A DNA stretch of 48,000 nucleotides from Fischerella sp. CENA71 (GTDB taxonomy: Bacteria; Cyanobacteriota; Cyanobacteriia; Cyanobacteriales; Nostocaceae): the NCBI GenBank assembly GCA_024239075.1, contig JANBVI010000072.1, forward strand, positions 16,622-64,621, in the 5' to 3' direction. Shown here one piece after another: positions 1-48,000 of this stretch (its first letter is position 1; each line of letters opens with the position of its first letter). The notes under the pieces are model-generated. The model searched no databases. It was given only the letters and a program-made list of their open reading frames with translations, and had not been told where the DNA came from. Position numbers and translations under genes: made by a program.

Positions 1-234
1 CTGTTCTGCTTGAGAGGGGTCGATATGCCAAAGTTTACGAGCCGTTTGCAGCTGAATGTTAAGACTAGTTAACGCATTACCCAAAGAATCATGTATTTCA
101 CGAGCAATACGTTTGCGTTCTTGTACCGCAGCAAGCTCTTCAATTTCCAGAAGATACTGTCTTAGCTCTTTGTATTGCAGTAATAAATCGGTATAATGCT
201 TAGATACTACCATGGTATTAACCATCTAATTTAA
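1..234 (-). CDS. Histidine kinase, HisKA_3 (NarL-partner) type; 5' part only, runs off the window start
   Basis: Minus-strand translation from ATG at 234 (alternative ATG at 222): MVNTMVVSKHYTDLLLQYKELRQYLLEIEELAAVQERKRIAREIHDSLGNALTSLNIQLQTARKLWHIDPSQAEQ. ERKRIAREIHDSLGN is the H-box of HisKA_3 dimerisation/phosphoacceptor domains. A TAG lies immediately upstream of the 234 ATG. Absent from the ORF track because the window edge truncates it. Confidence 0.75.
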
Positions 235-520
235 TACTAACGGACTATTCAATACCACACATTGTCTTGCTTACTTGCAATATCAAACTTTAATGAGACT
301 GCTCCTTTTAAAATGAAGATCATATTCTTACCCCACAAGATTAGTTAGTTAATTTCCGGATTCCATTGCAAAATGCAGATATGAAATTACGGCTGTTTTT
401 AGAGGCTGTGTGTACTTATCTGAGGGAAATTAAGGATTTACGCGGCTATTTAAGAAATTGATATTTCTTTACAAATTTTTTGCAGGATGTATGAAACATT
501 TTTTGTTGCTCTGTGAAACC

Positions 521-540
521 AAAATACCCCTTGAGGGTAC
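521..540 (-). terminator. Weak intrinsic-terminator-like hairpin downstream of the response regulator
   Basis: Minus strand reads GTACCC-TCAAG-GGGTA followed by TTTTGGTTTC. The stem is only 5 bp (TACCC 525-529 / GGGTA 535-539). Confidence 0.25.
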
Positions 541-658
541 TATCGGCAATCTTGTTTCAACGTATTAAATAATAAATATTTGATACATCAACCCACTTCG
601 TAATTCTGGCAAAGTATTATAATTGACAGGAAAAATTTTCTTGTTAATTTCCACTGAC

Positions 659-1306
659 TTAATTGCTATATACTGAGTTAGCATAAATTGCTAATTGTGA
701 TCGATTTTTCAGGTTTAGACGATTAAGCAGGTGGGTGACATGGGTTTTAACTGTCCCTTCTGAAATATAAAGTTGCTGGGCAATTTCGCGATTCGTAGCA
801 CCAACAGCAATCAATCGTAATACATCTTGCTCGCGTTCAGTCAGGGAATCCAATTTTGGCTCTGGTAACTTTGGGCTAACAGGTTCGGAAACTTGAACTT
901 TAGCAATAATCTTTTCTAACACTCCTGGCCCCATTTGAGTGTATCCTTTATGGACAAACCGAATCGCCTGTGCTAGTTCCTCAGACGGCATATCTTTTAG
1001 TAAATAGCCCTTTGCTCCTGCTCGCATTGCGTCGGCGATGTATTCATCGTCATCAAATGTGGTTAGGACTATCACTTTAATATTGGGAAATCGCTCACAA
1101 ATAATGCCAGTGGCTACTTTACCATCCATGACAGGCATTCGCACATCCATTAACACAACATCTGGGTGTAGTGCTTCTACTTGGGCGATCGCGCTTTCGC
1201 CATTATCCGCAGTTCCTATAACTTCTAGGTCAGGCTCTAAATTTAGCATAGCCCTAATACCATCTCGAATGAGAGTCTGGTCATCTACGAGTAACAGACG
1301 AATCAT
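659..1306 (-). CDS. NarL/LuxR-family two-component response regulator (REC + LuxR-type HTH)
   Basis: MIRLLLVDDQTLIRDG...DVVLMDVRMPVMDG (receiver acidic pocket and phospho-Asp context), then C-terminal LTEREQDVLRLIAVGATNREIAQQLYISEGTVKTHVTHLLNRLNL (LuxR/GerE HTH). The start is more likely the ATG at 1306 (MIRLLL) than the track start at 1318. Confidence 0.9.
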   Translation of the reverse strand: MIRLLLVDDQTLIRDGIRAMLNLEPDLEVIGTADNGESAIAQVEALHPDVVLMDVRMPVMDGKVATGIICERFPNIKVIVLTTFDDDEYIADAMRAGAKGYLLKDMPSEELAQAIRFVHKGYTQMGPGVLEKIIAKVQVSEPVSPKLPEPKLDSLTEREQDVLRLIAVGATNREIAQQLYISEGTVKTHVTHLLNRLNLKNRSQLAIYANSVYSN

Positions 1307-1715
1307 ATAAAAGTACATCTAAAATTTTGCAAAAGTACTACCCCAGTGTAGAACTATGTCTGCGTCATGGATAGTCCAAGAAGAAGTGAATTTAAGGGTA
1401 ACTGGCGAGTGTTACTCATTAATTTTAAATCAAAAATTTGAAGAGATTGAACTTTGATCTATAAGTCTCCGACTTTAGTCGTAGGAATATTTACTCAATT
1501 AATCAACGAAAGTCCCAGTAGGTTTATCTATTTAGTTGAGTTGAGAGTATAGACGTTTTTCAGATGTTATATTCCTCGACAAAATTCTACTATGAATTCA
1601 GTTGCGAAGGCAATCAAACAGAGAAGACCAAAAAACAAATTAAATTGGTTCCAATTTTTTTGCTTTCTTCAACTACTAAACAACACACAAACAAAACACA
1701 CAATCGAGGTTAATT

Positions 1716-1934
1716 ATGTCTAATGAAATGAATAAAATCACTGAACTATCTGAACAAGAATTAGATGTTGTTGCAGGTGGTGCTATTGACAGCCAAGAAG
1801 CTGCATTTTTTCAAGCTAATCAATATAGTTTAGATTCTACTTTAGTTGTTGGTCCTCAAGGTGTTATTTCTACAACCAGCGCTGACGAATTGAATGTAGC
1901 ATCTGCTGCTATCAAAAACATTAAAGTAGGTTAA
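1716..1934 (+). CDS. Double-glycine leader peptide precursor, paralogue 1 (72 aa; bacteriocin/signal-peptide-like, Cys-free core)
   Basis: Leader MSNEMNKITELSEQELDVVAGG has the ELSxxELxxVxGG double-glycine motif cut by C39 peptidase ABC exporters. SD-like GAGG lies 8 nt upstream. The 50-aa core has no Cys. The gene sits upstream of a C39 ABC transporter. Confidence 0.85.
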   Translation: MSNEMNKITELSEQELDVVAGGAIDSQEAAFFQANQYSLDSTLVVGPQGVISTTSADELNVASAAIKNIKVG

Positions 1935-1953
1935 TAATTCTCGTCATTTCCGT

Positions 1954-2006
1954 AAGCAGAGATATTGCTCATGAATTCATTAAACAAGTGATAATTCTCT
2001 GCTTTT
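1954..2006 (+). terminator. Stem-loop plus T-run after precursor gene 1 (attenuator/stabiliser-like)
   Basis: AAGCAGAGA (1954-1962) pairs with TCTCTGCTT (1996-2004), followed by TT. The long loop contains the palindrome ATGAATTCAT. The same architecture recurs after genes 2, 3 and 4. Confidence 0.45.
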
Positions 2007-2054
2007 CTTAGATTCTCTCACAACACACAATTATTCATTACAAAGGATTCAATC

Positions 2055-2273
2055 ATGTCTAACGAAATCAACAAAGCTACTGAACTGTCTGAACAAGAAT
2101 TAGATGTTGTTGCAGGTGGTGCTATTGACAGTCAAGAAGCTGCATTTTTTAACTTGGAGAAAAATAGCCTTGACTCAGCTTTAGTTGTTGGTCCTCAAGG
2201 AACTTTATCTGCAACAAGTGCTGACGAATTGAATGTAACATCTGCTGCTTTCAAAAACGTAAAAGTAGGTTAA
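2055..2273 (+). CDS. Double-glycine leader peptide precursor, paralogue 2 (72 aa)
   Basis: MSNEINKATELSEQELDVVAGG leader. The core shares SLDSxLVVGPQG..S.TSADELN..SAA.KN.KVG with paralogue 1. SD-like AAGGA lies upstream. Confidence 0.85.
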   Translation: MSNEINKATELSEQELDVVAGGAIDSQEAAFFNLEKNSLDSALVVGPQGTLSATSADELNVTSAAFKNVKVG

Positions 2274-2292
2274 TAATTCTCGTCATTTCTGT

Positions 2293-2345
2293 AAGCAGAG
2301 GTATTGTTCATAAATTAATTAAATAAGTGATAATTCTCTGCTTTT
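2293..2345 (+). terminator. Stem-loop plus T-run after precursor gene 2
   Basis: AAGCAGAG(G) 2293-2301 pairs with (T)CTCTGCTT 2335-2343, followed by TT. Confidence 0.45.
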
Positions 2346-2384
2346 CTCGCAAACACACAATCATTAATCACAAAGGATTCAATC

Positions 2385-2606
2385 ATGTCTAACGAAATCA
2401 ACAAAGCTACTGAACTATCTGAACAAGAATTAGATGTTGTTGCAGGTGGTGCTATTGAACTTACCGAAATTGGTACTTTCCAAAAGAATGCAAATAGTCT
2501 CGATTCAGCTTTACTTGTGGGTCCCCAAGGAACTCTGTCTGCAACAAGTGCGGATGAATTGAATATTGAAGCTGCTGGTTTCAAAAATATTAAAGTAGGT
2601 CAATAA
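2385..2606 (+). CDS. Double-glycine leader peptide precursor, paralogue 3 (73 aa)
   Basis: The leader DNA is almost identical to paralogue 2. The core is AIELTEIGTFQKNANSLDSALLVGPQGTLSATSADELNIEAAGFKNIKVGQ. Confidence 0.85.
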   Translation: MSNEINKATELSEQELDVVAGGAIELTEIGTFQKNANSLDSALLVGPQGTLSATSADELNIEAAGFKNIKVGQ

Positions 2607-2622
2607 TTCTCGTCATTTTCCT

Positions 2623-2666
2623 AAGCAGAGGTATTGCTAATAAATTAATTGAAATCCTCTGCTTTT
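2623..2666 (+). terminator. Stem-loop plus T-run after precursor gene 3
   Basis: AAGCAGAGG (2623-2631) pairs with CCTCTGCTT (2656-2664), followed by TT. The right arm carries C where copies 1 and 2 have T, so the G on the left arm becomes a Watson-Crick pair. Confidence 0.5.
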
Positions 2667-2703
2667 ATCTTTACAATAAACATCACTGACTATGGGGGAA
2701 TTT

Positions 2704-2955
2704 ATGTCTGATGAGAATAACAATGCAATAGAATTATCTGATGAAGAATTAGACGAAGTATCTGGCGGTCTTAATCTATCTGGCTTGCTTAGAGATTTGA
2801 ATCAAACAAGCCTAGTAAATATAGCAAATTTCAAACAAAGTAAATTTGTCTTAGATCAGGTAAGCATTGTTAATTCAGAAGGTTCTTTCAATTCTTTACA
2901 CATTGAAATTGTTAATACAGAATCAACCGCTATCCAAAGTCTAAATCTTAGCTAA
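2704..2955 (+). CDS. Double-glycine leader peptide precursor, divergent type A (83 aa from the internal ATG)
   Basis: MSDENNNAIELSDEELDEVSGG leader followed by a 61-aa Cys-free, Asn/Ser/Leu-rich core. The track ORF starts at 2692, but GGGGGAA (2694-2700) is a good SD for the ATG at 2704, and MSDE then parallels MSNE of paralogues 1-3. Confidence 0.75.
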   Translation: MSDENNNAIELSDEELDEVSGGLNLSGLLRDLNQTSLVNIANFKQSKFVLDQVSIVNSEGSFNSLHIEIVNTESTAIQSLNLS

Positions 2956-2973
2956 ATAATTTAGATTTTACCA

Positions 2974-3017
2974 AAACAGAGAAAATAGAAATATTTAAAT
3001 TAAACTATTCTCTGTTT
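2974..3017 (+). terminator. Stem-loop after precursor gene 4
   Basis: AAACAGAGAA (2974-2983) pairs with TTCTCTGTTT (3008-3017). The stem sequence differs from copies 1-3 but the stem length and AT-rich loop architecture are the same. Confidence 0.4.
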
Positions 3018-3053
3018 ATATAAATATAAAACTTTAGAAATATGGGAAAGTTT

Positions 3054-3251
3054 ATGTCAGATGAAATTCCTAAAGGTGATCAAATTATAGAGTTGACTGA
3101 GCAGGAAATAGATGCTTTAGCAGGCGGAAAGGAAAATGCTCAATATGTCGCGAAGCAACTCAGTTTAGTTCCTAATGATTTAACACAGTCAGTTTCGCAA
3201 TCCGTGGATAAAATCTTCTCTGCTATTCCTCTCTTAGGCTTGAATTTATAG
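3054..3251 (+). CDS. Double-glycine leader peptide precursor, divergent type B (65 aa from the internal ATG)
   Basis: MSDEIPKGDQIIELTEQEIDALAGG leader followed by a 40-aa core KENAQYVAKQLSLVPNDLTQSVSQSVDKIFSAIPLLGLNL. The start context (TATGGGAAAGTTTATGTCAGATGA) is the same as for gene 4, which supports the ATG at 3054 over 3042. Confidence 0.7.
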   Translation: MSDEIPKGDQIIELTEQEIDALAGGKENAQYVAKQLSLVPNDLTQSVSQSVDKIFSAIPLLGLNL

Positions 3252-3525
3252 ATGATGTCGTCCTGAGTATGTTTTCAAGAGGAAAAAAGAGATTTTACGA
3301 ATCATCTTGAAAGAGCTGGTCTGAAGCTGGTAATACCGAATCAGGAAATGTTGTAAAGAAATATAACATTTTTGAATGGCTGCATAAATTCCTAACCTAC
3401 CTCAGATAGTTACACAAAGGTTCAAACAGAAGCAGCTCAATTTTATGCTCACATTCTGCAATGCCCCTATTTATTTCCCAGTGCTAACACTCTCACACCC
3501 TTAGAAAATATAAGAGAGTCTAATT

Positions 3526-4623
3526 ATGACAGAAGTTCTACTCAAAGAACTTAGTAATAGTGATATTGATTGGATGCTAAAGACTGGTAGAAAAGAAGAA
3601 ATTACTACGGGTCAAGTTCTCATCCGCCAAGGTGAACCTGTCAATGCTTTATATATTCTCTTAGATGGAGCATTAACAGTTTCTATATCTCAGGCTGACA
3701 ACAACCCACTAGGACGTGCGTTTGCTGCCCTAGAAGGTGGTGAAATGTCAGGGCGTGAAATCGCCAGATTATCAAGTGGTGAAATGGTAGGAGAAATTCC
3801 TTTTATAGAGTCGTACTTACCTTCTACTACTGTTAAAGCACTAAAAGATTCACAAGTTTTATCGATTCCGCAACAACAGCTAACAACAAAACTGAAACAA
3901 GATATCAGTTTTGCTGCCCATCTTTACCGAGCGAGTGCGATTCTGCTTGCAGATAGACTAGAAAAAATAGTCAATCAACTCGGTCATAGTACGTTAGTCC
4001 TCAGCCAACCTCGGCTAAGAGAAATACTATTTATTTTTGCAGAATTGCATGATAGTGATATTGATTGGTTGATTGTTGCAGGGAATGTAAACCAAATTCC
4101 CGCAGGTACTGTTCTCATTCCTAGCGGTAGGCCTGTAGAAGCGCTGCATATTCTCCTTGATGGAAAATTATCACTTTCTACCTCCGAGGACGATCGCAAT
4201 CCTTTAGCTCGTGCATTTTCTAATTTGGAAAACAATGAAACTATAGAACGCGAGTTTGCTAATTTGTCTAGAGGTGACATTGTAGGAGAAACTCCTTTTG
4301 TAGAAGCTCCCCCACCCTCTATGTCTGTAAAAGCTGCGGAGGATTCAATAGTCTTGTCGATTCCTCGCTGGCGATTAGCTGCTAAACTGCTGCATGATGT
4401 TGGTTTTGCTGCTCGTTTTTATCGCGTATTGGCAGTTCTGTTAGCAGATAAGCAACAAGCAATAGTCAGTCGCCTTGGTTACGGTAGGCTCAGTTATAGT
4501 ACGGGTCAATCGCTGGGTGAAAATATCGAATATGAAAATGAACTAGATGCCGATTTTTTAAGCCAAGTGGCGCTAGCTGGAGCTAGATTTGACTGGATGT
4601 TGAAAAGAATTAGTCGCACTTAA
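3526..4623 (+). CDS. Bacteriocin-type transport-associated protein with two cyclic-nucleotide-binding (CAP_ED-like) domains
   Basis: 365 aa with an internal duplication: (GQVLIRQGEPVNALYILLDGALTV...GEMVGEIPFIE...) and (GTVLIPSGRPVEALHILLDGKLSL...GDIVGETPFVE...). Its position directly upstream of HlyD plus two ABC genes matches the cyanobacterial bacteriocin transport cassette. Confidence 0.8.
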   Translation: MTEVLLKELSNSDIDWMLKTGRKEEITTGQVLIRQGEPVNALYILLDGALTVSISQADNNPLGRAFAALEGGEMSGREIARLSSGEMVGEIPFIESYLPSTTVKALKDSQVLSIPQQQLTTKLKQDISFAAHLYRASAILLADRLEKIVNQLGHSTLVLSQPRLREILFIFAELHDSDIDWLIVAGNVNQIPAGTVLIPSGRPVEALHILLDGKLSLSTSEDDRNPLARAFSNLENNETIEREFANLSRGDIVGETPFVEAPPPSMSVKAAEDSIVLSIPRWRLAAKLLHDVGFAARFYRVLAVLLADKQQAIVSRLGYGRLSYSTGQSLGENIEYENELDADFLSQVALAGARFDWMLKRISRT

Positions 4624-4626
4624 AAC

Positions 4627-4654
4627 TTGTCATTTGTCATTTGTCATTTGTCAT
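4627..4654. repeat. STRR-type heptamer tandem repeat (TTGTCAT x4)
   Basis: ttgtcat ttgtcat ttgtcat ttgtcat read directly, immediately after the stop at 4621-4623. Confidence 0.9.
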
Positions 4655-4737
4655 TGCTAAGAGTTTCAATTACTCACATTCTATTTATTAAGGACGACTT
4701 ACTTAAATTTTGTGAATAGTAATCAGTGAACAGTAAT

Positions 4738-4794
4738 TAACTGATAACTGATAACTGATAACTGAATAACTGGTAACTGATAATTCATAACTCA
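4738..4794. repeat. STRR-type heptamer tandem repeat (TAACTGA x4 perfect plus about 4 degenerate units)
   Basis: taactga taactga taactga taactga ataactggtaactga taattca taactca read directly, just upstream of the HlyD start. Confidence 0.9.
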
Positions 4795-4812
4795 TCACTA
4801 AATATTAAAATT

Positions 4813-6252
4813 ATGGTTACTCAAAAAAATAATCTATTTCGTAAACAAGCTTTAGATCATTCATCTTCACCTGAGCGCTTAGATCAGTTAATGCAAGTAG
4901 TTAGCCCTACTAAGTGGTTACCTTTAATTGGTCTGGGTATTTTGGTTGCATCTGGTTTGACCTGGAGTGTATTGGGTCGTATTCCGATTACAGTTGAGGG
5001 TAAAGGTGTACTTATCTTTCCTAGCAAAGTAGTCGGATTCGACTTTCCTTCTTCAGGACAATTGCAAACATTAAATGTACGTGTTGGTGACTTTGTCAAG
5101 AAAGGACAAGTGATAGGAACAATTGACCAAAACGAACTGCAAGCGCAGATTTTACAACAGCGCACCAAACTATCACAACTACAAGCACAGGATCAAGATG
5201 CTAATTCACTTCAAGATCAACGCACTCAACAGCAGATCATCACGATCGCTCAACAGCGCCAAAACTTAGAAGTACAATTACAGCAAGCTCAGGCTCTGAC
5301 TCCAATTCTTAAAAGCAAAAATTTGGGTGCGATCGATCAACAGCGACAAAACCTATCACAAAATTTGCGTGATGCTGAAACTTTGGCTCCTACTCTCAAG
5401 CAGAGACTTGAGCGACGTCAAGCGCTGAAGAGTGAAGGAGCTATTTCAGATGATGCAGTGTTGGAAGCACAACAAACCTACCTCAATAGTCTGCAAAAAA
5501 TTTCCGAACTCAAACAACAACTGAAGCAGCTCGACATCAGTCAGGTTCAAGCCCAAAAATCTTACCTAGAGAATCTCAGTCAAATTGACAACTTCAAAAC
5601 TCAATTGACAGAACTAAACGCTCAACAAAAAACTTTAGCTGAACGAAATTTCCAAACTTCAGTTACTCGCAAAAATCAGATTCAAGATTTGCAGCGTAGC
5701 ATTGCCCAACTAGAATTACAACTAAAAAACAATACTCAAGTTATCAGCAATTATACTGGACGAATTTTAGAACTTACCGTCAATCCAGGACAAAGCTTGG
5801 CTCCAGGAACTCACCTTGGCACAATAGATATTCAACAAACACCATCTACAAAATTACAAGCAGTTGTATTTGTTCCTGTTAATGACGGTAAAAAACTTCA
5901 AAAGGGAATGAAGTTACAAATTACACCATCTACAGTGGAGCGAGAACGCTTTGGTGGTATTGTTGGCAAAATCTCTGATGTTTCACCCTTTCCAATCACA
6001 AAAGCAGGTGCAGCAAAAGTCGTAGGTAATGCAGACATCGTTAACAGTTTAATAACCGCACAACCTCAGATCCAAGTCATTGCCGAACTTCAACCAGACA
6101 CCTCAACCTTCAGTGGTTACAAGTGGTCTTCTTCCAAAGGCCCAGAACAGAAAATTACTTCTGGAACAACTTCCTCTGTGCGAGTCACCGTGAAAGAAGA
6201 AGCACCAATTAGTTTTGTGTTACCGATTCTTAAGTCCATTGGTGGATCGTAG
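4813..6252 (+). CDS. HlyD-family membrane fusion protein of the bacteriocin (NHLM-type) export system
   Basis: 479 aa. N-terminus LFRKQALDHSSSPERLDQLMQVVSPTKWLPLIGLGILV (cytoplasmic tail plus a single TM), a long Gln-rich coiled coil, and a C-terminal beta-barrel/lipoyl-like region. It lies between the cNMP protein and the C39 ABC exporter. Confidence 0.85.
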   Translation: MVTQKNNLFRKQALDHSSSPERLDQLMQVVSPTKWLPLIGLGILVASGLTWSVLGRIPITVEGKGVLIFPSKVVGFDFPSSGQLQTLNVRVGDFVKKGQVIGTIDQNELQAQILQQRTKLSQLQAQDQDANSLQDQRTQQQIITIAQQRQNLEVQLQQAQALTPILKSKNLGAIDQQRQNLSQNLRDAETLAPTLKQRLERRQALKSEGAISDDAVLEAQQTYLNSLQKISELKQQLKQLDISQVQAQKSYLENLSQIDNFKTQLTELNAQQKTLAERNFQTSVTRKNQIQDLQRSIAQLELQLKNNTQVISNYTGRILELTVNPGQSLAPGTHLGTIDIQQTPSTKLQAVVFVPVNDGKKLQKGMKLQITPSTVERERFGGIVGKISDVSPFPITKAGAAKVVGNADIVNSLITAQPQIQVIAELQPDTSTFSGYKWSSSKGPEQKITSGTTSSVRVTVKEEAPISFVLPILKSIGGS

Positions 6253-6352
6253 GGATTGGGGATTGAGAGACGCGGGGACGCGGGGATAGAAGGACAAGGG
6301 GAATAACTATTGCCTATTGCCTATTGACCAATTCTCTGTTCCCTGTTCCCTC
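6253..6352. repeat. Composite short-repeat spacer: G-rich units (GGGGATT/GACGCGG/GGACAAG) then heptamers CTATTGC x3 and CTGTTCC x2
   Basis: ggattggggattgagagacgcggggacgcggggatagaaggacaagggg... ctattgc ctattgc ctattga ... ctgttcc ctgttcc. The G-rich part recurs inside the next gene (7797-7912) and after its stop (8753-8769). Confidence 0.85.
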
Positions 6353-6378
6353 TCATGAATTACTAATTATTAATAACT

Positions 6379-8748
6379 ATGTTAAAGCAAAAATTACAAA
6401 CACTATTTAAGAAGCGTAAAGATACTCGGCGTCGTACTCCCACCTTACTCCAAATGGAGGCTGTGGAATGTGGCGCTGCTTCTTTAGGAATTATTCTTGG
6501 TTATTATGGTCGAATTGTGCCGTTGGCGAAACTCCGTCAAGATTGCGGTGTGTCGCGTGACGGAAGTAAAGCTACTAATGTTCTTGCTGCTGCTAGAACC
6601 TATGGGTTAAATGCCAAAGGTTTCAAGACAGATTTAGACGGACTGCGGGAAATGGCATGTCCTTACATTGTGTTTTGGAATTTCAACCATTTCTTAGTAG
6701 TAGAAGGATTTGGTAAGTATCGAGTTTATCTTAATGATCCTGCTAGTGGACCACGCCATGTTTCCATGCAGGAATTTAGCAATTCTTTCACGGGTGTAGT
6801 GTTAGTTTTGCAACCTGGTCCAGAGTTCAAAAGAGGGGGACACAAACCCAGCATTATTGCAGCTTTGTGGCAAAGAATGCGCTTTTCGATTGTGGCACTC
6901 GTATATTGTATAGTAGCAGGATTGTTTTTGGTGATTCCTGGGATGGCAATGCCAGCTTTTTCTCAGGTGTTTGTAGATAATATTTTAATTCAGGGTCGCA
7001 AAGAATGGTTGAATCCCCTGATTATTGGAATTTTATTCACAGCATTAATTACTGGATTTTTGACGCTGTTACAGTTGCAGTCTCTGCGCCGAATGAAAAT
7101 CAAGCTATCTGTGGGAATGTCCAGTCAATTCCTGTGGCACATTTTACACTTGCCTGTGAGTTTTTATGATCAACGATTTGCTGGGGAAATCAGCAGCCGT
7201 GTTCAACTCAACGACTCTTTAGCGGGTCTGCTTTCTGGGAAATTAGCAACCACAGCGATCGCAGCAGTCACGGTAATTTTTTATGCAGTGATTATGCTGC
7301 AATATGACGTAGTCCTAACTTCAATTGGCATAGCTTTTGTTGCTTTTAATCTTCTCGCCTTGCAGTGGGTGTCACGACGGCGCGTAGATGCCAATATGCG
7401 ATATCAACAGGATCAAGGCAAGGTTACTGGGGTATCAATTTCTGGTCTTCAAAGTATGGAAACGCTCAAGTCATCCGGCTTGGAGTCAGATTTTTTCTCC
7501 AGATGGGCTGGTTATTATGCCAAATCGATTAACGCCAAACAGGAGATGGATGTCACCAACCAGGCTTTAGGGGTGTTACCTTCTTTCCTTTCTAGAATTG
7601 CTTCCATGTTACTGATTACCGTCGGTGGTTTACGGGTGATAGATGGACATTTAAGCATTGGTATGTTGGTAGCATTTCAGGCTCTCATGCAACAATTTAT
7701 GCAGCCTGTGAACAATCTGATTACTTTGGGAAGCAGTCTACAAGAAGTAGAAGGTAGTATTACGCGCTTGGATGATGTGTTGCGTAACCCGACGGATCGG
7801 GGAGTAGGGAGCGGGGACAAGGGAGCGGGGATTGGGGACAGGGAGACGCGGGGACAAAAAGACGCGGGGATAGGAGGACAAGGGGGACAGAGAAGACAAG
7901 GAGGACAGCAGGAGATGAAAGATATTTTTGATAAGTTGTCTGGTTTAGAAGATGAGTCTGTCGCCGCGTCAGCGCGTCAGCGCGTCAGCGCGTCTTTTGC
8001 TGCTCCAACAACTAAATTACAGGGATACGTTGAGTTACGCAATGTCACATTTGGCTATAACCGGGTTGCTGCTCCTTTAATTGAAAATTTTAATTTCTCT
8101 CTAAAACCAGGACAGCGAGTTGCTTTGGTAGGTGGAAGTGGTTCTGGTAAGTCTACGATCGCTAAAATGATTGCTGGATTATATGAACCTTGGGAAGGAG
8201 AAATCCTGTTTGATGGTCAACCCAGAAGTGAAATTCCTCGCCAAGTTTTAGTTAATTCCCTAGCTCTAGTAGAACAAGATATCTTTCTATTTGCTGGCAG
8301 TGTCAGAGAAAATTTAACGCTCTGGGATACCACTGTACCAGAAAGTAATTTAATACGTGCTTGTAAAGATGCAGCCATCCACGATATTGTGATCTCTTTG
8401 CCTGGTGGTTACGGTGCTGAACTATTAGAAGGCGCTAGCAATTTGAGCGGAGGTCAGCGACAGCGTTTGGAAATTGCCCGCTCTTTAGTGAATAATCCCG
8501 CTATTTTGGTGATGGATGAAGCTACTAGCGCTCTTGATACTGAGACAGAAAAAATCATTGACCGGAAACTCCGCCAGCGCGGTTGTACTTGTATTATAGT
8601 GGCGCATCGACTCAGCACTATCCGCGATTGTGATGAAATTATTGTTCTGGAACGGGGAAAAGTCGTCCAACGCGGAACTCATGACGAATTAAAGCAGGTT
8701 GAAGGTAAGTATTTGGAGTTGATTCGCAGTGAGGGGGGAGCGCTTTAA
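6379..8748 (+). CDS. Bacteriocin ABC exporter with N-terminal C39 peptidase domain (peptidase/permease/ATPase)
   Basis: 789 aa. C39 catalytic context LLQMEAVECGAASLGIILGYYG with downstream NFNHFLVVEG and LNDPASG. Six-helix ABC TMD. NBD with GGSGSGKST (Walker A), LSGGQRQRLEIAR and ILVMDEATSALD. An unusually long low-complexity linker lies between TMD and NBD. Confidence 0.9.
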   Translation: MLKQKLQTLFKKRKDTRRRTPTLLQMEAVECGAASLGIILGYYGRIVPLAKLRQDCGVSRDGSKATNVLAAARTYGLNAKGFKTDLDGLREMACPYIVFWNFNHFLVVEGFGKYRVYLNDPASGPRHVSMQEFSNSFTGVVLVLQPGPEFKRGGHKPSIIAALWQRMRFSIVALVYCIVAGLFLVIPGMAMPAFSQVFVDNILIQGRKEWLNPLIIGILFTALITGFLTLLQLQSLRRMKIKLSVGMSSQFLWHILHLPVSFYDQRFAGEISSRVQLNDSLAGLLSGKLATTAIAAVTVIFYAVIMLQYDVVLTSIGIAFVAFNLLALQWVSRRRVDANMRYQQDQGKVTGVSISGLQSMETLKSSGLESDFFSRWAGYYAKSINAKQEMDVTNQALGVLPSFLSRIASMLLITVGGLRVIDGHLSIGMLVAFQALMQQFMQPVNNLITLGSSLQEVEGSITRLDDVLRNPTDRGVGSGDKGAGIGDRETRGQKDAGIGGQGGQRRQGGQQEMKDIFDKLSGLEDESVAASARQRVSASFAAPTTKLQGYVELRNVTFGYNRVAAPLIENFNFSLKPGQRVALVGGSGSGKSTIAKMIAGLYEPWEGEILFDGQPRSEIPRQVLVNSLALVEQDIFLFAGSVRENLTLWDTTVPESNLIRACKDAAIHDIVISLPGGYGAELLEGASNLSGGQRQRLEIARSLVNNPAILVMDEATSALDTETEKIIDRKLRQRGCTCIIVAHRLSTIRDCDEIIVLERGKVVQRGTHDELKQVEGKYLELIRSEGGAL
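7797..7994 (+). repeat. In-frame G-rich repeat block plus 8-mer tandem repeat inside the ABC exporter linker
   Basis: 7797-7912 encodes RGVGSGDKGAGIGDRETRGQKDAGIGGQGGQRRQGGQQ from ggggacaagg/ggggattggggaca/gagacgcgggga/gacgcggggatag units. The same strings occur in the intergenic spacers at 6253-6301 and 8753-8769. 7965-7994 is cgcgtcag x3.75 (SARQRVSAS). Confidence 0.85.
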
Positions 8749-8752
8749 TTTT

Positions 8753-8769
8753 TGGGGATTGGGGACAAG
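8753..8769. repeat. Partial copy of the G-rich repeat (GGGGATTGGGGACAAGG) after the ABC exporter stop
   Basis: The 14-mer ggggattggggaca is identical to 7827-7840. Confidence 0.7.
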
Positions 8770-8817
8770 GAAGAAAATATAAAACTAAGCATTTACTATT
8801 GACTTTTAATTAAAATT

Positions 8818-11742
8818 ATGGTTAATCAAATTAGTTATGTAATCCCACAGGGGCAAGAATATATATTAAAGGGTAATCAACCAATTCTTTTAAATGACCC
8901 GCAGACGGTTTGGTTGATTAAGTCTGGTTCGATGGCGTTGTTTGCGATCGCAGTTCAAGATGGTGTTCCAGAGGGTTCGCGGCGTTATTTGTTGACTCTA
9001 GGAGATGGGGAGGCGATGTTCTCTACAATACCCAGTCAACAGGAGGAGCAACGCCAGATCCTAGCGGTATCGATGGAGGAGACTGAACTCCTGAAGATGT
9101 CAAAAACAGATTTTAACAGGTTGATTGCCAACAACAATGATGAGGCGGTGTCTCTGGTTGAGGGCTGGGTAAATCAACTAGGCTTGGCACTATCTGAAAT
9201 AGTCCCTCCAAAAATGCCTGTTAAACCAGAGGGAATTAACTTTTTCTCTTTAAATAAGGGTGATATTTTTCAACCCCAATCTAGTACTGTGTCTTGGGTG
9301 GAAATTCAGGAAGGCTATGTTTGTTGGATGGGGATTGAAGAACTAGACATTTATCCCAGTTCTGGAATTCTGCCTTTGAGTGCAGATATGTGGTTGCAAG
9401 CAGATAGTATTGTTGAGCTTGCTACCACTAACACCTCAGATTTGAATAATGGAGATATCATATTAAGTAGCTTGTCTCAATTGACAATCTATTTCCTGCA
9501 AGGTATTGACTTATTAGATCAGTCGGCAACGACCGCAGAATTACGTAGATTTCAAGAAAGAGAACGTCTCAATTATCAAGTCATGCAGGAGGCGTTGGGA
9601 GAGCTTTCGTCTGTATTGGAAGTACGGAAACCAGCTTTTTCTTCGGAGACAAAATCAGCTGATGATCCAGATCAGGCTTTGATGATTGCTGCTGGTGCGG
9701 TGGGACGTGCTTTGGGTATTAAAATTTGTCCTCCGGCTCAATCAGAGGATCTTAGACGAGTGGTAGAACCACTAGAAGCGATCGCTCGTGCTTCACAAGT
9801 CAGAATGCGCCGGATTTCTTTGGCTGACAAGTGGTGGAAGAAAGATTCTGGCCCCATACTTACTTACACTAAAGACGATCACCCCGTAGCAATATTACCA
9901 ATCTCTGATAACCAGTACGAGATTTTTGATCCTTTAGAGCGGAGTCGTACTCGTGTAGATGAACACACTGCTGCTAAGTTATCTCCAACGGGCTACGTAT
10001 TTTATCGGCCTTTTCCAGATACAAAGTTTAAAATCCAAGATTTACTCCAGTTTGCACTACGGGGCCACATCAAGGAGCTAATTTATATCATGCTGGCGGG
10101 AGTGATCACAAGTGTACTAGGAATGCTCACACCCCAAGCTACTGCTATCCTCATTGACAACGCCATTCCGGATGCTAACCGGGGATTATTAACGCAAATT
10201 GGCTTAGGTCTTTTGGCTGTTACCTTTGGACAAACCATGTTTGACCTGACTCAAGCATTTGCCATTATCAGACTACAGACTTTTGCTGAATCTTCTACAC
10301 AGGCGGCGGTATGGGATCGGTTGTTAAATTTGCAAGCGTCGTTTTTTCGTCAGTACTCAGTTGGTGATTTGAAATCTCGTGTTAGTAGCATCTCGCAAAT
10401 TCACCAGAAATTAAGTAGTACTGTACTCAAGAGCATTTTTTCTAGTTTCTTTTCTTTGCTGAATCTTGGATTGTTGTTTTACTACAGTTCAACACTCGCT
10501 TTGCTTGCATGTTTGGTTGCTGTTGTCAATATTGCCATTACTATTTTTTCTGGTATATTAACTGTACAAAAGTTTCGTCCTTTGCTAGAGCTAGAAGGAC
10601 AAATCTTTGGTGTCATGGTGCAGTTGATTAATGGTGTATCAAAAATTCGAGTTTCTGGTGCAGAGACACGAGCTTTTGCTTACTGGAGTAGACAATATAC
10701 CCATCAACTCAAGCTAATGTTGAGAACTCAGAGCATCGAAGATGGTGTTAGTTTTATTACTAAAGTCCTACCACCTTTAACGAATGCTCTTCTGTTTTGG
10801 GTTGCTGCTAGCATGATTCAAGAGTCACCTGGAAGTGGTGGTTTATCTACTGGTATTTTCCTTGCTTTTAATGCTGCGTTTGGTAGCTTTATTGGTGGAG
10901 CAACTAGTTTAAGCACCACAGTTGTAGACATTATGCAAGTCTTACCAATGTGGAAGCGTGCTGAACCAATTCTCACAGCCATACCAGAAATCACTTCCAG
11001 CAAAACTGATCCTGGGAGACTATCAGGTAAGTTACTTGTAGACCATGTGGTTTTTCGCTATCGAGATGATGGGCCGCTAACTTTGGATGATGTCACCATC
11101 AAAGCTGACCCAGGAGAGTATATTGCTCTTGTTGGGCCTTCTGGGAGTGGTAAATCAACTCTGTTTCGTCTGTTACTGGGCTTTGATCATCCTGAATCTG
11201 GCACGATTTACTACGATGGACAAGATTTGGCTGGGTTGGATGTCAATGCTGTGCGGCGACAGTTGGGTGTTGTCATGCAAAATAGCCGCATGATGTCAGG
11301 TTCAATCTTTGATAACATTGCCAGTGGCGCAATGATCACGATGGAAGAAGCTTGGGATGCAGCGCGAGCATCCGGTTTAGCGGATGATATCGAAACTATG
11401 CCGATGGGTATGCATACGGTAGTGAGCGAGGGTGCAACTAACTTATCTGGGGGACAACGACAAAGGTTATTAATTGCACGGGCGTTAGTATTGAAACCTC
11501 GGATTTTGTTATTTGACGAAGCTACTAGTGCTTTAGATAATAAAACTCAAGCAATTGTCAGTGAAAGCTTGGAAAGATTACAGGTAACTAGAATTGCGAT
11601 CGCTCATCGACTCAGCACTATCCGTAATGCTCACCGTATATATGTTCTTCAGGGCGGTAGAGTAGTTCAACAGGGTAGTTTTGACGAACTAGCACAACAA
11701 CAAGGCCTGTTTGCTCAGTTAATGGCACGGCAGATGCTATAG
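8818..11742 (+). CDS. Second bacteriocin-system ABC exporter (N-terminal cNMP-binding-like domain + Cys-less C39-like domain + TMD + NBD)
   Basis: 974 aa. The N-terminal ~130 aa resemble a cNMP-binding beta-barrel. Residues ~285-400 (DQALMIAAGAVGRALGI...HPVAILP...YEIFDP) look like a C39-like domain with no Cys at the catalytic position. NBD: GPSGSGKST, LSGGQRQRLLIAR, ILLFDEATSALD. Confidence 0.85.
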   Translation: MVNQISYVIPQGQEYILKGNQPILLNDPQTVWLIKSGSMALFAIAVQDGVPEGSRRYLLTLGDGEAMFSTIPSQQEEQRQILAVSMEETELLKMSKTDFNRLIANNNDEAVSLVEGWVNQLGLALSEIVPPKMPVKPEGINFFSLNKGDIFQPQSSTVSWVEIQEGYVCWMGIEELDIYPSSGILPLSADMWLQADSIVELATTNTSDLNNGDIILSSLSQLTIYFLQGIDLLDQSATTAELRRFQERERLNYQVMQEALGELSSVLEVRKPAFSSETKSADDPDQALMIAAGAVGRALGIKICPPAQSEDLRRVVEPLEAIARASQVRMRRISLADKWWKKDSGPILTYTKDDHPVAILPISDNQYEIFDPLERSRTRVDEHTAAKLSPTGYVFYRPFPDTKFKIQDLLQFALRGHIKELIYIMLAGVITSVLGMLTPQATAILIDNAIPDANRGLLTQIGLGLLAVTFGQTMFDLTQAFAIIRLQTFAESSTQAAVWDRLLNLQASFFRQYSVGDLKSRVSSISQIHQKLSSTVLKSIFSSFFSLLNLGLLFYYSSTLALLACLVAVVNIAITIFSGILTVQKFRPLLELEGQIFGVMVQLINGVSKIRVSGAETRAFAYWSRQYTHQLKLMLRTQSIEDGVSFITKVLPPLTNALLFWVAASMIQESPGSGGLSTGIFLAFNAAFGSFIGGATSLSTTVVDIMQVLPMWKRAEPILTAIPEITSSKTDPGRLSGKLLVDHVVFRYRDDGPLTLDDVTIKADPGEYIALVGPSGSGKSTLFRLLLGFDHPESGTIYYDGQDLAGLDVNAVRRQLGVVMQNSRMMSGSIFDNIASGAMITMEEAWDAARASGLADDIETMPMGMHTVVSEGATNLSGGQRQRLLIARALVLKPRILLFDEATSALDNKTQAIVSESLERLQVTRIAIAHRLSTIRNAHRIYVLQGGRVVQQGSFDELAQQQGLFAQLMARQML

Positions 11743-11872
11743 TTTTTTGTCATTGATAATTCATATTCGGTTAATACTCCTCTTCTGTTACTTTCCCTAG
11801 ATGAAAAGATGTAACCCTTGCCAGTCAGGAGTTTCAGTTTATTTTACAATCAAAATTTCCTCTCAACAAAAA

Positions 11873-11902
11873 GATGCTTCCTGTAAAAAAACAAGAAGCA
11901 TC
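11873..11902 (-). terminator. 8-bp hairpin with T-run on the minus strand
   Basis: GATGCTTC (11873-11880) / GAAGCATC (11895-11902). The minus strand reads GATGCTTC-ttgtttttttacag-GAAGCATC-TTTTTGTTG. It lies downstream (minus sense) of the IS remnant. Confidence 0.35.
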
Positions 11903-12052
11903 AAATCAGTGTTTTGACTAAGGCGACTTCACCATTACAGTACAATTGTACTATTAAGTATGGTGATCGCACAATTCATTCTTGTATCTAAGGTTCAGAG
12001 TAGAAGGATGATTTTTATCTACTCGTAGCAAAAAAGAGAATGGGGATGAGTT

Positions 12053-12087
12053 GGTCGGCATCGGAATTTGCCGACCATTGGTCGGCA
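12053..12087. repeat. Triple GGTCGGCA / TGCCGACC / GGTCGGCA alternating inverted repeat
   Basis: ggtcggca(12053-60) tcggaatt tgccgacc(12069-76) att ggtcggca(12080-87) aaaaattttt. Two mutually exclusive 8-bp hairpins are possible. It may be an IS end or a terminator. Confidence 0.4.
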
Positions 12088-12192
12088 AAAATTTTTGGTT
12101 AGGGTGGGGTAAAAATATTTTTGCAAGAGGTCTATTCTTCCAAGAACACCATGTCAGCCTCCGCCCACCTTGGTTTTTCTCCTCACCTTGGT

Positions 12193-12330
12193 TTAGATCA
12201 AAGCCCTTCTAAGCCCAGCCCAAGCAGCCAAGTGTTCGGCACTTGGGAAACGAGTCATATCGGTGCCAATTTCCGAGACAATAATATCAGCATATCGGCG
12301 CTGACACTTGGATACCTCTTCCGGTCGATT
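12193..12330 (-). pseudogene. IS110-family (DEDD) transposase remnant, C-terminal fragment only
   Basis: Minus-strand frame reads NRPEEVSKCQRRYADIIVSEIGTDMTRFPSAEHLAAWAGLRRALI*. The string IGTDMTRFPSAEHLAAWAGL matches the conserved IS110/IS116/IS902 C-terminal motif (EIG.DMS.FPSA.HLASWAGL). The fragment is bounded by stops, with no intact upstream ORF. Confidence 0.55.
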
Positions 12331-13275
12331 CTAACTTGCGACTCCTTTAGATTTTCTTTATGAATCGGCTCTGAAACTTTAAGATTTTATTTTAAATGTA
12401 GATCAGTCCTTATTATCTAACTTTTGACTGAACCTTCTATAACTTTTGTTAGAGGATTATGTTTTGAAAACCATAACAATAGAGATAGTTATTTTTGGCT
12501 TTACGAGGTATGTCTAATACCCGATCAATCTAACCTAAGCATTAGATATTGGAAACATGGATTCAGTATTTAGCAGACAGAACCATTTACTCTTCTAGGT
12601 CTATCGATCTCATCGATCTCTATGATTTGGAAATTAGTTTATTGATCAATTGCTTGAGTTTTAGGTATCTGGTTAATATTAACAAGTTACCAAAATTACT
12701 AACTAGATAATCATAAGCAATTACAATCTCTTTCTGTCTGCTGGTTAAATAATTGAGTACTAAACAGTATCGAGACTACAAAAAATTGAGCAATCACGTT
12801 ACCAATGCTTTTGATTTTTTTGGCTCAGTAATTTTTGCGTGATGTACAAACAGATACCAATCCGTTTATCATCTTTAAACAAACCGACTACAACAGAGTA
12901 TCCACAACTTCTCTGGTGATAAATCAGTGAGAATTAACTAAGGGTAGCTGCTCAATGTCCAAGCATCTGCCACTGATACTAGATTTTGTCTCTTCAGACC
13001 ATCAGTTGATAATTTAGCTTGATAACGAGTTAAAACAATCTTTCCTTCTTAATTAACTTGCCTTGAAAAATTTCTATACTCTTTTCTCCAAGAACTCAAA
13101 ACTCTAACGGAACCATATTGCCTTGAAATCTCCGGGTATTTCAGCAAATTGGCAAAGGTATTGGTATTGATATCAAGAAAAGTTAAGTTACGCGATTGCC
13201 TTGTAGTTCACGCTTTAATAAGTGACTACAAACTTTTGATTGTTAACGCTAATTTACTTAGAAGGTAGCAAGCGA

Positions 13276-14301
13276 ATGCACTCATTAGCTAAAATTGATA
13301 TCTCTTCAAAAGAAAATGTATACGCCTTGAATTCAGGAATCTTAACGACTATTGGTAATACACCTCTAATCAAGTTGAAAAATGTTTTTAAAGATGCTCA
13401 ATTTCAACTTTTTGCTAAGTTAGAAATGTTTAACCCTGGAGGTAGTATTAAAGACCGTCCAGCCTTAAATATCCTGTTGAATGCATTTGAAAAAGGGGAT
13501 ATAAAACCCGGAGATACAATTATTGAATCAAGTTCAGGAAACTTAGGTATTGGACTAGCACAAGCAAGTATTATGTTGGGGTTACATTTTATATGCGTAA
13601 TTGACCCGAAAACAACACAACAAAATATTAACATCCTCAAAACTTATGGTGCAGAAGTTGATTTGGTCACAAAACCAGACCCGATTACAGGTGATTTTTT
13701 ACCCGCGCGCATTAATCGTGTGAAATCATTGTTGAGTTCAATTCCCAATAGCTTTTGGTGTAATCAGTATGCCAATTTGAATAATGCACGCGCTCATTAT
13801 CAAACAATGCACGAAATTATGAGTGCTCTTGATGGTAGATTGGACTACCTATTCTGTTCAACAGGTAGTTGCGGAACACTGCGTGGTTGCGCTGAATATA
13901 TCAGAAGTCACGATTTCAACACAAAAGTGATCGCCGTTGATGCGAAAGGGAGTGTGATTTTTGGTGACAAACGAAGTAAACGGCTCATCCCAGGACATGG
14001 GGCCGCGCGAGTTCCAGAATTGTTTCAACCTGGACTAGCAGATGTATATGTGCATGTCACTGATATGGACTGTATTATCGGTTGTCATCGCTTGCTTCGG
14101 AGTGAAGCGATATTAGCAGGAGGTTCATCAGGAGGAGTCATAGCAGCAATTGACAAAAAACGAAAAGAGATACCAATTGGTGCAACTTGTGCTGCCATAC
14201 TTTGCGACCGTGGTGAACGTTATCTTGACACCATTTATTCAGAAACTTGGGTTAAAGAACATTTTGATGAACTTGTAAAAATGCAATACCTTGCGTCTTG
14301 A
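13276..14301 (+). CDS. sbnA: PLP-dependent CysK-fold enzyme, SbnA-like (N-(2S)-2-amino-2-carboxyethyl-L-glutamate synthase; L-2,3-diaminopropionate pathway step 1)
   Basis: 342 aa from the ATG at 13276 (SD GAAGG 11 nt upstream; the track start at 13240 is TTG). GNTPLIKL...EMFNPGGSIKDRPA (PLP-Lys motif of the cysteine-synthase fold), SSGNLG, GSCGT. It is followed 51 nt later by an ornithine-cyclodeaminase-family gene, the SbnA/SbnB (VioB/VioK) arrangement. Confidence 0.7.
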   Translation: MHSLAKIDISSKENVYALNSGILTTIGNTPLIKLKNVFKDAQFQLFAKLEMFNPGGSIKDRPALNILLNAFEKGDIKPGDTIIESSSGNLGIGLAQASIMLGLHFICVIDPKTTQQNINILKTYGAEVDLVTKPDPITGDFLPARINRVKSLLSSIPNSFWCNQYANLNNARAHYQTMHEIMSALDGRLDYLFCSTGSCGTLRGCAEYIRSHDFNTKVIAVDAKGSVIFGDKRSKRLIPGHGAARVPELFQPGLADVYVHVTDMDCIIGCHRLLRSEAILAGGSSGGVIAAIDKKRKEIPIGATCAAILCDRGERYLDTIYSETWVKEHFDELVKMQYLAS

Positions 14302-14352
14302 AATAGGTGATGAATCTAAAGTTCAATTTTCCCAACTACAGGAGATTTACTA

Positions 14353-15390
14353 ATGAATTATGATGACATTCTTCTATTAAAAGGATCGGAGATAATTGCG
14401 CTATTCAAAAACCGCGAACAGGAAATATTACAAACAGTCAAATCCGCCTATCAAATACATGCTCAAGGCAAGAGTTGTCTGCCTCATTCTAGTTTTTTGC
14501 GTTTTCCTAACAATGAAAAAGACAGAATTATTGCCTTGCCAGCTTACTTAGGTGGTAAAGTGAATACTGTCGGTATCAAATGGATTGCTTCTTTTCCAGA
14601 TAATCTAGCTTTGGGCATGGAACGAGCTTCGGCTGTTTTAATCCTAAATTCGGCACAAACTGGTCATACACAAGCGATTATGGAAAGTTCTGTTATCAGT
14701 GCAAAACGCACTGCTGCTAGTGCTGCGATCGCAGTTCAGTACATCTATGGCAAGCAAATTTTAACCCGATTGGGACTGATTGGTACTGGATTGATTAATT
14801 TTGAAATAATTCGCTTTGTGCTAGCTACATATCCTGAAATTGAAACTTTATTAATTTATGACTTAAGTCGAGAAAGAGCAGAGAAATTTAAACATAAGTG
14901 TCAACAACTCTCTCCAGCATTGGAAATTGTAATTGTAGAACAACCCAATGATGTATTTCAAAATACCTCAGTTATTTCTTTCGCAACAACCGCAACAAAA
15001 CCACACATTTTCGATATTTCAAAATGTAGTCCTGGTAGTCTAATTTTGCACATTTCTTTACGAGACTTATCACCAGAAATTATCTTATCGGCTGACAATA
15101 TCGTTGATGATATAGACCACGTATGTAGAGCGCAAACATCTATTCACTTAGCTGAACAACAAACGGGTAATAGGGATTTTATTAGATGTACTATTGGCGA
15201 TATTATTAATAGTATTGTTCCAGTACGAGAGGACAACAACAAGATAGCGATATTCAGTCCTTTTGGACTGGGTGTTCTTGACCTCGCGTTAGGACAGCTA
15301 GCTTACAAACTTGCGATTAAGCAAAATCAAGGAACTACAATCGAGTCATTTTTACCAGTTTCTTGGTTACAGCGGGAAGAATATTACTGA
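14353..15390 (+). CDS. sbnB: Ornithine cyclodeaminase/mu-crystallin family NAD enzyme, SbnB-like (L-2,3-diaminopropionate pathway step 2)
   Basis: 345 aa with SD AGGAG upstream. Rossmann motif LGLIGTGLINFEI, plus KRTAASAAIA typical of the OCD family. It is paired with the SbnA-like gene and sits immediately upstream of the NRPS. Confidence 0.7.
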   Translation: MNYDDILLLKGSEIIALFKNREQEILQTVKSAYQIHAQGKSCLPHSSFLRFPNNEKDRIIALPAYLGGKVNTVGIKWIASFPDNLALGMERASAVLILNSAQTGHTQAIMESSVISAKRTAASAAIAVQYIYGKQILTRLGLIGTGLINFEIIRFVLATYPEIETLLIYDLSRERAEKFKHKCQQLSPALEIVIVEQPNDVFQNTSVISFATTATKPHIFDISKCSPGSLILHISLRDLSPEIILSADNIVDDIDHVCRAQTSIHLAEQQTGNRDFIRCTIGDIINSIVPVREDNNKIAIFSPFGLGVLDLALGQLAYKLAIKQNQGTTIESFLPVSWLQREEYY

Positions 15391-15549
15391 TAGGATTTTG
15401 GATTATAGATTTGAAATTTAGAATCTATCTTGTAAAACTTCACTATAGTTCTAAAGTTCCAAATCTTCCTCTTTATTTCTAACAGTGCCTTGATTTCATA
15501 CGATGTTTCCAATTTCCATTTCGGTTCACACTATTAAACTCTATTTGCT

Positions 15550-18500
15550 ATGACTGACTACTGGAAAACTTATGATGCAGCAAAATTACCCCTGACATTT
15601 ACTCAAACTAAGGATTTAAAATCCAGCCATAACTTTCATAATATATTTACAGCTTTTCATCTCACAGGCTCCCTAAACGTGGCAGCACTTAGGCAGAGCC
15701 TGAACATGATTGTGCAACGTCACGAAATCTTGCGAACCACATTTGCAACTATCCATGGGCAATCAGTCCAAATCATTGCTCCTTCCTTAACCTTGACACT
15801 ACCAATAGTGGACTGGTGTCAGTTGTCAGAAGAGGAAATGTCTGTCGAGTTGCAAAAACTAGCAATCGAGGAAGTTCAGCAACCCTTTAACTTAACCAAC
15901 AAACCCTTGTTGCGGGTGACCTTATTACGGATAGATGAAGAAGAACACGTGCTACTCCTCGTTATGCACCATACTATTAGTAACAGTTGGTCTGTAGAGG
16001 TGTTCAACCGAGAGATAGCAGCGCTTTACGGGGCCTTGGACACGTCGCTTTCTAATCTCTCAATCAAGTATACGGATTTTGCTTATTGGCAGTGTCAACG
16101 GCTAACTACACAGGTATTAGCAAATCAACTTACCTACTGGAAGCAGCAATTAGCTAATACCTCTGCCCTGCTAGAAATACCCACTAACCGTCCTCCACTT
16201 ACAGAGCAAACTTTCCGAAAGGCAAGGCGATCGCAATTACTGCCGTTTCAGCTAACCGAATCGCTTAAAGCTCTAAGCCAACAGACAGGGGTTACTCTGT
16301 TGGCGACATTACTAGCAGCATTTGTAACGTTACTCTACCGCTATACTAATCAACATGACATTTTGGTGGGAGTGCCAATCACTAACCGCAATGTTGAAAC
16401 CAAGGATTTAATCCGTCTCTTTGTTAACACGCTGGTATTACGCACCCGATTTCAAGGTAATCTAACCTTCAGCGAGCTACTAAAACAAGTAGACGAGACA
16501 ATTGTGGCTGCCTATGATCACCAAGACCTGCCCTTTAAGCATCTAGTTGAGGAACTCCAAGCACCTCTAATTCAGACAATGTTGGTGTTGGAAGATACCT
16601 CAATTGATAGACCAGAACTGTCGAAGTTGACAATCACTCCTATAGAATTGCATAACATTATTAGCAAGTTAGATTTAACACTAGTAATACAAGACACAGA
16701 ATCAGGATTACTCTTAAATTGGGAATACAACACAAATTTGTTCGATAGCACAACAATTGAGCGGATGGCTCTGAATTTCCAGACCTTGCTGGAAAGCATA
16801 GTTACTGATCCGCAGCAACGAGTTGCTCAATTACAATTGCTAAGTGCCACCGAACAACATCAATTACTGGTGGAATGGAACGACACAAGTGCCGACTATC
16901 CCCTAGAACAGTGTTTTCCAAGAGTTTTTGAAGCTACCGTTGCGCGGACTCCAGATGCAGTCGCGGTGGTTTCTGTAGACGCGCAGAGTGCGGCTTCTCG
17001 CAGAGTAAACCAGCAACTAACATATCAACAATTAAATGCTCGTGCAAACCGTTGGGCAAGGTATCTAGTTGAGCAAGGAGTCGGAAAAGAAACGATAGTC
17101 GCTTTACTGTGCGATCGCAATATTGATTTCTTAACGGCGATGCTAGCAGTATTCAAAGCAGGTGGAGCATACCTACCTCTCAATCCTCAGCATCCACCTG
17201 AACGGATACAGCAAGTACTAGAACAAAGCCAAGCACCATTGGTATTAGCAGCTAGCTGTTGGGCATCGATTATTTCCTCAATAGACATCGAGTCACAGCT
17301 GCTGTGCCTTGAAGAGTTGGATTCTCAAGAGTACTCCAGTGAAAACCTTCCTGTACGCTGCTATCCAGAGAACTTGGCTTACGTGATTTACACCTCCGGT
17401 TCGACTGGAAAGCCTAAAGGGGTGATGATTGAACATCGCGGAATGCTTAATCATTTGTACGCAAAGGTGACAGATTTACAGTTAACAAAGAGCGATGTCG
17501 TCGCGCAAACTGCAACACAAATATTTGATATTAGTATTTGGCAATTTTTAGCGGCATTACTAGTTGGTGGACGAGTTGAGATTGTCTGCACTGAAATTGC
17601 TGGCGATCCTGCCCAGTTACTTTCATTGGTGCAACGTCAGCAAATCTCAATTTTAGAAATTGTACCATCGCTATTACGTATGATACTTCAACACATCAAA
17701 CTCAACGGTGTAGCTGGTACTGAACTGTCTTGTTTACGATGGTTATTACTAACTGGTGAAACTTTGCCACCACAGTTATGTCGTCAGTGGTTCGAGCATT
17801 ATCCGCAGATTCCGATGATGAATGCATACGGTCCAACAGAATGTTCCGACGATGTCACTCATCATCCTATCTACGTACCGCCTCAAAAGGAAGTAGTTAA
17901 TCTGCCGATTGGTCGTCCGGTGTCAAATACACAACTATATATTCTCGATAGCCAGTTGCAACCCGTACCAATTGGAGTTACTGGAGAACTTTATGTTGGA
18001 GGTCTTGGTGTTGGGCGTGGCTATTTATACAATTCAATTCTCACAGAAAAAGCTTTTATCAAAAATCCCTTTACTAAAGAAGCAGGCGCCCGCTTGTATA
18101 AAACAGGCGATAAAGCTCGCTACCTGAGTGATGGTAATATCGAGTTTCTTGGTCGCATTGACTACCAGGTAAAGATTCGTGGATTTCGGATTGAGTTAGG
18201 AGAAATTGAGGTGGTTTTGGCACAGCATCCGCAAGTACGAGAAGTGGTAGTCGTCGCCAAGGAGGAACAATCAGGGAATCAGTATCTAGTGGCTTACGTT
18301 GTCCCTAACCAAGAAATCACTACCACCGAACTACGCGACTTCCTTAAACAAAAGCTGCCCGAATACATGATACCTACGGCGTTTGTTCTGTTGAAGTCCA
18401 TGCCCTTAACTTCTAACGGTAAGGTAGATCGTCATGCTTTACCCGCACCAGAGTTTCAACTCTGTCTTAATGCTAATTTTGTTGCTCCCCATACACCTAC

Positions 18501-21500
18501 GCAAGAAATTCTTGCCAAGTTATGGGCAGAAGTCCTTAATCTCAAACAAATTGGTATTTACGACAACTTCTTCGAGATGGGAGGAAACTCTCTACTTGCT
18601 ACTCAGGTTATTTCGCGGTTGCGCTCCCTTTTTGGGGTTGAGTTGCCCTTACGTCGCTTGTTTGAAACTCCGACTGTGGGAGAGTTGAGTGAATTGATAA
18701 GGGCTTGCAACTGTGCTATTGAGTTACAGATACCAAAGATCGCCCCAGTTCCACGGAGCGAATACCTACCTCTATCCTTTGCTCAAGCTAGATTGTGGTT
18801 CCTCAATCAATTAGATGAGAAAAGTGCTATCTACAACATGCCAGAACCCCTACGTATTCTTGGTTCTCTCAACGTAGCGGCTTTGGAAATGGCTGTGCAA
18901 GAAATTATACGGCGTCATGAAATTTTACGTACTACCTTCAAGATAGTAAATAGTTTTCCAGTATCGATAATTGCTAGTAGTACGACCATAAATATACCAG
19001 TAGTTGACCTGCAACATTTGCCAGAACAAGAACAGTCTGAACAAGTGCAACAATTAGCGATCGCAGAGTCTCAACAACTCTTTGACCTCTCAAACGGTCC
19101 ATTGCTGCGAGCTACTTTGCTGCGGCTAGAGGAGCAATCTCACGTGCTGTTACTAACAATGCACCACATTGTTTCTGATGGCTGGTCAATGGGGATATTT
19201 GTAAAGGAATTATCTGCACTTTATCAAGCTTTTGATTCAGGTAAGCCTGCGGAGTTATCAGAGTTATCAATTCAATATGCTGACTTTGCTCATTGGCAAA
19301 AAGAATGGCTAACTGGAGAGGTACTGCAAACCCAACTCAACTACTGGAAGCAACAATTAGCTTCATCACCACCTCTATTAGAACTACCTACTGACCATCC
19401 CCGTCCATCAATTCAAACATTTCAAGGTAGCACAGAATATTTTCAACTGGATCGGGAGTTGACTTCTCAGCTCAAAACTCTCTCTCACAAATCAGGAGCT
19501 ACCCTATTTATGACCCTGTTGGCAGTTTTTGCCACTTTACTTTCACGTTACAGTGGTCTAGAGGATATAGTTATCGGCTCCCCCATTGCCAACCGCAACT
19601 GTAGTGAGTTTGAATCGTTAATTGGCTTTTTTGTCAATACCCTAGTATTGCGTACCCAACTGCAAGGAAATCCTACTTTCAGTGAGTTACTAGAACGAGT
19701 GCGGGAAATGACATTAGGAGCCTACGAACACCAAGACCTACCTTTTGAGAAACTAGTTGAGGAACTTCAACCAGAGCGTTCCCTCAGCCATACACCACTG
19801 TTCCAAGTGATGTTCGCATTGCAAAATGCGCCAATAGAGAAACTGGAGCTGCCAAATTTAACCATAACTCCATTCAAAATGGAGAGTGTCACCGCCAAGT
19901 TTGATTTAACCTTATTAATGGAGGAAACAGAGGCAGGATTGACTGGGGAATTAGTATACAACAAAGACCTATTTGATGCCGCTACCATTAGACAGATGGC
20001 AAGGCATTTTCAGCTCTTGTCAGAAGGTATTGTCACCAATCCCCAAGAGCGAGTAGGACAATTACCACTATTAAATAGTGCTGAACTGCATCAATTGCTT
20101 GTCGAGTGGAACGACACCCAAGTAGATTATCCCCAAGATAAATGTATCCATCAATTGTTTGAAGAACAGGTGGAGCGATCGCCAGATGCGATCGCAGTTG
20201 TGTTTGAAAGCAAACAACTGACTTACCGAGAATTGAACGACCGTGCCAACCAGTTAGCCCACTATCTGCAAACTTTGGGAGTAAAACCAGAAGTACTTGT
20301 GGGAATCTGTGTTGAGCGCTCCTTGGAAATGATAGTCGGACTACTGGGGATTCTCAAGGCAGGTGGTGCTTATGTACCCTTAGACCCAGCATATCCCCAA
20401 GATAGATTGAGTTTCATGTTGTCAGACTCGCAGATTCCAGTCTTGCTAACTCAAGAAAAGCTAGTAGCAAATCTACCTGAGTATGCGGGGCATATGATTC
20501 GCTTAGATGCAGATTGGCAAGTAATTTCTCAGCAGAGCCATACCAATGCGAACAGCCATGTACAACCTAATAACTTAGTTTATGTAATTTATACTTCAGG
20601 TTCTACAGGACAACCGAAAGGCGTCCTAGTCACCCATCAAGCATTGTGCAACCTGGCGACTTCACAGATTCGCATTTTCCACGTTCAGTCTGATAGTCGT
20701 GTACTTCAATTTGCGTCCTTTAGCTTTGATGCTTCGATTTCAGAAGTTGTCATGGCACTTTGTGCTGGAGCACAACTTTATTTAGGAACGCGAGAATCTT
20801 TGCTTCCAGGGTCAAGTTTAACGCAACTGTTACACGACCAAGCGATTACCCATGTTACGTTCCCTCCCTCTGCATTAGCGGCGATGCCACCACATGTAGA
20901 CTTTCCAGACTTACGCACTATAATCGTAGCAGGAGAAGCCTGTCCGCCTGATTTAGTATCGCAATGGTCTAGAGGGCGACATTTCATCAATGGTTACGGA
21001 CCAACTGAAGCAACTGTTTGTGCTACCACCGCTGTTTGTACCAATGGCGAATCTCAACTACCTATCGGGCGCCCAATCGCCAACACCCAAGTCTATATAC
21101 TTGATCGCTATCTCCAACCTGTTCCTATCGGTGTTCCTGGGGAACTACATATTGGAGGTGTTGGTTTAGCAAGAGGTTACCTTAATCGTTCAGAGTTAAC
21201 ATTAGAGAAATTTATCCCTAATCTTTTTAGCAAAGAAAACTCTGCACGCCTTTATAAAACAGGTGACTTAGCCCGTTACTTACCAGATGGCAACATCGAG
21301 TACCTTGGTCGCATTGACGAGCAGGTAAAAATTCGCGGTTTCCGCATTGAGTTAGGAGAAATTGAAGCTGTATTGAGCCAACACCCCCAAATACGGGAAG
21401 CTGTGGTGATTGTAAGAGAAGATAAACCAGGCAATAGGCGGCTAGTAGCTTATATAGTACCCAATTTTGAGCCACTTTCCAGCAACGAACTGCGTAACTT

Positions 21501-21933
21501 ACTAAAAGAGAAACTAGCCGAATACATGATACCCTCAGCATTTATAATGCTAGAGTCTCTACCTCTAACTCCGAATGGCAAAGTAGACCGTAAAGCACTT
21601 TCTGTACTCAAACAGACACATACTGAATTAGAAACTACTTTAGTGCTACCTCGTACACCAGTAGAGGAGATACTTGCAGACATTTGGATAGAAATCCTGG
21701 GTTTGGAGCAGGTCGGAATTTACCAAAATTTCTTTGAGTTAGGCGGCCATTCTCTACTAGGTACCCAGGTTATTTCTAGAATACAAGATTCCTTAGAAGT
21801 AAGACTTCCTTTGCGTACACTGTTTGAGAATCAAACTATCGCTGATTTAGCTGTGAGCATTCTCCAGTGTTTTGCCGAGGAGACAGAGCTAAAAGAGATG
21901 GATAGTATTCTGGCTGAGTTAGAAAAACTTTAA
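15550..21933 (+). CDS. NRPS 1, two modules: C(degenerate)-A-T-C-A-T
   Basis: 2127 aa. C1 has MHHTISNSWS in place of HHxxxDG. A1: LAYVIYTSGSTGKPKG, FDISIWQ, NAYGPTECSDDV, YKTGDKARY, GRIDYQVKIRGFRIELGEIE, NGKVDR. T1: FFEMGGNSLLA. C2: PLSFAQARLWFL, MHHIVSDGWS. A2: LVYVIYTSGSTGQPKG, FDASISE, NGYGPTEATVCAT. T2: FFELGGHSLLG. A short helical C-terminal tail (EETELKEMDSILAELEKL) is docking-like. Confidence 0.95.
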   Translation: MTDYWKTYDAAKLPLTFTQTKDLKSSHNFHNIFTAFHLTGSLNVAALRQSLNMIVQRHEILRTTFATIHGQSVQIIAPSLTLTLPIVDWCQLSEEEMSVELQKLAIEEVQQPFNLTNKPLLRVTLLRIDEEEHVLLLVMHHTISNSWSVEVFNREIAALYGALDTSLSNLSIKYTDFAYWQCQRLTTQVLANQLTYWKQQLANTSALLEIPTNRPPLTEQTFRKARRSQLLPFQLTESLKALSQQTGVTLLATLLAAFVTLLYRYTNQHDILVGVPITNRNVETKDLIRLFVNTLVLRTRFQGNLTFSELLKQVDETIVAAYDHQDLPFKHLVEELQAPLIQTMLVLEDTSIDRPELSKLTITPIELHNIISKLDLTLVIQDTESGLLLNWEYNTNLFDSTTIERMALNFQTLLESIVTDPQQRVAQLQLLSATEQHQLLVEWNDTSADYPLEQCFPRVFEATVARTPDAVAVVSVDAQSAASRRVNQQLTYQQLNARANRWARYLVEQGVGKETIVALLCDRNIDFLTAMLAVFKAGGAYLPLNPQHPPERIQQVLEQSQAPLVLAASCWASIISSIDIESQLLCLEELDSQEYSSENLPVRCYPENLAYVIYTSGSTGKPKGVMIEHRGMLNHLYAKVTDLQLTKSDVVAQTATQIFDISIWQFLAALLVGGRVEIVCTEIAGDPAQLLSLVQRQQISILEIVPSLLRMILQHIKLNGVAGTELSCLRWLLLTGETLPPQLCRQWFEHYPQIPMMNAYGPTECSDDVTHHPIYVPPQKEVVNLPIGRPVSNTQLYILDSQLQPVPIGVTGELYVGGLGVGRGYLYNSILTEKAFIKNPFTKEAGARLYKTGDKARYLSDGNIEFLGRIDYQVKIRGFRIELGEIEVVLAQHPQVREVVVVAKEEQSGNQYLVAYVVPNQEITTTELRDFLKQKLPEYMIPTAFVLLKSMPLTSNGKVDRHALPAPEFQLCLNANFVAPHTPTQEILAKLWAEVLNLKQIGIYDNFFEMGGNSLLATQVISRLRSLFGVELPLRRLFETPTVGELSELIRACNCAIELQIPKIAPVPRSEYLPLSFAQARLWFLNQLDEKSAIYNMPEPLRILGSLNVAALEMAVQEIIRRHEILRTTFKIVNSFPVSIIASSTTINIPVVDLQHLPEQEQSEQVQQLAIAESQQLFDLSNGPLLRATLLRLEEQSHVLLLTMHHIVSDGWSMGIFVKELSALYQAFDSGKPAELSELSIQYADFAHWQKEWLTGEVLQTQLNYWKQQLASSPPLLELPTDHPRPSIQTFQGSTEYFQLDRELTSQLKTLSHKSGATLFMTLLAVFATLLSRYSGLEDIVIGSPIANRNCSEFESLIGFFVNTLVLRTQLQGNPTFSELLERVREMTLGAYEHQDLPFEKLVEELQPERSLSHTPLFQVMFALQNAPIEKLELPNLTITPFKMESVTAKFDLTLLMEETEAGLTGELVYNKDLFDAATIRQMARHFQLLSEGIVTNPQERVGQLPLLNSAELHQLLVEWNDTQVDYPQDKCIHQLFEEQVERSPDAIAVVFESKQLTYRELNDRANQLAHYLQTLGVKPEVLVGICVERSLEMIVGLLGILKAGGAYVPLDPAYPQDRLSFMLSDSQIPVLLTQEKLVANLPEYAGHMIRLDADWQVISQQSHTNANSHVQPNNLVYVIYTSGSTGQPKGVLVTHQALCNLATSQIRIFHVQSDSRVLQFASFSFDASISEVVMALCAGAQLYLGTRESLLPGSSLTQLLHDQAITHVTFPPSALAAMPPHVDFPDLRTIIVAGEACPPDLVSQWSRGRHFINGYGPTEATVCATTAVCTNGESQLPIGRPIANTQVYILDRYLQPVPIGVPGELHIGGVGLARGYLNRSELTLEKFIPNLFSKENSARLYKTGDLARYLPDGNIEYLGRIDEQVKIRGFRIELGEIEAVLSQHPQIREAVVIVREDKPGNRRLVAYIVPNFEPLSSNELRNLLKEKLAEYMIPSAFIMLESLPLTPNGKVDRKALSVLKQTHTELETTLVLPRTPVEEILADIWIEILGLEQVGIYQNFFELGGHSLLGTQVISRIQDSLEVRLPLRTLFENQTIADLAVSILQCFAEETELKEMDSILAELEKL

Positions 21934-22017
21934 TCAAACTCTTCTTTTTCTTGTTTGGCATACTTGCCACCTTCGCGGTTAGATATATTTTTTTAACCAC
22001 GTAGACACAAAGTTGAA

Positions 22018-25000
22018 ATGACAGAGTTATTTTCAAAACAATTAGTTATGAGTAATTTTAGTCAACGTATCGCTAATCTATCTCCAGAAAAACAGGCACT
22101 ACTAGAGCAACGTCTGATGAAAAAGGGTGCTAACGTAGCCAAAAAGCAATTAATTCCACGTAGACAAACATCAGACCCTTGCCCTTTATCTTATTCTCAG
22201 CAAAGATTGTGGTTCTTGAATCAGTTGGAACCTAATAACGCTTTTAACATCTCCATTGCAGTACGTTTGAGCGGTATCTTGAATGTAAAAACACTGCAAC
22301 AAACACTCAATGCAATTGTAGCTCGTCATGAAGTATTACGTACAACTTTTATAACTGTAGATGAAAATCCAATACAAGTTATTGCTGAAATACCAACAGT
22401 AAAAATTACGGTAATTGATCTCAGCGACCAGTATAATATCGACCATGAAGCAGAAGTCAAACGAATTCTGACAAAAGAAGCGCAATATTTGTTCAACTTA
22501 TCCTCTGATTTGATGTTACGTCCTACTTTACTGCGGTTGAGTGAAGAGGAATACGTACTACTTTTAGTAATGCATCACGTTGCCTCGGATGGTTGGTCGA
22601 TGGGAATTCTTTTTCGAGAACTTGCAGGTTTCTACGAAGCTTTTTCTACGGGAAAATCATCACCATTCCCTGAATTACCAATTCAATATGCTGACTTTGC
22701 TTATTGGCAACGGCAGTGGTTGAGTGAGGAGGTACTGCAAAGCCAACTAAACTACTGGAAACGACAATTAGCGGAGTCTCCAAGTCTTTTACCGCTACCA
22801 ACTGATAGACCACGCCCCCCAATTCAGACATTCCAAGGTGGTACTAAATATTTTCAACTTAATCGGGACTTAACGCAAAAACTCAAAACCCTGAGTCAAC
22901 ACTCAGGAGCAACTTTGTTTATGACTCTGTTGTCTGGTTTTGCTGTTTTACTCGCGCGCTATACCTCTCAAGAAGATATAGTGATTGGTTCCCCCATCGC
23001 TAACCGCAATCGCAGTGAAATCGAGCCATTAATTGGCTTCTTTATTAATACTTTAGTACTACGCACTCAACTTCAAGGAAATCCCACTTTTTTAGAATTA
23101 CTAGAACGAGTCCGAGAGATGACTTTGGGTGCTTATGACCATCAAGACTTACCTTTCGAGAAGCTTGTTGAGGAACTTCAGCCGGAACGTTCTCTTAGTC
23201 ATGCACCTTTATTTCAGGTGATGTTTGTCTTACAAAATGCTCCTATGGGGAAACTGGAATTACCAGGTTTAACTTTAACTCCTTTGGAAGTAGATGATGT
23301 CACCGCAAAAAATGATTTATTTCTCTCAATGACGGATACCGAAGCGGGATTGACCGGCGAGATGGTATATAACAGTGACCTATTTAATGCAAGTACTATC
23401 AAGCGGATGGCAGGACATTTTGAAACATTACTCGAAAGTATCGTAGCCGATCCTCAGCAAAAAGTGGGGCAATTACCAATATTGAGTGCTGAGGAGCAGG
23501 AGCAGTTATTAGTGGAATGGAACAACACTGATACAGAGTATCCTTTAGAGCAATGTTTCCCAGAAGTATTTGAAGCAATTGTTGAGCGAACACCTGATGC
23601 AGTAGCGGTGGTATTTGTAGAGGCCCACAGTGGAGCTTCTCCAACAGTAGAGCAATTAACATATCAACAATTAAACGCTCGTGCTAATCGTTGGGCAAGG
23701 TATTTGGTAGATCAAGGAGTCGGAGCAGAAACAATAGTTGCTTTGCTGTGCGATCGCAACATCGATTTGTTGACGGCAATGCTGGCAATATTAAAAGCAG
23801 GTGGAGCCTACTTACCTATTAACCCTGAGCATCCAGGCGAACGAATTGAGCAACTATTGTCACAAAGTCAAGTACCTGTATTATTATCAGCTAGTTGTTA
23901 TTCATCCCTAGTTAGTAGTCTTGACACATCATTAGAATTATTTTTACTTGAAGATTTAGATTGCCAACACTACTCAAGTCTAAATTTGCCCAGGCGATGC
24001 CATCAAGATCACTTAGCTTATGTGATTTACACCTCCGGTTCGACAGGAAAACCGAAAGGGGTGATGATAGAACATCGCGGAATGCTCAATCATTTGTATG
24101 CTAAGGTCACAGATTTAGATTTAGACGCCACCGATGTTGTCGCCCAAACTGCAAGCCAAACATTTGATATTAGTATTTGGCAATTTTTAGTGGCATTGCT
24201 AGTAGGTGGACGAGTTGAGATTGTCAGCAGTGAAATCCTCACTGACCCTGCCCAGTTACTCTCCATACTTCAGCATCGGCAAATCTCTATATTGGAAGTT
24301 GTACCATCATACCTGCGGATGATGCTGCAACAGATTGAAAACAGTGATATTAAACCTAATTTATCTGTGTTGCGATGGTTGTTGTTAACGGGTGAAACTT
24401 TGACACCCCCATTGTGCCGTCAATGGTTGGATTACTATCCAACCATCCCAATCATGAATGCCTATGGTCCAACCGAGTGTTCGGATGATGTTACCCATTA
24501 TCCAATTTACACACCACCCAAACAGGAAATACTAAATTTACCGATTGGTCGTCCTGTAGCAAATACCCAGTTATATATACTTGATACTCAATTGCAACCA
24601 GTGCCAATAGGAATTCCTGGAGAACTCTATGTTGGTGGTATTGGTGTGGGACGTGGTTATTTACACGATTTAGAACAGACACAACTGGCTTTTATACACA
24701 ATCGATTTCAACAGACAACATGTGGTGTCTCGACATCAAGGTTGTATAAAACTGGTGATCAAGCCCGTTTCCTCCCAGATGGCAATATTGAATTCCTTGG
24801 TCGCATTGATTACCAGGTGAAGATTCGCGGCTTCCGCATTGAGTTGGGAGAAGTTGAAGCAGTACTGACTCAACATCCATATGTTCAAGAGGCAGTGGTG
24901 ATTTCTAGGGAAAACCTACCTAACAACCAATATTTAGTCGCTTATATTGTCCCTAATGAAGAAATGACTACAACTGGAGAACTGCGGGATTTCCTAAAAC

Positions 25001-25431
25001 AGAAGTTGCCTGACTACATGATACCTACAGCATTTGTGATGTTGGAGTCTATACCTTTAACTTCAAACGGTAAAGTAGACCATCGTGCATTACCCGCACC
25101 GGATATGGCATTGATTTCAACCGTTAACTTTGTTCCTGCTTGCACACCTACGCAAGAAATTCTCGCGAAATTGTGGTCAGAAATTCTTAATCTTGAACAA
25201 GTAGGCATACACAACAATTTCTTTGAATTGGGGGGACATTCTCTATTAGCTACTCGAGTAATTTCTAGGTTGCGTGCGCTGTTTGGGGTGGATTTGCCTT
25301 TGCGGCGTTTGTTTGAAGAACCTACTGTAGCTGCCTTAGCTGACAGCATTGACAACATTCGTTCAACAATACAAAAGTTACAAACCAATCCAAATTACCA
25401 ATCAGAGGAACGCGAGGAAATTGAGCTATGA
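22018..25431 (+). CDS. NRPS 2, one module: C-A-T
   Basis: 1137 aa. N-terminal LSPEKQALLEQRL helix. C: PLSYSQQRLWFL, MHHVASDGWS. A: LAYVIYTSGSTGKPKG, FDISIWQ, NAYGPTECSDDV. T: FFELGGHSLLA. The stop overlaps the next start (ATGA at 25428-25431). Confidence 0.95.
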   Translation: MTELFSKQLVMSNFSQRIANLSPEKQALLEQRLMKKGANVAKKQLIPRRQTSDPCPLSYSQQRLWFLNQLEPNNAFNISIAVRLSGILNVKTLQQTLNAIVARHEVLRTTFITVDENPIQVIAEIPTVKITVIDLSDQYNIDHEAEVKRILTKEAQYLFNLSSDLMLRPTLLRLSEEEYVLLLVMHHVASDGWSMGILFRELAGFYEAFSTGKSSPFPELPIQYADFAYWQRQWLSEEVLQSQLNYWKRQLAESPSLLPLPTDRPRPPIQTFQGGTKYFQLNRDLTQKLKTLSQHSGATLFMTLLSGFAVLLARYTSQEDIVIGSPIANRNRSEIEPLIGFFINTLVLRTQLQGNPTFLELLERVREMTLGAYDHQDLPFEKLVEELQPERSLSHAPLFQVMFVLQNAPMGKLELPGLTLTPLEVDDVTAKNDLFLSMTDTEAGLTGEMVYNSDLFNASTIKRMAGHFETLLESIVADPQQKVGQLPILSAEEQEQLLVEWNNTDTEYPLEQCFPEVFEAIVERTPDAVAVVFVEAHSGASPTVEQLTYQQLNARANRWARYLVDQGVGAETIVALLCDRNIDLLTAMLAILKAGGAYLPINPEHPGERIEQLLSQSQVPVLLSASCYSSLVSSLDTSLELFLLEDLDCQHYSSLNLPRRCHQDHLAYVIYTSGSTGKPKGVMIEHRGMLNHLYAKVTDLDLDATDVVAQTASQTFDISIWQFLVALLVGGRVEIVSSEILTDPAQLLSILQHRQISILEVVPSYLRMMLQQIENSDIKPNLSVLRWLLLTGETLTPPLCRQWLDYYPTIPIMNAYGPTECSDDVTHYPIYTPPKQEILNLPIGRPVANTQLYILDTQLQPVPIGIPGELYVGGIGVGRGYLHDLEQTQLAFIHNRFQQTTCGVSTSRLYKTGDQARFLPDGNIEFLGRIDYQVKIRGFRIELGEVEAVLTQHPYVQEAVVISRENLPNNQYLVAYIVPNEEMTTTGELRDFLKQKLPDYMIPTAFVMLESIPLTSNGKVDHRALPAPDMALISTVNFVPACTPTQEILAKLWSEILNLEQVGIHNNFFELGGHSLLATRVISRLRALFGVDLPLRRLFEEPTVAALADSIDNIRSTIQKLQTNPNYQSEEREEIEL
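23374..24945 (+). repeat. Copy 1 of a ~1572-bp near-identical direct repeat (C-A linker plus most of an A domain)
   Basis: Offset is exactly 3497 nt to copy 2. The encoded protein is identical from SDLFNASTIKRM to VVISRENLP except A/T at 23410. Antisense track ORFs 23399-23662, 24491-24682 and 24692-24880 are duplicated at +3497 (the latter two identical, the first with one substitution). Confidence 0.9.
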
Positions 25432-28400
25432 GAAATATTGAAGAATTTTTGTCTGATTTAGCTAATTTAGATATCAAGTTGTGGGTAGAGTTGAGCGATT
25501 CTGGTTTAGAAGAAGTTTGCTTGCGCTGTAATGCTCCAAAAGGAGCGCTGACACCAGACATACGTATCCAGCTAGCTGAACGCAAAGCAGAAATTATCAC
25601 TTTTTTACAACAGAGTCATCTCAAGTCAAATTCTACTTCTGAGGTGATTACTCCTGTTGCTCGCAACATAGATTTACCATTATCTTCTGCTCAAGCTCGG
25701 CTGTGGTTTCTCACCCAATTAGAAGAAGAGAATGCTCCTTATAATATACCAGTGACTTTACGTCTGGTTGGTTCTCTCAACGTAGTAGCCCTAGAAATGG
25801 CTATACAAGAAATTGTCCAGCGCCACGAAGCTTTGCGTACTAGCTTCAAAATCGTAAATGGCTCTCCAGTCCAAGTCATCAACGATTTTACTAATGTAAA
25901 TATATCGATCATAGACCTGCAATATCTAAAGGAAGATGAGCAGTCTGTTGAGGTGCAAAGGTTGGCTAGCAAAGACTTTAAAACCGCTTTTCGCCTTGAT
26001 ACTGCTCCATTGCTGCGAGTAACTTTGCTGCGCTTGGGAGAACAATCACATGTCCTGTTGCTGATTGTGCATCACATTATCTCTGATGGTTGGTCGATGG
26101 GGATATTTGTCAGCGAGTTGTCTGAGTTTTATCAAGGTTTCTGTAGGGGAAAACCTGTAAAGTTACCAGAGTTACCAATTCAATATGCCGATTTTGCTCA
26201 CTGGCAACAACAATGGTTAAGTGGAGAGACGTTCCAAACACAACTCAATTACTGGAAGCAGCAGTTAGCAGGGTCGCCACCCGTACTTAAACTCCCTACC
26301 GATCATCCTCGTCCATCGGTGCAAACATTTGAAGGTAGCTATGAAGAATTTCAACTAGATTGGGAACTAACCCAAAAGCTCAAAACTCTCTCGCAACAGT
26401 CAGGTGTGAGTTTGTTTATGACTTTAGTGGCAGCGTTTGTGATCTTACTTTCACGCTATAGTGGTCAGGATGACATAGTTATTGGTTCTCTAATCGCTAA
26501 CCGCAATCGTAGTGAAATCGAGTCATTAATTGGCTTTTTCGTCAATATCTTGGTACTGCGTACTCAAATTCAAGGAAATCCGACTTTCAGTGAGCTACTA
26601 GAACAGGTACGCGATGTGACTTTGGCCGCCTATGATCACCAAGATTTACCCTTCGAGAAATTAATCGAAGAACTTCAACCAGAGCGTTCTCTCAGTTACG
26701 CACCCTCATACCAAGTCATGTTCGTGCTGCAAAATGCCTCTGTTGAAGAACTCAAACTGACTGGTTTGACCCTAACTCCCATTAAATTGGATGATGTTAC
26801 GGCAGGAGATGATTTACTTTTGTCGATGGAGGAGACAGAGGAAGGACTTCTTGGAGGTTTTGTTTATAAAAGTGACCTATTTAATGCAAGTACTATCAAG
26901 CGGATGACAGGACATTTTGAAACATTACTCGAAAGTATCGTAGCCGATCCTCAGCAAAAAGTGGGGCAATTACCAATATTGAGTGCTGAGGAGCAGGAGC
27001 AGTTATTAGTGGAATGGAACAACACTGATACAGAGTATCCTTTAGAGCAATGTTTCCCAGAAGTATTTGAAGCAATTGTTGAGCGAACACCTGATGCAGT
27101 AGCGGTGGTATTTGTAGAGGCCCACAGTGGAGCTTCTCCAACAGTAGAGCAATTAACATATCAACAATTAAACGCTCGTGCTAATCGTTGGGCAAGGTAT
27201 TTGGTAGATCAAGGAGTCGGAGCAGAAACAATAGTTGCTTTGCTGTGCGATCGCAACATCGATTTGTTGACGGCAATGCTGGCAATATTAAAAGCAGGTG
27301 GAGCCTACTTACCTATTAACCCTGAGCATCCAGGCGAACGAATTGAGCAACTATTGTCACAAAGTCAAGTACCTGTATTATTATCAGCTAGTTGTTATTC
27401 ATCCCTAGTTAGTAGTCTTGACACATCATTAGAATTATTTTTACTTGAAGATTTAGATTGCCAACACTACTCAAGTCTAAATTTGCCCAGGCGATGCCAT
27501 CAAGATCACTTAGCTTATGTGATTTACACCTCCGGTTCGACAGGAAAACCGAAAGGGGTGATGATAGAACATCGCGGAATGCTCAATCATTTGTATGCTA
27601 AGGTCACAGATTTAGATTTAGACGCCACCGATGTTGTCGCCCAAACTGCAAGCCAAACATTTGATATTAGTATTTGGCAATTTTTAGTGGCATTGCTAGT
27701 AGGTGGACGAGTTGAGATTGTCAGCAGTGAAATCCTCACTGACCCTGCCCAGTTACTCTCCATACTTCAGCATCGGCAAATCTCTATATTGGAAGTTGTA
27801 CCATCATACCTGCGGATGATGCTGCAACAGATTGAAAACAGTGATATTAAACCTAATTTATCTGTGTTGCGATGGTTGTTGTTAACGGGTGAAACTTTGA
27901 CACCCCCATTGTGCCGTCAATGGTTGGATTACTATCCAACCATCCCAATCATGAATGCCTATGGTCCAACCGAGTGTTCGGATGATGTTACCCATTATCC
28001 AATTTACACACCACCCAAACAGGAAATACTAAATTTACCGATTGGTCGTCCTGTAGCAAATACCCAGTTATATATACTTGATACTCAATTGCAACCAGTG
28101 CCAATAGGAATTCCTGGAGAACTCTATGTTGGTGGTATTGGTGTGGGACGTGGTTATTTACACGATTTAGAACAGACACAACTGGCTTTTATACACAATC
28201 GATTTCAACAGACAACATGTGGTGTCTCGACATCAAGGTTGTATAAAACTGGTGATCAAGCCCGTTTCCTCCCAGATGGCAATATTGAATTCCTTGGTCG
28301 CATTGATTACCAGGTGAAGATTCGCGGCTTCCGCATTGAGTTGGGAGAAGTTGAAGCAGTACTGACTCAACATCCATATGTTCAAGAGGCAGTGGTGATT

Positions 28401-31400
28401 TCTAGGGAAAACCTACCTGAAAACCAATATTTAGTCGCTTATGTGGTTCTGAATCAAGCAATGGATGCTACCAATGAACTACGCAAGTATCTCAAGGAGA
28501 AGCTGCCTGACTACATGGTACCCTCAGTGGTGATGATTTTAGAGAAGATGCCCCTGACCTCTAACGGGAAGATAGACCGTAGTGCTTTACCCGTACCAGA
28601 TTTTCAACTGAATCTTACTGCTGGTTTTGCTCCTCCCCGCACTCCCACTCAAGAGGTTCTAGCTAACCTCTGGGCAGAAGTCCTCAATCTTAAACAAGTT
28701 GGTATCCACGATAACTTCTTTGAATTAGGGGGACATTCCTTATTAGCGACTCAGGTGATTTCCCGATTGCGATCGTTGTTTGAAGTGAATTTACCCCTGC
28801 GCTGCTTGTTTGAATCCCCGACGATCGCGGGACTGAGCGAATCGATCTCTGCAATGCGTCATGCGGGTTTGGGTCTACAAGCATCTGTGATTGAGCCAGT
28901 TTCACGCAACACAGACTTGCCATTGTCATTTGCTCAAGCCAGACTTTGGTTTTTAGACCAGCTTGAGGGCAAAACCTCTACTTATAATATTCCAATGACC
29001 TTGCGTTTGGTTGGTTCGCTTAACCAAGTCGCTATGAAGATGGCAGTTCAGGAAATCGTCCGTCGCCACGAGGTCTTACGTACTAATTTTAAGATGGTAA
29101 ATGGCGTCTCAGTGCAGGTAATTGCCGATGATGCCAACGTAAGCCTGTCAGTTATAGATCTACAACATCTAAAAGAAGTCGAGCAGTCCGTTGAAGTCAA
29201 GCGCTTGGCAAACCAAGAGGCTAAATGCCCTTTTGACTTATCAAATGACCCATTGCTGCGAGTGACTTTGCTACGTTTGGGAGCAGAATCCCACGTGCTG
29301 CTGCTGACTATCCATCATATTGTTTCTGATGGTTGGTCGATGGGGATATTTATTCAGGAGTTGTCTGAGCTTTATCAAACTTTCTGTGCGGGAAAACCTT
29401 CACAGTTACCAGAATTGCCGATTCAATATGCTGACTTTGCTTGTTGGCAACGTGAGTGGCTGAGTGGAGAGGTACTAGAAACACAACTTAACTATTGGAA
29501 ACAACAACTAACAGGAGCGCCACCTCTACTCGCACTACCTACTGACCGTCCCCGTCCATCAGTACAGACTTTCCAAAGTAGCTCTGAAGAATTTCAACTC
29601 AATCGAGAATTAACTTCTAAGCTCAAAGCGTTGAGTCAACAGTCTGGGACAACACTGTTTATGACTCTGCTGGCAGCGTATGTGACTTTACTCTTACGCT
29701 ATAGCGATCAAGAGGACATAGTTGTCGGTTCCCCCATTGCTAACCGTAACCGCAATGAAATCGAATCATTAATTGGCTTTTTTGTCAATATACTAGTGCT
29801 GCGTACTCAGCTTCACGGAAATCCCACTTTTAGCGAGCTACTAGAACGAGTCCGGGAAATGACTTTGGGGGCATATGACCACCAAGATTTACCCTTCGAG
29901 AAGTTAGTTGAGGAACTTCAACCGGAGCGTTCTCTCAGCCACGCGCCATTGTTTCAAGTGATGTTCATGTTACAAAATGCTTCGGTGGGAGAACTCGAAC
30001 TACCTGGTCTAACTATCACTCCCTTGGAATTGGAGAGTTCCACAACAACTGATGATTTACTGCTGTCAATGGAGGAAACGGAGTCGGAACTTATTGGAGA
30101 ATTGACGTACAATAGTACCTTGTTTTATGCGTCTACCATTAAGCGAATGGTAGAACATTTTCAGGCTTTGCTCGAAAGTATTGTTACTAATCCTCAACAA
30201 AGACTGGCGCAATTACCTATGTTGAGTGCTGCCGAACGGCATCAGTTGCTGGTGGAATGGAATGATACTCATACAGAGTATCCTTTAGAGCAGTGCTTTC
30301 CACAATTGTTTGAACAACAAGTTGCGCGAACTCCAGAGGCAGTCGCTGTGGTGTTTGTAGACGCGCAGAGCGCAGCTTCTCCAAGAGTAAAGCAGCAACT
30401 AACCTATCATGAGTTAAATGCTCGTGCTAATCGTTGGGCAAGGTATCTGGTAGATCAAGGAGTCGGAGCAGAAACAATAGTTGCTTTGCTGTGCGATCGC
30501 AACATCGATTTCTTGACAGCAATGCTGGCTGTATTTAAAGCAGGTGGAGCATACCTACCCCTAAATCCAAATCATCCATCTGAGAGGATACATCAAGTAC
30601 TAGAGCAAAGTCAGGTATCTTTTGTCCTACTGACTAACCAGTTAGAACCAATCGTTTCTCAAGCTCTTAGTAAGCTTGAGTGTACACCACAAGTGTTGTT
30701 GCTTGAAGAATTGGCCAACCTTGAGGGCAGTAACGAAAACTTACCTGTACGCTGCCAGCCGGACAACTTGGCTTATTTGATTTACACTTCTGGTTCGACA
30801 GGTAAACCTAAAGGTGCAATGCTCGAACATCGAGGGATGCTCAATCATTTATACGCCAAGGTTACAGATTTGCAGCTAAGTGAAGTTGATGTAGTCGCAC
30901 AAACTGCTCCTCAAAGTTTTGACATTAGTGTTTGGCAATTTTTGGCTGTACTGTTAGTCGGTGGTCGAGTCGAAATTATCCCCAACGAGATGGTGGCACC
31001 TGCTCAACTGTTAACATTGGTGGAAACTCAACAAATCTCTATTTTGGAGATTGTGCCATCGCTGTTACGGATGATGCTTCAACACGTAGAACTTTCGGGT
31101 GTTACTCAACCTCAAATGTTCAATTTGCGATGGTTATTACTAACAGGTGAAACCTTACCACCACAATTGTGCCGTCAGTGGTTCGAATATTATCCAGCCA
31201 TCCCGATGATGAATGCCTACGGCCCAACTGAGTGTTCGGATGATGTTACCCATTATCCAATATATCAATCACCTGCTCCCGATGCGCTTAATCTGCCGAT
31301 TGGGCGTCCAGTAGCAAATACACAGTTATATATTCTCGATAATCAACAGCAACCTGTACCAATTGGAGTCGCTGGAGAACTCTACGTTGGTGGTGTTGGC

Positions 31401-32876
31401 GTTGGACGTGGTTATTTACACAATTGGCAACAAACACAGCTTAATTTTGTCGAGAATCCCTTTATTAAAGGTAGCCGCTTGTATAAAACTGGTGATAAAG
31501 CTCGTTTTCTCCCGGATGGCAATGTTGAATTCCTCGGTCGCATTGATTACCAGGTGAAAATTCGCGGCTTCCGCATTGAGTTGGGAGAAATTGAGGCGGT
31601 GCTGAGTCAACACCCACACGTTCAAGAGGCAGTGGTGATTAGTAGGGAAGACCAACCAGGAATCCAACACCTAGTAGCTTATGTCGTTGCTAACAAAGCG
31701 ATGAGTAGCGCTAATGAACTACGTAATTTCCTCAAGGATAAGTTACCTGACTACATGGTTCCCTCAGTGGTGGTGATTTTGGAAAAGATGCCTTTGACCC
31801 CCAACGACAAAGTAGACCGTTGTGCCTTACCTGCACCAGATATTCAGCCGAGTCTTACCGCTAGCTTTGCCCGTCCCCGTGACAATTTAGAACTGCAATT
31901 GACGCAAATTTGGGAAGAAGTTCTAAATCTTCACCCTATTGGCATTCGGGATAACTTCTTTGAGCTAGGGGGTCATTCACTGTTAGCCATCAGCTTGATC
32001 GCAAAAATTCAGTCCTTATTCGGAAAAAATTTGTCCCTGGCAGCCTTCTTCCAAGGTGCAACTATTGAAAGCCTCGCAAATATTCTCCGCTCCTCAACAG
32101 TTTCCCCATCTTGGTCTACCCTAGTAACAATTCAGTCGGGTGACTCTAAACAACCCTTCTTTTGTGTCCATCCTGGTGTTGGTACTGTCCTTGCATATGT
32201 TGACTTAGCACATTATCTCGGTTTAGAACAACCGTTTTACGGGTTGGAATCGCTGGGCTTGGAGGACGAACAAAAGCCTTATGGCCAGGTTGAACAGATG
32301 GCAGCTCATTACATCGAAGCAATGCAGAGTGTTCAACCGCAAGGACCTTATCGGCTTGGTGGTTGGAGTTTTGGTGGACTTATAGCTTTTGAGATGGCTC
32401 AACAACTCCACGCGCAAGGGCAGCAAGTATCCTTGTTAGCATTACTCGATACTTCTGCTGTAATGGATAGCGAAGAGTCACAAGAACAAGATGAACAAGA
32501 TTACGATGTTTCCTTGGAGGAATTACTTGTAAGCGATGATTCTTCGATATTGGGATTACCACCAGAGCTAGATCAGGCTCAGACACAACGTTTAGCAAAC
32601 ATTTTCAAAAGTCATATCAAAGCTGCAAACAGCTATTGTTACAAAACTTATCAAGGCAAAGTAACTCTCTTCCTGGCTGAAGAAGGATTAGCTGTTGAAT
32701 CTGAGGAACCTACCTTAGGCTGGAAAAATTTAGCAAAGGGAGGTGTGGACATCCACTGGATTCCTGGTGATCACCTCACTTTGATTAGCAAACCAAATGT
32801 TGAAATTTTAGCCCAAAAGCTACGGCATTGTCTGGATAATCAAGAGGCGAATGATGAGGGTAAACAAAATGACTAA
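25428..32876 (+). CDS. NRPS 3, two modules plus release: dock-C-A-T-C-A-T-TE
   Basis: 2482 aa. N-terminal TubC-type docking domain (LANLDIKLWVE...LRCNAPKGALTPDIRIQLAERKAEIITFL). C4: PLSSAQARLWFL, VHHIISDGWS. A4 is a copy of the NRPS 2 A domain. T4: FFELGGHSLLA. C5: IHHIVSDGWS. A5: FDISVWQ, NAYGPTECSDDV, PNDKVDR. T5: FFELGGHSLLA. TE: GWSFGG with a downstream GDH. Confidence 0.95.
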   Translation: MRNIEEFLSDLANLDIKLWVELSDSGLEEVCLRCNAPKGALTPDIRIQLAERKAEIITFLQQSHLKSNSTSEVITPVARNIDLPLSSAQARLWFLTQLEEENAPYNIPVTLRLVGSLNVVALEMAIQEIVQRHEALRTSFKIVNGSPVQVINDFTNVNISIIDLQYLKEDEQSVEVQRLASKDFKTAFRLDTAPLLRVTLLRLGEQSHVLLLIVHHIISDGWSMGIFVSELSEFYQGFCRGKPVKLPELPIQYADFAHWQQQWLSGETFQTQLNYWKQQLAGSPPVLKLPTDHPRPSVQTFEGSYEEFQLDWELTQKLKTLSQQSGVSLFMTLVAAFVILLSRYSGQDDIVIGSLIANRNRSEIESLIGFFVNILVLRTQIQGNPTFSELLEQVRDVTLAAYDHQDLPFEKLIEELQPERSLSYAPSYQVMFVLQNASVEELKLTGLTLTPIKLDDVTAGDDLLLSMEETEEGLLGGFVYKSDLFNASTIKRMTGHFETLLESIVADPQQKVGQLPILSAEEQEQLLVEWNNTDTEYPLEQCFPEVFEAIVERTPDAVAVVFVEAHSGASPTVEQLTYQQLNARANRWARYLVDQGVGAETIVALLCDRNIDLLTAMLAILKAGGAYLPINPEHPGERIEQLLSQSQVPVLLSASCYSSLVSSLDTSLELFLLEDLDCQHYSSLNLPRRCHQDHLAYVIYTSGSTGKPKGVMIEHRGMLNHLYAKVTDLDLDATDVVAQTASQTFDISIWQFLVALLVGGRVEIVSSEILTDPAQLLSILQHRQISILEVVPSYLRMMLQQIENSDIKPNLSVLRWLLLTGETLTPPLCRQWLDYYPTIPIMNAYGPTECSDDVTHYPIYTPPKQEILNLPIGRPVANTQLYILDTQLQPVPIGIPGELYVGGIGVGRGYLHDLEQTQLAFIHNRFQQTTCGVSTSRLYKTGDQARFLPDGNIEFLGRIDYQVKIRGFRIELGEVEAVLTQHPYVQEAVVISRENLPENQYLVAYVVLNQAMDATNELRKYLKEKLPDYMVPSVVMILEKMPLTSNGKIDRSALPVPDFQLNLTAGFAPPRTPTQEVLANLWAEVLNLKQVGIHDNFFELGGHSLLATQVISRLRSLFEVNLPLRCLFESPTIAGLSESISAMRHAGLGLQASVIEPVSRNTDLPLSFAQARLWFLDQLEGKTSTYNIPMTLRLVGSLNQVAMKMAVQEIVRRHEVLRTNFKMVNGVSVQVIADDANVSLSVIDLQHLKEVEQSVEVKRLANQEAKCPFDLSNDPLLRVTLLRLGAESHVLLLTIHHIVSDGWSMGIFIQELSELYQTFCAGKPSQLPELPIQYADFACWQREWLSGEVLETQLNYWKQQLTGAPPLLALPTDRPRPSVQTFQSSSEEFQLNRELTSKLKALSQQSGTTLFMTLLAAYVTLLLRYSDQEDIVVGSPIANRNRNEIESLIGFFVNILVLRTQLHGNPTFSELLERVREMTLGAYDHQDLPFEKLVEELQPERSLSHAPLFQVMFMLQNASVGELELPGLTITPLELESSTTTDDLLLSMEETESELIGELTYNSTLFYASTIKRMVEHFQALLESIVTNPQQRLAQLPMLSAAERHQLLVEWNDTHTEYPLEQCFPQLFEQQVARTPEAVAVVFVDAQSAASPRVKQQLTYHELNARANRWARYLVDQGVGAETIVALLCDRNIDFLTAMLAVFKAGGAYLPLNPNHPSERIHQVLEQSQVSFVLLTNQLEPIVSQALSKLECTPQVLLLEELANLEGSNENLPVRCQPDNLAYLIYTSGSTGKPKGAMLEHRGMLNHLYAKVTDLQLSEVDVVAQTAPQSFDISVWQFLAVLLVGGRVEIIPNEMVAPAQLLTLVETQQISILEIVPSLLRMMLQHVELSGVTQPQMFNLRWLLLTGETLPPQLCRQWFEYYPAIPMMNAYGPTECSDDVTHYPIYQSPAPDALNLPIGRPVANTQLYILDNQQQPVPIGVAGELYVGGVGVGRGYLHNWQQTQLNFVENPFIKGSRLYKTGDKARFLPDGNVEFLGRIDYQVKIRGFRIELGEIEAVLSQHPHVQEAVVISREDQPGIQHLVAYVVANKAMSSANELRNFLKDKLPDYMVPSVVVILEKMPLTPNDKVDRCALPAPDIQPSLTASFARPRDNLELQLTQIWEEVLNLHPIGIRDNFFELGGHSLLAISLIAKIQSLFGKNLSLAAFFQGATIESLANILRSSTVSPSWSTLVTIQSGDSKQPFFCVHPGVGTVLAYVDLAHYLGLEQPFYGLESLGLEDEQKPYGQVEQMAAHYIEAMQSVQPQGPYRLGGWSFGGLIAFEMAQQLHAQGQQVSLLALLDTSAVMDSEESQEQDEQDYDVSLEELLVSDDSSILGLPPELDQAQTQRLANIFKSHIKAANSYCYKTYQGKVTLFLAEEGLAVESEEPTLGWKNLAKGGVDIHWIPGDHLTLISKPNVEILAQKLRHCLDNQEANDEGKQND
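26871..28442 (+). repeat. Copy 2 of the ~1572-bp near-identical direct repeat
   Basis: See copy 1. The differences I could find are 26907 (a vs g), 28419 (g vs a) and 28422 (a vs c). Identity decays sharply outside these bounds. Confidence 0.9.
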
Positions 32877-34176
32877 ATATCGCCTCGAAAAAGGAATGCG
32901 AGTCTTTCTTATTATCTGGTTCGGGCAAATGGTTTCGGTCATTGGCTCTGGTCTTACTGGCTTTGCTTTAGATATCTGGATATACCAACGTACCGGGTCA
33001 GTTACCCAGTTTGCATTTGCTTTTGTATTTAGTCAGTTACCACCAATCTTAATATCGCCCTTTGCTGGTGCTTTAGTAGACCGTTGGAACCGCCGTTATT
33101 GCATGATTCTCAGTGATTTAGGCGCTGGATTGAGTACTCTGGCGATCGCTCTTTTACTATTCGCTGGTAATCTCCAAATTTGGCACATATATATAGCTAC
33201 TGCTTTAAGTTCTATTTTTGGTAGCTTCCAGTGGCCAGCCTATAGCGCGTCAATTCCAATGTTAGTTCCCAAAGAACACTTAAACCGTGCTAACGGCTTA
33301 ACCGAACTAGCAGGGGCGCTGACAATGCTCCTACCACCTGTGCTAGGAGGAGCATTACTTGTTACTATTAACTTACAAGGTGTTATACTTATCGACTTTA
33401 TTACCTTCCTCGTTTCCATAGTCACGCTGCTAAGTGTGCGATTTCCTAAAATGAAAACAGATACTACAGAGGAAGTAAAAAAAATTTCTCTCCTTGCTGA
33501 CGTAATCTACGGTTGGAAGTACATCACCTCCCGACCAGGACTACTAGCACTGATATATTTTTTCGCTGCTAGTAACTTTGTTTTGGCAATTGTCAGCGTA
33601 TTATTAACACCACTAGTACTATCCTTTACCTCACCTGCCATCCTTGGTCTAATCCTATCCATCGATGGTGTAGGTATGCTTGTGGGTACTTTAGTAGTCA
33701 CTACTAGAAAAGGACCGACACGACAAATCTACACTATACTAGGTTTTCAAATGCTTGGTGGTCTGTGCATTTTAGTAACAGGGTTACGTACTTCTGCCCC
33801 ACTTATAGCAGTTGCAGCCTTCTTATTCGCTTTTGGTTCACCAATCATTAATTGCTCTAGCCAGGTTATTTGGCAAAGAAAAGTAGCGCCGGAAGTGCAA
33901 GGAAGGGTCTTTGCACTAGAACAAATGATTGTCGGTTCGCTGCAACCTGTGGCTTATATTGTCTCCGGTCCTTTGGCTGACCGCGTATTTGAGCCTTTAA
34001 TGGCAGCTAACGGTTTGCTTGCTGCAAGTCTCGGACAAATCATAGGTGTGGGAAAGGGACGCGGGATTGGTTTGCTATTCATAGTTATGGGAATTATCTC
34101 AATGCTAATATCTGTTATTGCCTTCCAGTATCGGCACCTGCGATTTTTGGAAGATGAATTGTTAGATCAGATATAA
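32851..34176 (+). CDS. MFS transporter (EntS/MFS_3-like putative exporter)
   Basis: 441 aa with about 12 predicted hydrophobic helices. N-terminus RVFLIIWFGQMVSVIGSGLTGFAL and the loop motif GALVDRWNRR are typical of MFS. It overlaps the NRPS 3 stop (TAA 32874-32876). An alternative in-frame start at 32869 (ATGACTAA) would give an 8-nt overlap. Confidence 0.85.
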   Translation: MMRVNKMTKYRLEKGMRVFLIIWFGQMVSVIGSGLTGFALDIWIYQRTGSVTQFAFAFVFSQLPPILISPFAGALVDRWNRRYCMILSDLGAGLSTLAIALLLFAGNLQIWHIYIATALSSIFGSFQWPAYSASIPMLVPKEHLNRANGLTELAGALTMLLPPVLGGALLVTINLQGVILIDFITFLVSIVTLLSVRFPKMKTDTTEEVKKISLLADVIYGWKYITSRPGLLALIYFFAASNFVLAIVSVLLTPLVLSFTSPAILGLILSIDGVGMLVGTLVVTTRKGPTRQIYTILGFQMLGGLCILVTGLRTSAPLIAVAAFLFAFGSPIINCSSQVIWQRKVAPEVQGRVFALEQMIVGSLQPVAYIVSGPLADRVFEPLMAANGLLAASLGQIIGVGKGRGIGLLFIVMGIISMLISVIAFQYRHLRFLEDELLDQI

Positions 34177-35185
34177 CCTATATATGTAGGTGCGATCGCA
34201 ATAATGAATTTAATTTTGTGCAACTACATTAAATACAAAGATTTGGATACAAATCCAAGCTCATTCATAATTATTGCTTTCACTACTTCTGCAATATTGA
34301 TTCTTTCTTTAGAATCAGTTTCTGACAACTCTTTGTTTTTATATAATATTCTTATTTTATCTATTATTCTCGCTACTATCCCCTAGAAAGCTAAGTTTTT
34401 TAACTCTGCTTATTCTTAGTGAAAATTCATTTCTTACTTAAGTAATTCAGCATAAATAAAGTTAATAGCTAGGTTCGTCATTTATTATTGAGCATTGGTA
34501 AGTATTTAAAGCAAATTGACTTTTTAACCTCGACCGTACTCGACCATAATTAATGCTATTCAAACTAGATATGTATGTAATAAATCGTATAAGTAATAAA
34601 TAAAAAATGACTTTATCGACACCCTTTTATCCCCAAAATCTATTTTATAGACAAATAGCAAAGAGCCAACTATAAGTAAATAAAGTATTAAATTTAACTA
34701 TTATTATTCTGATTAAGTTTTTGTTACATCATGATTAATTTTCCCGCCGACTTACTTAAAATATAAACTAGTACTTAGCCTAAAAAATTGTCTCTTGCCT
34801 ACAACACATACTACAAATTTAATTTATTAGCTACAAAACCTTCCATTTTATCAACTTCAGCTTTATTGGCTTCTGATTCATAAACTCCAAATAAATGAAT
34901 TTCTATTTCTACTCATTCTGATTTAATTTCCAGCAAAACTAATGAATTTAAATATTGAGTGATTTTAGGGTTAAGTATTTTATATCTATAATTGTTATGT
35001 TAAAAAGAATTGTTTTAGAAAAAGTTCAAAGAAATGGTTAAGTAAAATTAAACTTACGGGTGGAGGCAAGGGAATTATTACCAAGGAACAAGATAGAGAA
35101 TTTGTAATGAACTTTGTTGAGGTACTTATTTTATATTCTTCAAGGTTTAAGAATGCATTGATGTTAACTTTGTGATGATACTTCT

Positions 35186-36550
35186 ATGCGACTTCTGATC
35201 TTCAGCAAAACTAAAAAGCCTACCCCTTGGTTAATAGGACTAGTAACGGTTGGATTATTGGGAACCACTACTACAGCTTACCTGCTAGGCCAAAGGAACA
35301 CTCTCAAAGCAAATAACAGCAACCTAACAGTGGCGGTGGAATCTAAAGACTTGAGGGTTCAAATTAAAGCAAATGGTACTTTACAACCAATCCGAAAAAT
35401 TAATCTGAGTCCCAAAGACTCAGGACAGATAGCTAAATTATATGTAGACGAAGGTGACAAGGTAAAACAGGGTCAATTGATAGCCCGGATGGACAGTGAG
35501 CAATTTCAAGCTCAAGTTGATCAATACAAAGCAGCAGTTGCTAAAGCGACTGCTGATCTTGCCCAAAAGCGGACTGGTAACCGTCCACAAGAAATTGCCA
35601 AAGCTCAAGCTGAAGTTACTAAAAACCAAGCTCAAGTTACCGAAGCTCGTTCTCGGTTAGCGCTAGCGAGTCTACAAGTCAGACGCAAGCAATCTCCAAC
35701 ACAACAGGGTGCGATTTCCAGAGATGAATTAGACAAGGCTTTGACTGAAGAACGCAACGCTAGAGATAACCTTAAACAAACAGAAGCCAACTTAACAGTA
35801 GCAACACAGGAACTAACGTTGCAACGTCAAGGTTATCGTCAAGAAGAAATTGCTCAAGCAGAAGCGGAAGTTGCACAAACGAAGGCACAACTACAGTATT
35901 ATGAAACCCAGTTAAAAAATACTTTGATTCGCGCTCCTTTTGCTGGGACAATTACACGTCGATTTGCCCAAGAAGGCGATTTTGTGACCCCAACAACTTC
36001 AGCCTCAGCAAGCGACGGCGCTACTTCAACTTCCGTTGCTGAACTATCAAGTGGCTTGGAAGTGGAAGCGAAAGTGCCAGAAGCTAGCATGTCTCGTATT
36101 AAACTAGGTCAAGATGTAGAAATTCGCTCTGATACATATCCTGATGATATCTTTGAGGGTAATGTTCGATTAATTGCACCCACAGCAATACAGGAGAGCC
36201 AACAAAACCATAATGCAACGTCTAATGTAACATCTTTTCGAGTCAAGGTGATCTTACGGACAGGTAAAGATAAGCTGAAATCAGGCATGAATGTTAAATT
36301 ATCTTTCAAGGGTGACTCACTGCACAATGTCTTGGTTGTTCCCCTTGCTGCAATTATTACCAAAAAAGACGGTCAAACTGGTGTTTTGGTGTTTGATGAA
36401 AATAACCAAGCCAAATTCCGTCCTGTCAGCGTTGGCTTTACAAGTGGCGATAAAATTCAAATCATCAACGGTGTTTCTAAAGGTGAACGAATTCTGATGA
36501 ATCCTCCTGATTCTCAATCGATTCCAGGCGTTGATACGTTGGGATTGTAG
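35186..36550 (+). CDS. Periplasmic adaptor (membrane fusion protein), DevB/MacA-like
   Basis: 454 aa. N-terminal TM (WLIGLVTVGLLGTTTTAYLL), biotinyl/lipoyl-like hairpin (GQIAKLYVDEGDKVKQGQLIARMD), a long coiled coil, and beta-barrel motifs (IRAPFAGTIT). Confidence 0.85.
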   Translation: MRLLIFSKTKKPTPWLIGLVTVGLLGTTTTAYLLGQRNTLKANNSNLTVAVESKDLRVQIKANGTLQPIRKINLSPKDSGQIAKLYVDEGDKVKQGQLIARMDSEQFQAQVDQYKAAVAKATADLAQKRTGNRPQEIAKAQAEVTKNQAQVTEARSRLALASLQVRRKQSPTQQGAISRDELDKALTEERNARDNLKQTEANLTVATQELTLQRQGYRQEEIAQAEAEVAQTKAQLQYYETQLKNTLIRAPFAGTITRRFAQEGDFVTPTTSASASDGATSTSVAELSSGLEVEAKVPEASMSRIKLGQDVEIRSDTYPDDIFEGNVRLIAPTAIQESQQNHNATSNVTSFRVKVILRTGKDKLKSGMNVKLSFKGDSLHNVLVVPLAAIITKKDGQTGVLVFDENNQAKFRPVSVGFTSGDKIQIINGVSKGERILMNPPDSQSIPGVDTLGL

Positions 36551-36637
36551 TTAATTGACAGCATTGCAGATGTGCATTTCTTACTCACAATCTAAATTTC
36601 ATAATCCAAAATCTAAACTAAAATCCAAAATCGGCAG

Positions 36638-37843
36638 ATGGATATTGTTGAAAGCATCAAGATGGCGGTTACGACTCTCAACGCTAACAAGCTACGCAGT
36701 AGCCTCACTATGTTGGGAATAATTATCGGTAACGCCTCAGTGATTGCCATGGTTGGGATTGGCAAAGGAGCGCAAGATTACACACTAAAACAGATGGAGT
36801 CTTTTGGAGGAAATACTCTATTTGTATATCAAAGTAGTGAAGATTCTGAAGGGTTTACTACTCCAGAACCAACATTGGTATTGTCAGATGCTGAGGCGAT
36901 CGCAGCTCAAGCACCAGACGTAAAAGCAGTAGCTCCTGTAATTGAATCAAAATTATTAATTCAATACCGTACAAGAAGTTCATTTACCTCAGTTAAGGGA
37001 GTAACTACAGAATTACTTGAAGTTAAAAATTTAGCTGTCGTTCGTGGTAGATTTTTAGACCTAAATCAACAGCGTCAGAATGCCCAAGTTGTTGTCCTGG
37101 GAGCAGAAACAGCAAACAAGATATTTAGTCATGAAGACCCTCTGGGTCATGAGGTGCAGATCAACAACATGAGTTTTCAAGTAATCGGAGTCATGGCAGT
37201 TAAAGGCTCGTTTGCAGGAGAAAACGAAGACGATGTTGCTTATGTGCCAATCACCACGATGGCAAACCAGATTACTGGCAGAAAGTCTCCCTACGGTATC
37301 CCCATTGACTCACTCCAAGTTTCTGCAAAGGATAGATTGAGTATTAGAGCGGCAGCTTTTCAAATTAACAACTTGTTAACTAGGCTACATGGTAATAAAG
37401 ATTTTATTGTGGTATCTGATAAGTCTTTTCTAAATCTTGTCAGTCAAATTGCCGGAATGCTGACACTGATGCTGGCTGCGATCGCCAGTATTTCTCTGTT
37501 AGTAGGCGGTATTGGTGTGATGAACATTATGCTTGTTTCTGTCACAGAACGTACCCAAGAAATCGGTCTACGAAAGGCTATTGGGGCGACACAGCAAGCT
37601 ATCCTATCTCAGTTCATGATTGAAGCGATAATACTGTCAGTTGCTGGCGGTTTGGTAGGTACTGGTGTTGGCATCGGTGGTACTCTTCTAGTAGGAGTAC
37701 TTACTCCTTTAAAACCCAGTATTCCATTTGTAGCGATCGCTCTTGCTGTTGGTGTCTCCGGAGGTATCGGTTTATTTTTTGGCGTCGTTCCTGCACGTCG
37801 TGCTGCCCAACTTGATCCAATCGTGGCACTTAGAAGTGCTTAA
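36638..37843 (+). CDS. ABC transporter permease, DevC/MacB-type (MacB periplasmic core domain + FtsX), no fused ATPase
   Basis: 401 aa. LRSSLTMLGIIIGNASVIAMV (TM1), a large periplasmic domain, and a C-terminal FtsX region with VGGIGVMNIMLVSVTERTQEIGLRKAIGA. It has no Walker motifs. Confidence 0.85.
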   Translation: MDIVESIKMAVTTLNANKLRSSLTMLGIIIGNASVIAMVGIGKGAQDYTLKQMESFGGNTLFVYQSSEDSEGFTTPEPTLVLSDAEAIAAQAPDVKAVAPVIESKLLIQYRTRSSFTSVKGVTTELLEVKNLAVVRGRFLDLNQQRQNAQVVVLGAETANKIFSHEDPLGHEVQINNMSFQVIGVMAVKGSFAGENEDDVAYVPITTMANQITGRKSPYGIPIDSLQVSAKDRLSIRAAAFQINNLLTRLHGNKDFIVVSDKSFLNLVSQIAGMLTLMLAAIASISLLVGGIGVMNIMLVSVTERTQEIGLRKAIGATQQAILSQFMIEAIILSVAGGLVGTGVGIGGTLLVGVLTPLKPSIPFVAIALAVGVSGGIGLFFGVVPARRAAQLDPIVALRSA

Positions 37844-37955
37844 TCCTCTCTGATGCTTTCTCGATAGACTTATCGCAAGCTAGGTAGAGAATGACCCTGA
37901 CGTAACCCTCTTCTGAACCCGTGACAGGTTAAGAAAAAATACATTTTGTCAATCA

Positions 37956-38023
37956 GCTAAAATAACCGGAGTTCGGGATAAGGAAAGGGACAGGTAGTAA
38001 GCTGAAAATAACCGGAGTTCGGG
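37956..38023. repeat. Two copies of a ~22-nt direct repeat (GCTrAAAATAACCGGAGTTCGGG) in the convergent intergenic spacer
   Basis: gctaaaataaccggagttcggg (37956-37977) and gctgaaaataaccggagttcggg (38001-38023), period about 45 nt. Confidence 0.6.
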
Positions 38024-38034
38024 TTAAGATTATC

Positions 38035-39579
38035 CTAACCTCTCACCTGCTCTGAAACCCGATAACCAGCTTTAATCAAATCGGCTGCCTTTTCGCCAAT
38101 CATAATTGTGGGTGCATTAGTATTTCCCGTAGTAATACTTGGCATAATTGATGCATCTACGACACGCAAGCCCTCAACTCCATGTACCCGCAGTTCAGGA
38201 TCTACCACAGAATTAGCATCTGTTCCCATTTTGCAAGTGCCGACTGGATGCCATATAGCATCACACGTTTCTCGGACGTAAGCTTTAAGTGCTTCATCAC
38301 TAGTTACATCAACACCGGGCGCAACTTCCTCACCTCGGAAATCATCAAATACACTTGAGTTAAACAACTGTCGAATAATTTTGATTCCCGCAACCAACTT
38401 TTGCAAATCGGATTCACTTTGGAGATAATTCATCCGTATTACAACTGGGTCATGGGGTGAAGCAGAACGCAGGGTGAGACTACCACGGCTTTGGGGATTA
38501 GTCACACAGGCAGTAGCTGCGAATCCTGGGCCTTCACGGGCATAGCTAGGATGCGTCCACAAAACAGGGCCAGAGAAAAGCTGCAAATCTGGCGCAACAT
38601 CTAAACGACCTTCAGTATGCAAGAATAATCCAGCTTCGGCAATATTGCTAGTTGGGGCAGGTTGTAAATCCTGAGTTGTTTGGTGTGCAACGGCGACTTG
38701 AATATGATCTTGGAGGTTTTGACCGACACCTGGCAGATCAACAACTACAGGAATGTCTAGCGATCGCAGATGTTCTGCATTGCCAATCCCAGAGAGCATC
38801 AGTAGTTTGGGCGAATCAAACGCGCCAGCACTTAAGATTACTTCCTGATTTACAAAGGTTTGGTGTATCGTTCCCTGGTGCAGATATTCCACTCCCATAA
38901 TGCGTGTTCCCTCAAACAATAACCGAGTAACTAACGCACCAGTGGTAACTGTTAAGTTGGGGCGATCCAAAATAGGTACTAAAAATGCTGCTGCTGTACT
39001 GTGCCGCTTACCATCTTTGATAGTCAACTGATAAAATCCGACTCCCTCTTGTTGTGCGCCATTAAAATCAGGATTGCGATCGTAACCAAGTGCAACTGCT
39101 GCGTCTACAAATCGATGTGATGTTATGGCAGGTGCTAGGGGATCTGTGACATTCAGCAATCCATCAGCTCCATGAAATTCAGATGCGCCACGCTGCTGGT
39201 TTTCAGATTTATTGAAATATGGCAACACATCTTGATAACTCCAACCAGGATTGCCTAACTCTTGCCAATGGCCATAATCATGCCGATTGCCTCGAATATA
39301 AATCATGGCGTTGATTGAACTGGTGCCGCCTAAAACTTTACCACGCGGACAATAGATTTTACGGTTATTGATATACGGTTCTTCTTCGGTAAAATATGCC
39401 CAGTCCGCCTCAGTACCCCAGAGTTTTACCCAGTCTAAAGGGACTTGATGTTCCGGCCTAGTAGGCGGATTTCCTGCTTCCAGCAATAATACAGTCGTTT
39501 CATCATCTTCTGTTAGGCGGTTAGCGACGACACAACCTGCTGAACCTGCACCAATCACAATATAATCGTATTCAATCAT
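38035..39579 (-). CDS. GMC-family FAD oxidoreductase (choline/alcohol dehydrogenase-like), paralogue B
   Basis: 514 aa. [22 protein letters not shown] (FAD GxGxxG), [18 protein letters not shown] (GMC signature), and C-terminal IWHPVGTCKMG active-site His region. Confidence 0.9.
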   Translation of the reverse strand: MIEYDYIVIGAGSAGCVVANRLTEDDETTVLLLEAGNPPTRPEHQVPLDWVKLWGTEADWAYFTEEEPYINNRKIYCPRGKVLGGTSSINAMIYIRGNRHDYGHWQELGNPGWSYQDVLPYFNKSENQQRGASEFHGADGLLNVTDPLAPAITSHRFVDAAVALGYDRNPDFNGAQQEGVGFYQLTIKDGKRHSTAAAFLVPILDRPNLTVTTGALVTRLLFEGTRIMGVEYLHQGTIHQTFVNQEVILSAGAFDSPKLLMLSGIGNAEHLRSLDIPVVVDLPGVGQNLQDHIQVAVAHQTTQDLQPAPTSNIAEAGLFLHTEGRLDVAPDLQLFSGPVLWTHPSYAREGPGFAATACVTNPQSRGSLTLRSASPHDPVVIRMNYLQSESDLQKLVAGIKIIRQLFNSSVFDDFRGEEVAPGVDVTSDEALKAYVRETCDAIWHPVGTCKMGTDANSVVDPELRVHGVEGLRVVDASIMPSITTGNTNAPTIMIGEKAADLIKAGYRVSEQVRG

Positions 39580-39684
39580 GTTTTTTTATAATTTTGCTTG
39601 CTACCGTTGTTAAGCGTGAATCAGGAATAAATGGGAATTAATGAATGATCCATCGTTGAAAAACTGCTGAGACATTCGCTGATA

Positions 39685-41244
39685 TTAGGCGATCGCAGTT
39701 TTTAAAGTCGCTTGCTGGGGAACCCGCCCTGCTGCTTTAATCAGATCGGCTGCCTTTTCGCCAATCATGATTGTGGGTGCGTTAGTATTTCCCGTAGTAA
39801 TACTTGGCATAATTGATGCATCTACGACACGTAATCCCTCAACACCATGTACCCGTAGTTCTGGGTCTACTACTGAATTGAGGTCAATGCCCATCTTACA
39901 AGTGCCGACAATGTGATAATCGGTATCACATCCTTTGCGGATATAATCTCGGATTGCTTCGTCGCTAGTTGCGTCCGCACCGGGAGCTACTTCCTCACCC
40001 CGAAACTCATCAAATGCGCTGGCATGAGCAAGCTGACGCGCAATTTTAATTCCTTCTATCAAAACTTGCATATCTGCCTCACTTTCGAGAAAGTTCATGC
40101 GGATAACGGGTGCGTCTAGCGCAGAAGAAGAACGCAGACTGACACTACCACGGCTATGAGGATGGGTAATAGAAGGTGCAAAGGTAAATCCTGGACCAGA
40201 GCGAGCAAATTCAGGCTGTACCCAGATGACTGGCCCGAAGTGAAACTGTAAATTCGGTACTAAACTCGAAGGATTCTCAGTGTTCACAAACAAAGTTGCT
40301 TCGGCAATATTACATGTTGGAGCAATCTTAATATCCTGAGTTGCTTGGTATGCCACATGGACTTGCGGATGATCTTGGAGATTCTGACCAACACCAGGTA
40401 AATCAACCACAACAGGAATGTTAAGCGATCGCAGATGTTCTGCATTGCCAATTCCGGAGAGCATCAGCAACTTGGGTGAATCGAACGCACCAGCAGAAAG
40501 TATGACTTCCTGATTTACGCGAACTTGGTGCAGCGTTCCGTTGTGCAGATACTCCACCCCAACTGTGCGTGTTCCCTCAAATAATAAACGAGTCGCGATC
40601 GCACCAGTAGTGACGGTCAAATTGGGACGATGGAGAATAGGCACCAAAAAAGCTGCTGCGGTACTATGCCGCTTGCCGTCTTTAATGTTGACTTGGGGCA
40701 GTCCTACGCCCAGCTGATCCGCACCATTGAAATCGGGATTATGTTTGTAACCCATTGCCACGGCAGCTTCTATCAAGCGTTCAGACACCACACTTGGAGC
40801 CACGGGATCGGTTACACTCAACAGTCCACCGACAGAGTGAAATTCGTTTGCTCCACGCTGCTGATTTTCTGATTTCTTGAAGTAGGGCAATACATCCTCA
40901 TAGCTCCAGCCTGGATTGCCTAGTGCTTGCCAATGGTCATAGTCGCGGCGATTGCCCCGCATATATACCATTGCGTTGATCGAACTGGTACCACCTAGAA
41001 CTTTACCACGTGGAGAAAAGAGCTTACGTCCGTTGAGGTGCGGTTCTGGTTCTGTGAAATATGCCCAATCTATTTCGCTACCTATTAAGTTTGGGAACTC
41101 TACAGGGACATGGATTTCTGGTTTAGTATCGGGGCCACCAGCTTCCAATAACAGTACCGTTGTTTCAGGGTCTTCTGTTAAACGGTTGGCGACAACACAA
41201 CCAGCAGAACCTGCACCAATCACAATATAATCGTATTCAATCAT
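39685..41244 (-). CDS. GMC-family FAD oxidoreductase, paralogue A
   Basis: 519 aa, collinear with paralogue B. The N-terminal 25 aa and about 49 C-terminal aa ([49 protein letters not shown]) are identical. Confidence 0.9.
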
Positions 41245-41299
41245 AATATTTTTCTGTAATTGATTAATCAGAGTCAGGAATGAACGGGAATTTATGGGT

Positions 41300-42025
41300 T
41301 TAAAAGCGATCGCTAAAAAACTTCTGATTCATTCGCTCATAGTGCTGGCACAAATTCGACAGCTGCAAAACATAGTTAACAATCGGGCTTTTATAAGGTG
41401 GCTTGATGAAATTACCTACATATGCATAGGCAGTTGCATCTAAAGTTGTGGGTTCCTCTCCCATAAAAAATAGTTTATCTGCCAAAAAATCTGAAAGTGC
41501 TTGAAAATCAGCACAAATAATCTGGACAATTTCTTCATCAGTGTGACGACCCATCCCATGAGCATACAACTGAGAGAGAATATTTTCGTGAAACCCTTTC
41601 ATAAACGGTTCCCATTCTGCGATCGGAGCATCAGGAAAGAGGATATTTGCAATCACTTCTCGATAGTGTTGCCAGTTTTCCTGCATTTTGTAGCGAATGT
41701 AAACTCCTCCCCAATAAGTATTTTCTTTGAGCATCCGGCGAAAAGCCCGGGAAATGGCTCGTTCAGCAGAAGTTAAGTTTGCATCAAGATCGATCCCTTC
41801 TTTTTCCTTCAGCATTTCGATGATTAAAGTGGAATCGCCGACAACTTTTCCTTGATGCTCAATAAACGGAACCTTACCCTTTGGTGCTGCTGCAAACTCT
41901 TGGACTGTAGGAATCTCAGCTTTATAAGGAAGCTTTGCCATCCGCAGCCAAGTTTCCAGTTTCATACAGGGTGGGCTAATACTTGGTAGTCCCCATAAAG
42001 ACGGTGCGCTGTATAAAGTAATCAT
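41300..42025 (-). CDS. Glutathione S-transferase-like protein (thioredoxin-fold N domain + helical C domain; FAX/metaxin-like class)
   Basis: 241 aa. MITLYSAPSLWGLPSISPPCMKLETWLRMAKLPYK...KGKVPFIEHQGKVVGDSTLI (GST N-terminal fold with cis-Pro VPF), then a helical C-terminal domain. The subclass assignment is from recollection. Confidence 0.6.
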   Translation of the reverse strand: MITLYSAPSLWGLPSISPPCMKLETWLRMAKLPYKAEIPTVQEFAAAPKGKVPFIEHQGKVVGDSTLIIEMLKEKEGIDLDANLTSAERAISRAFRRMLKENTYWGGVYIRYKMQENWQHYREVIANILFPDAPIAEWEPFMKGFHENILSQLYAHGMGRHTDEEIVQIICADFQALSDFLADKLFFMGEEPTTLDATAYAYVGNFIKPPYKSPIVNYVLQLSNLCQHYERMNQKFFSDRF

Positions 42026-42101
42026 CATGAATGTTAATTTAGTTAAATCTTCTAATTTTTACTCTTTGTACAACTAATTTGCGTAATAATTCCGGAAATA
42101 T

Positions 42102-43370
42102 TTAATTTTCAATCAGACAAAGTTGATTTACTTGACTATTAGCCTCAACAGTAGCTTTCTTTTGTGCCAAATATTCCTTGACGCTTTCAGCATCAAAAAA
42201 CCACGGAGATAAGCTGGGTGGATGATTAAGACCGTTTAAGTAATCTTTGGTAACTTCTGGATTTTCACTCATTGCCACCATAATATCTTGCAAATAATCT
42301 GGGGGCGTTAACAAGCAATCAGTAAAAGCATGGGTGTAGCGAGCATAATTCCAAAACTCATCAAATACCCTTTGCATCCATGACTGATCAAAGTGTTGGT
42401 TCCCATGCTCAATAATTCGTTGCTTCACTAGATGAGCCATTTTTGTAGCGTTATTTGCTCCCTGTCCGGTGATGGGATCGTGGAGGATGACTGCATCACC
42501 TATACCCATTACAGTTGCACCTGATGGTAAACGTCCAATTGGCTGGCGCACTGTTGGTGTAATTGCACCATTTAACCATGCTTGCTCATCTGCCAATTCC
42601 ATATCTTTAACAACTTCGTAATCCCAAGGTTTGAACTGCTGAATTACTTTTTTGATCTTCTCTAGTAGTTCTTGACTGTTTTGGATTTGAGAAAATTGAT
42701 CCATAACTGTGCCAAAACAGGCTTCAATGGCTATTGCGTGAGCAGGGATTTTATCTTTTGCGTAGAAAGGAATCTGAATTATTTCGCCGACATCAGGTAT
42801 AACAGACATCTTACTGGTACGCAAATCAACTGCATCTCCGTGTAATCCTGTGGCAATTACTGTTGCTATGTGGCGCTTCGGCTTGTCATGTTTGGATTTT
42901 TGTGTGTCTCGCTCAAACAAAGTTGAAAAGGAGCCTCTACCAGTAGAAACTACTACTAAGTCGTAATTATGTACACATGCTTCTAAGTCTTGGAGCGCCA
43001 TCGCTTGAATTACAAGTTCACCGCCTCTTTTGACAAACTCATGCATCCAAGTGAAGAACTTAAGGCGCTGATCTACAGCTTGCCAAGGCTTTTCTAAGGG
43101 AGAAGATACAGTTAAGACAAGGTTTGCTTCTGTGTCGCAGACTTCGCTGCAAAATTGATCGCTACCAGGAAATTCCTCATTCCAAAAATTCAGTCTTTGT
43201 TCAAGTTGCAATGCATCTGGAAATAATATTGGCGTTCCCATTGGTCTACCATTGAGAATCGCTTCTGGTGTGCGATCGCTAAACAAAGTTACTGCATAAC
43301 CTGCATCAACTAGACTAATACCCAAGTGCAAGCCTGCTTGTCCTGCTCCTATAATCGCAATTCGTCGCAT
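42102..43370 (-). CDS. FAD-dependent monooxygenase of the styrene/indole monooxygenase (StyA) family
   Basis: 422 aa. RIAIIGAGQAGLHLGISL, YDLVVVSTGR, GEIIQIPF and GIGDAVILHDPITGQGANNA parallel StyA blocks (IGIVGAGTAGLHLGLFL, YDLLVVCTGK, GELIEIP, GLGDIQATVDPVLGQGANMA) as I recall them. Confidence 0.65.
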   Translation of the reverse strand: MRRIAIIGAGQAGLHLGISLVDAGYAVTLFSDRTPEAILNGRPMGTPILFPDALQLEQRLNFWNEEFPGSDQFCSEVCDTEANLVLTVSSPLEKPWQAVDQRLKFFTWMHEFVKRGGELVIQAMALQDLEACVHNYDLVVVSTGRGSFSTLFERDTQKSKHDKPKRHIATVIATGLHGDAVDLRTSKMSVIPDVGEIIQIPFYAKDKIPAHAIAIEACFGTVMDQFSQIQNSQELLEKIKKVIQQFKPWDYEVVKDMELADEQAWLNGAITPTVRQPIGRLPSGATVMGIGDAVILHDPITGQGANNATKMAHLVKQRIIEHGNQHFDQSWMQRVFDEFWNYARYTHAFTDCLLTPPDYLQDIMVAMSENPEVTKDYLNGLNHPPSLSPWFFDAESVKEYLAQKKATVEANSQVNQLCLIEN

Positions 43371-43478
43371 ATTACATTTCCTAAATACTATGTGTAATTG
43401 ATTGTTGTGTATTATTTTTTGGAAACTTGACTATTTATATACTTATCGGTGAAGTTCACTGGTTCTTACGCAATAGCT

Positions 43479-43955
43479 TTAAACCTGAGCTATTTGGATT
43501 GCCTGACCAAACACCTGTTCTACAATCTGAGGTTGGATAGACTGCAAATATTGAGTCGCGAGTTCTGGGGGCAAAAACTCTAACATCAACCAGTTCTCTA
43601 GCCAAAACTCGATCACTTTGAAGACACCGCGATCGCAAAGTGAAACTTGCCAACCCTCTCGCCTGCCGATTTGCTCAAGCTGCTGCTGAGTTGCAGGGAC
43701 AGAGATAGCGGCATGGGTGACAACAAAATTAGACGAACTAGGCATTTGGATCACTTTGCTCGGTTCGGTTTCTGACGGTGGAACCAGCACACATCCCAAG
43801 GGAAAAACTTCAATTCCAGTGCCATAGTCATCAAAGGGAGTCACCAAATAACTACCGGGATATGGGAAATTAAAAACCTTACCGTGACAAATTTCCGCTA
43901 GGACACTAGCAACGTGAAGTGGGTTTTGAGCAGAAATAGAAAAGTGATGAATCAT
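43479..43955 (-). CDS. Small conserved protein, possibly VOC (glyoxalase/bleomycin-resistance fold) family
   Basis: 158 aa. N-terminal IHHFSISAQNP and later THAAISV resemble the paired beta-alpha-beta-beta-beta metal-binding strands of VOC proteins. This assignment is weak. Confidence 0.35.
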   Translation of the reverse strand: MIHHFSISAQNPLHVASVLAEICHGKVFNFPYPGSYLVTPFDDYGTGIEVFPLGCVLVPPSETEPSKVIQMPSSSNFVVTHAAISVPATQQQLEQIGRREGWQVSLCDRGVFKVIEFWLENWLMLEFLPPELATQYLQSIQPQIVEQVFGQAIQIAQV

Positions 43956-44014
43956 CAAAATAACTCCATTAATAAAGATGAATTCACATAGTTAAACAAT
44001 GCTGATGCTGTTTT

Positions 44015-44105
44015 ATCTACTTCAACTAACACCAGATTTTTTAGCTAGTATCCTCTGTGAAAAGTTAATTTTGGTTAATTTCCAATGAGCTTTGTTGAAG
44101 TAGAT
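44015..44105. promoter_or_regulatory. 12-bp perfect inverted repeat flanking 67 nt, upstream of the minus-strand redox operon
   Basis: ATCTACTTCAAC (44015-44026) and GTTGAAGTAGAT (44094-44105). The near arm (44015-44026) lies about 60 nt, and the far arm about 140-150 nt, upstream (minus sense) of the VOC-like start codon. Confidence 0.35.
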
Positions 44106-44701
44106 ATCTCAGGAAAAATTTTTGATTCTTTGTTTGATGGCGATCGCGAGTTAGTAATAATCTGGCTCTGTTTTGTACTTTCATTTTTAGACTCCTTATA
44201 AAATTTGGGGTTTTCCTTGTCTTGATAGGTCTAATTTATCGAAAACAGATATTTACCTACATCGAATAAATGTAATGTTCATACCATTACATTTGTCATG
44301 GCTTAATGTCAGGATAAGAGCGTGTCTCAAATAAATATGCTTCGACAACAAAGAAATAAAGTCTTGCAAATAAACCGAAAGTTGAACCTATACCACTAAT
44401 ATGCCCAATATGATAATCTACTGTTGAGACGATAAGTTGTATCACAGTATGGGTGGGCGGTTTGAAGGATTAAGTGACTGATTAAGTACTTTGCTGCAAA
44501 AGAGAATCAAGATTTAGGAGTGGTTAAAGCGCTGCGAAAGCCAGCCTCCAAGATGGATTTGTCTCCTTTTCCTGCACCCTCGCAGACATTTGTGCCATTA
44601 CCTTAACCTCTCACCGATGGCTTCTCCCTATTGTATGCAGCTTCATATTAAATTGGTATTAGAGCATTACACATCTCGTGGGTTAATAGGCAAAAAGTAT
44701 A

Positions 44702-45430
44702 TCATTTTTCCTGAATAGCGATCGCCTGCAAGTACTGAATTCTTTCTTTTTGCTTATCTGCTAACAACTCTGATTTACTAAGGTTTTGTATAAGAGTAGA
44801 ACCTACCTGTCCTAATTTGCCAGGTTCAGCTAATTTGAGAGCTTCTGCTAATGCTTCGTACCATAAATCTGCTTGAGCATAAATATTAACTCTCTGAGAA
44901 ACATTCATTGTGTCAAGCAGTTTACTTTTAACAGTCGATGGTAGAGCTACAACTATAAATTCTGATCTCGCTATTAAAGCAGTATCTGGACAACGAATTG
45001 CTACTTGCCAAAGATATTTTTTACCTATAATTAGTCCAGGCTGGTTCTCTGGTAGGGCGAGTTTAAAAATTCCTGCTGTCACCTGTTTTTCGACTGGATT
45101 ACCTAATTGTTTCGGTAAACTATTTGAATCGAATTCAAAAAGCCTAAACTCTATTTGCTGGGAACTGGATATAAACCCAGCAAAGGTGGGATGTGAAGTC
45201 GCTGTATACCCAACATATGTTTTCGGAGCAAGGAGTGTCAAAGGTATTGGTTCACCTGGACATCCTCTAGCTCCTCCAGTCCGAGAATAATCACTTGCAG
45301 GTTTTCGATGACGCGGTGCAAAACCAGCTATTGCAGTTGGTGTCAAGAAAAGTAATAAGCCTAAAATATAGGCAGTTAGTAGTTTAGGGTTCATAGGTTT
45401 GCAGAGCAAACACAATATTTGAACGTTCAT
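44702..45430 (-). CDS. DUF928 domain-containing secreted protein
   Basis: 242 aa. Signal peptide (LLTAYILGLLLFLTPTAIAG), then RTGGARGCPG...LTLLAPKTYVGYTATSHPTFAGF...EFRLFE...KYLWQVAIRCP, which matches my recollection of the DUF928 pattern (GxRG.C ... L.P ... T....PTF.W ... W.V). Confidence 0.65.
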   Translation of the reverse strand: MNVQILCLLCKPMNPKLLTAYILGLLLFLTPTAIAGFAPRHRKPASDYSRTGGARGCPGEPIPLTLLAPKTYVGYTATSHPTFAGFISSSQQIEFRLFEFDSNSLPKQLGNPVEKQVTAGIFKLALPENQPGLIIGKKYLWQVAIRCPDTALIARSEFIVVALPSTVKSKLLDTMNVSQRVNIYAQADLWYEALAEALKLAEPGKLGQVGSTLIQNLSKSELLADKQKERIQYLQAIAIQEK

Positions 45431-45450
45431 AATTGTTGCTTATTTAAACT

Positions 45451-47376
45451 TTAAAAAAGAGCTTTCAGCCAATTTTTAATACCTTGGTTGTTATTTATAC
45501 TACTTACTAATGGCCAGGTTATTTGACACACAGTACCTTTCGGAGAAAGAGACTCTCGCTTAAAATTACCACCTAAATTTCTTGCTACATTTTTGAGTTG
45601 ATTTGTACCTTTACTTTCACAGGATGAGTTGATACCAGAACCATTATCTTTAATTATTAGAGTGTAGCAACCTTGCTTTTCTTTTCCAGTCGCTTCGACC
45701 CGTCTGACTCCTTTAGCGTGTTTCCCTACATTACATAAACTTTCTTCAAGAAATAGACAAAGTTCTCGCTTTTGTTCCAGACTCAAGTATTTATCATCAA
45801 TTGGTTCAAATGTACGAGTTTTCACCTTGAGAGTTTCTAAGTATTCCAGGTCATCTCGCTCAAGTGTACTTGTGTATACTTCATATAAAAGTTCGTGAAT
45901 TGAGCGTTTTAAATCAAGCTTTAAACCACTTCCCAAGCGCAAACTTTCTTCTGGAGAAAGAGCTTTTAGTTTCAGATATTCGCCAATTCCTCGGATTTCG
46001 TGATTGAGTTTTTCAAGTTCCCACAGAAGTTTATCGTGTGGTAAATCCTGCGCTCGCATATGTCTTAAAGCATGAGCTAGGGTTTGCAATGGTCCATTAT
46101 GAATCACATCAAATGTATGTTCAATAGTGCGTTGACGTTCCTTAATTTGAAACTTTAAAGCCTGATCATGTTGATAGAATGCAAATGCACTAAGTCCTAA
46201 ACCATTAATTCCTAAGATTAACAAACCTGGTACTACAGGTATCCACCATCCCGGTACAATTAGTAAATAACCTATTCCGATTAAGCAAAAGCTAATAGCG
46301 CCAACAGCTAATAAGTTCTTCCATACAGATTGAGTCATTCTACCGATAATAATAGGTACAAAACCCCAAATAATAATCCATAGATATTCCCATGGTTCAG
46401 ACCAAACTTTTAAAAGTGGTCGTTGTTCTAAAACTGCATTAATTATTTGAGAACAAGCATGAGCATGAAATTCGACTCCTGAAACTTGCCCAGGAATTTT
46501 TAAAGAAGCAATTGCCGAAGTATTAAAAAAATCAGGTACGCTGGAGGCATTGATCCCAATTAAAACTATACGATCGCGCAGCCAATTTGGCGCAAAATTT
46601 CCAGTTTTTATATCTTTGAGAGATAAAATACGAAAAGGTTCTCTTCCAGTACGAAAATTTAGCAGTGTCTTTACACCATCTGCATTTGCTCCTACATATC
46701 CCCCTGAATTGGGTAAAAAGCGAGGAATTTCAACTGTGTTAAATCGTATCGTATCGGGATCACGTATACCAGTTTCGAGGGTAATCCCTTGAGCAGATAA
46801 ATATGCTGCTGTTAACCGCAGAGATAGAGAAAACTTATCCTGTTTGGGATTTTGGGGATTAGTTGTCCAAAGCAAATAACGTCGATATTTGCCATCTTGA
46901 TCTGCAATCAGATCAGAAAAACCGACTTGTTGTTGAGGTAATTGTGGAGGAGGTGGAATTTGATCTGGTGATAATACTTTTTCAATACCGATGAGATTTT
47001 TATTCACCTGAAATGTTTTCACCAGTTGGCTATTACCAGGCTCAATGGGTATATCCTTAACAATATCAAGACCAATGACTCTTGGTTTATAGCTCTCTAT
47101 TGTGCCGATCAAGTCAGCAATTTCTCGATCTGGGATGGGATAGCGCCCTACACTGCGGATATCTGCTTCATTAATACCAATGATCACAACTTTTTTATCC
47201 ATTTGTTCTGGAGGACGCAAATGCAGAAATGTATCAAGTGCTACCCACTCCAAAAATTGCAGCGATCCCGTTAAACGCAAAATTATCACAATTGCTAAGA
47301 GTATTATTCCTGGAAGTGCTGCTTGTTGCCAAATAGCAATTTCATTTTTAATTTTTTCCCAAGTAAGCCATCTCAT
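45451..47376 (-). CDS. CHASE2-domain sensor histidine kinase (CHASE2 + TM helices + HisKA_3-like + HATPase_c)
   Basis: 641 aa. N-terminal TM, then a periplasmic block (VVIIGINEADIRSVGRYPIPDREIADLI...GFSDLIADQDGKYRRY...) typical of CHASE2, three TM helices, and a C-terminal ATPase (LCNVGKHAKG...IIKDNGSGI...). Confidence 0.8.
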   Translation of the reverse strand: MRWLTWEKIKNEIAIWQQAALPGIILLAIVIILRLTGSLQFLEWVALDTFLHLRPPEQMDKKVVIIGINEADIRSVGRYPIPDREIADLIGTIESYKPRVIGLDIVKDIPIEPGNSQLVKTFQVNKNLIGIEKVLSPDQIPPPPQLPQQQVGFSDLIADQDGKYRRYLLWTTNPQNPKQDKFSLSLRLTAAYLSAQGITLETGIRDPDTIRFNTVEIPRFLPNSGGYVGANADGVKTLLNFRTGREPFRILSLKDIKTGNFAPNWLRDRIVLIGINASSVPDFFNTSAIASLKIPGQVSGVEFHAHACSQIINAVLEQRPLLKVWSEPWEYLWIIIWGFVPIIIGRMTQSVWKNLLAVGAISFCLIGIGYLLIVPGWWIPVVPGLLILGINGLGLSAFAFYQHDQALKFQIKERQRTIEHTFDVIHNGPLQTLAHALRHMRAQDLPHDKLLWELEKLNHEIRGIGEYLKLKALSPEESLRLGSGLKLDLKRSIHELLYEVYTSTLERDDLEYLETLKVKTRTFEPIDDKYLSLEQKRELCLFLEESLCNVGKHAKGVRRVEATGKEKQGCYTLIIKDNGSGINSSCESKGTNQLKNVARNLGGNFKRESLSPKGTVCQITWPLVSSINNNQGIKNWLKALF

Positions 47377-47516
47377 AAGATTTTGACATGATTTAAAAGT
47401 TCACTAGTCCATAGGCTCATCTCTTAAAATGCAAATTTTTTGGAAGTTACAAAACCCTAACTGGATGAACATTATAAAATGTGCATCTTCAGAGTAATGA
47501 ATAATGTGACTAATGA

Positions 47517-47984
47517 TTAATCTATTAATCCTTCTTCTTTAGCACGAATTTCAGTTTGAATACGAATATTCTTACCTTCTCTTTTACAGTCTTCAGGATA
47601 AATACCTAGTACATCTTGGATTTTCGTCCAGTACGTACGTATTGCTCGTTCCGATTTGTACATTCGCTCGGAAATGAGCTTGTCTGTCAACCCTTCTTCA
47701 AATGCTAATCGTAGCACCTCCAACCATTCTGGCTTCAATTCTAATCCTGTTTTGATATCTTTTGTATGAGTCGCTCCTTGTAGTGCTAAGTTAAACCTAG
47801 TTAACATTTCCTTTTCAGAGAGTCCTTTATCTGCGATCGCAAAGCCACCTTGATGGTTATCAATCTCATGTTTGATCCGCACCAGCGCTTTAACATAACT
47901 ACTTTGCACTAAGAAATTTAAATTCAGGTAGTTCTTGAGTAATTCTTGAAGTAAGTTAATACCCGTATCAATTTGGGCAGTCAT
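47517..47984 (-). CDS. Small LuxR/GerE-type HTH protein without a receiver domain
   Basis: 155 aa. The C-terminal EWLEVLRLAFEEGLTDKLISERMYKSERAIRTYWTKIQDVLG fits the LuxR-type HTH pattern. The N-terminal 90 aa show no REC acidic pocket. Confidence 0.5.
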   Translation of the reverse strand: MTAQIDTGINLLQELLKNYLNLNFLVQSSYVKALVRIKHEIDNHQGGFAIADKGLSEKEMLTRFNLALQGATHTKDIKTGLELKPEWLEVLRLAFEEGLTDKLISERMYKSERAIRTYWTKIQDVLGIYPEDCKREGKNIRIQTEIRAKEEGLID

Positions 47985-48000
47985 TCCAGGTTTTTCTGGT

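What the first reader, a model, noticed from the sequence alone, without database searches (positions are those of the whole stretch)
13276..15390. SbnA/SbnB-type L-2,3-diaminopropionate synthase pair heading a cyanobacterial NRPS operon
A CysK-fold PLP enzyme (NPGGSIKDRPA) is followed 51 nt later by an ornithine-cyclodeaminase-family NAD enzyme (LGLIGTGLI). This two-gene unit makes L-Dap from O-phospho-L-serine and L-glutamate in staphyloferrin B biosynthesis (SbnA/SbnB). It also feeds Dap into NRPS lines as VioB/VioK and CmnB/CmnK. Here it sits 159 nt upstream of, and co-directional with, an NRPS whose A domains look diamine-specific. A dedicated Dap supply in a cyanobacterium is also relevant because 2,3-Dap has been proposed as the precursor of the neurotoxin BMAA. 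No methyltransferase is present here, so that link is only contextual.
Basis: partly seen in the sequence, partly recalled or inferred. Interest (0 to 1): 0.7.

Follow-up and report, generated by a model that had tools for sequence, protein, structure and literature searches.

The report
Diaminopropionate synthase pair feeding an NRPS
Two adjacent genes that make the unusual amino acid 2,3-diaminopropionate sit at the head of a five-module peptide assembly line in a Fischerella-type cyanobacterium; the gene pair is a known kind and already annotated as such, but the diamino-acid-rich peptide it most likely feeds has not been described.

Summary
ORF 13276-14301 and ORF 14353-15390 pass NCBI's curated equivalog cut-offs for SbnA (433 bits, cut-off 350) and SbnB (417 bits, cut-off 327). 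Cysteine synthase, CBS, OCD and alanine dehydrogenase models all fall far below theirs. The closest solved structures are S. aureus SbnA and SbnB. SbnA keeps K47, R132 and Y152, but S185 is Gly, as in 69 of 120 close homologues. The pair runs without a terminator-like site into three NRPS genes with five modules. Modules 1, 3, 4 and 5 carry the pocket code DIWELTADDK and module 2 is aromatic (Tyr-like). This code has the two-Asp "mode 3" anchor of the Dap-bound SulM A3 structure. It is also identical to the Dab domain of PvdL module 4. Context favours Dap. The same code sits beside SbnA/SbnB in cyanobacteria, a Chloroflexota MAG and soil metagenomes, and 3 of 6 relatives picked by A-domain similarity have the pair within 10 kb. 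The window has no diaminobutyrate aminotransferase. The predicted product is Dap-Tyr-Dap-Dap-Dap. The window has no methyltransferase, so the BMAA link stays contextual. NCBI already names this protein SbnA, and cyanobacterial SbnA/SbnB are published. Verdict: a new member of a known kind.

The parts
11743..13275 (.). 1.5-kb non-coding stretch upstream of sbnA. It presumably holds the promoter and leader of the operon. A terminator-like hairpin at 12067-12089 (+) closes the upstream ABC-transporter unit.
   Evidence: Only short ORFs are present. There is no Rfam match. GC is 0.36 against 0.38-0.43 in the genes. The promoter role is inferred, not shown.
13276..14301 (+). sbnA: a PLP-dependent N-(2-amino-2-carboxyethyl)-L-glutamate (ACEGA) synthase, 341 aa.
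   Evidence: TIGR03945 scores 433 bits against a cut-off of 350; the next best model is CBS at 234 against 510. The best PDB hit is S. aureus SbnA 5D84 at 274 bits. K47, R132 and Y152 are kept and S185 is Gly. It clusters with the SbnA clade. It is 100% identical to the NCBI protein 'SbnA [Fischerella sp. CENA71]'.
14353..15390 (+). sbnB: an NAD+-dependent ACEGA dehydrogenase of the OCD/mu-crystallin family, 345 aa. It would release L-Dap and 2-oxoglutarate.
   Evidence: TIGR03944 scores 417 bits against a cut-off of 327; the next best model is an OCD-family model at 132 against 417. The best PDB hit is S. aureus SbnB 4M54 at 160 bits, then alanine dehydrogenase at 106 and CmnK at 78. The Gly-rich motif LIGTGLI aligns with IIGCGLI of SbnB.
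15550..21933 (+). NRPS 1: degenerate C, A(DIWELTADDK), T, C, A(DASTIAGVCK, aromatic/Tyr-like), T. These are modules 1 and 2.
   Evidence: Pfam domains are and the motifs. The codes come from alignment to a verified 1AMU sequence. The first C domain has HHTISNSW in place of HHxxxDG and a degenerate N-terminal motif.
22018..25431 (+). NRPS 2: C, A(DIWELTADDK), T. This is module 3.
25428..32876 (+). NRPS 3: TubC-type docking domain, C, A(DIWELTADDK), T, C, A(DIWELTADDK), T, TE. These are modules 4 and 5. The TE has the Ser motif GWSFG.
32851..34176 (+). MFS transporter whose start overlaps the end of NRPS 3 by 26 nt. It is the likely exporter of the product.
   Evidence: It matches Pfam MFS_1 and MFS_3 and overlaps NRPS 3. 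An MFS gene also flanks SbnA/SbnB in L084 and L166.
35186..37843 (+). HlyD-family membrane-fusion protein (35186-36550) and MacB/FtsX-type permease (36638-37843). They may be part of the export machinery.
   Evidence: Pfam matches are. The same pair lies next to SbnA/SbnB in L083 and L084. Membership of the cluster is inferred.

Best explanation
The two genes encode an SbnA/SbnB-type L-2,3-diaminopropionate (Dap) synthase. By homology, SbnA (PLP, Schiff-base Lys) eliminates phosphate from O-phospho-L-serine and adds the amine of L-glutamate to give ACEGA. SbnB (NAD+) then oxidises ACEGA and releases L-Dap plus 2-oxoglutarate. The pair is transcribed with three NRPS genes, five modules in all. 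Modules 1, 3, 4 and 5 have a short-diamino-acid pocket: Asp235 would bind the alpha-amine and Asp330/Asp331 the side-chain amine. Module 2 has an aromatic, Tyr-like pocket. The assembly line therefore most likely builds Dap-Tyr-Dap-Dap-Dap, a polycationic pentapeptide. A Ser-type thioesterase releases it, in linear or cyclic form, and the co-encoded MFS and HlyD/MacB transporters export it. What is shown here: family membership of both enzymes, the domain order, the pocket residues and the conserved synteny. What is inferred: the substrates of SbnA/SbnB, Dap rather than Dab as the A-domain substrate, the peptide sequence and its export.
For: - **Family scores.** Both proteins pass the equivalog HMM cut-offs.
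- **Solved relatives.** The nearest solved structures are SbnA and SbnB themselves.
- **SbnA residues.** K47, R132, Y152, Q151 and S75 are invariant in 120 homologues. R132 separates the SbnA clade from CBS/CysK-like proteins.
- **Gene-pair cassette.** Of 80 metagenomic SbnB loci, 52 carry an SbnA homologue, most of them directly upstream on the same strand with gaps of about 12-220 nt.
- **Operon layout.** The gaps are 51 and 159 nt and hold no terminator-like site.
- **Pocket codes.** The codes are DIWELTADDK four times and DASTIAGVCK once.
- **Structural precedent.** SulM A3, crystallised with L-Dap, reads DVWEMNADD. Asp8 and Asp9 bind the beta-amine, N2411T at position 6 is active, and its homologues have Ile at position 2 (PMC12042044).
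- **Same code beside SbnA/SbnB elsewhere.** It occurs in Calothrix NIES-4071, Scytonematopsis and a Herpetosiphonaceae MAG. It also occurs in 8 of the 28 metagenomic SbnB loci that hold any A domain.
- **Reverse test.** Six relatives were chosen by A-domain similarity and contig length. Three have a PALP+OCD pair within 10 kb. Two of the other three sit at contig ends.
- **No alternative acceptor or supply.** No other A-domain type in the operon could take Dap. The window has no class-III aminotransferase for Dab supply.
Against: - The 10-residue code is identical to the A domain of the PvdL chains 9up2/9lcq. I infer those chains cover PvdL module 4, whose substrate is L-2,4-diaminobutyrate (PMC11366639).
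- Over the pocket region the window domains are 54% identical to that domain and only 40% identical to SulM A3.
- SbnA residue S185, reported as one of three residues that select O-phosphoserine (PMC12414870), is Gly here.
- Nothing was tested biochemically.
- The window is from a MAG, and 1.5 kb of the module 3 and module 4 A domains is 100% identical at the DNA level. The module count could therefore be affected by assembly.
- No PPTase or MbtH gene is in the window.
Confidence: 0.8

Rival explanations
1. The four DIWELTADDK domains load L-2,4-diaminobutyrate (Dab), as PvdL module 4 does. The product would then be a Dab-rich peptide, and SbnA/SbnB would supply Dap for something else or as a minor substrate.
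For: The code matches the PvdL A domain in 9up2/9lcq at 10 of 10 positions. Those chains were assigned to E-C-A-T, that is module 4, whose substrate is Dab. The window domains are more similar to it (54%) than to SulM A3 (40%). One clade member, P0132, has a class-III aminotransferase nearby and no PALP/OCD pair.
Against: The 48-kb window has no DABA aminotransferase. SbnA/SbnB sit in the operon and would have no consumer. The same pocket recurs next to SbnA/SbnB in several phyla. SulM A3 shows that this two-Asp pocket binds Dap, and its N2411T variant, which has Thr at position 6 as here, keeps and slightly raises Dap activity.
Confidence: 0.12
2. The pair is a housekeeping cysteine synthase or cystathionine beta-synthase plus a true ornithine cyclodeaminase or alanine dehydrogenase, and lies next to an NRPS by chance.
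For: Both belong to those superfamilies (Pfam PALP and OCD_Mu_crystall). Position 185 is Gly, as in CysK/CBS-type proteins.
Against: CBS scores 234 against a cut-off of 510. CysK scores 209 against 351. The best OCD-family model scores 132 against 417, and alanine dehydrogenase 125 against 409. R132 is present. The A-then-B cassette is conserved. The gene is 100% identical to a PGAP-named SbnA.
Confidence: 0.02
3. The pair makes a different vicinal diamino acid, for example 2,3-diaminobutyrate from O-phospho-threonine as in the DabABC route. The S185G change might open the pocket for this.
For: S185 is replaced by Gly in this clade. A GHMP-kinase gene lies 5 kb from SbnA/SbnB in Nostoc sp. DSM 114160, locus L084. 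SbnA-family enzymes can accept related substrates (PMC10906522).
Against: The window has no GHMP or threonine kinase. In the DabABC route described in PMC10906522, L-Asp is the amine donor and DabC cleaves the adduct; I believe DabC is a lyase rather than an OCD-family dehydrogenase, which is from memory. Here the partner is an SbnB equivalog. The Gly state is shared by 69 of 120 homologues, including loci with the same NRPS context.
Confidence: 0.03
4. The cluster makes a staphyloferrin-like or other Dap-containing siderophore.
For: SbnA/SbnB were first defined in a siderophore pathway. Mantas et al. 2022 stress a possible role of 2,3-Dap in siderophore formation in some cyanobacteria (PMC9414260).
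Against: The window has no IucA/IucC synthetase, TonB-dependent receptor or ferric-siderophore ABC importer. A Dap4-Tyr peptide has no hydroxamate or alpha-hydroxy-carboxylate ligand and at most one phenolate, unless it is tailored by enzymes not identified here.
Confidence: 0.05

Closest known systems
SbnA/SbnB of Staphylococcus aureus (staphyloferrin B; PDB 5D84 and 4M54)
   Same: It is the same two-enzyme cassette in the same A-then-B order. These are the best solved-structure matches (274 and 160 bits). K47, R132 and Y152 are conserved. Both window proteins pass the equivalog models built around this pair.
   Different: In S. aureus Dap goes into an NRPS-independent siderophore; here the pair heads an NRPS operon. 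S185 is Gly in the window protein. The window has no IucA/IucC genes.
SulG/SulH plus SulM A3 of the sulfazecin monobactam pathway (PDB 9N1V)
   Same: An SbnA/SbnB-type supply feeds an NRPS A domain with the 'mode 3' pocket: Asp at code positions 8 and 9, Glu at 4 and Trp at 3. The motif after the two Asp is THH in both.
   Different: The codes differ at positions 2, 5 and 6 (DVWEMNADD against DIWELTADD), and the pocket regions are only 40% identical. SulM has one Dap module and a Cys thioesterase that forms a beta-lactam, and the pathway needs an N-sulfotransferase. Here there are four such modules, a Ser thioesterase (GWSFG) and no sulfotransferase.
PvdL module 4 of pyoverdine synthesis (PDB 9up2, 9lco-9lcq)
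   Same: The 10-residue code DIWELTADD is identical, and this is the closest solved A domain (141 bits over the pocket region, 54% identity). In both systems a Tyr module is followed by this domain type.
   Different: PvdL module 4 uses L-2,4-diaminobutyrate, which PvdH (an aminotransferase) supplies; that point is established knowledge. Here the operon encodes SbnA/SbnB and no aminotransferase. PvdL reads DDVAFF and GPAE where the window reads DDVTHH/Y and GPTE, and its loop is 6 residues shorter. The window has no E domain after the Tyr module.
CmnB/CmnK and VioB/VioK (capreomycin and viomycin)
   Same: A Dap synthase pair inside an NRPS antibiotic cluster. CmnB keeps K47, R132, Y152 and S185.
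   Different: They are much more distant: CmnB scores 140 bits and CmnK 78 bits. The tuberactinomycin clusters add carbamoylation and capreomycidine chemistry that is absent here.
Poly(L-diaminopropionic acid) pathway of Streptomyces albulus PD-1 (NjxA/NjxB plus a Pls-like synthetase)
   Same: A cysteine-synthase-like enzyme and an OCD-like enzyme supply Dap for a Dap oligomer (PMC4668381). The window NRPS is predicted to join three Dap residues in a row.
   Different: PDAP is made iteratively by a single-module membrane synthetase that lacks C and TE domains. Here the enzyme is a classical multimodular NRPS of fixed length.
Cyanobacterial SbnA/SbnB homologues surveyed by Mantas, Nunn, Codd and Barker 2022 (as summarised in PMC9414260)
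   Same: That survey makes the same claim: a limited subset of cyanobacteria carries SbnA/SbnB, which is relevant to 2,3-Dap and BMAA.
   Different: I could not read the paper, so I do not know whether this locus or its A-domain code was analysed. This report adds the module-level prediction and the link between the pocket code and the SbnA/SbnB gene pair.

Membership tests
SbnA (TIGR03945, ACEGA synthase) | Score above the curated equivalog cut-off, and above all sister models | tested here: met
   It scores 433 bits against a cut-off of 350. CBS scores 234/510, CysK 209/351 and CysM 192/394.
SbnA (TIGR03945, ACEGA synthase) | Fold-type II PLP enzyme with the Schiff-base lysine (K47 in S. aureus) | tested here: met
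   It matches Pfam PALP. The Lys of NPGGSIKDR aligns with K47.
SbnA (TIGR03945, ACEGA synthase) | O-phosphoserine-selecting residues R132 and Y152 | tested here: met
   Both are conserved here and in 120 of 120 homologues. R132 is Y, H or S in the CBS/CysK-like sequences.
SbnA (TIGR03945, ACEGA synthase) | Third O-phosphoserine-selecting residue, S185 | tested here: not met
   The window protein has Gly, in the motif CSTGSCGT. Among 120 homologues, 69 have Gly and 51 have Ser. S. aureus SbnA and CmnB have Ser. The next residue is Ser here. The effect on activity is unknown.
SbnA (TIGR03945, ACEGA synthase) | Groups with characterised SbnA rather than with CysK/CysM/CBS | tested here: met
   In the NJ tree it falls in the clade that holds S. 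aureus SbnA and the other PALP genes adjacent to an OCD-family gene. The tree has no bootstrap values.
SbnA (TIGR03945, ACEGA synthase) | [quoted passage not shown] | not testable with these tools
   This needs an enzyme assay.
SbnB (TIGR03944, ACEGA dehydrogenase) | Score above the curated equivalog cut-off, and above the OCD and alanine dehydrogenase models | tested here: met
   It scores 417 bits against a cut-off of 327. The OCD-family model scores 132/417, alanine dehydrogenase 125/409 and ornithine cyclodeaminase 57/350.
SbnB (TIGR03944, ACEGA dehydrogenase) | OCD/mu-crystallin fold with a Gly-rich NAD motif, and SbnB as the closest solved relative | tested here: met
   It matches Pfam PF02423. 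4M54 scores 160 bits against 106 for alanine dehydrogenase. LIGTGLI aligns with IIGCGLI.
SbnB (TIGR03944, ACEGA dehydrogenase) | Encoded directly next to an SbnA gene | tested here: met
   The gap is 51 nt on the same strand. The arrangement is conserved in 52 of 80 SbnB loci.
SbnB (TIGR03944, ACEGA dehydrogenase) | Substrate-binding and catalytic residues defined in the SbnB-ACEGA structures; NAD+-dependent cleavage to Dap and 2-oxoglutarate | not tested
   I did not have the residue list, because the primary paper is not in the held library. The activity needs an assay.
'Mode 3' Dap-activating A domain (SulM A3 type) | Asp at code positions 8 and 9, Glu or Gln at 4, and Asp at 1 | tested here: met
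   DIWELTADDK is present in modules 1, 3, 4 and 5. SulM A3 reads DVWEMNADD.
'Mode 3' Dap-activating A domain (SulM A3 type) | Asn at position 6, which hydrogen-bonds the beta-amine | tested here: not met
   The window has Thr. The SulM A3 N2411T variant keeps and slightly raises Dap activity, so this feature may not be essential.
'Mode 3' Dap-activating A domain (SulM A3 type) | Selectivity for Dap over Dab | tested here: inconclusive
   The code equals that of the Dab domain of PvdL module 4. Genomic context favours Dap. An adenylation assay is needed.
Sulfazecin-type monobactam pathway | Terminal thioesterase with catalytic Cys, and an N-sulfotransferase | tested here: not met
   The TE motif is GWSFG, with Ser. 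No ORF of at least 150 aa has a sulfotransferase domain.
Staphyloferrin-type NRPS-independent siderophore pathway | IucA/IucC-family synthetases and a siderophore uptake system | tested here: not met
   None is present among the 21 ORFs of at least 150 aa.
Peptide-bound BMAA (paenilamicin-type N-methyl-Dap) pathway | An N-methyltransferase domain or gene acting on Dap | tested here: not met
   The NRPS and the rest of the window have no methyltransferase domain. The MT domain in the Calothrix locus L081 sits in a module with the code DAWFLGNVV, which I read from memory as Leu-like.
DabABC (2,3-diaminobutyrate) pathway | A threonine kinase (GHMP family) plus a lyase-type partner | tested here: not met
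   The window has no GHMP kinase, and the partner is an OCD-family SbnB equivalog.

The most novel reading that the evidence does not exclude
This operon family, widespread in heterocystous cyanobacteria, could be the main cellular source of peptide-bound 2,3-Dap. Dap-rich peptides such as Dap-Tyr-Dap-Dap-Dap could then be the 'bound' pool from which BMAA signals arise, through methylation by an unlinked methyltransferase. This is the kind of macromolecule-bound route that Nunn and Codd proposed. A second reading is also not excluded: the Tyr-diamino acid pair, whose A domain is the closest solved relative of PvdL module 4, could cyclise into a pyoverdine-like chromophore.
Probability: 0.05. 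Interest if true: 0.75.

Novelty: new member of a known kind. Interest (0 to 1): 0.38.

Why it matters
The gene pair is ordinary for its family and already annotated. There are three practical points.

- **An orphan product.** The NRPS behind the pair is predicted to put a short diamino acid in four of five positions. I found no description of such a cyanobacterial peptide in the held literature. The predicted masses give a direct LC-MS target.
- **An annotation rule.** The DIWExTADD pocket is known from PvdL as a Dab code. When it sits beside SbnA/SbnB it very probably means Dap. Code-based predictors would therefore mislabel these clusters. The 'mode 3' pocket, reported as unique to sulfazecin, is in fact widespread.
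- **The BMAA debate.** The locus gives a defined, knock-out-able source of 2,3-Dap in a cyanobacterial lineage. It carries no methyltransferase.

Tried and rejected
- **Exact-sequence look-up of SbnB.** Nothing was on record.
- **Genome-contig scan with an SbnA alignment.** The scan picked the generic pattern NPGGS[IV]KDR and returned mostly CBS/CysK loci. Only L001-L004 were useful. These loci later served as the outgroup.
- **Full-text searches for the code strings.** DIWELTADDK, DASTIAGVCK and variants gave no hits. The Tyr reading of module 2 therefore rests on my own knowledge of DASTxAAVCK-type codes and on its similarity to the Phe code DAWTIAAICK.
- **A wrong turn on PvdL.** I first read the PDB PvdL chains as modules 1-2. 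That would have made DIWELTADDK a Glu code and a serious conflict. A FAAL query did not hit these chains. A C-domain query hit them twice, upstream of the A domain. The architecture is therefore (T)-E-C-A-T, that is module 4 (Dab). The Glu rival was dropped.
- **Monobactam idea.** Rejected, because the TE has Ser and there is no sulfotransferase.
- **NIS siderophore idea.** Rejected, because there are no IucA/IucC or uptake genes.
- **Riboswitch or leader RNA upstream of sbnA.** No Rfam family matched at gathering threshold.
- **MbtH-like gene.** None was found by motif search.
- **Crude regex for SbnA next to SbnB.** It undercounted and was replaced by tblastn.
- **Mantas et al. 2022.** The paper is not in the held library.
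Full report
**Observation.** A + strand ORF at 13276-14301 (341 aa plus stop) contains NPGGSIKDRPA. After 51 nt, a + strand ORF at 14353-15390 (345 aa) contains LGLIGTGLI. After 159 nt, a 2127-aa NRPS ORF starts at 15550. An alternative TTG start at 13240 exists. The ATG version is 100% identical over its full length to an NCBI protein named 'MAG: 2,3-diaminopropionate biosynthesis protein SbnA [Fischerella sp. CENA71]'. That identifies the source of the window and shows the gene is already annotated this way.

**Identity of the two enzymes.**
- Against NCBIfam, the first protein scores 433 bits on TIGR03945 (SbnA equivalog, cut-off 350).
- Its next hits are CBS (234, cut-off 510), CysK (209, cut-off 351) and CysM (192, cut-off 394). 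All are far below their cut-offs.
- The second protein scores 417 bits on TIGR03944 (SbnB equivalog, cut-off 327).
- An OCD-family model scores 132 (cut-off 417), alanine dehydrogenase 125 (cut-off 409) and ornithine cyclodeaminase 57 (cut-off 350).
- The best solved structures are S. aureus SbnA (5D84, 274 bits; next 190) and S. aureus SbnB (4M54, 160 bits; alanine dehydrogenase 106; CmnK 78).
- I built an NJ tree from window SbnA, cyanobacterial homologues, S. aureus SbnA, CmnB, three PALP genes found next to OCD genes, and 17 CBS/CysK-type sequences. The window protein falls in the SbnA clade. The tree has no bootstrap values.

- The residues reported to select O-phosphoserine are R132, Y152 and S185 (Kobylarz et al., as cited in PMC12414870).
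- K47, R132, Y152, Q151 and S75 are invariant in the 120 closest homologues.
- R132 is the discriminating position. It is Arg in every SbnA-type sequence, including CmnB, and Tyr, His or Ser in the CBS/CysK-like set.
- S185 is Gly in the window protein, in the motif CSTGSCGT. It is Gly in 69 of the 120 homologues, which are those nearest the window, and Ser in 51. S. aureus SbnA and CmnB have Ser.
- The Gly state is shared by homologues that lie in the same intact sbnA-sbnB-NRPS arrangement: P0013 in Calothrix NIES-4071 and P0008 in Scytonematopsis. I therefore read it as a tolerated clade-specific change. This is one defining feature that is not met, and its effect is untested.

**Conservation of the cassette.** I scanned metagenome contigs with an SbnB alignment and kept 80 loci at 47-82% identity. 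Of these, 52 also carry an SbnA homologue. Nearly all lie directly upstream on the same strand, with gaps of roughly 12-220 nt. In the window, neither intergenic gap has a terminator-like site. A hairpin followed by a T-run at 12067-12089 closes the upstream ABC-transporter unit. A single transcription unit from sbnA into the NRPS genes is therefore likely, but it is inferred.

**The assembly line.**

| Gene | Coordinates | Domains | Modules |
|---|---|---|---|
| NRPS 1 | 15550-21933 | C-A-T-C-A-T | 1, 2 |
| NRPS 2 | 22018-25431 | C-A-T | 3 |
| NRPS 3 | 25428-32876 | TubC docking-C-A-T-C-A-T-TE | 4, 5 |

- An MFS transporter follows at 32851-34176, then HlyD and MacB-type genes.
- The first C domain is degenerate, with HHTISNSW in place of HHxxxDG and a decayed N-terminal motif.
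- In Calothrix the equivalent of that first C domain is a 169-aa fragment, and in Scytonematopsis it is absent. It is probably a relic, and module 1 probably starts the chain.
- There are no E, MT or Cy domains.
- The TE has the usual Ser motif, GWSFG.

**Substrate pockets.** I wrote the GrsA PheA sequence from memory and verified it against 1AMU, with one mismatch that I corrected. I then aligned the five A domains to it.
- Modules 1, 3, 4 and 5 read DIWELTADDK.
- Module 2 reads DASTIAGVCK, which is close to the Phe code DAWTIAAICK. From my own knowledge it is of the Tyr type.

The DIWELTADDK pocket has two experimentally anchored relatives.
- **SulM A3 of sulfazecin.** It was crystallised with L-Dap (PDB 9N1V) and reads DVWEMNADD. 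Asp at positions 8 and 9 hold the beta-amine ('mode 3'). The N2411T variant, with Thr at position 6 as here, keeps and slightly raises Dap activity. Its homologues carry Ile at position 2 (PMC12042044). I read the pocket sequence directly from the PDB alignment.
- **The A domain in the PvdL chains 9up2 and 9lco-9lcq.** It is the best solved match to the window pocket region (141 bits, against 101 for SulM A3). Read off the alignment, its code is identical: DIWELTADD.

I first took those PvdL chains to be PvdL modules 1-2, which would have meant Glu. Two tests rejected this. A FAAL query does not hit them. A C-domain query hits them twice upstream of the A domain. The architecture is therefore (T)-E-C-A-T, that is the end of module 3 plus module 4. 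The substrate of module 4 is L-2,4-diaminobutyrate (PMC11366639). The open question is Dap against Dab.

**Dap or Dab.** On code alone the answer would be Dab. Over about 185 residues the window domains are 54% identical to PvdL A4 and 40% identical to SulM A3. Context points the other way.
- **Forward test.** The same code sits directly behind SbnA/SbnB in three loci:
  - Calothrix NIES-4071 (L081);
  - Scytonematopsis (L083), where it occurs twice;
  - a Herpetosiphonaceae MAG (L004).

  It also occurs in 8 of the 28 metagenomic SbnB loci that hold any A domain. These include contigs whose SbnB is only 50-56% identical to the window protein.
- **Link to the SulM branch.** One of those loci, L138 (DIWQSTADD), is closer to SulM A3 than to PvdL (149 against 115 bits). 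Domains in an SbnA/SbnB context therefore span both branches of this pocket type.
- **Reverse test.** I searched with the module 1 A-domain core and obtained 120 relatives from Acidobacteria, actinomycetes, Chloroflexota and others. Most carry DIWxxTADD and a DDV(T/S)H tail.
  - Three have a PALP+OCD pair within 10 kb: L166, L168 and L169. L169 also has an OTCase-like gene.
  - One lies inside a larger NRPS cluster with no such pair in the flank (L167).
  - Two sit at contig ends. One of these has a class-III aminotransferase nearby and may be a true Dab member.
- **The window itself.** All 21 ORFs of at least 150 aa were scanned. None is an aminotransferase. The only other A-domain type in the operon is aromatic, so SbnA/SbnB would have no consumer if these domains took Dab.

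I put Dap at about 0.8 and Dab at about 0.12. The A domains may accept both.

**Mechanism proposed.**
- By homology, SbnA condenses O-phospho-L-serine with L-Glu to give ACEGA, and SbnB oxidises ACEGA to L-Dap and 2-oxoglutarate.
- The NRPS assembles Dap-Tyr-Dap-Dap-Dap. The Ser-TE releases it, and the MFS and HlyD/MacB transporters export it.
- My calculated masses are [M+H]+ 526.273 (linear), 508.263 (cyclic) and 582.336 if the diamino acid is Dab.
- Related loci vary the peptide: Gly-Dap-Tyr in L086, Dap-Tyr-Tyr in L087 and Dap-Tyr-Dap in L083. This looks like a family of Dap/Tyr peptides rather than one compound.
- The function is unknown. A small polycation could be antimicrobial, like poly-Dap (PMC4668381). 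Nothing in the window marks the product as a siderophore.

**Comparison with what is known, and novelty.** The kind is well known: an SbnA/SbnB-type Dap supply inside a secondary-metabolite cluster, as in staphyloferrin B, viomycin and capreomycin, sulfazecin and poly-Dap. SbnA/SbnB in a subset of cyanobacteria has been published in the BMAA context (Mantas et al. 2022, via PMC9414260). I could not read that paper. This locus is therefore a new member of a known kind. Two points appear to be additional:
- the module-level prediction of a Dap-rich peptide;
- the finding that the 'mode 3' pocket is widespread, is present in PvdL module 4, and is strongly linked to SbnA/SbnB. PMC12042044 says this pocket was not found in any known BGC other than sulfazecin.

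The BMAA link remains contextual. The window has no methyltransferase. The MT domain in the neighbouring Calothrix NRPS sits in a module with the code DAWFLGNVV, which I read from memory as Leu-like.

**Limits.**
- No biochemistry was done.
- The NJ tree has no bootstrap values.
- The reverse-association sample is six loci.
- The Tyr call rests on memory.
- The window comes from a MAG with a 1.5-kb exact repeat inside the NRPS.

Noticed in passing
window 23400-24899 and 26897-28396: The A domains of modules 3 and 4 are 100% identical at the DNA level over about 1.5 kb (offset 3497 nt). The flanking C and T regions are only 44-81% identical. This is either recent gene conversion between modules or a MAG assembly artefact.
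   Followed up: partly
window 15550-16870: The N-terminal C domain of NRPS 1 is degenerate: HHTISNSW replaces HHxxxDG, and the N-terminal motif has decayed. In Calothrix (L081:12358-12867) the equivalent is a 169-aa fragment, and in Scytonematopsis (L083) it is absent. It looks like a decaying relic.
   Followed up: partly
window 3526-11742; L084:1-3185: A cNMP-binding protein, a HlyD protein, a C39-peptidase ABC exporter and a second ABC transporter lie upstream of the operon. The first three gene types also lie beside SbnA/SbnB in Nostoc sp. DSM 114160, on the opposite strand. That locus has no NRPS within 10 kb.
   Followed up: no
L084:15830-16933: In Nostoc sp. DSM 114160 a GHMP-kinase gene lies about 5 kb downstream of SbnA/SbnB, after HlyD/FtsX/ABC genes. 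It could be a DabA-like threonine kinase, which would point to 2,3-diaminobutyrate. This was not examined.
   Followed up: no
L081:3180-8096: In Calothrix sp. NIES-4071 an NRPS gene with an embedded methyltransferase domain lies just upstream of SbnA/SbnB. Its A-domain code is DAWFLGNVV, which I read from memory as Leu-like, not the diamino-acid type. It does not support N-methyl-Dap.
   Followed up: partly
L169:1583-2548: In an Acidobacteria contig an OTCase-like carbamoyltransferase gene sits between a stand-alone A-T protein (DIWEVTADDK) and SbnA/SbnB. This recalls the ureido-Dap chemistry of the viomycin and zwittermicin pathways.
   Followed up: no
PDB chains 9up2 and 9lco-9lcq (PvdL), residues about 1110-1259 of 9up2: The PvdL module 4 (Dab) A domain reads DIWELTADD, which is the 'mode 3' two-Asp signature. 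PMC12042044 states that this signature was not found in any known BGC other than sulfazecin.
   Followed up: yes
window 38035-43370 (- strand): Two tandem GMC-oxidoreductase paralogues, a GST-like gene and a styrene-monooxygenase-like FAD enzyme converge on the end of the cluster. Whether they tailor the peptide, for example by Tyr oxidation, is unknown.
   Followed up: no
window 34177-35185 and 11743-13275: Two long non-coding stretches of 1.0 and 1.5 kb flank the core operon. Both are AT-rich, have only short ORFs, and have no Rfam match.
   Followed up: partly
window 659-1318 (- strand); L083:8313-8981: A LuxR/GerE-type response regulator lies in the window. A similar one lies directly upstream of SbnA in Scytonematopsis. 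It may be the cluster regulator.
   Followed up: no
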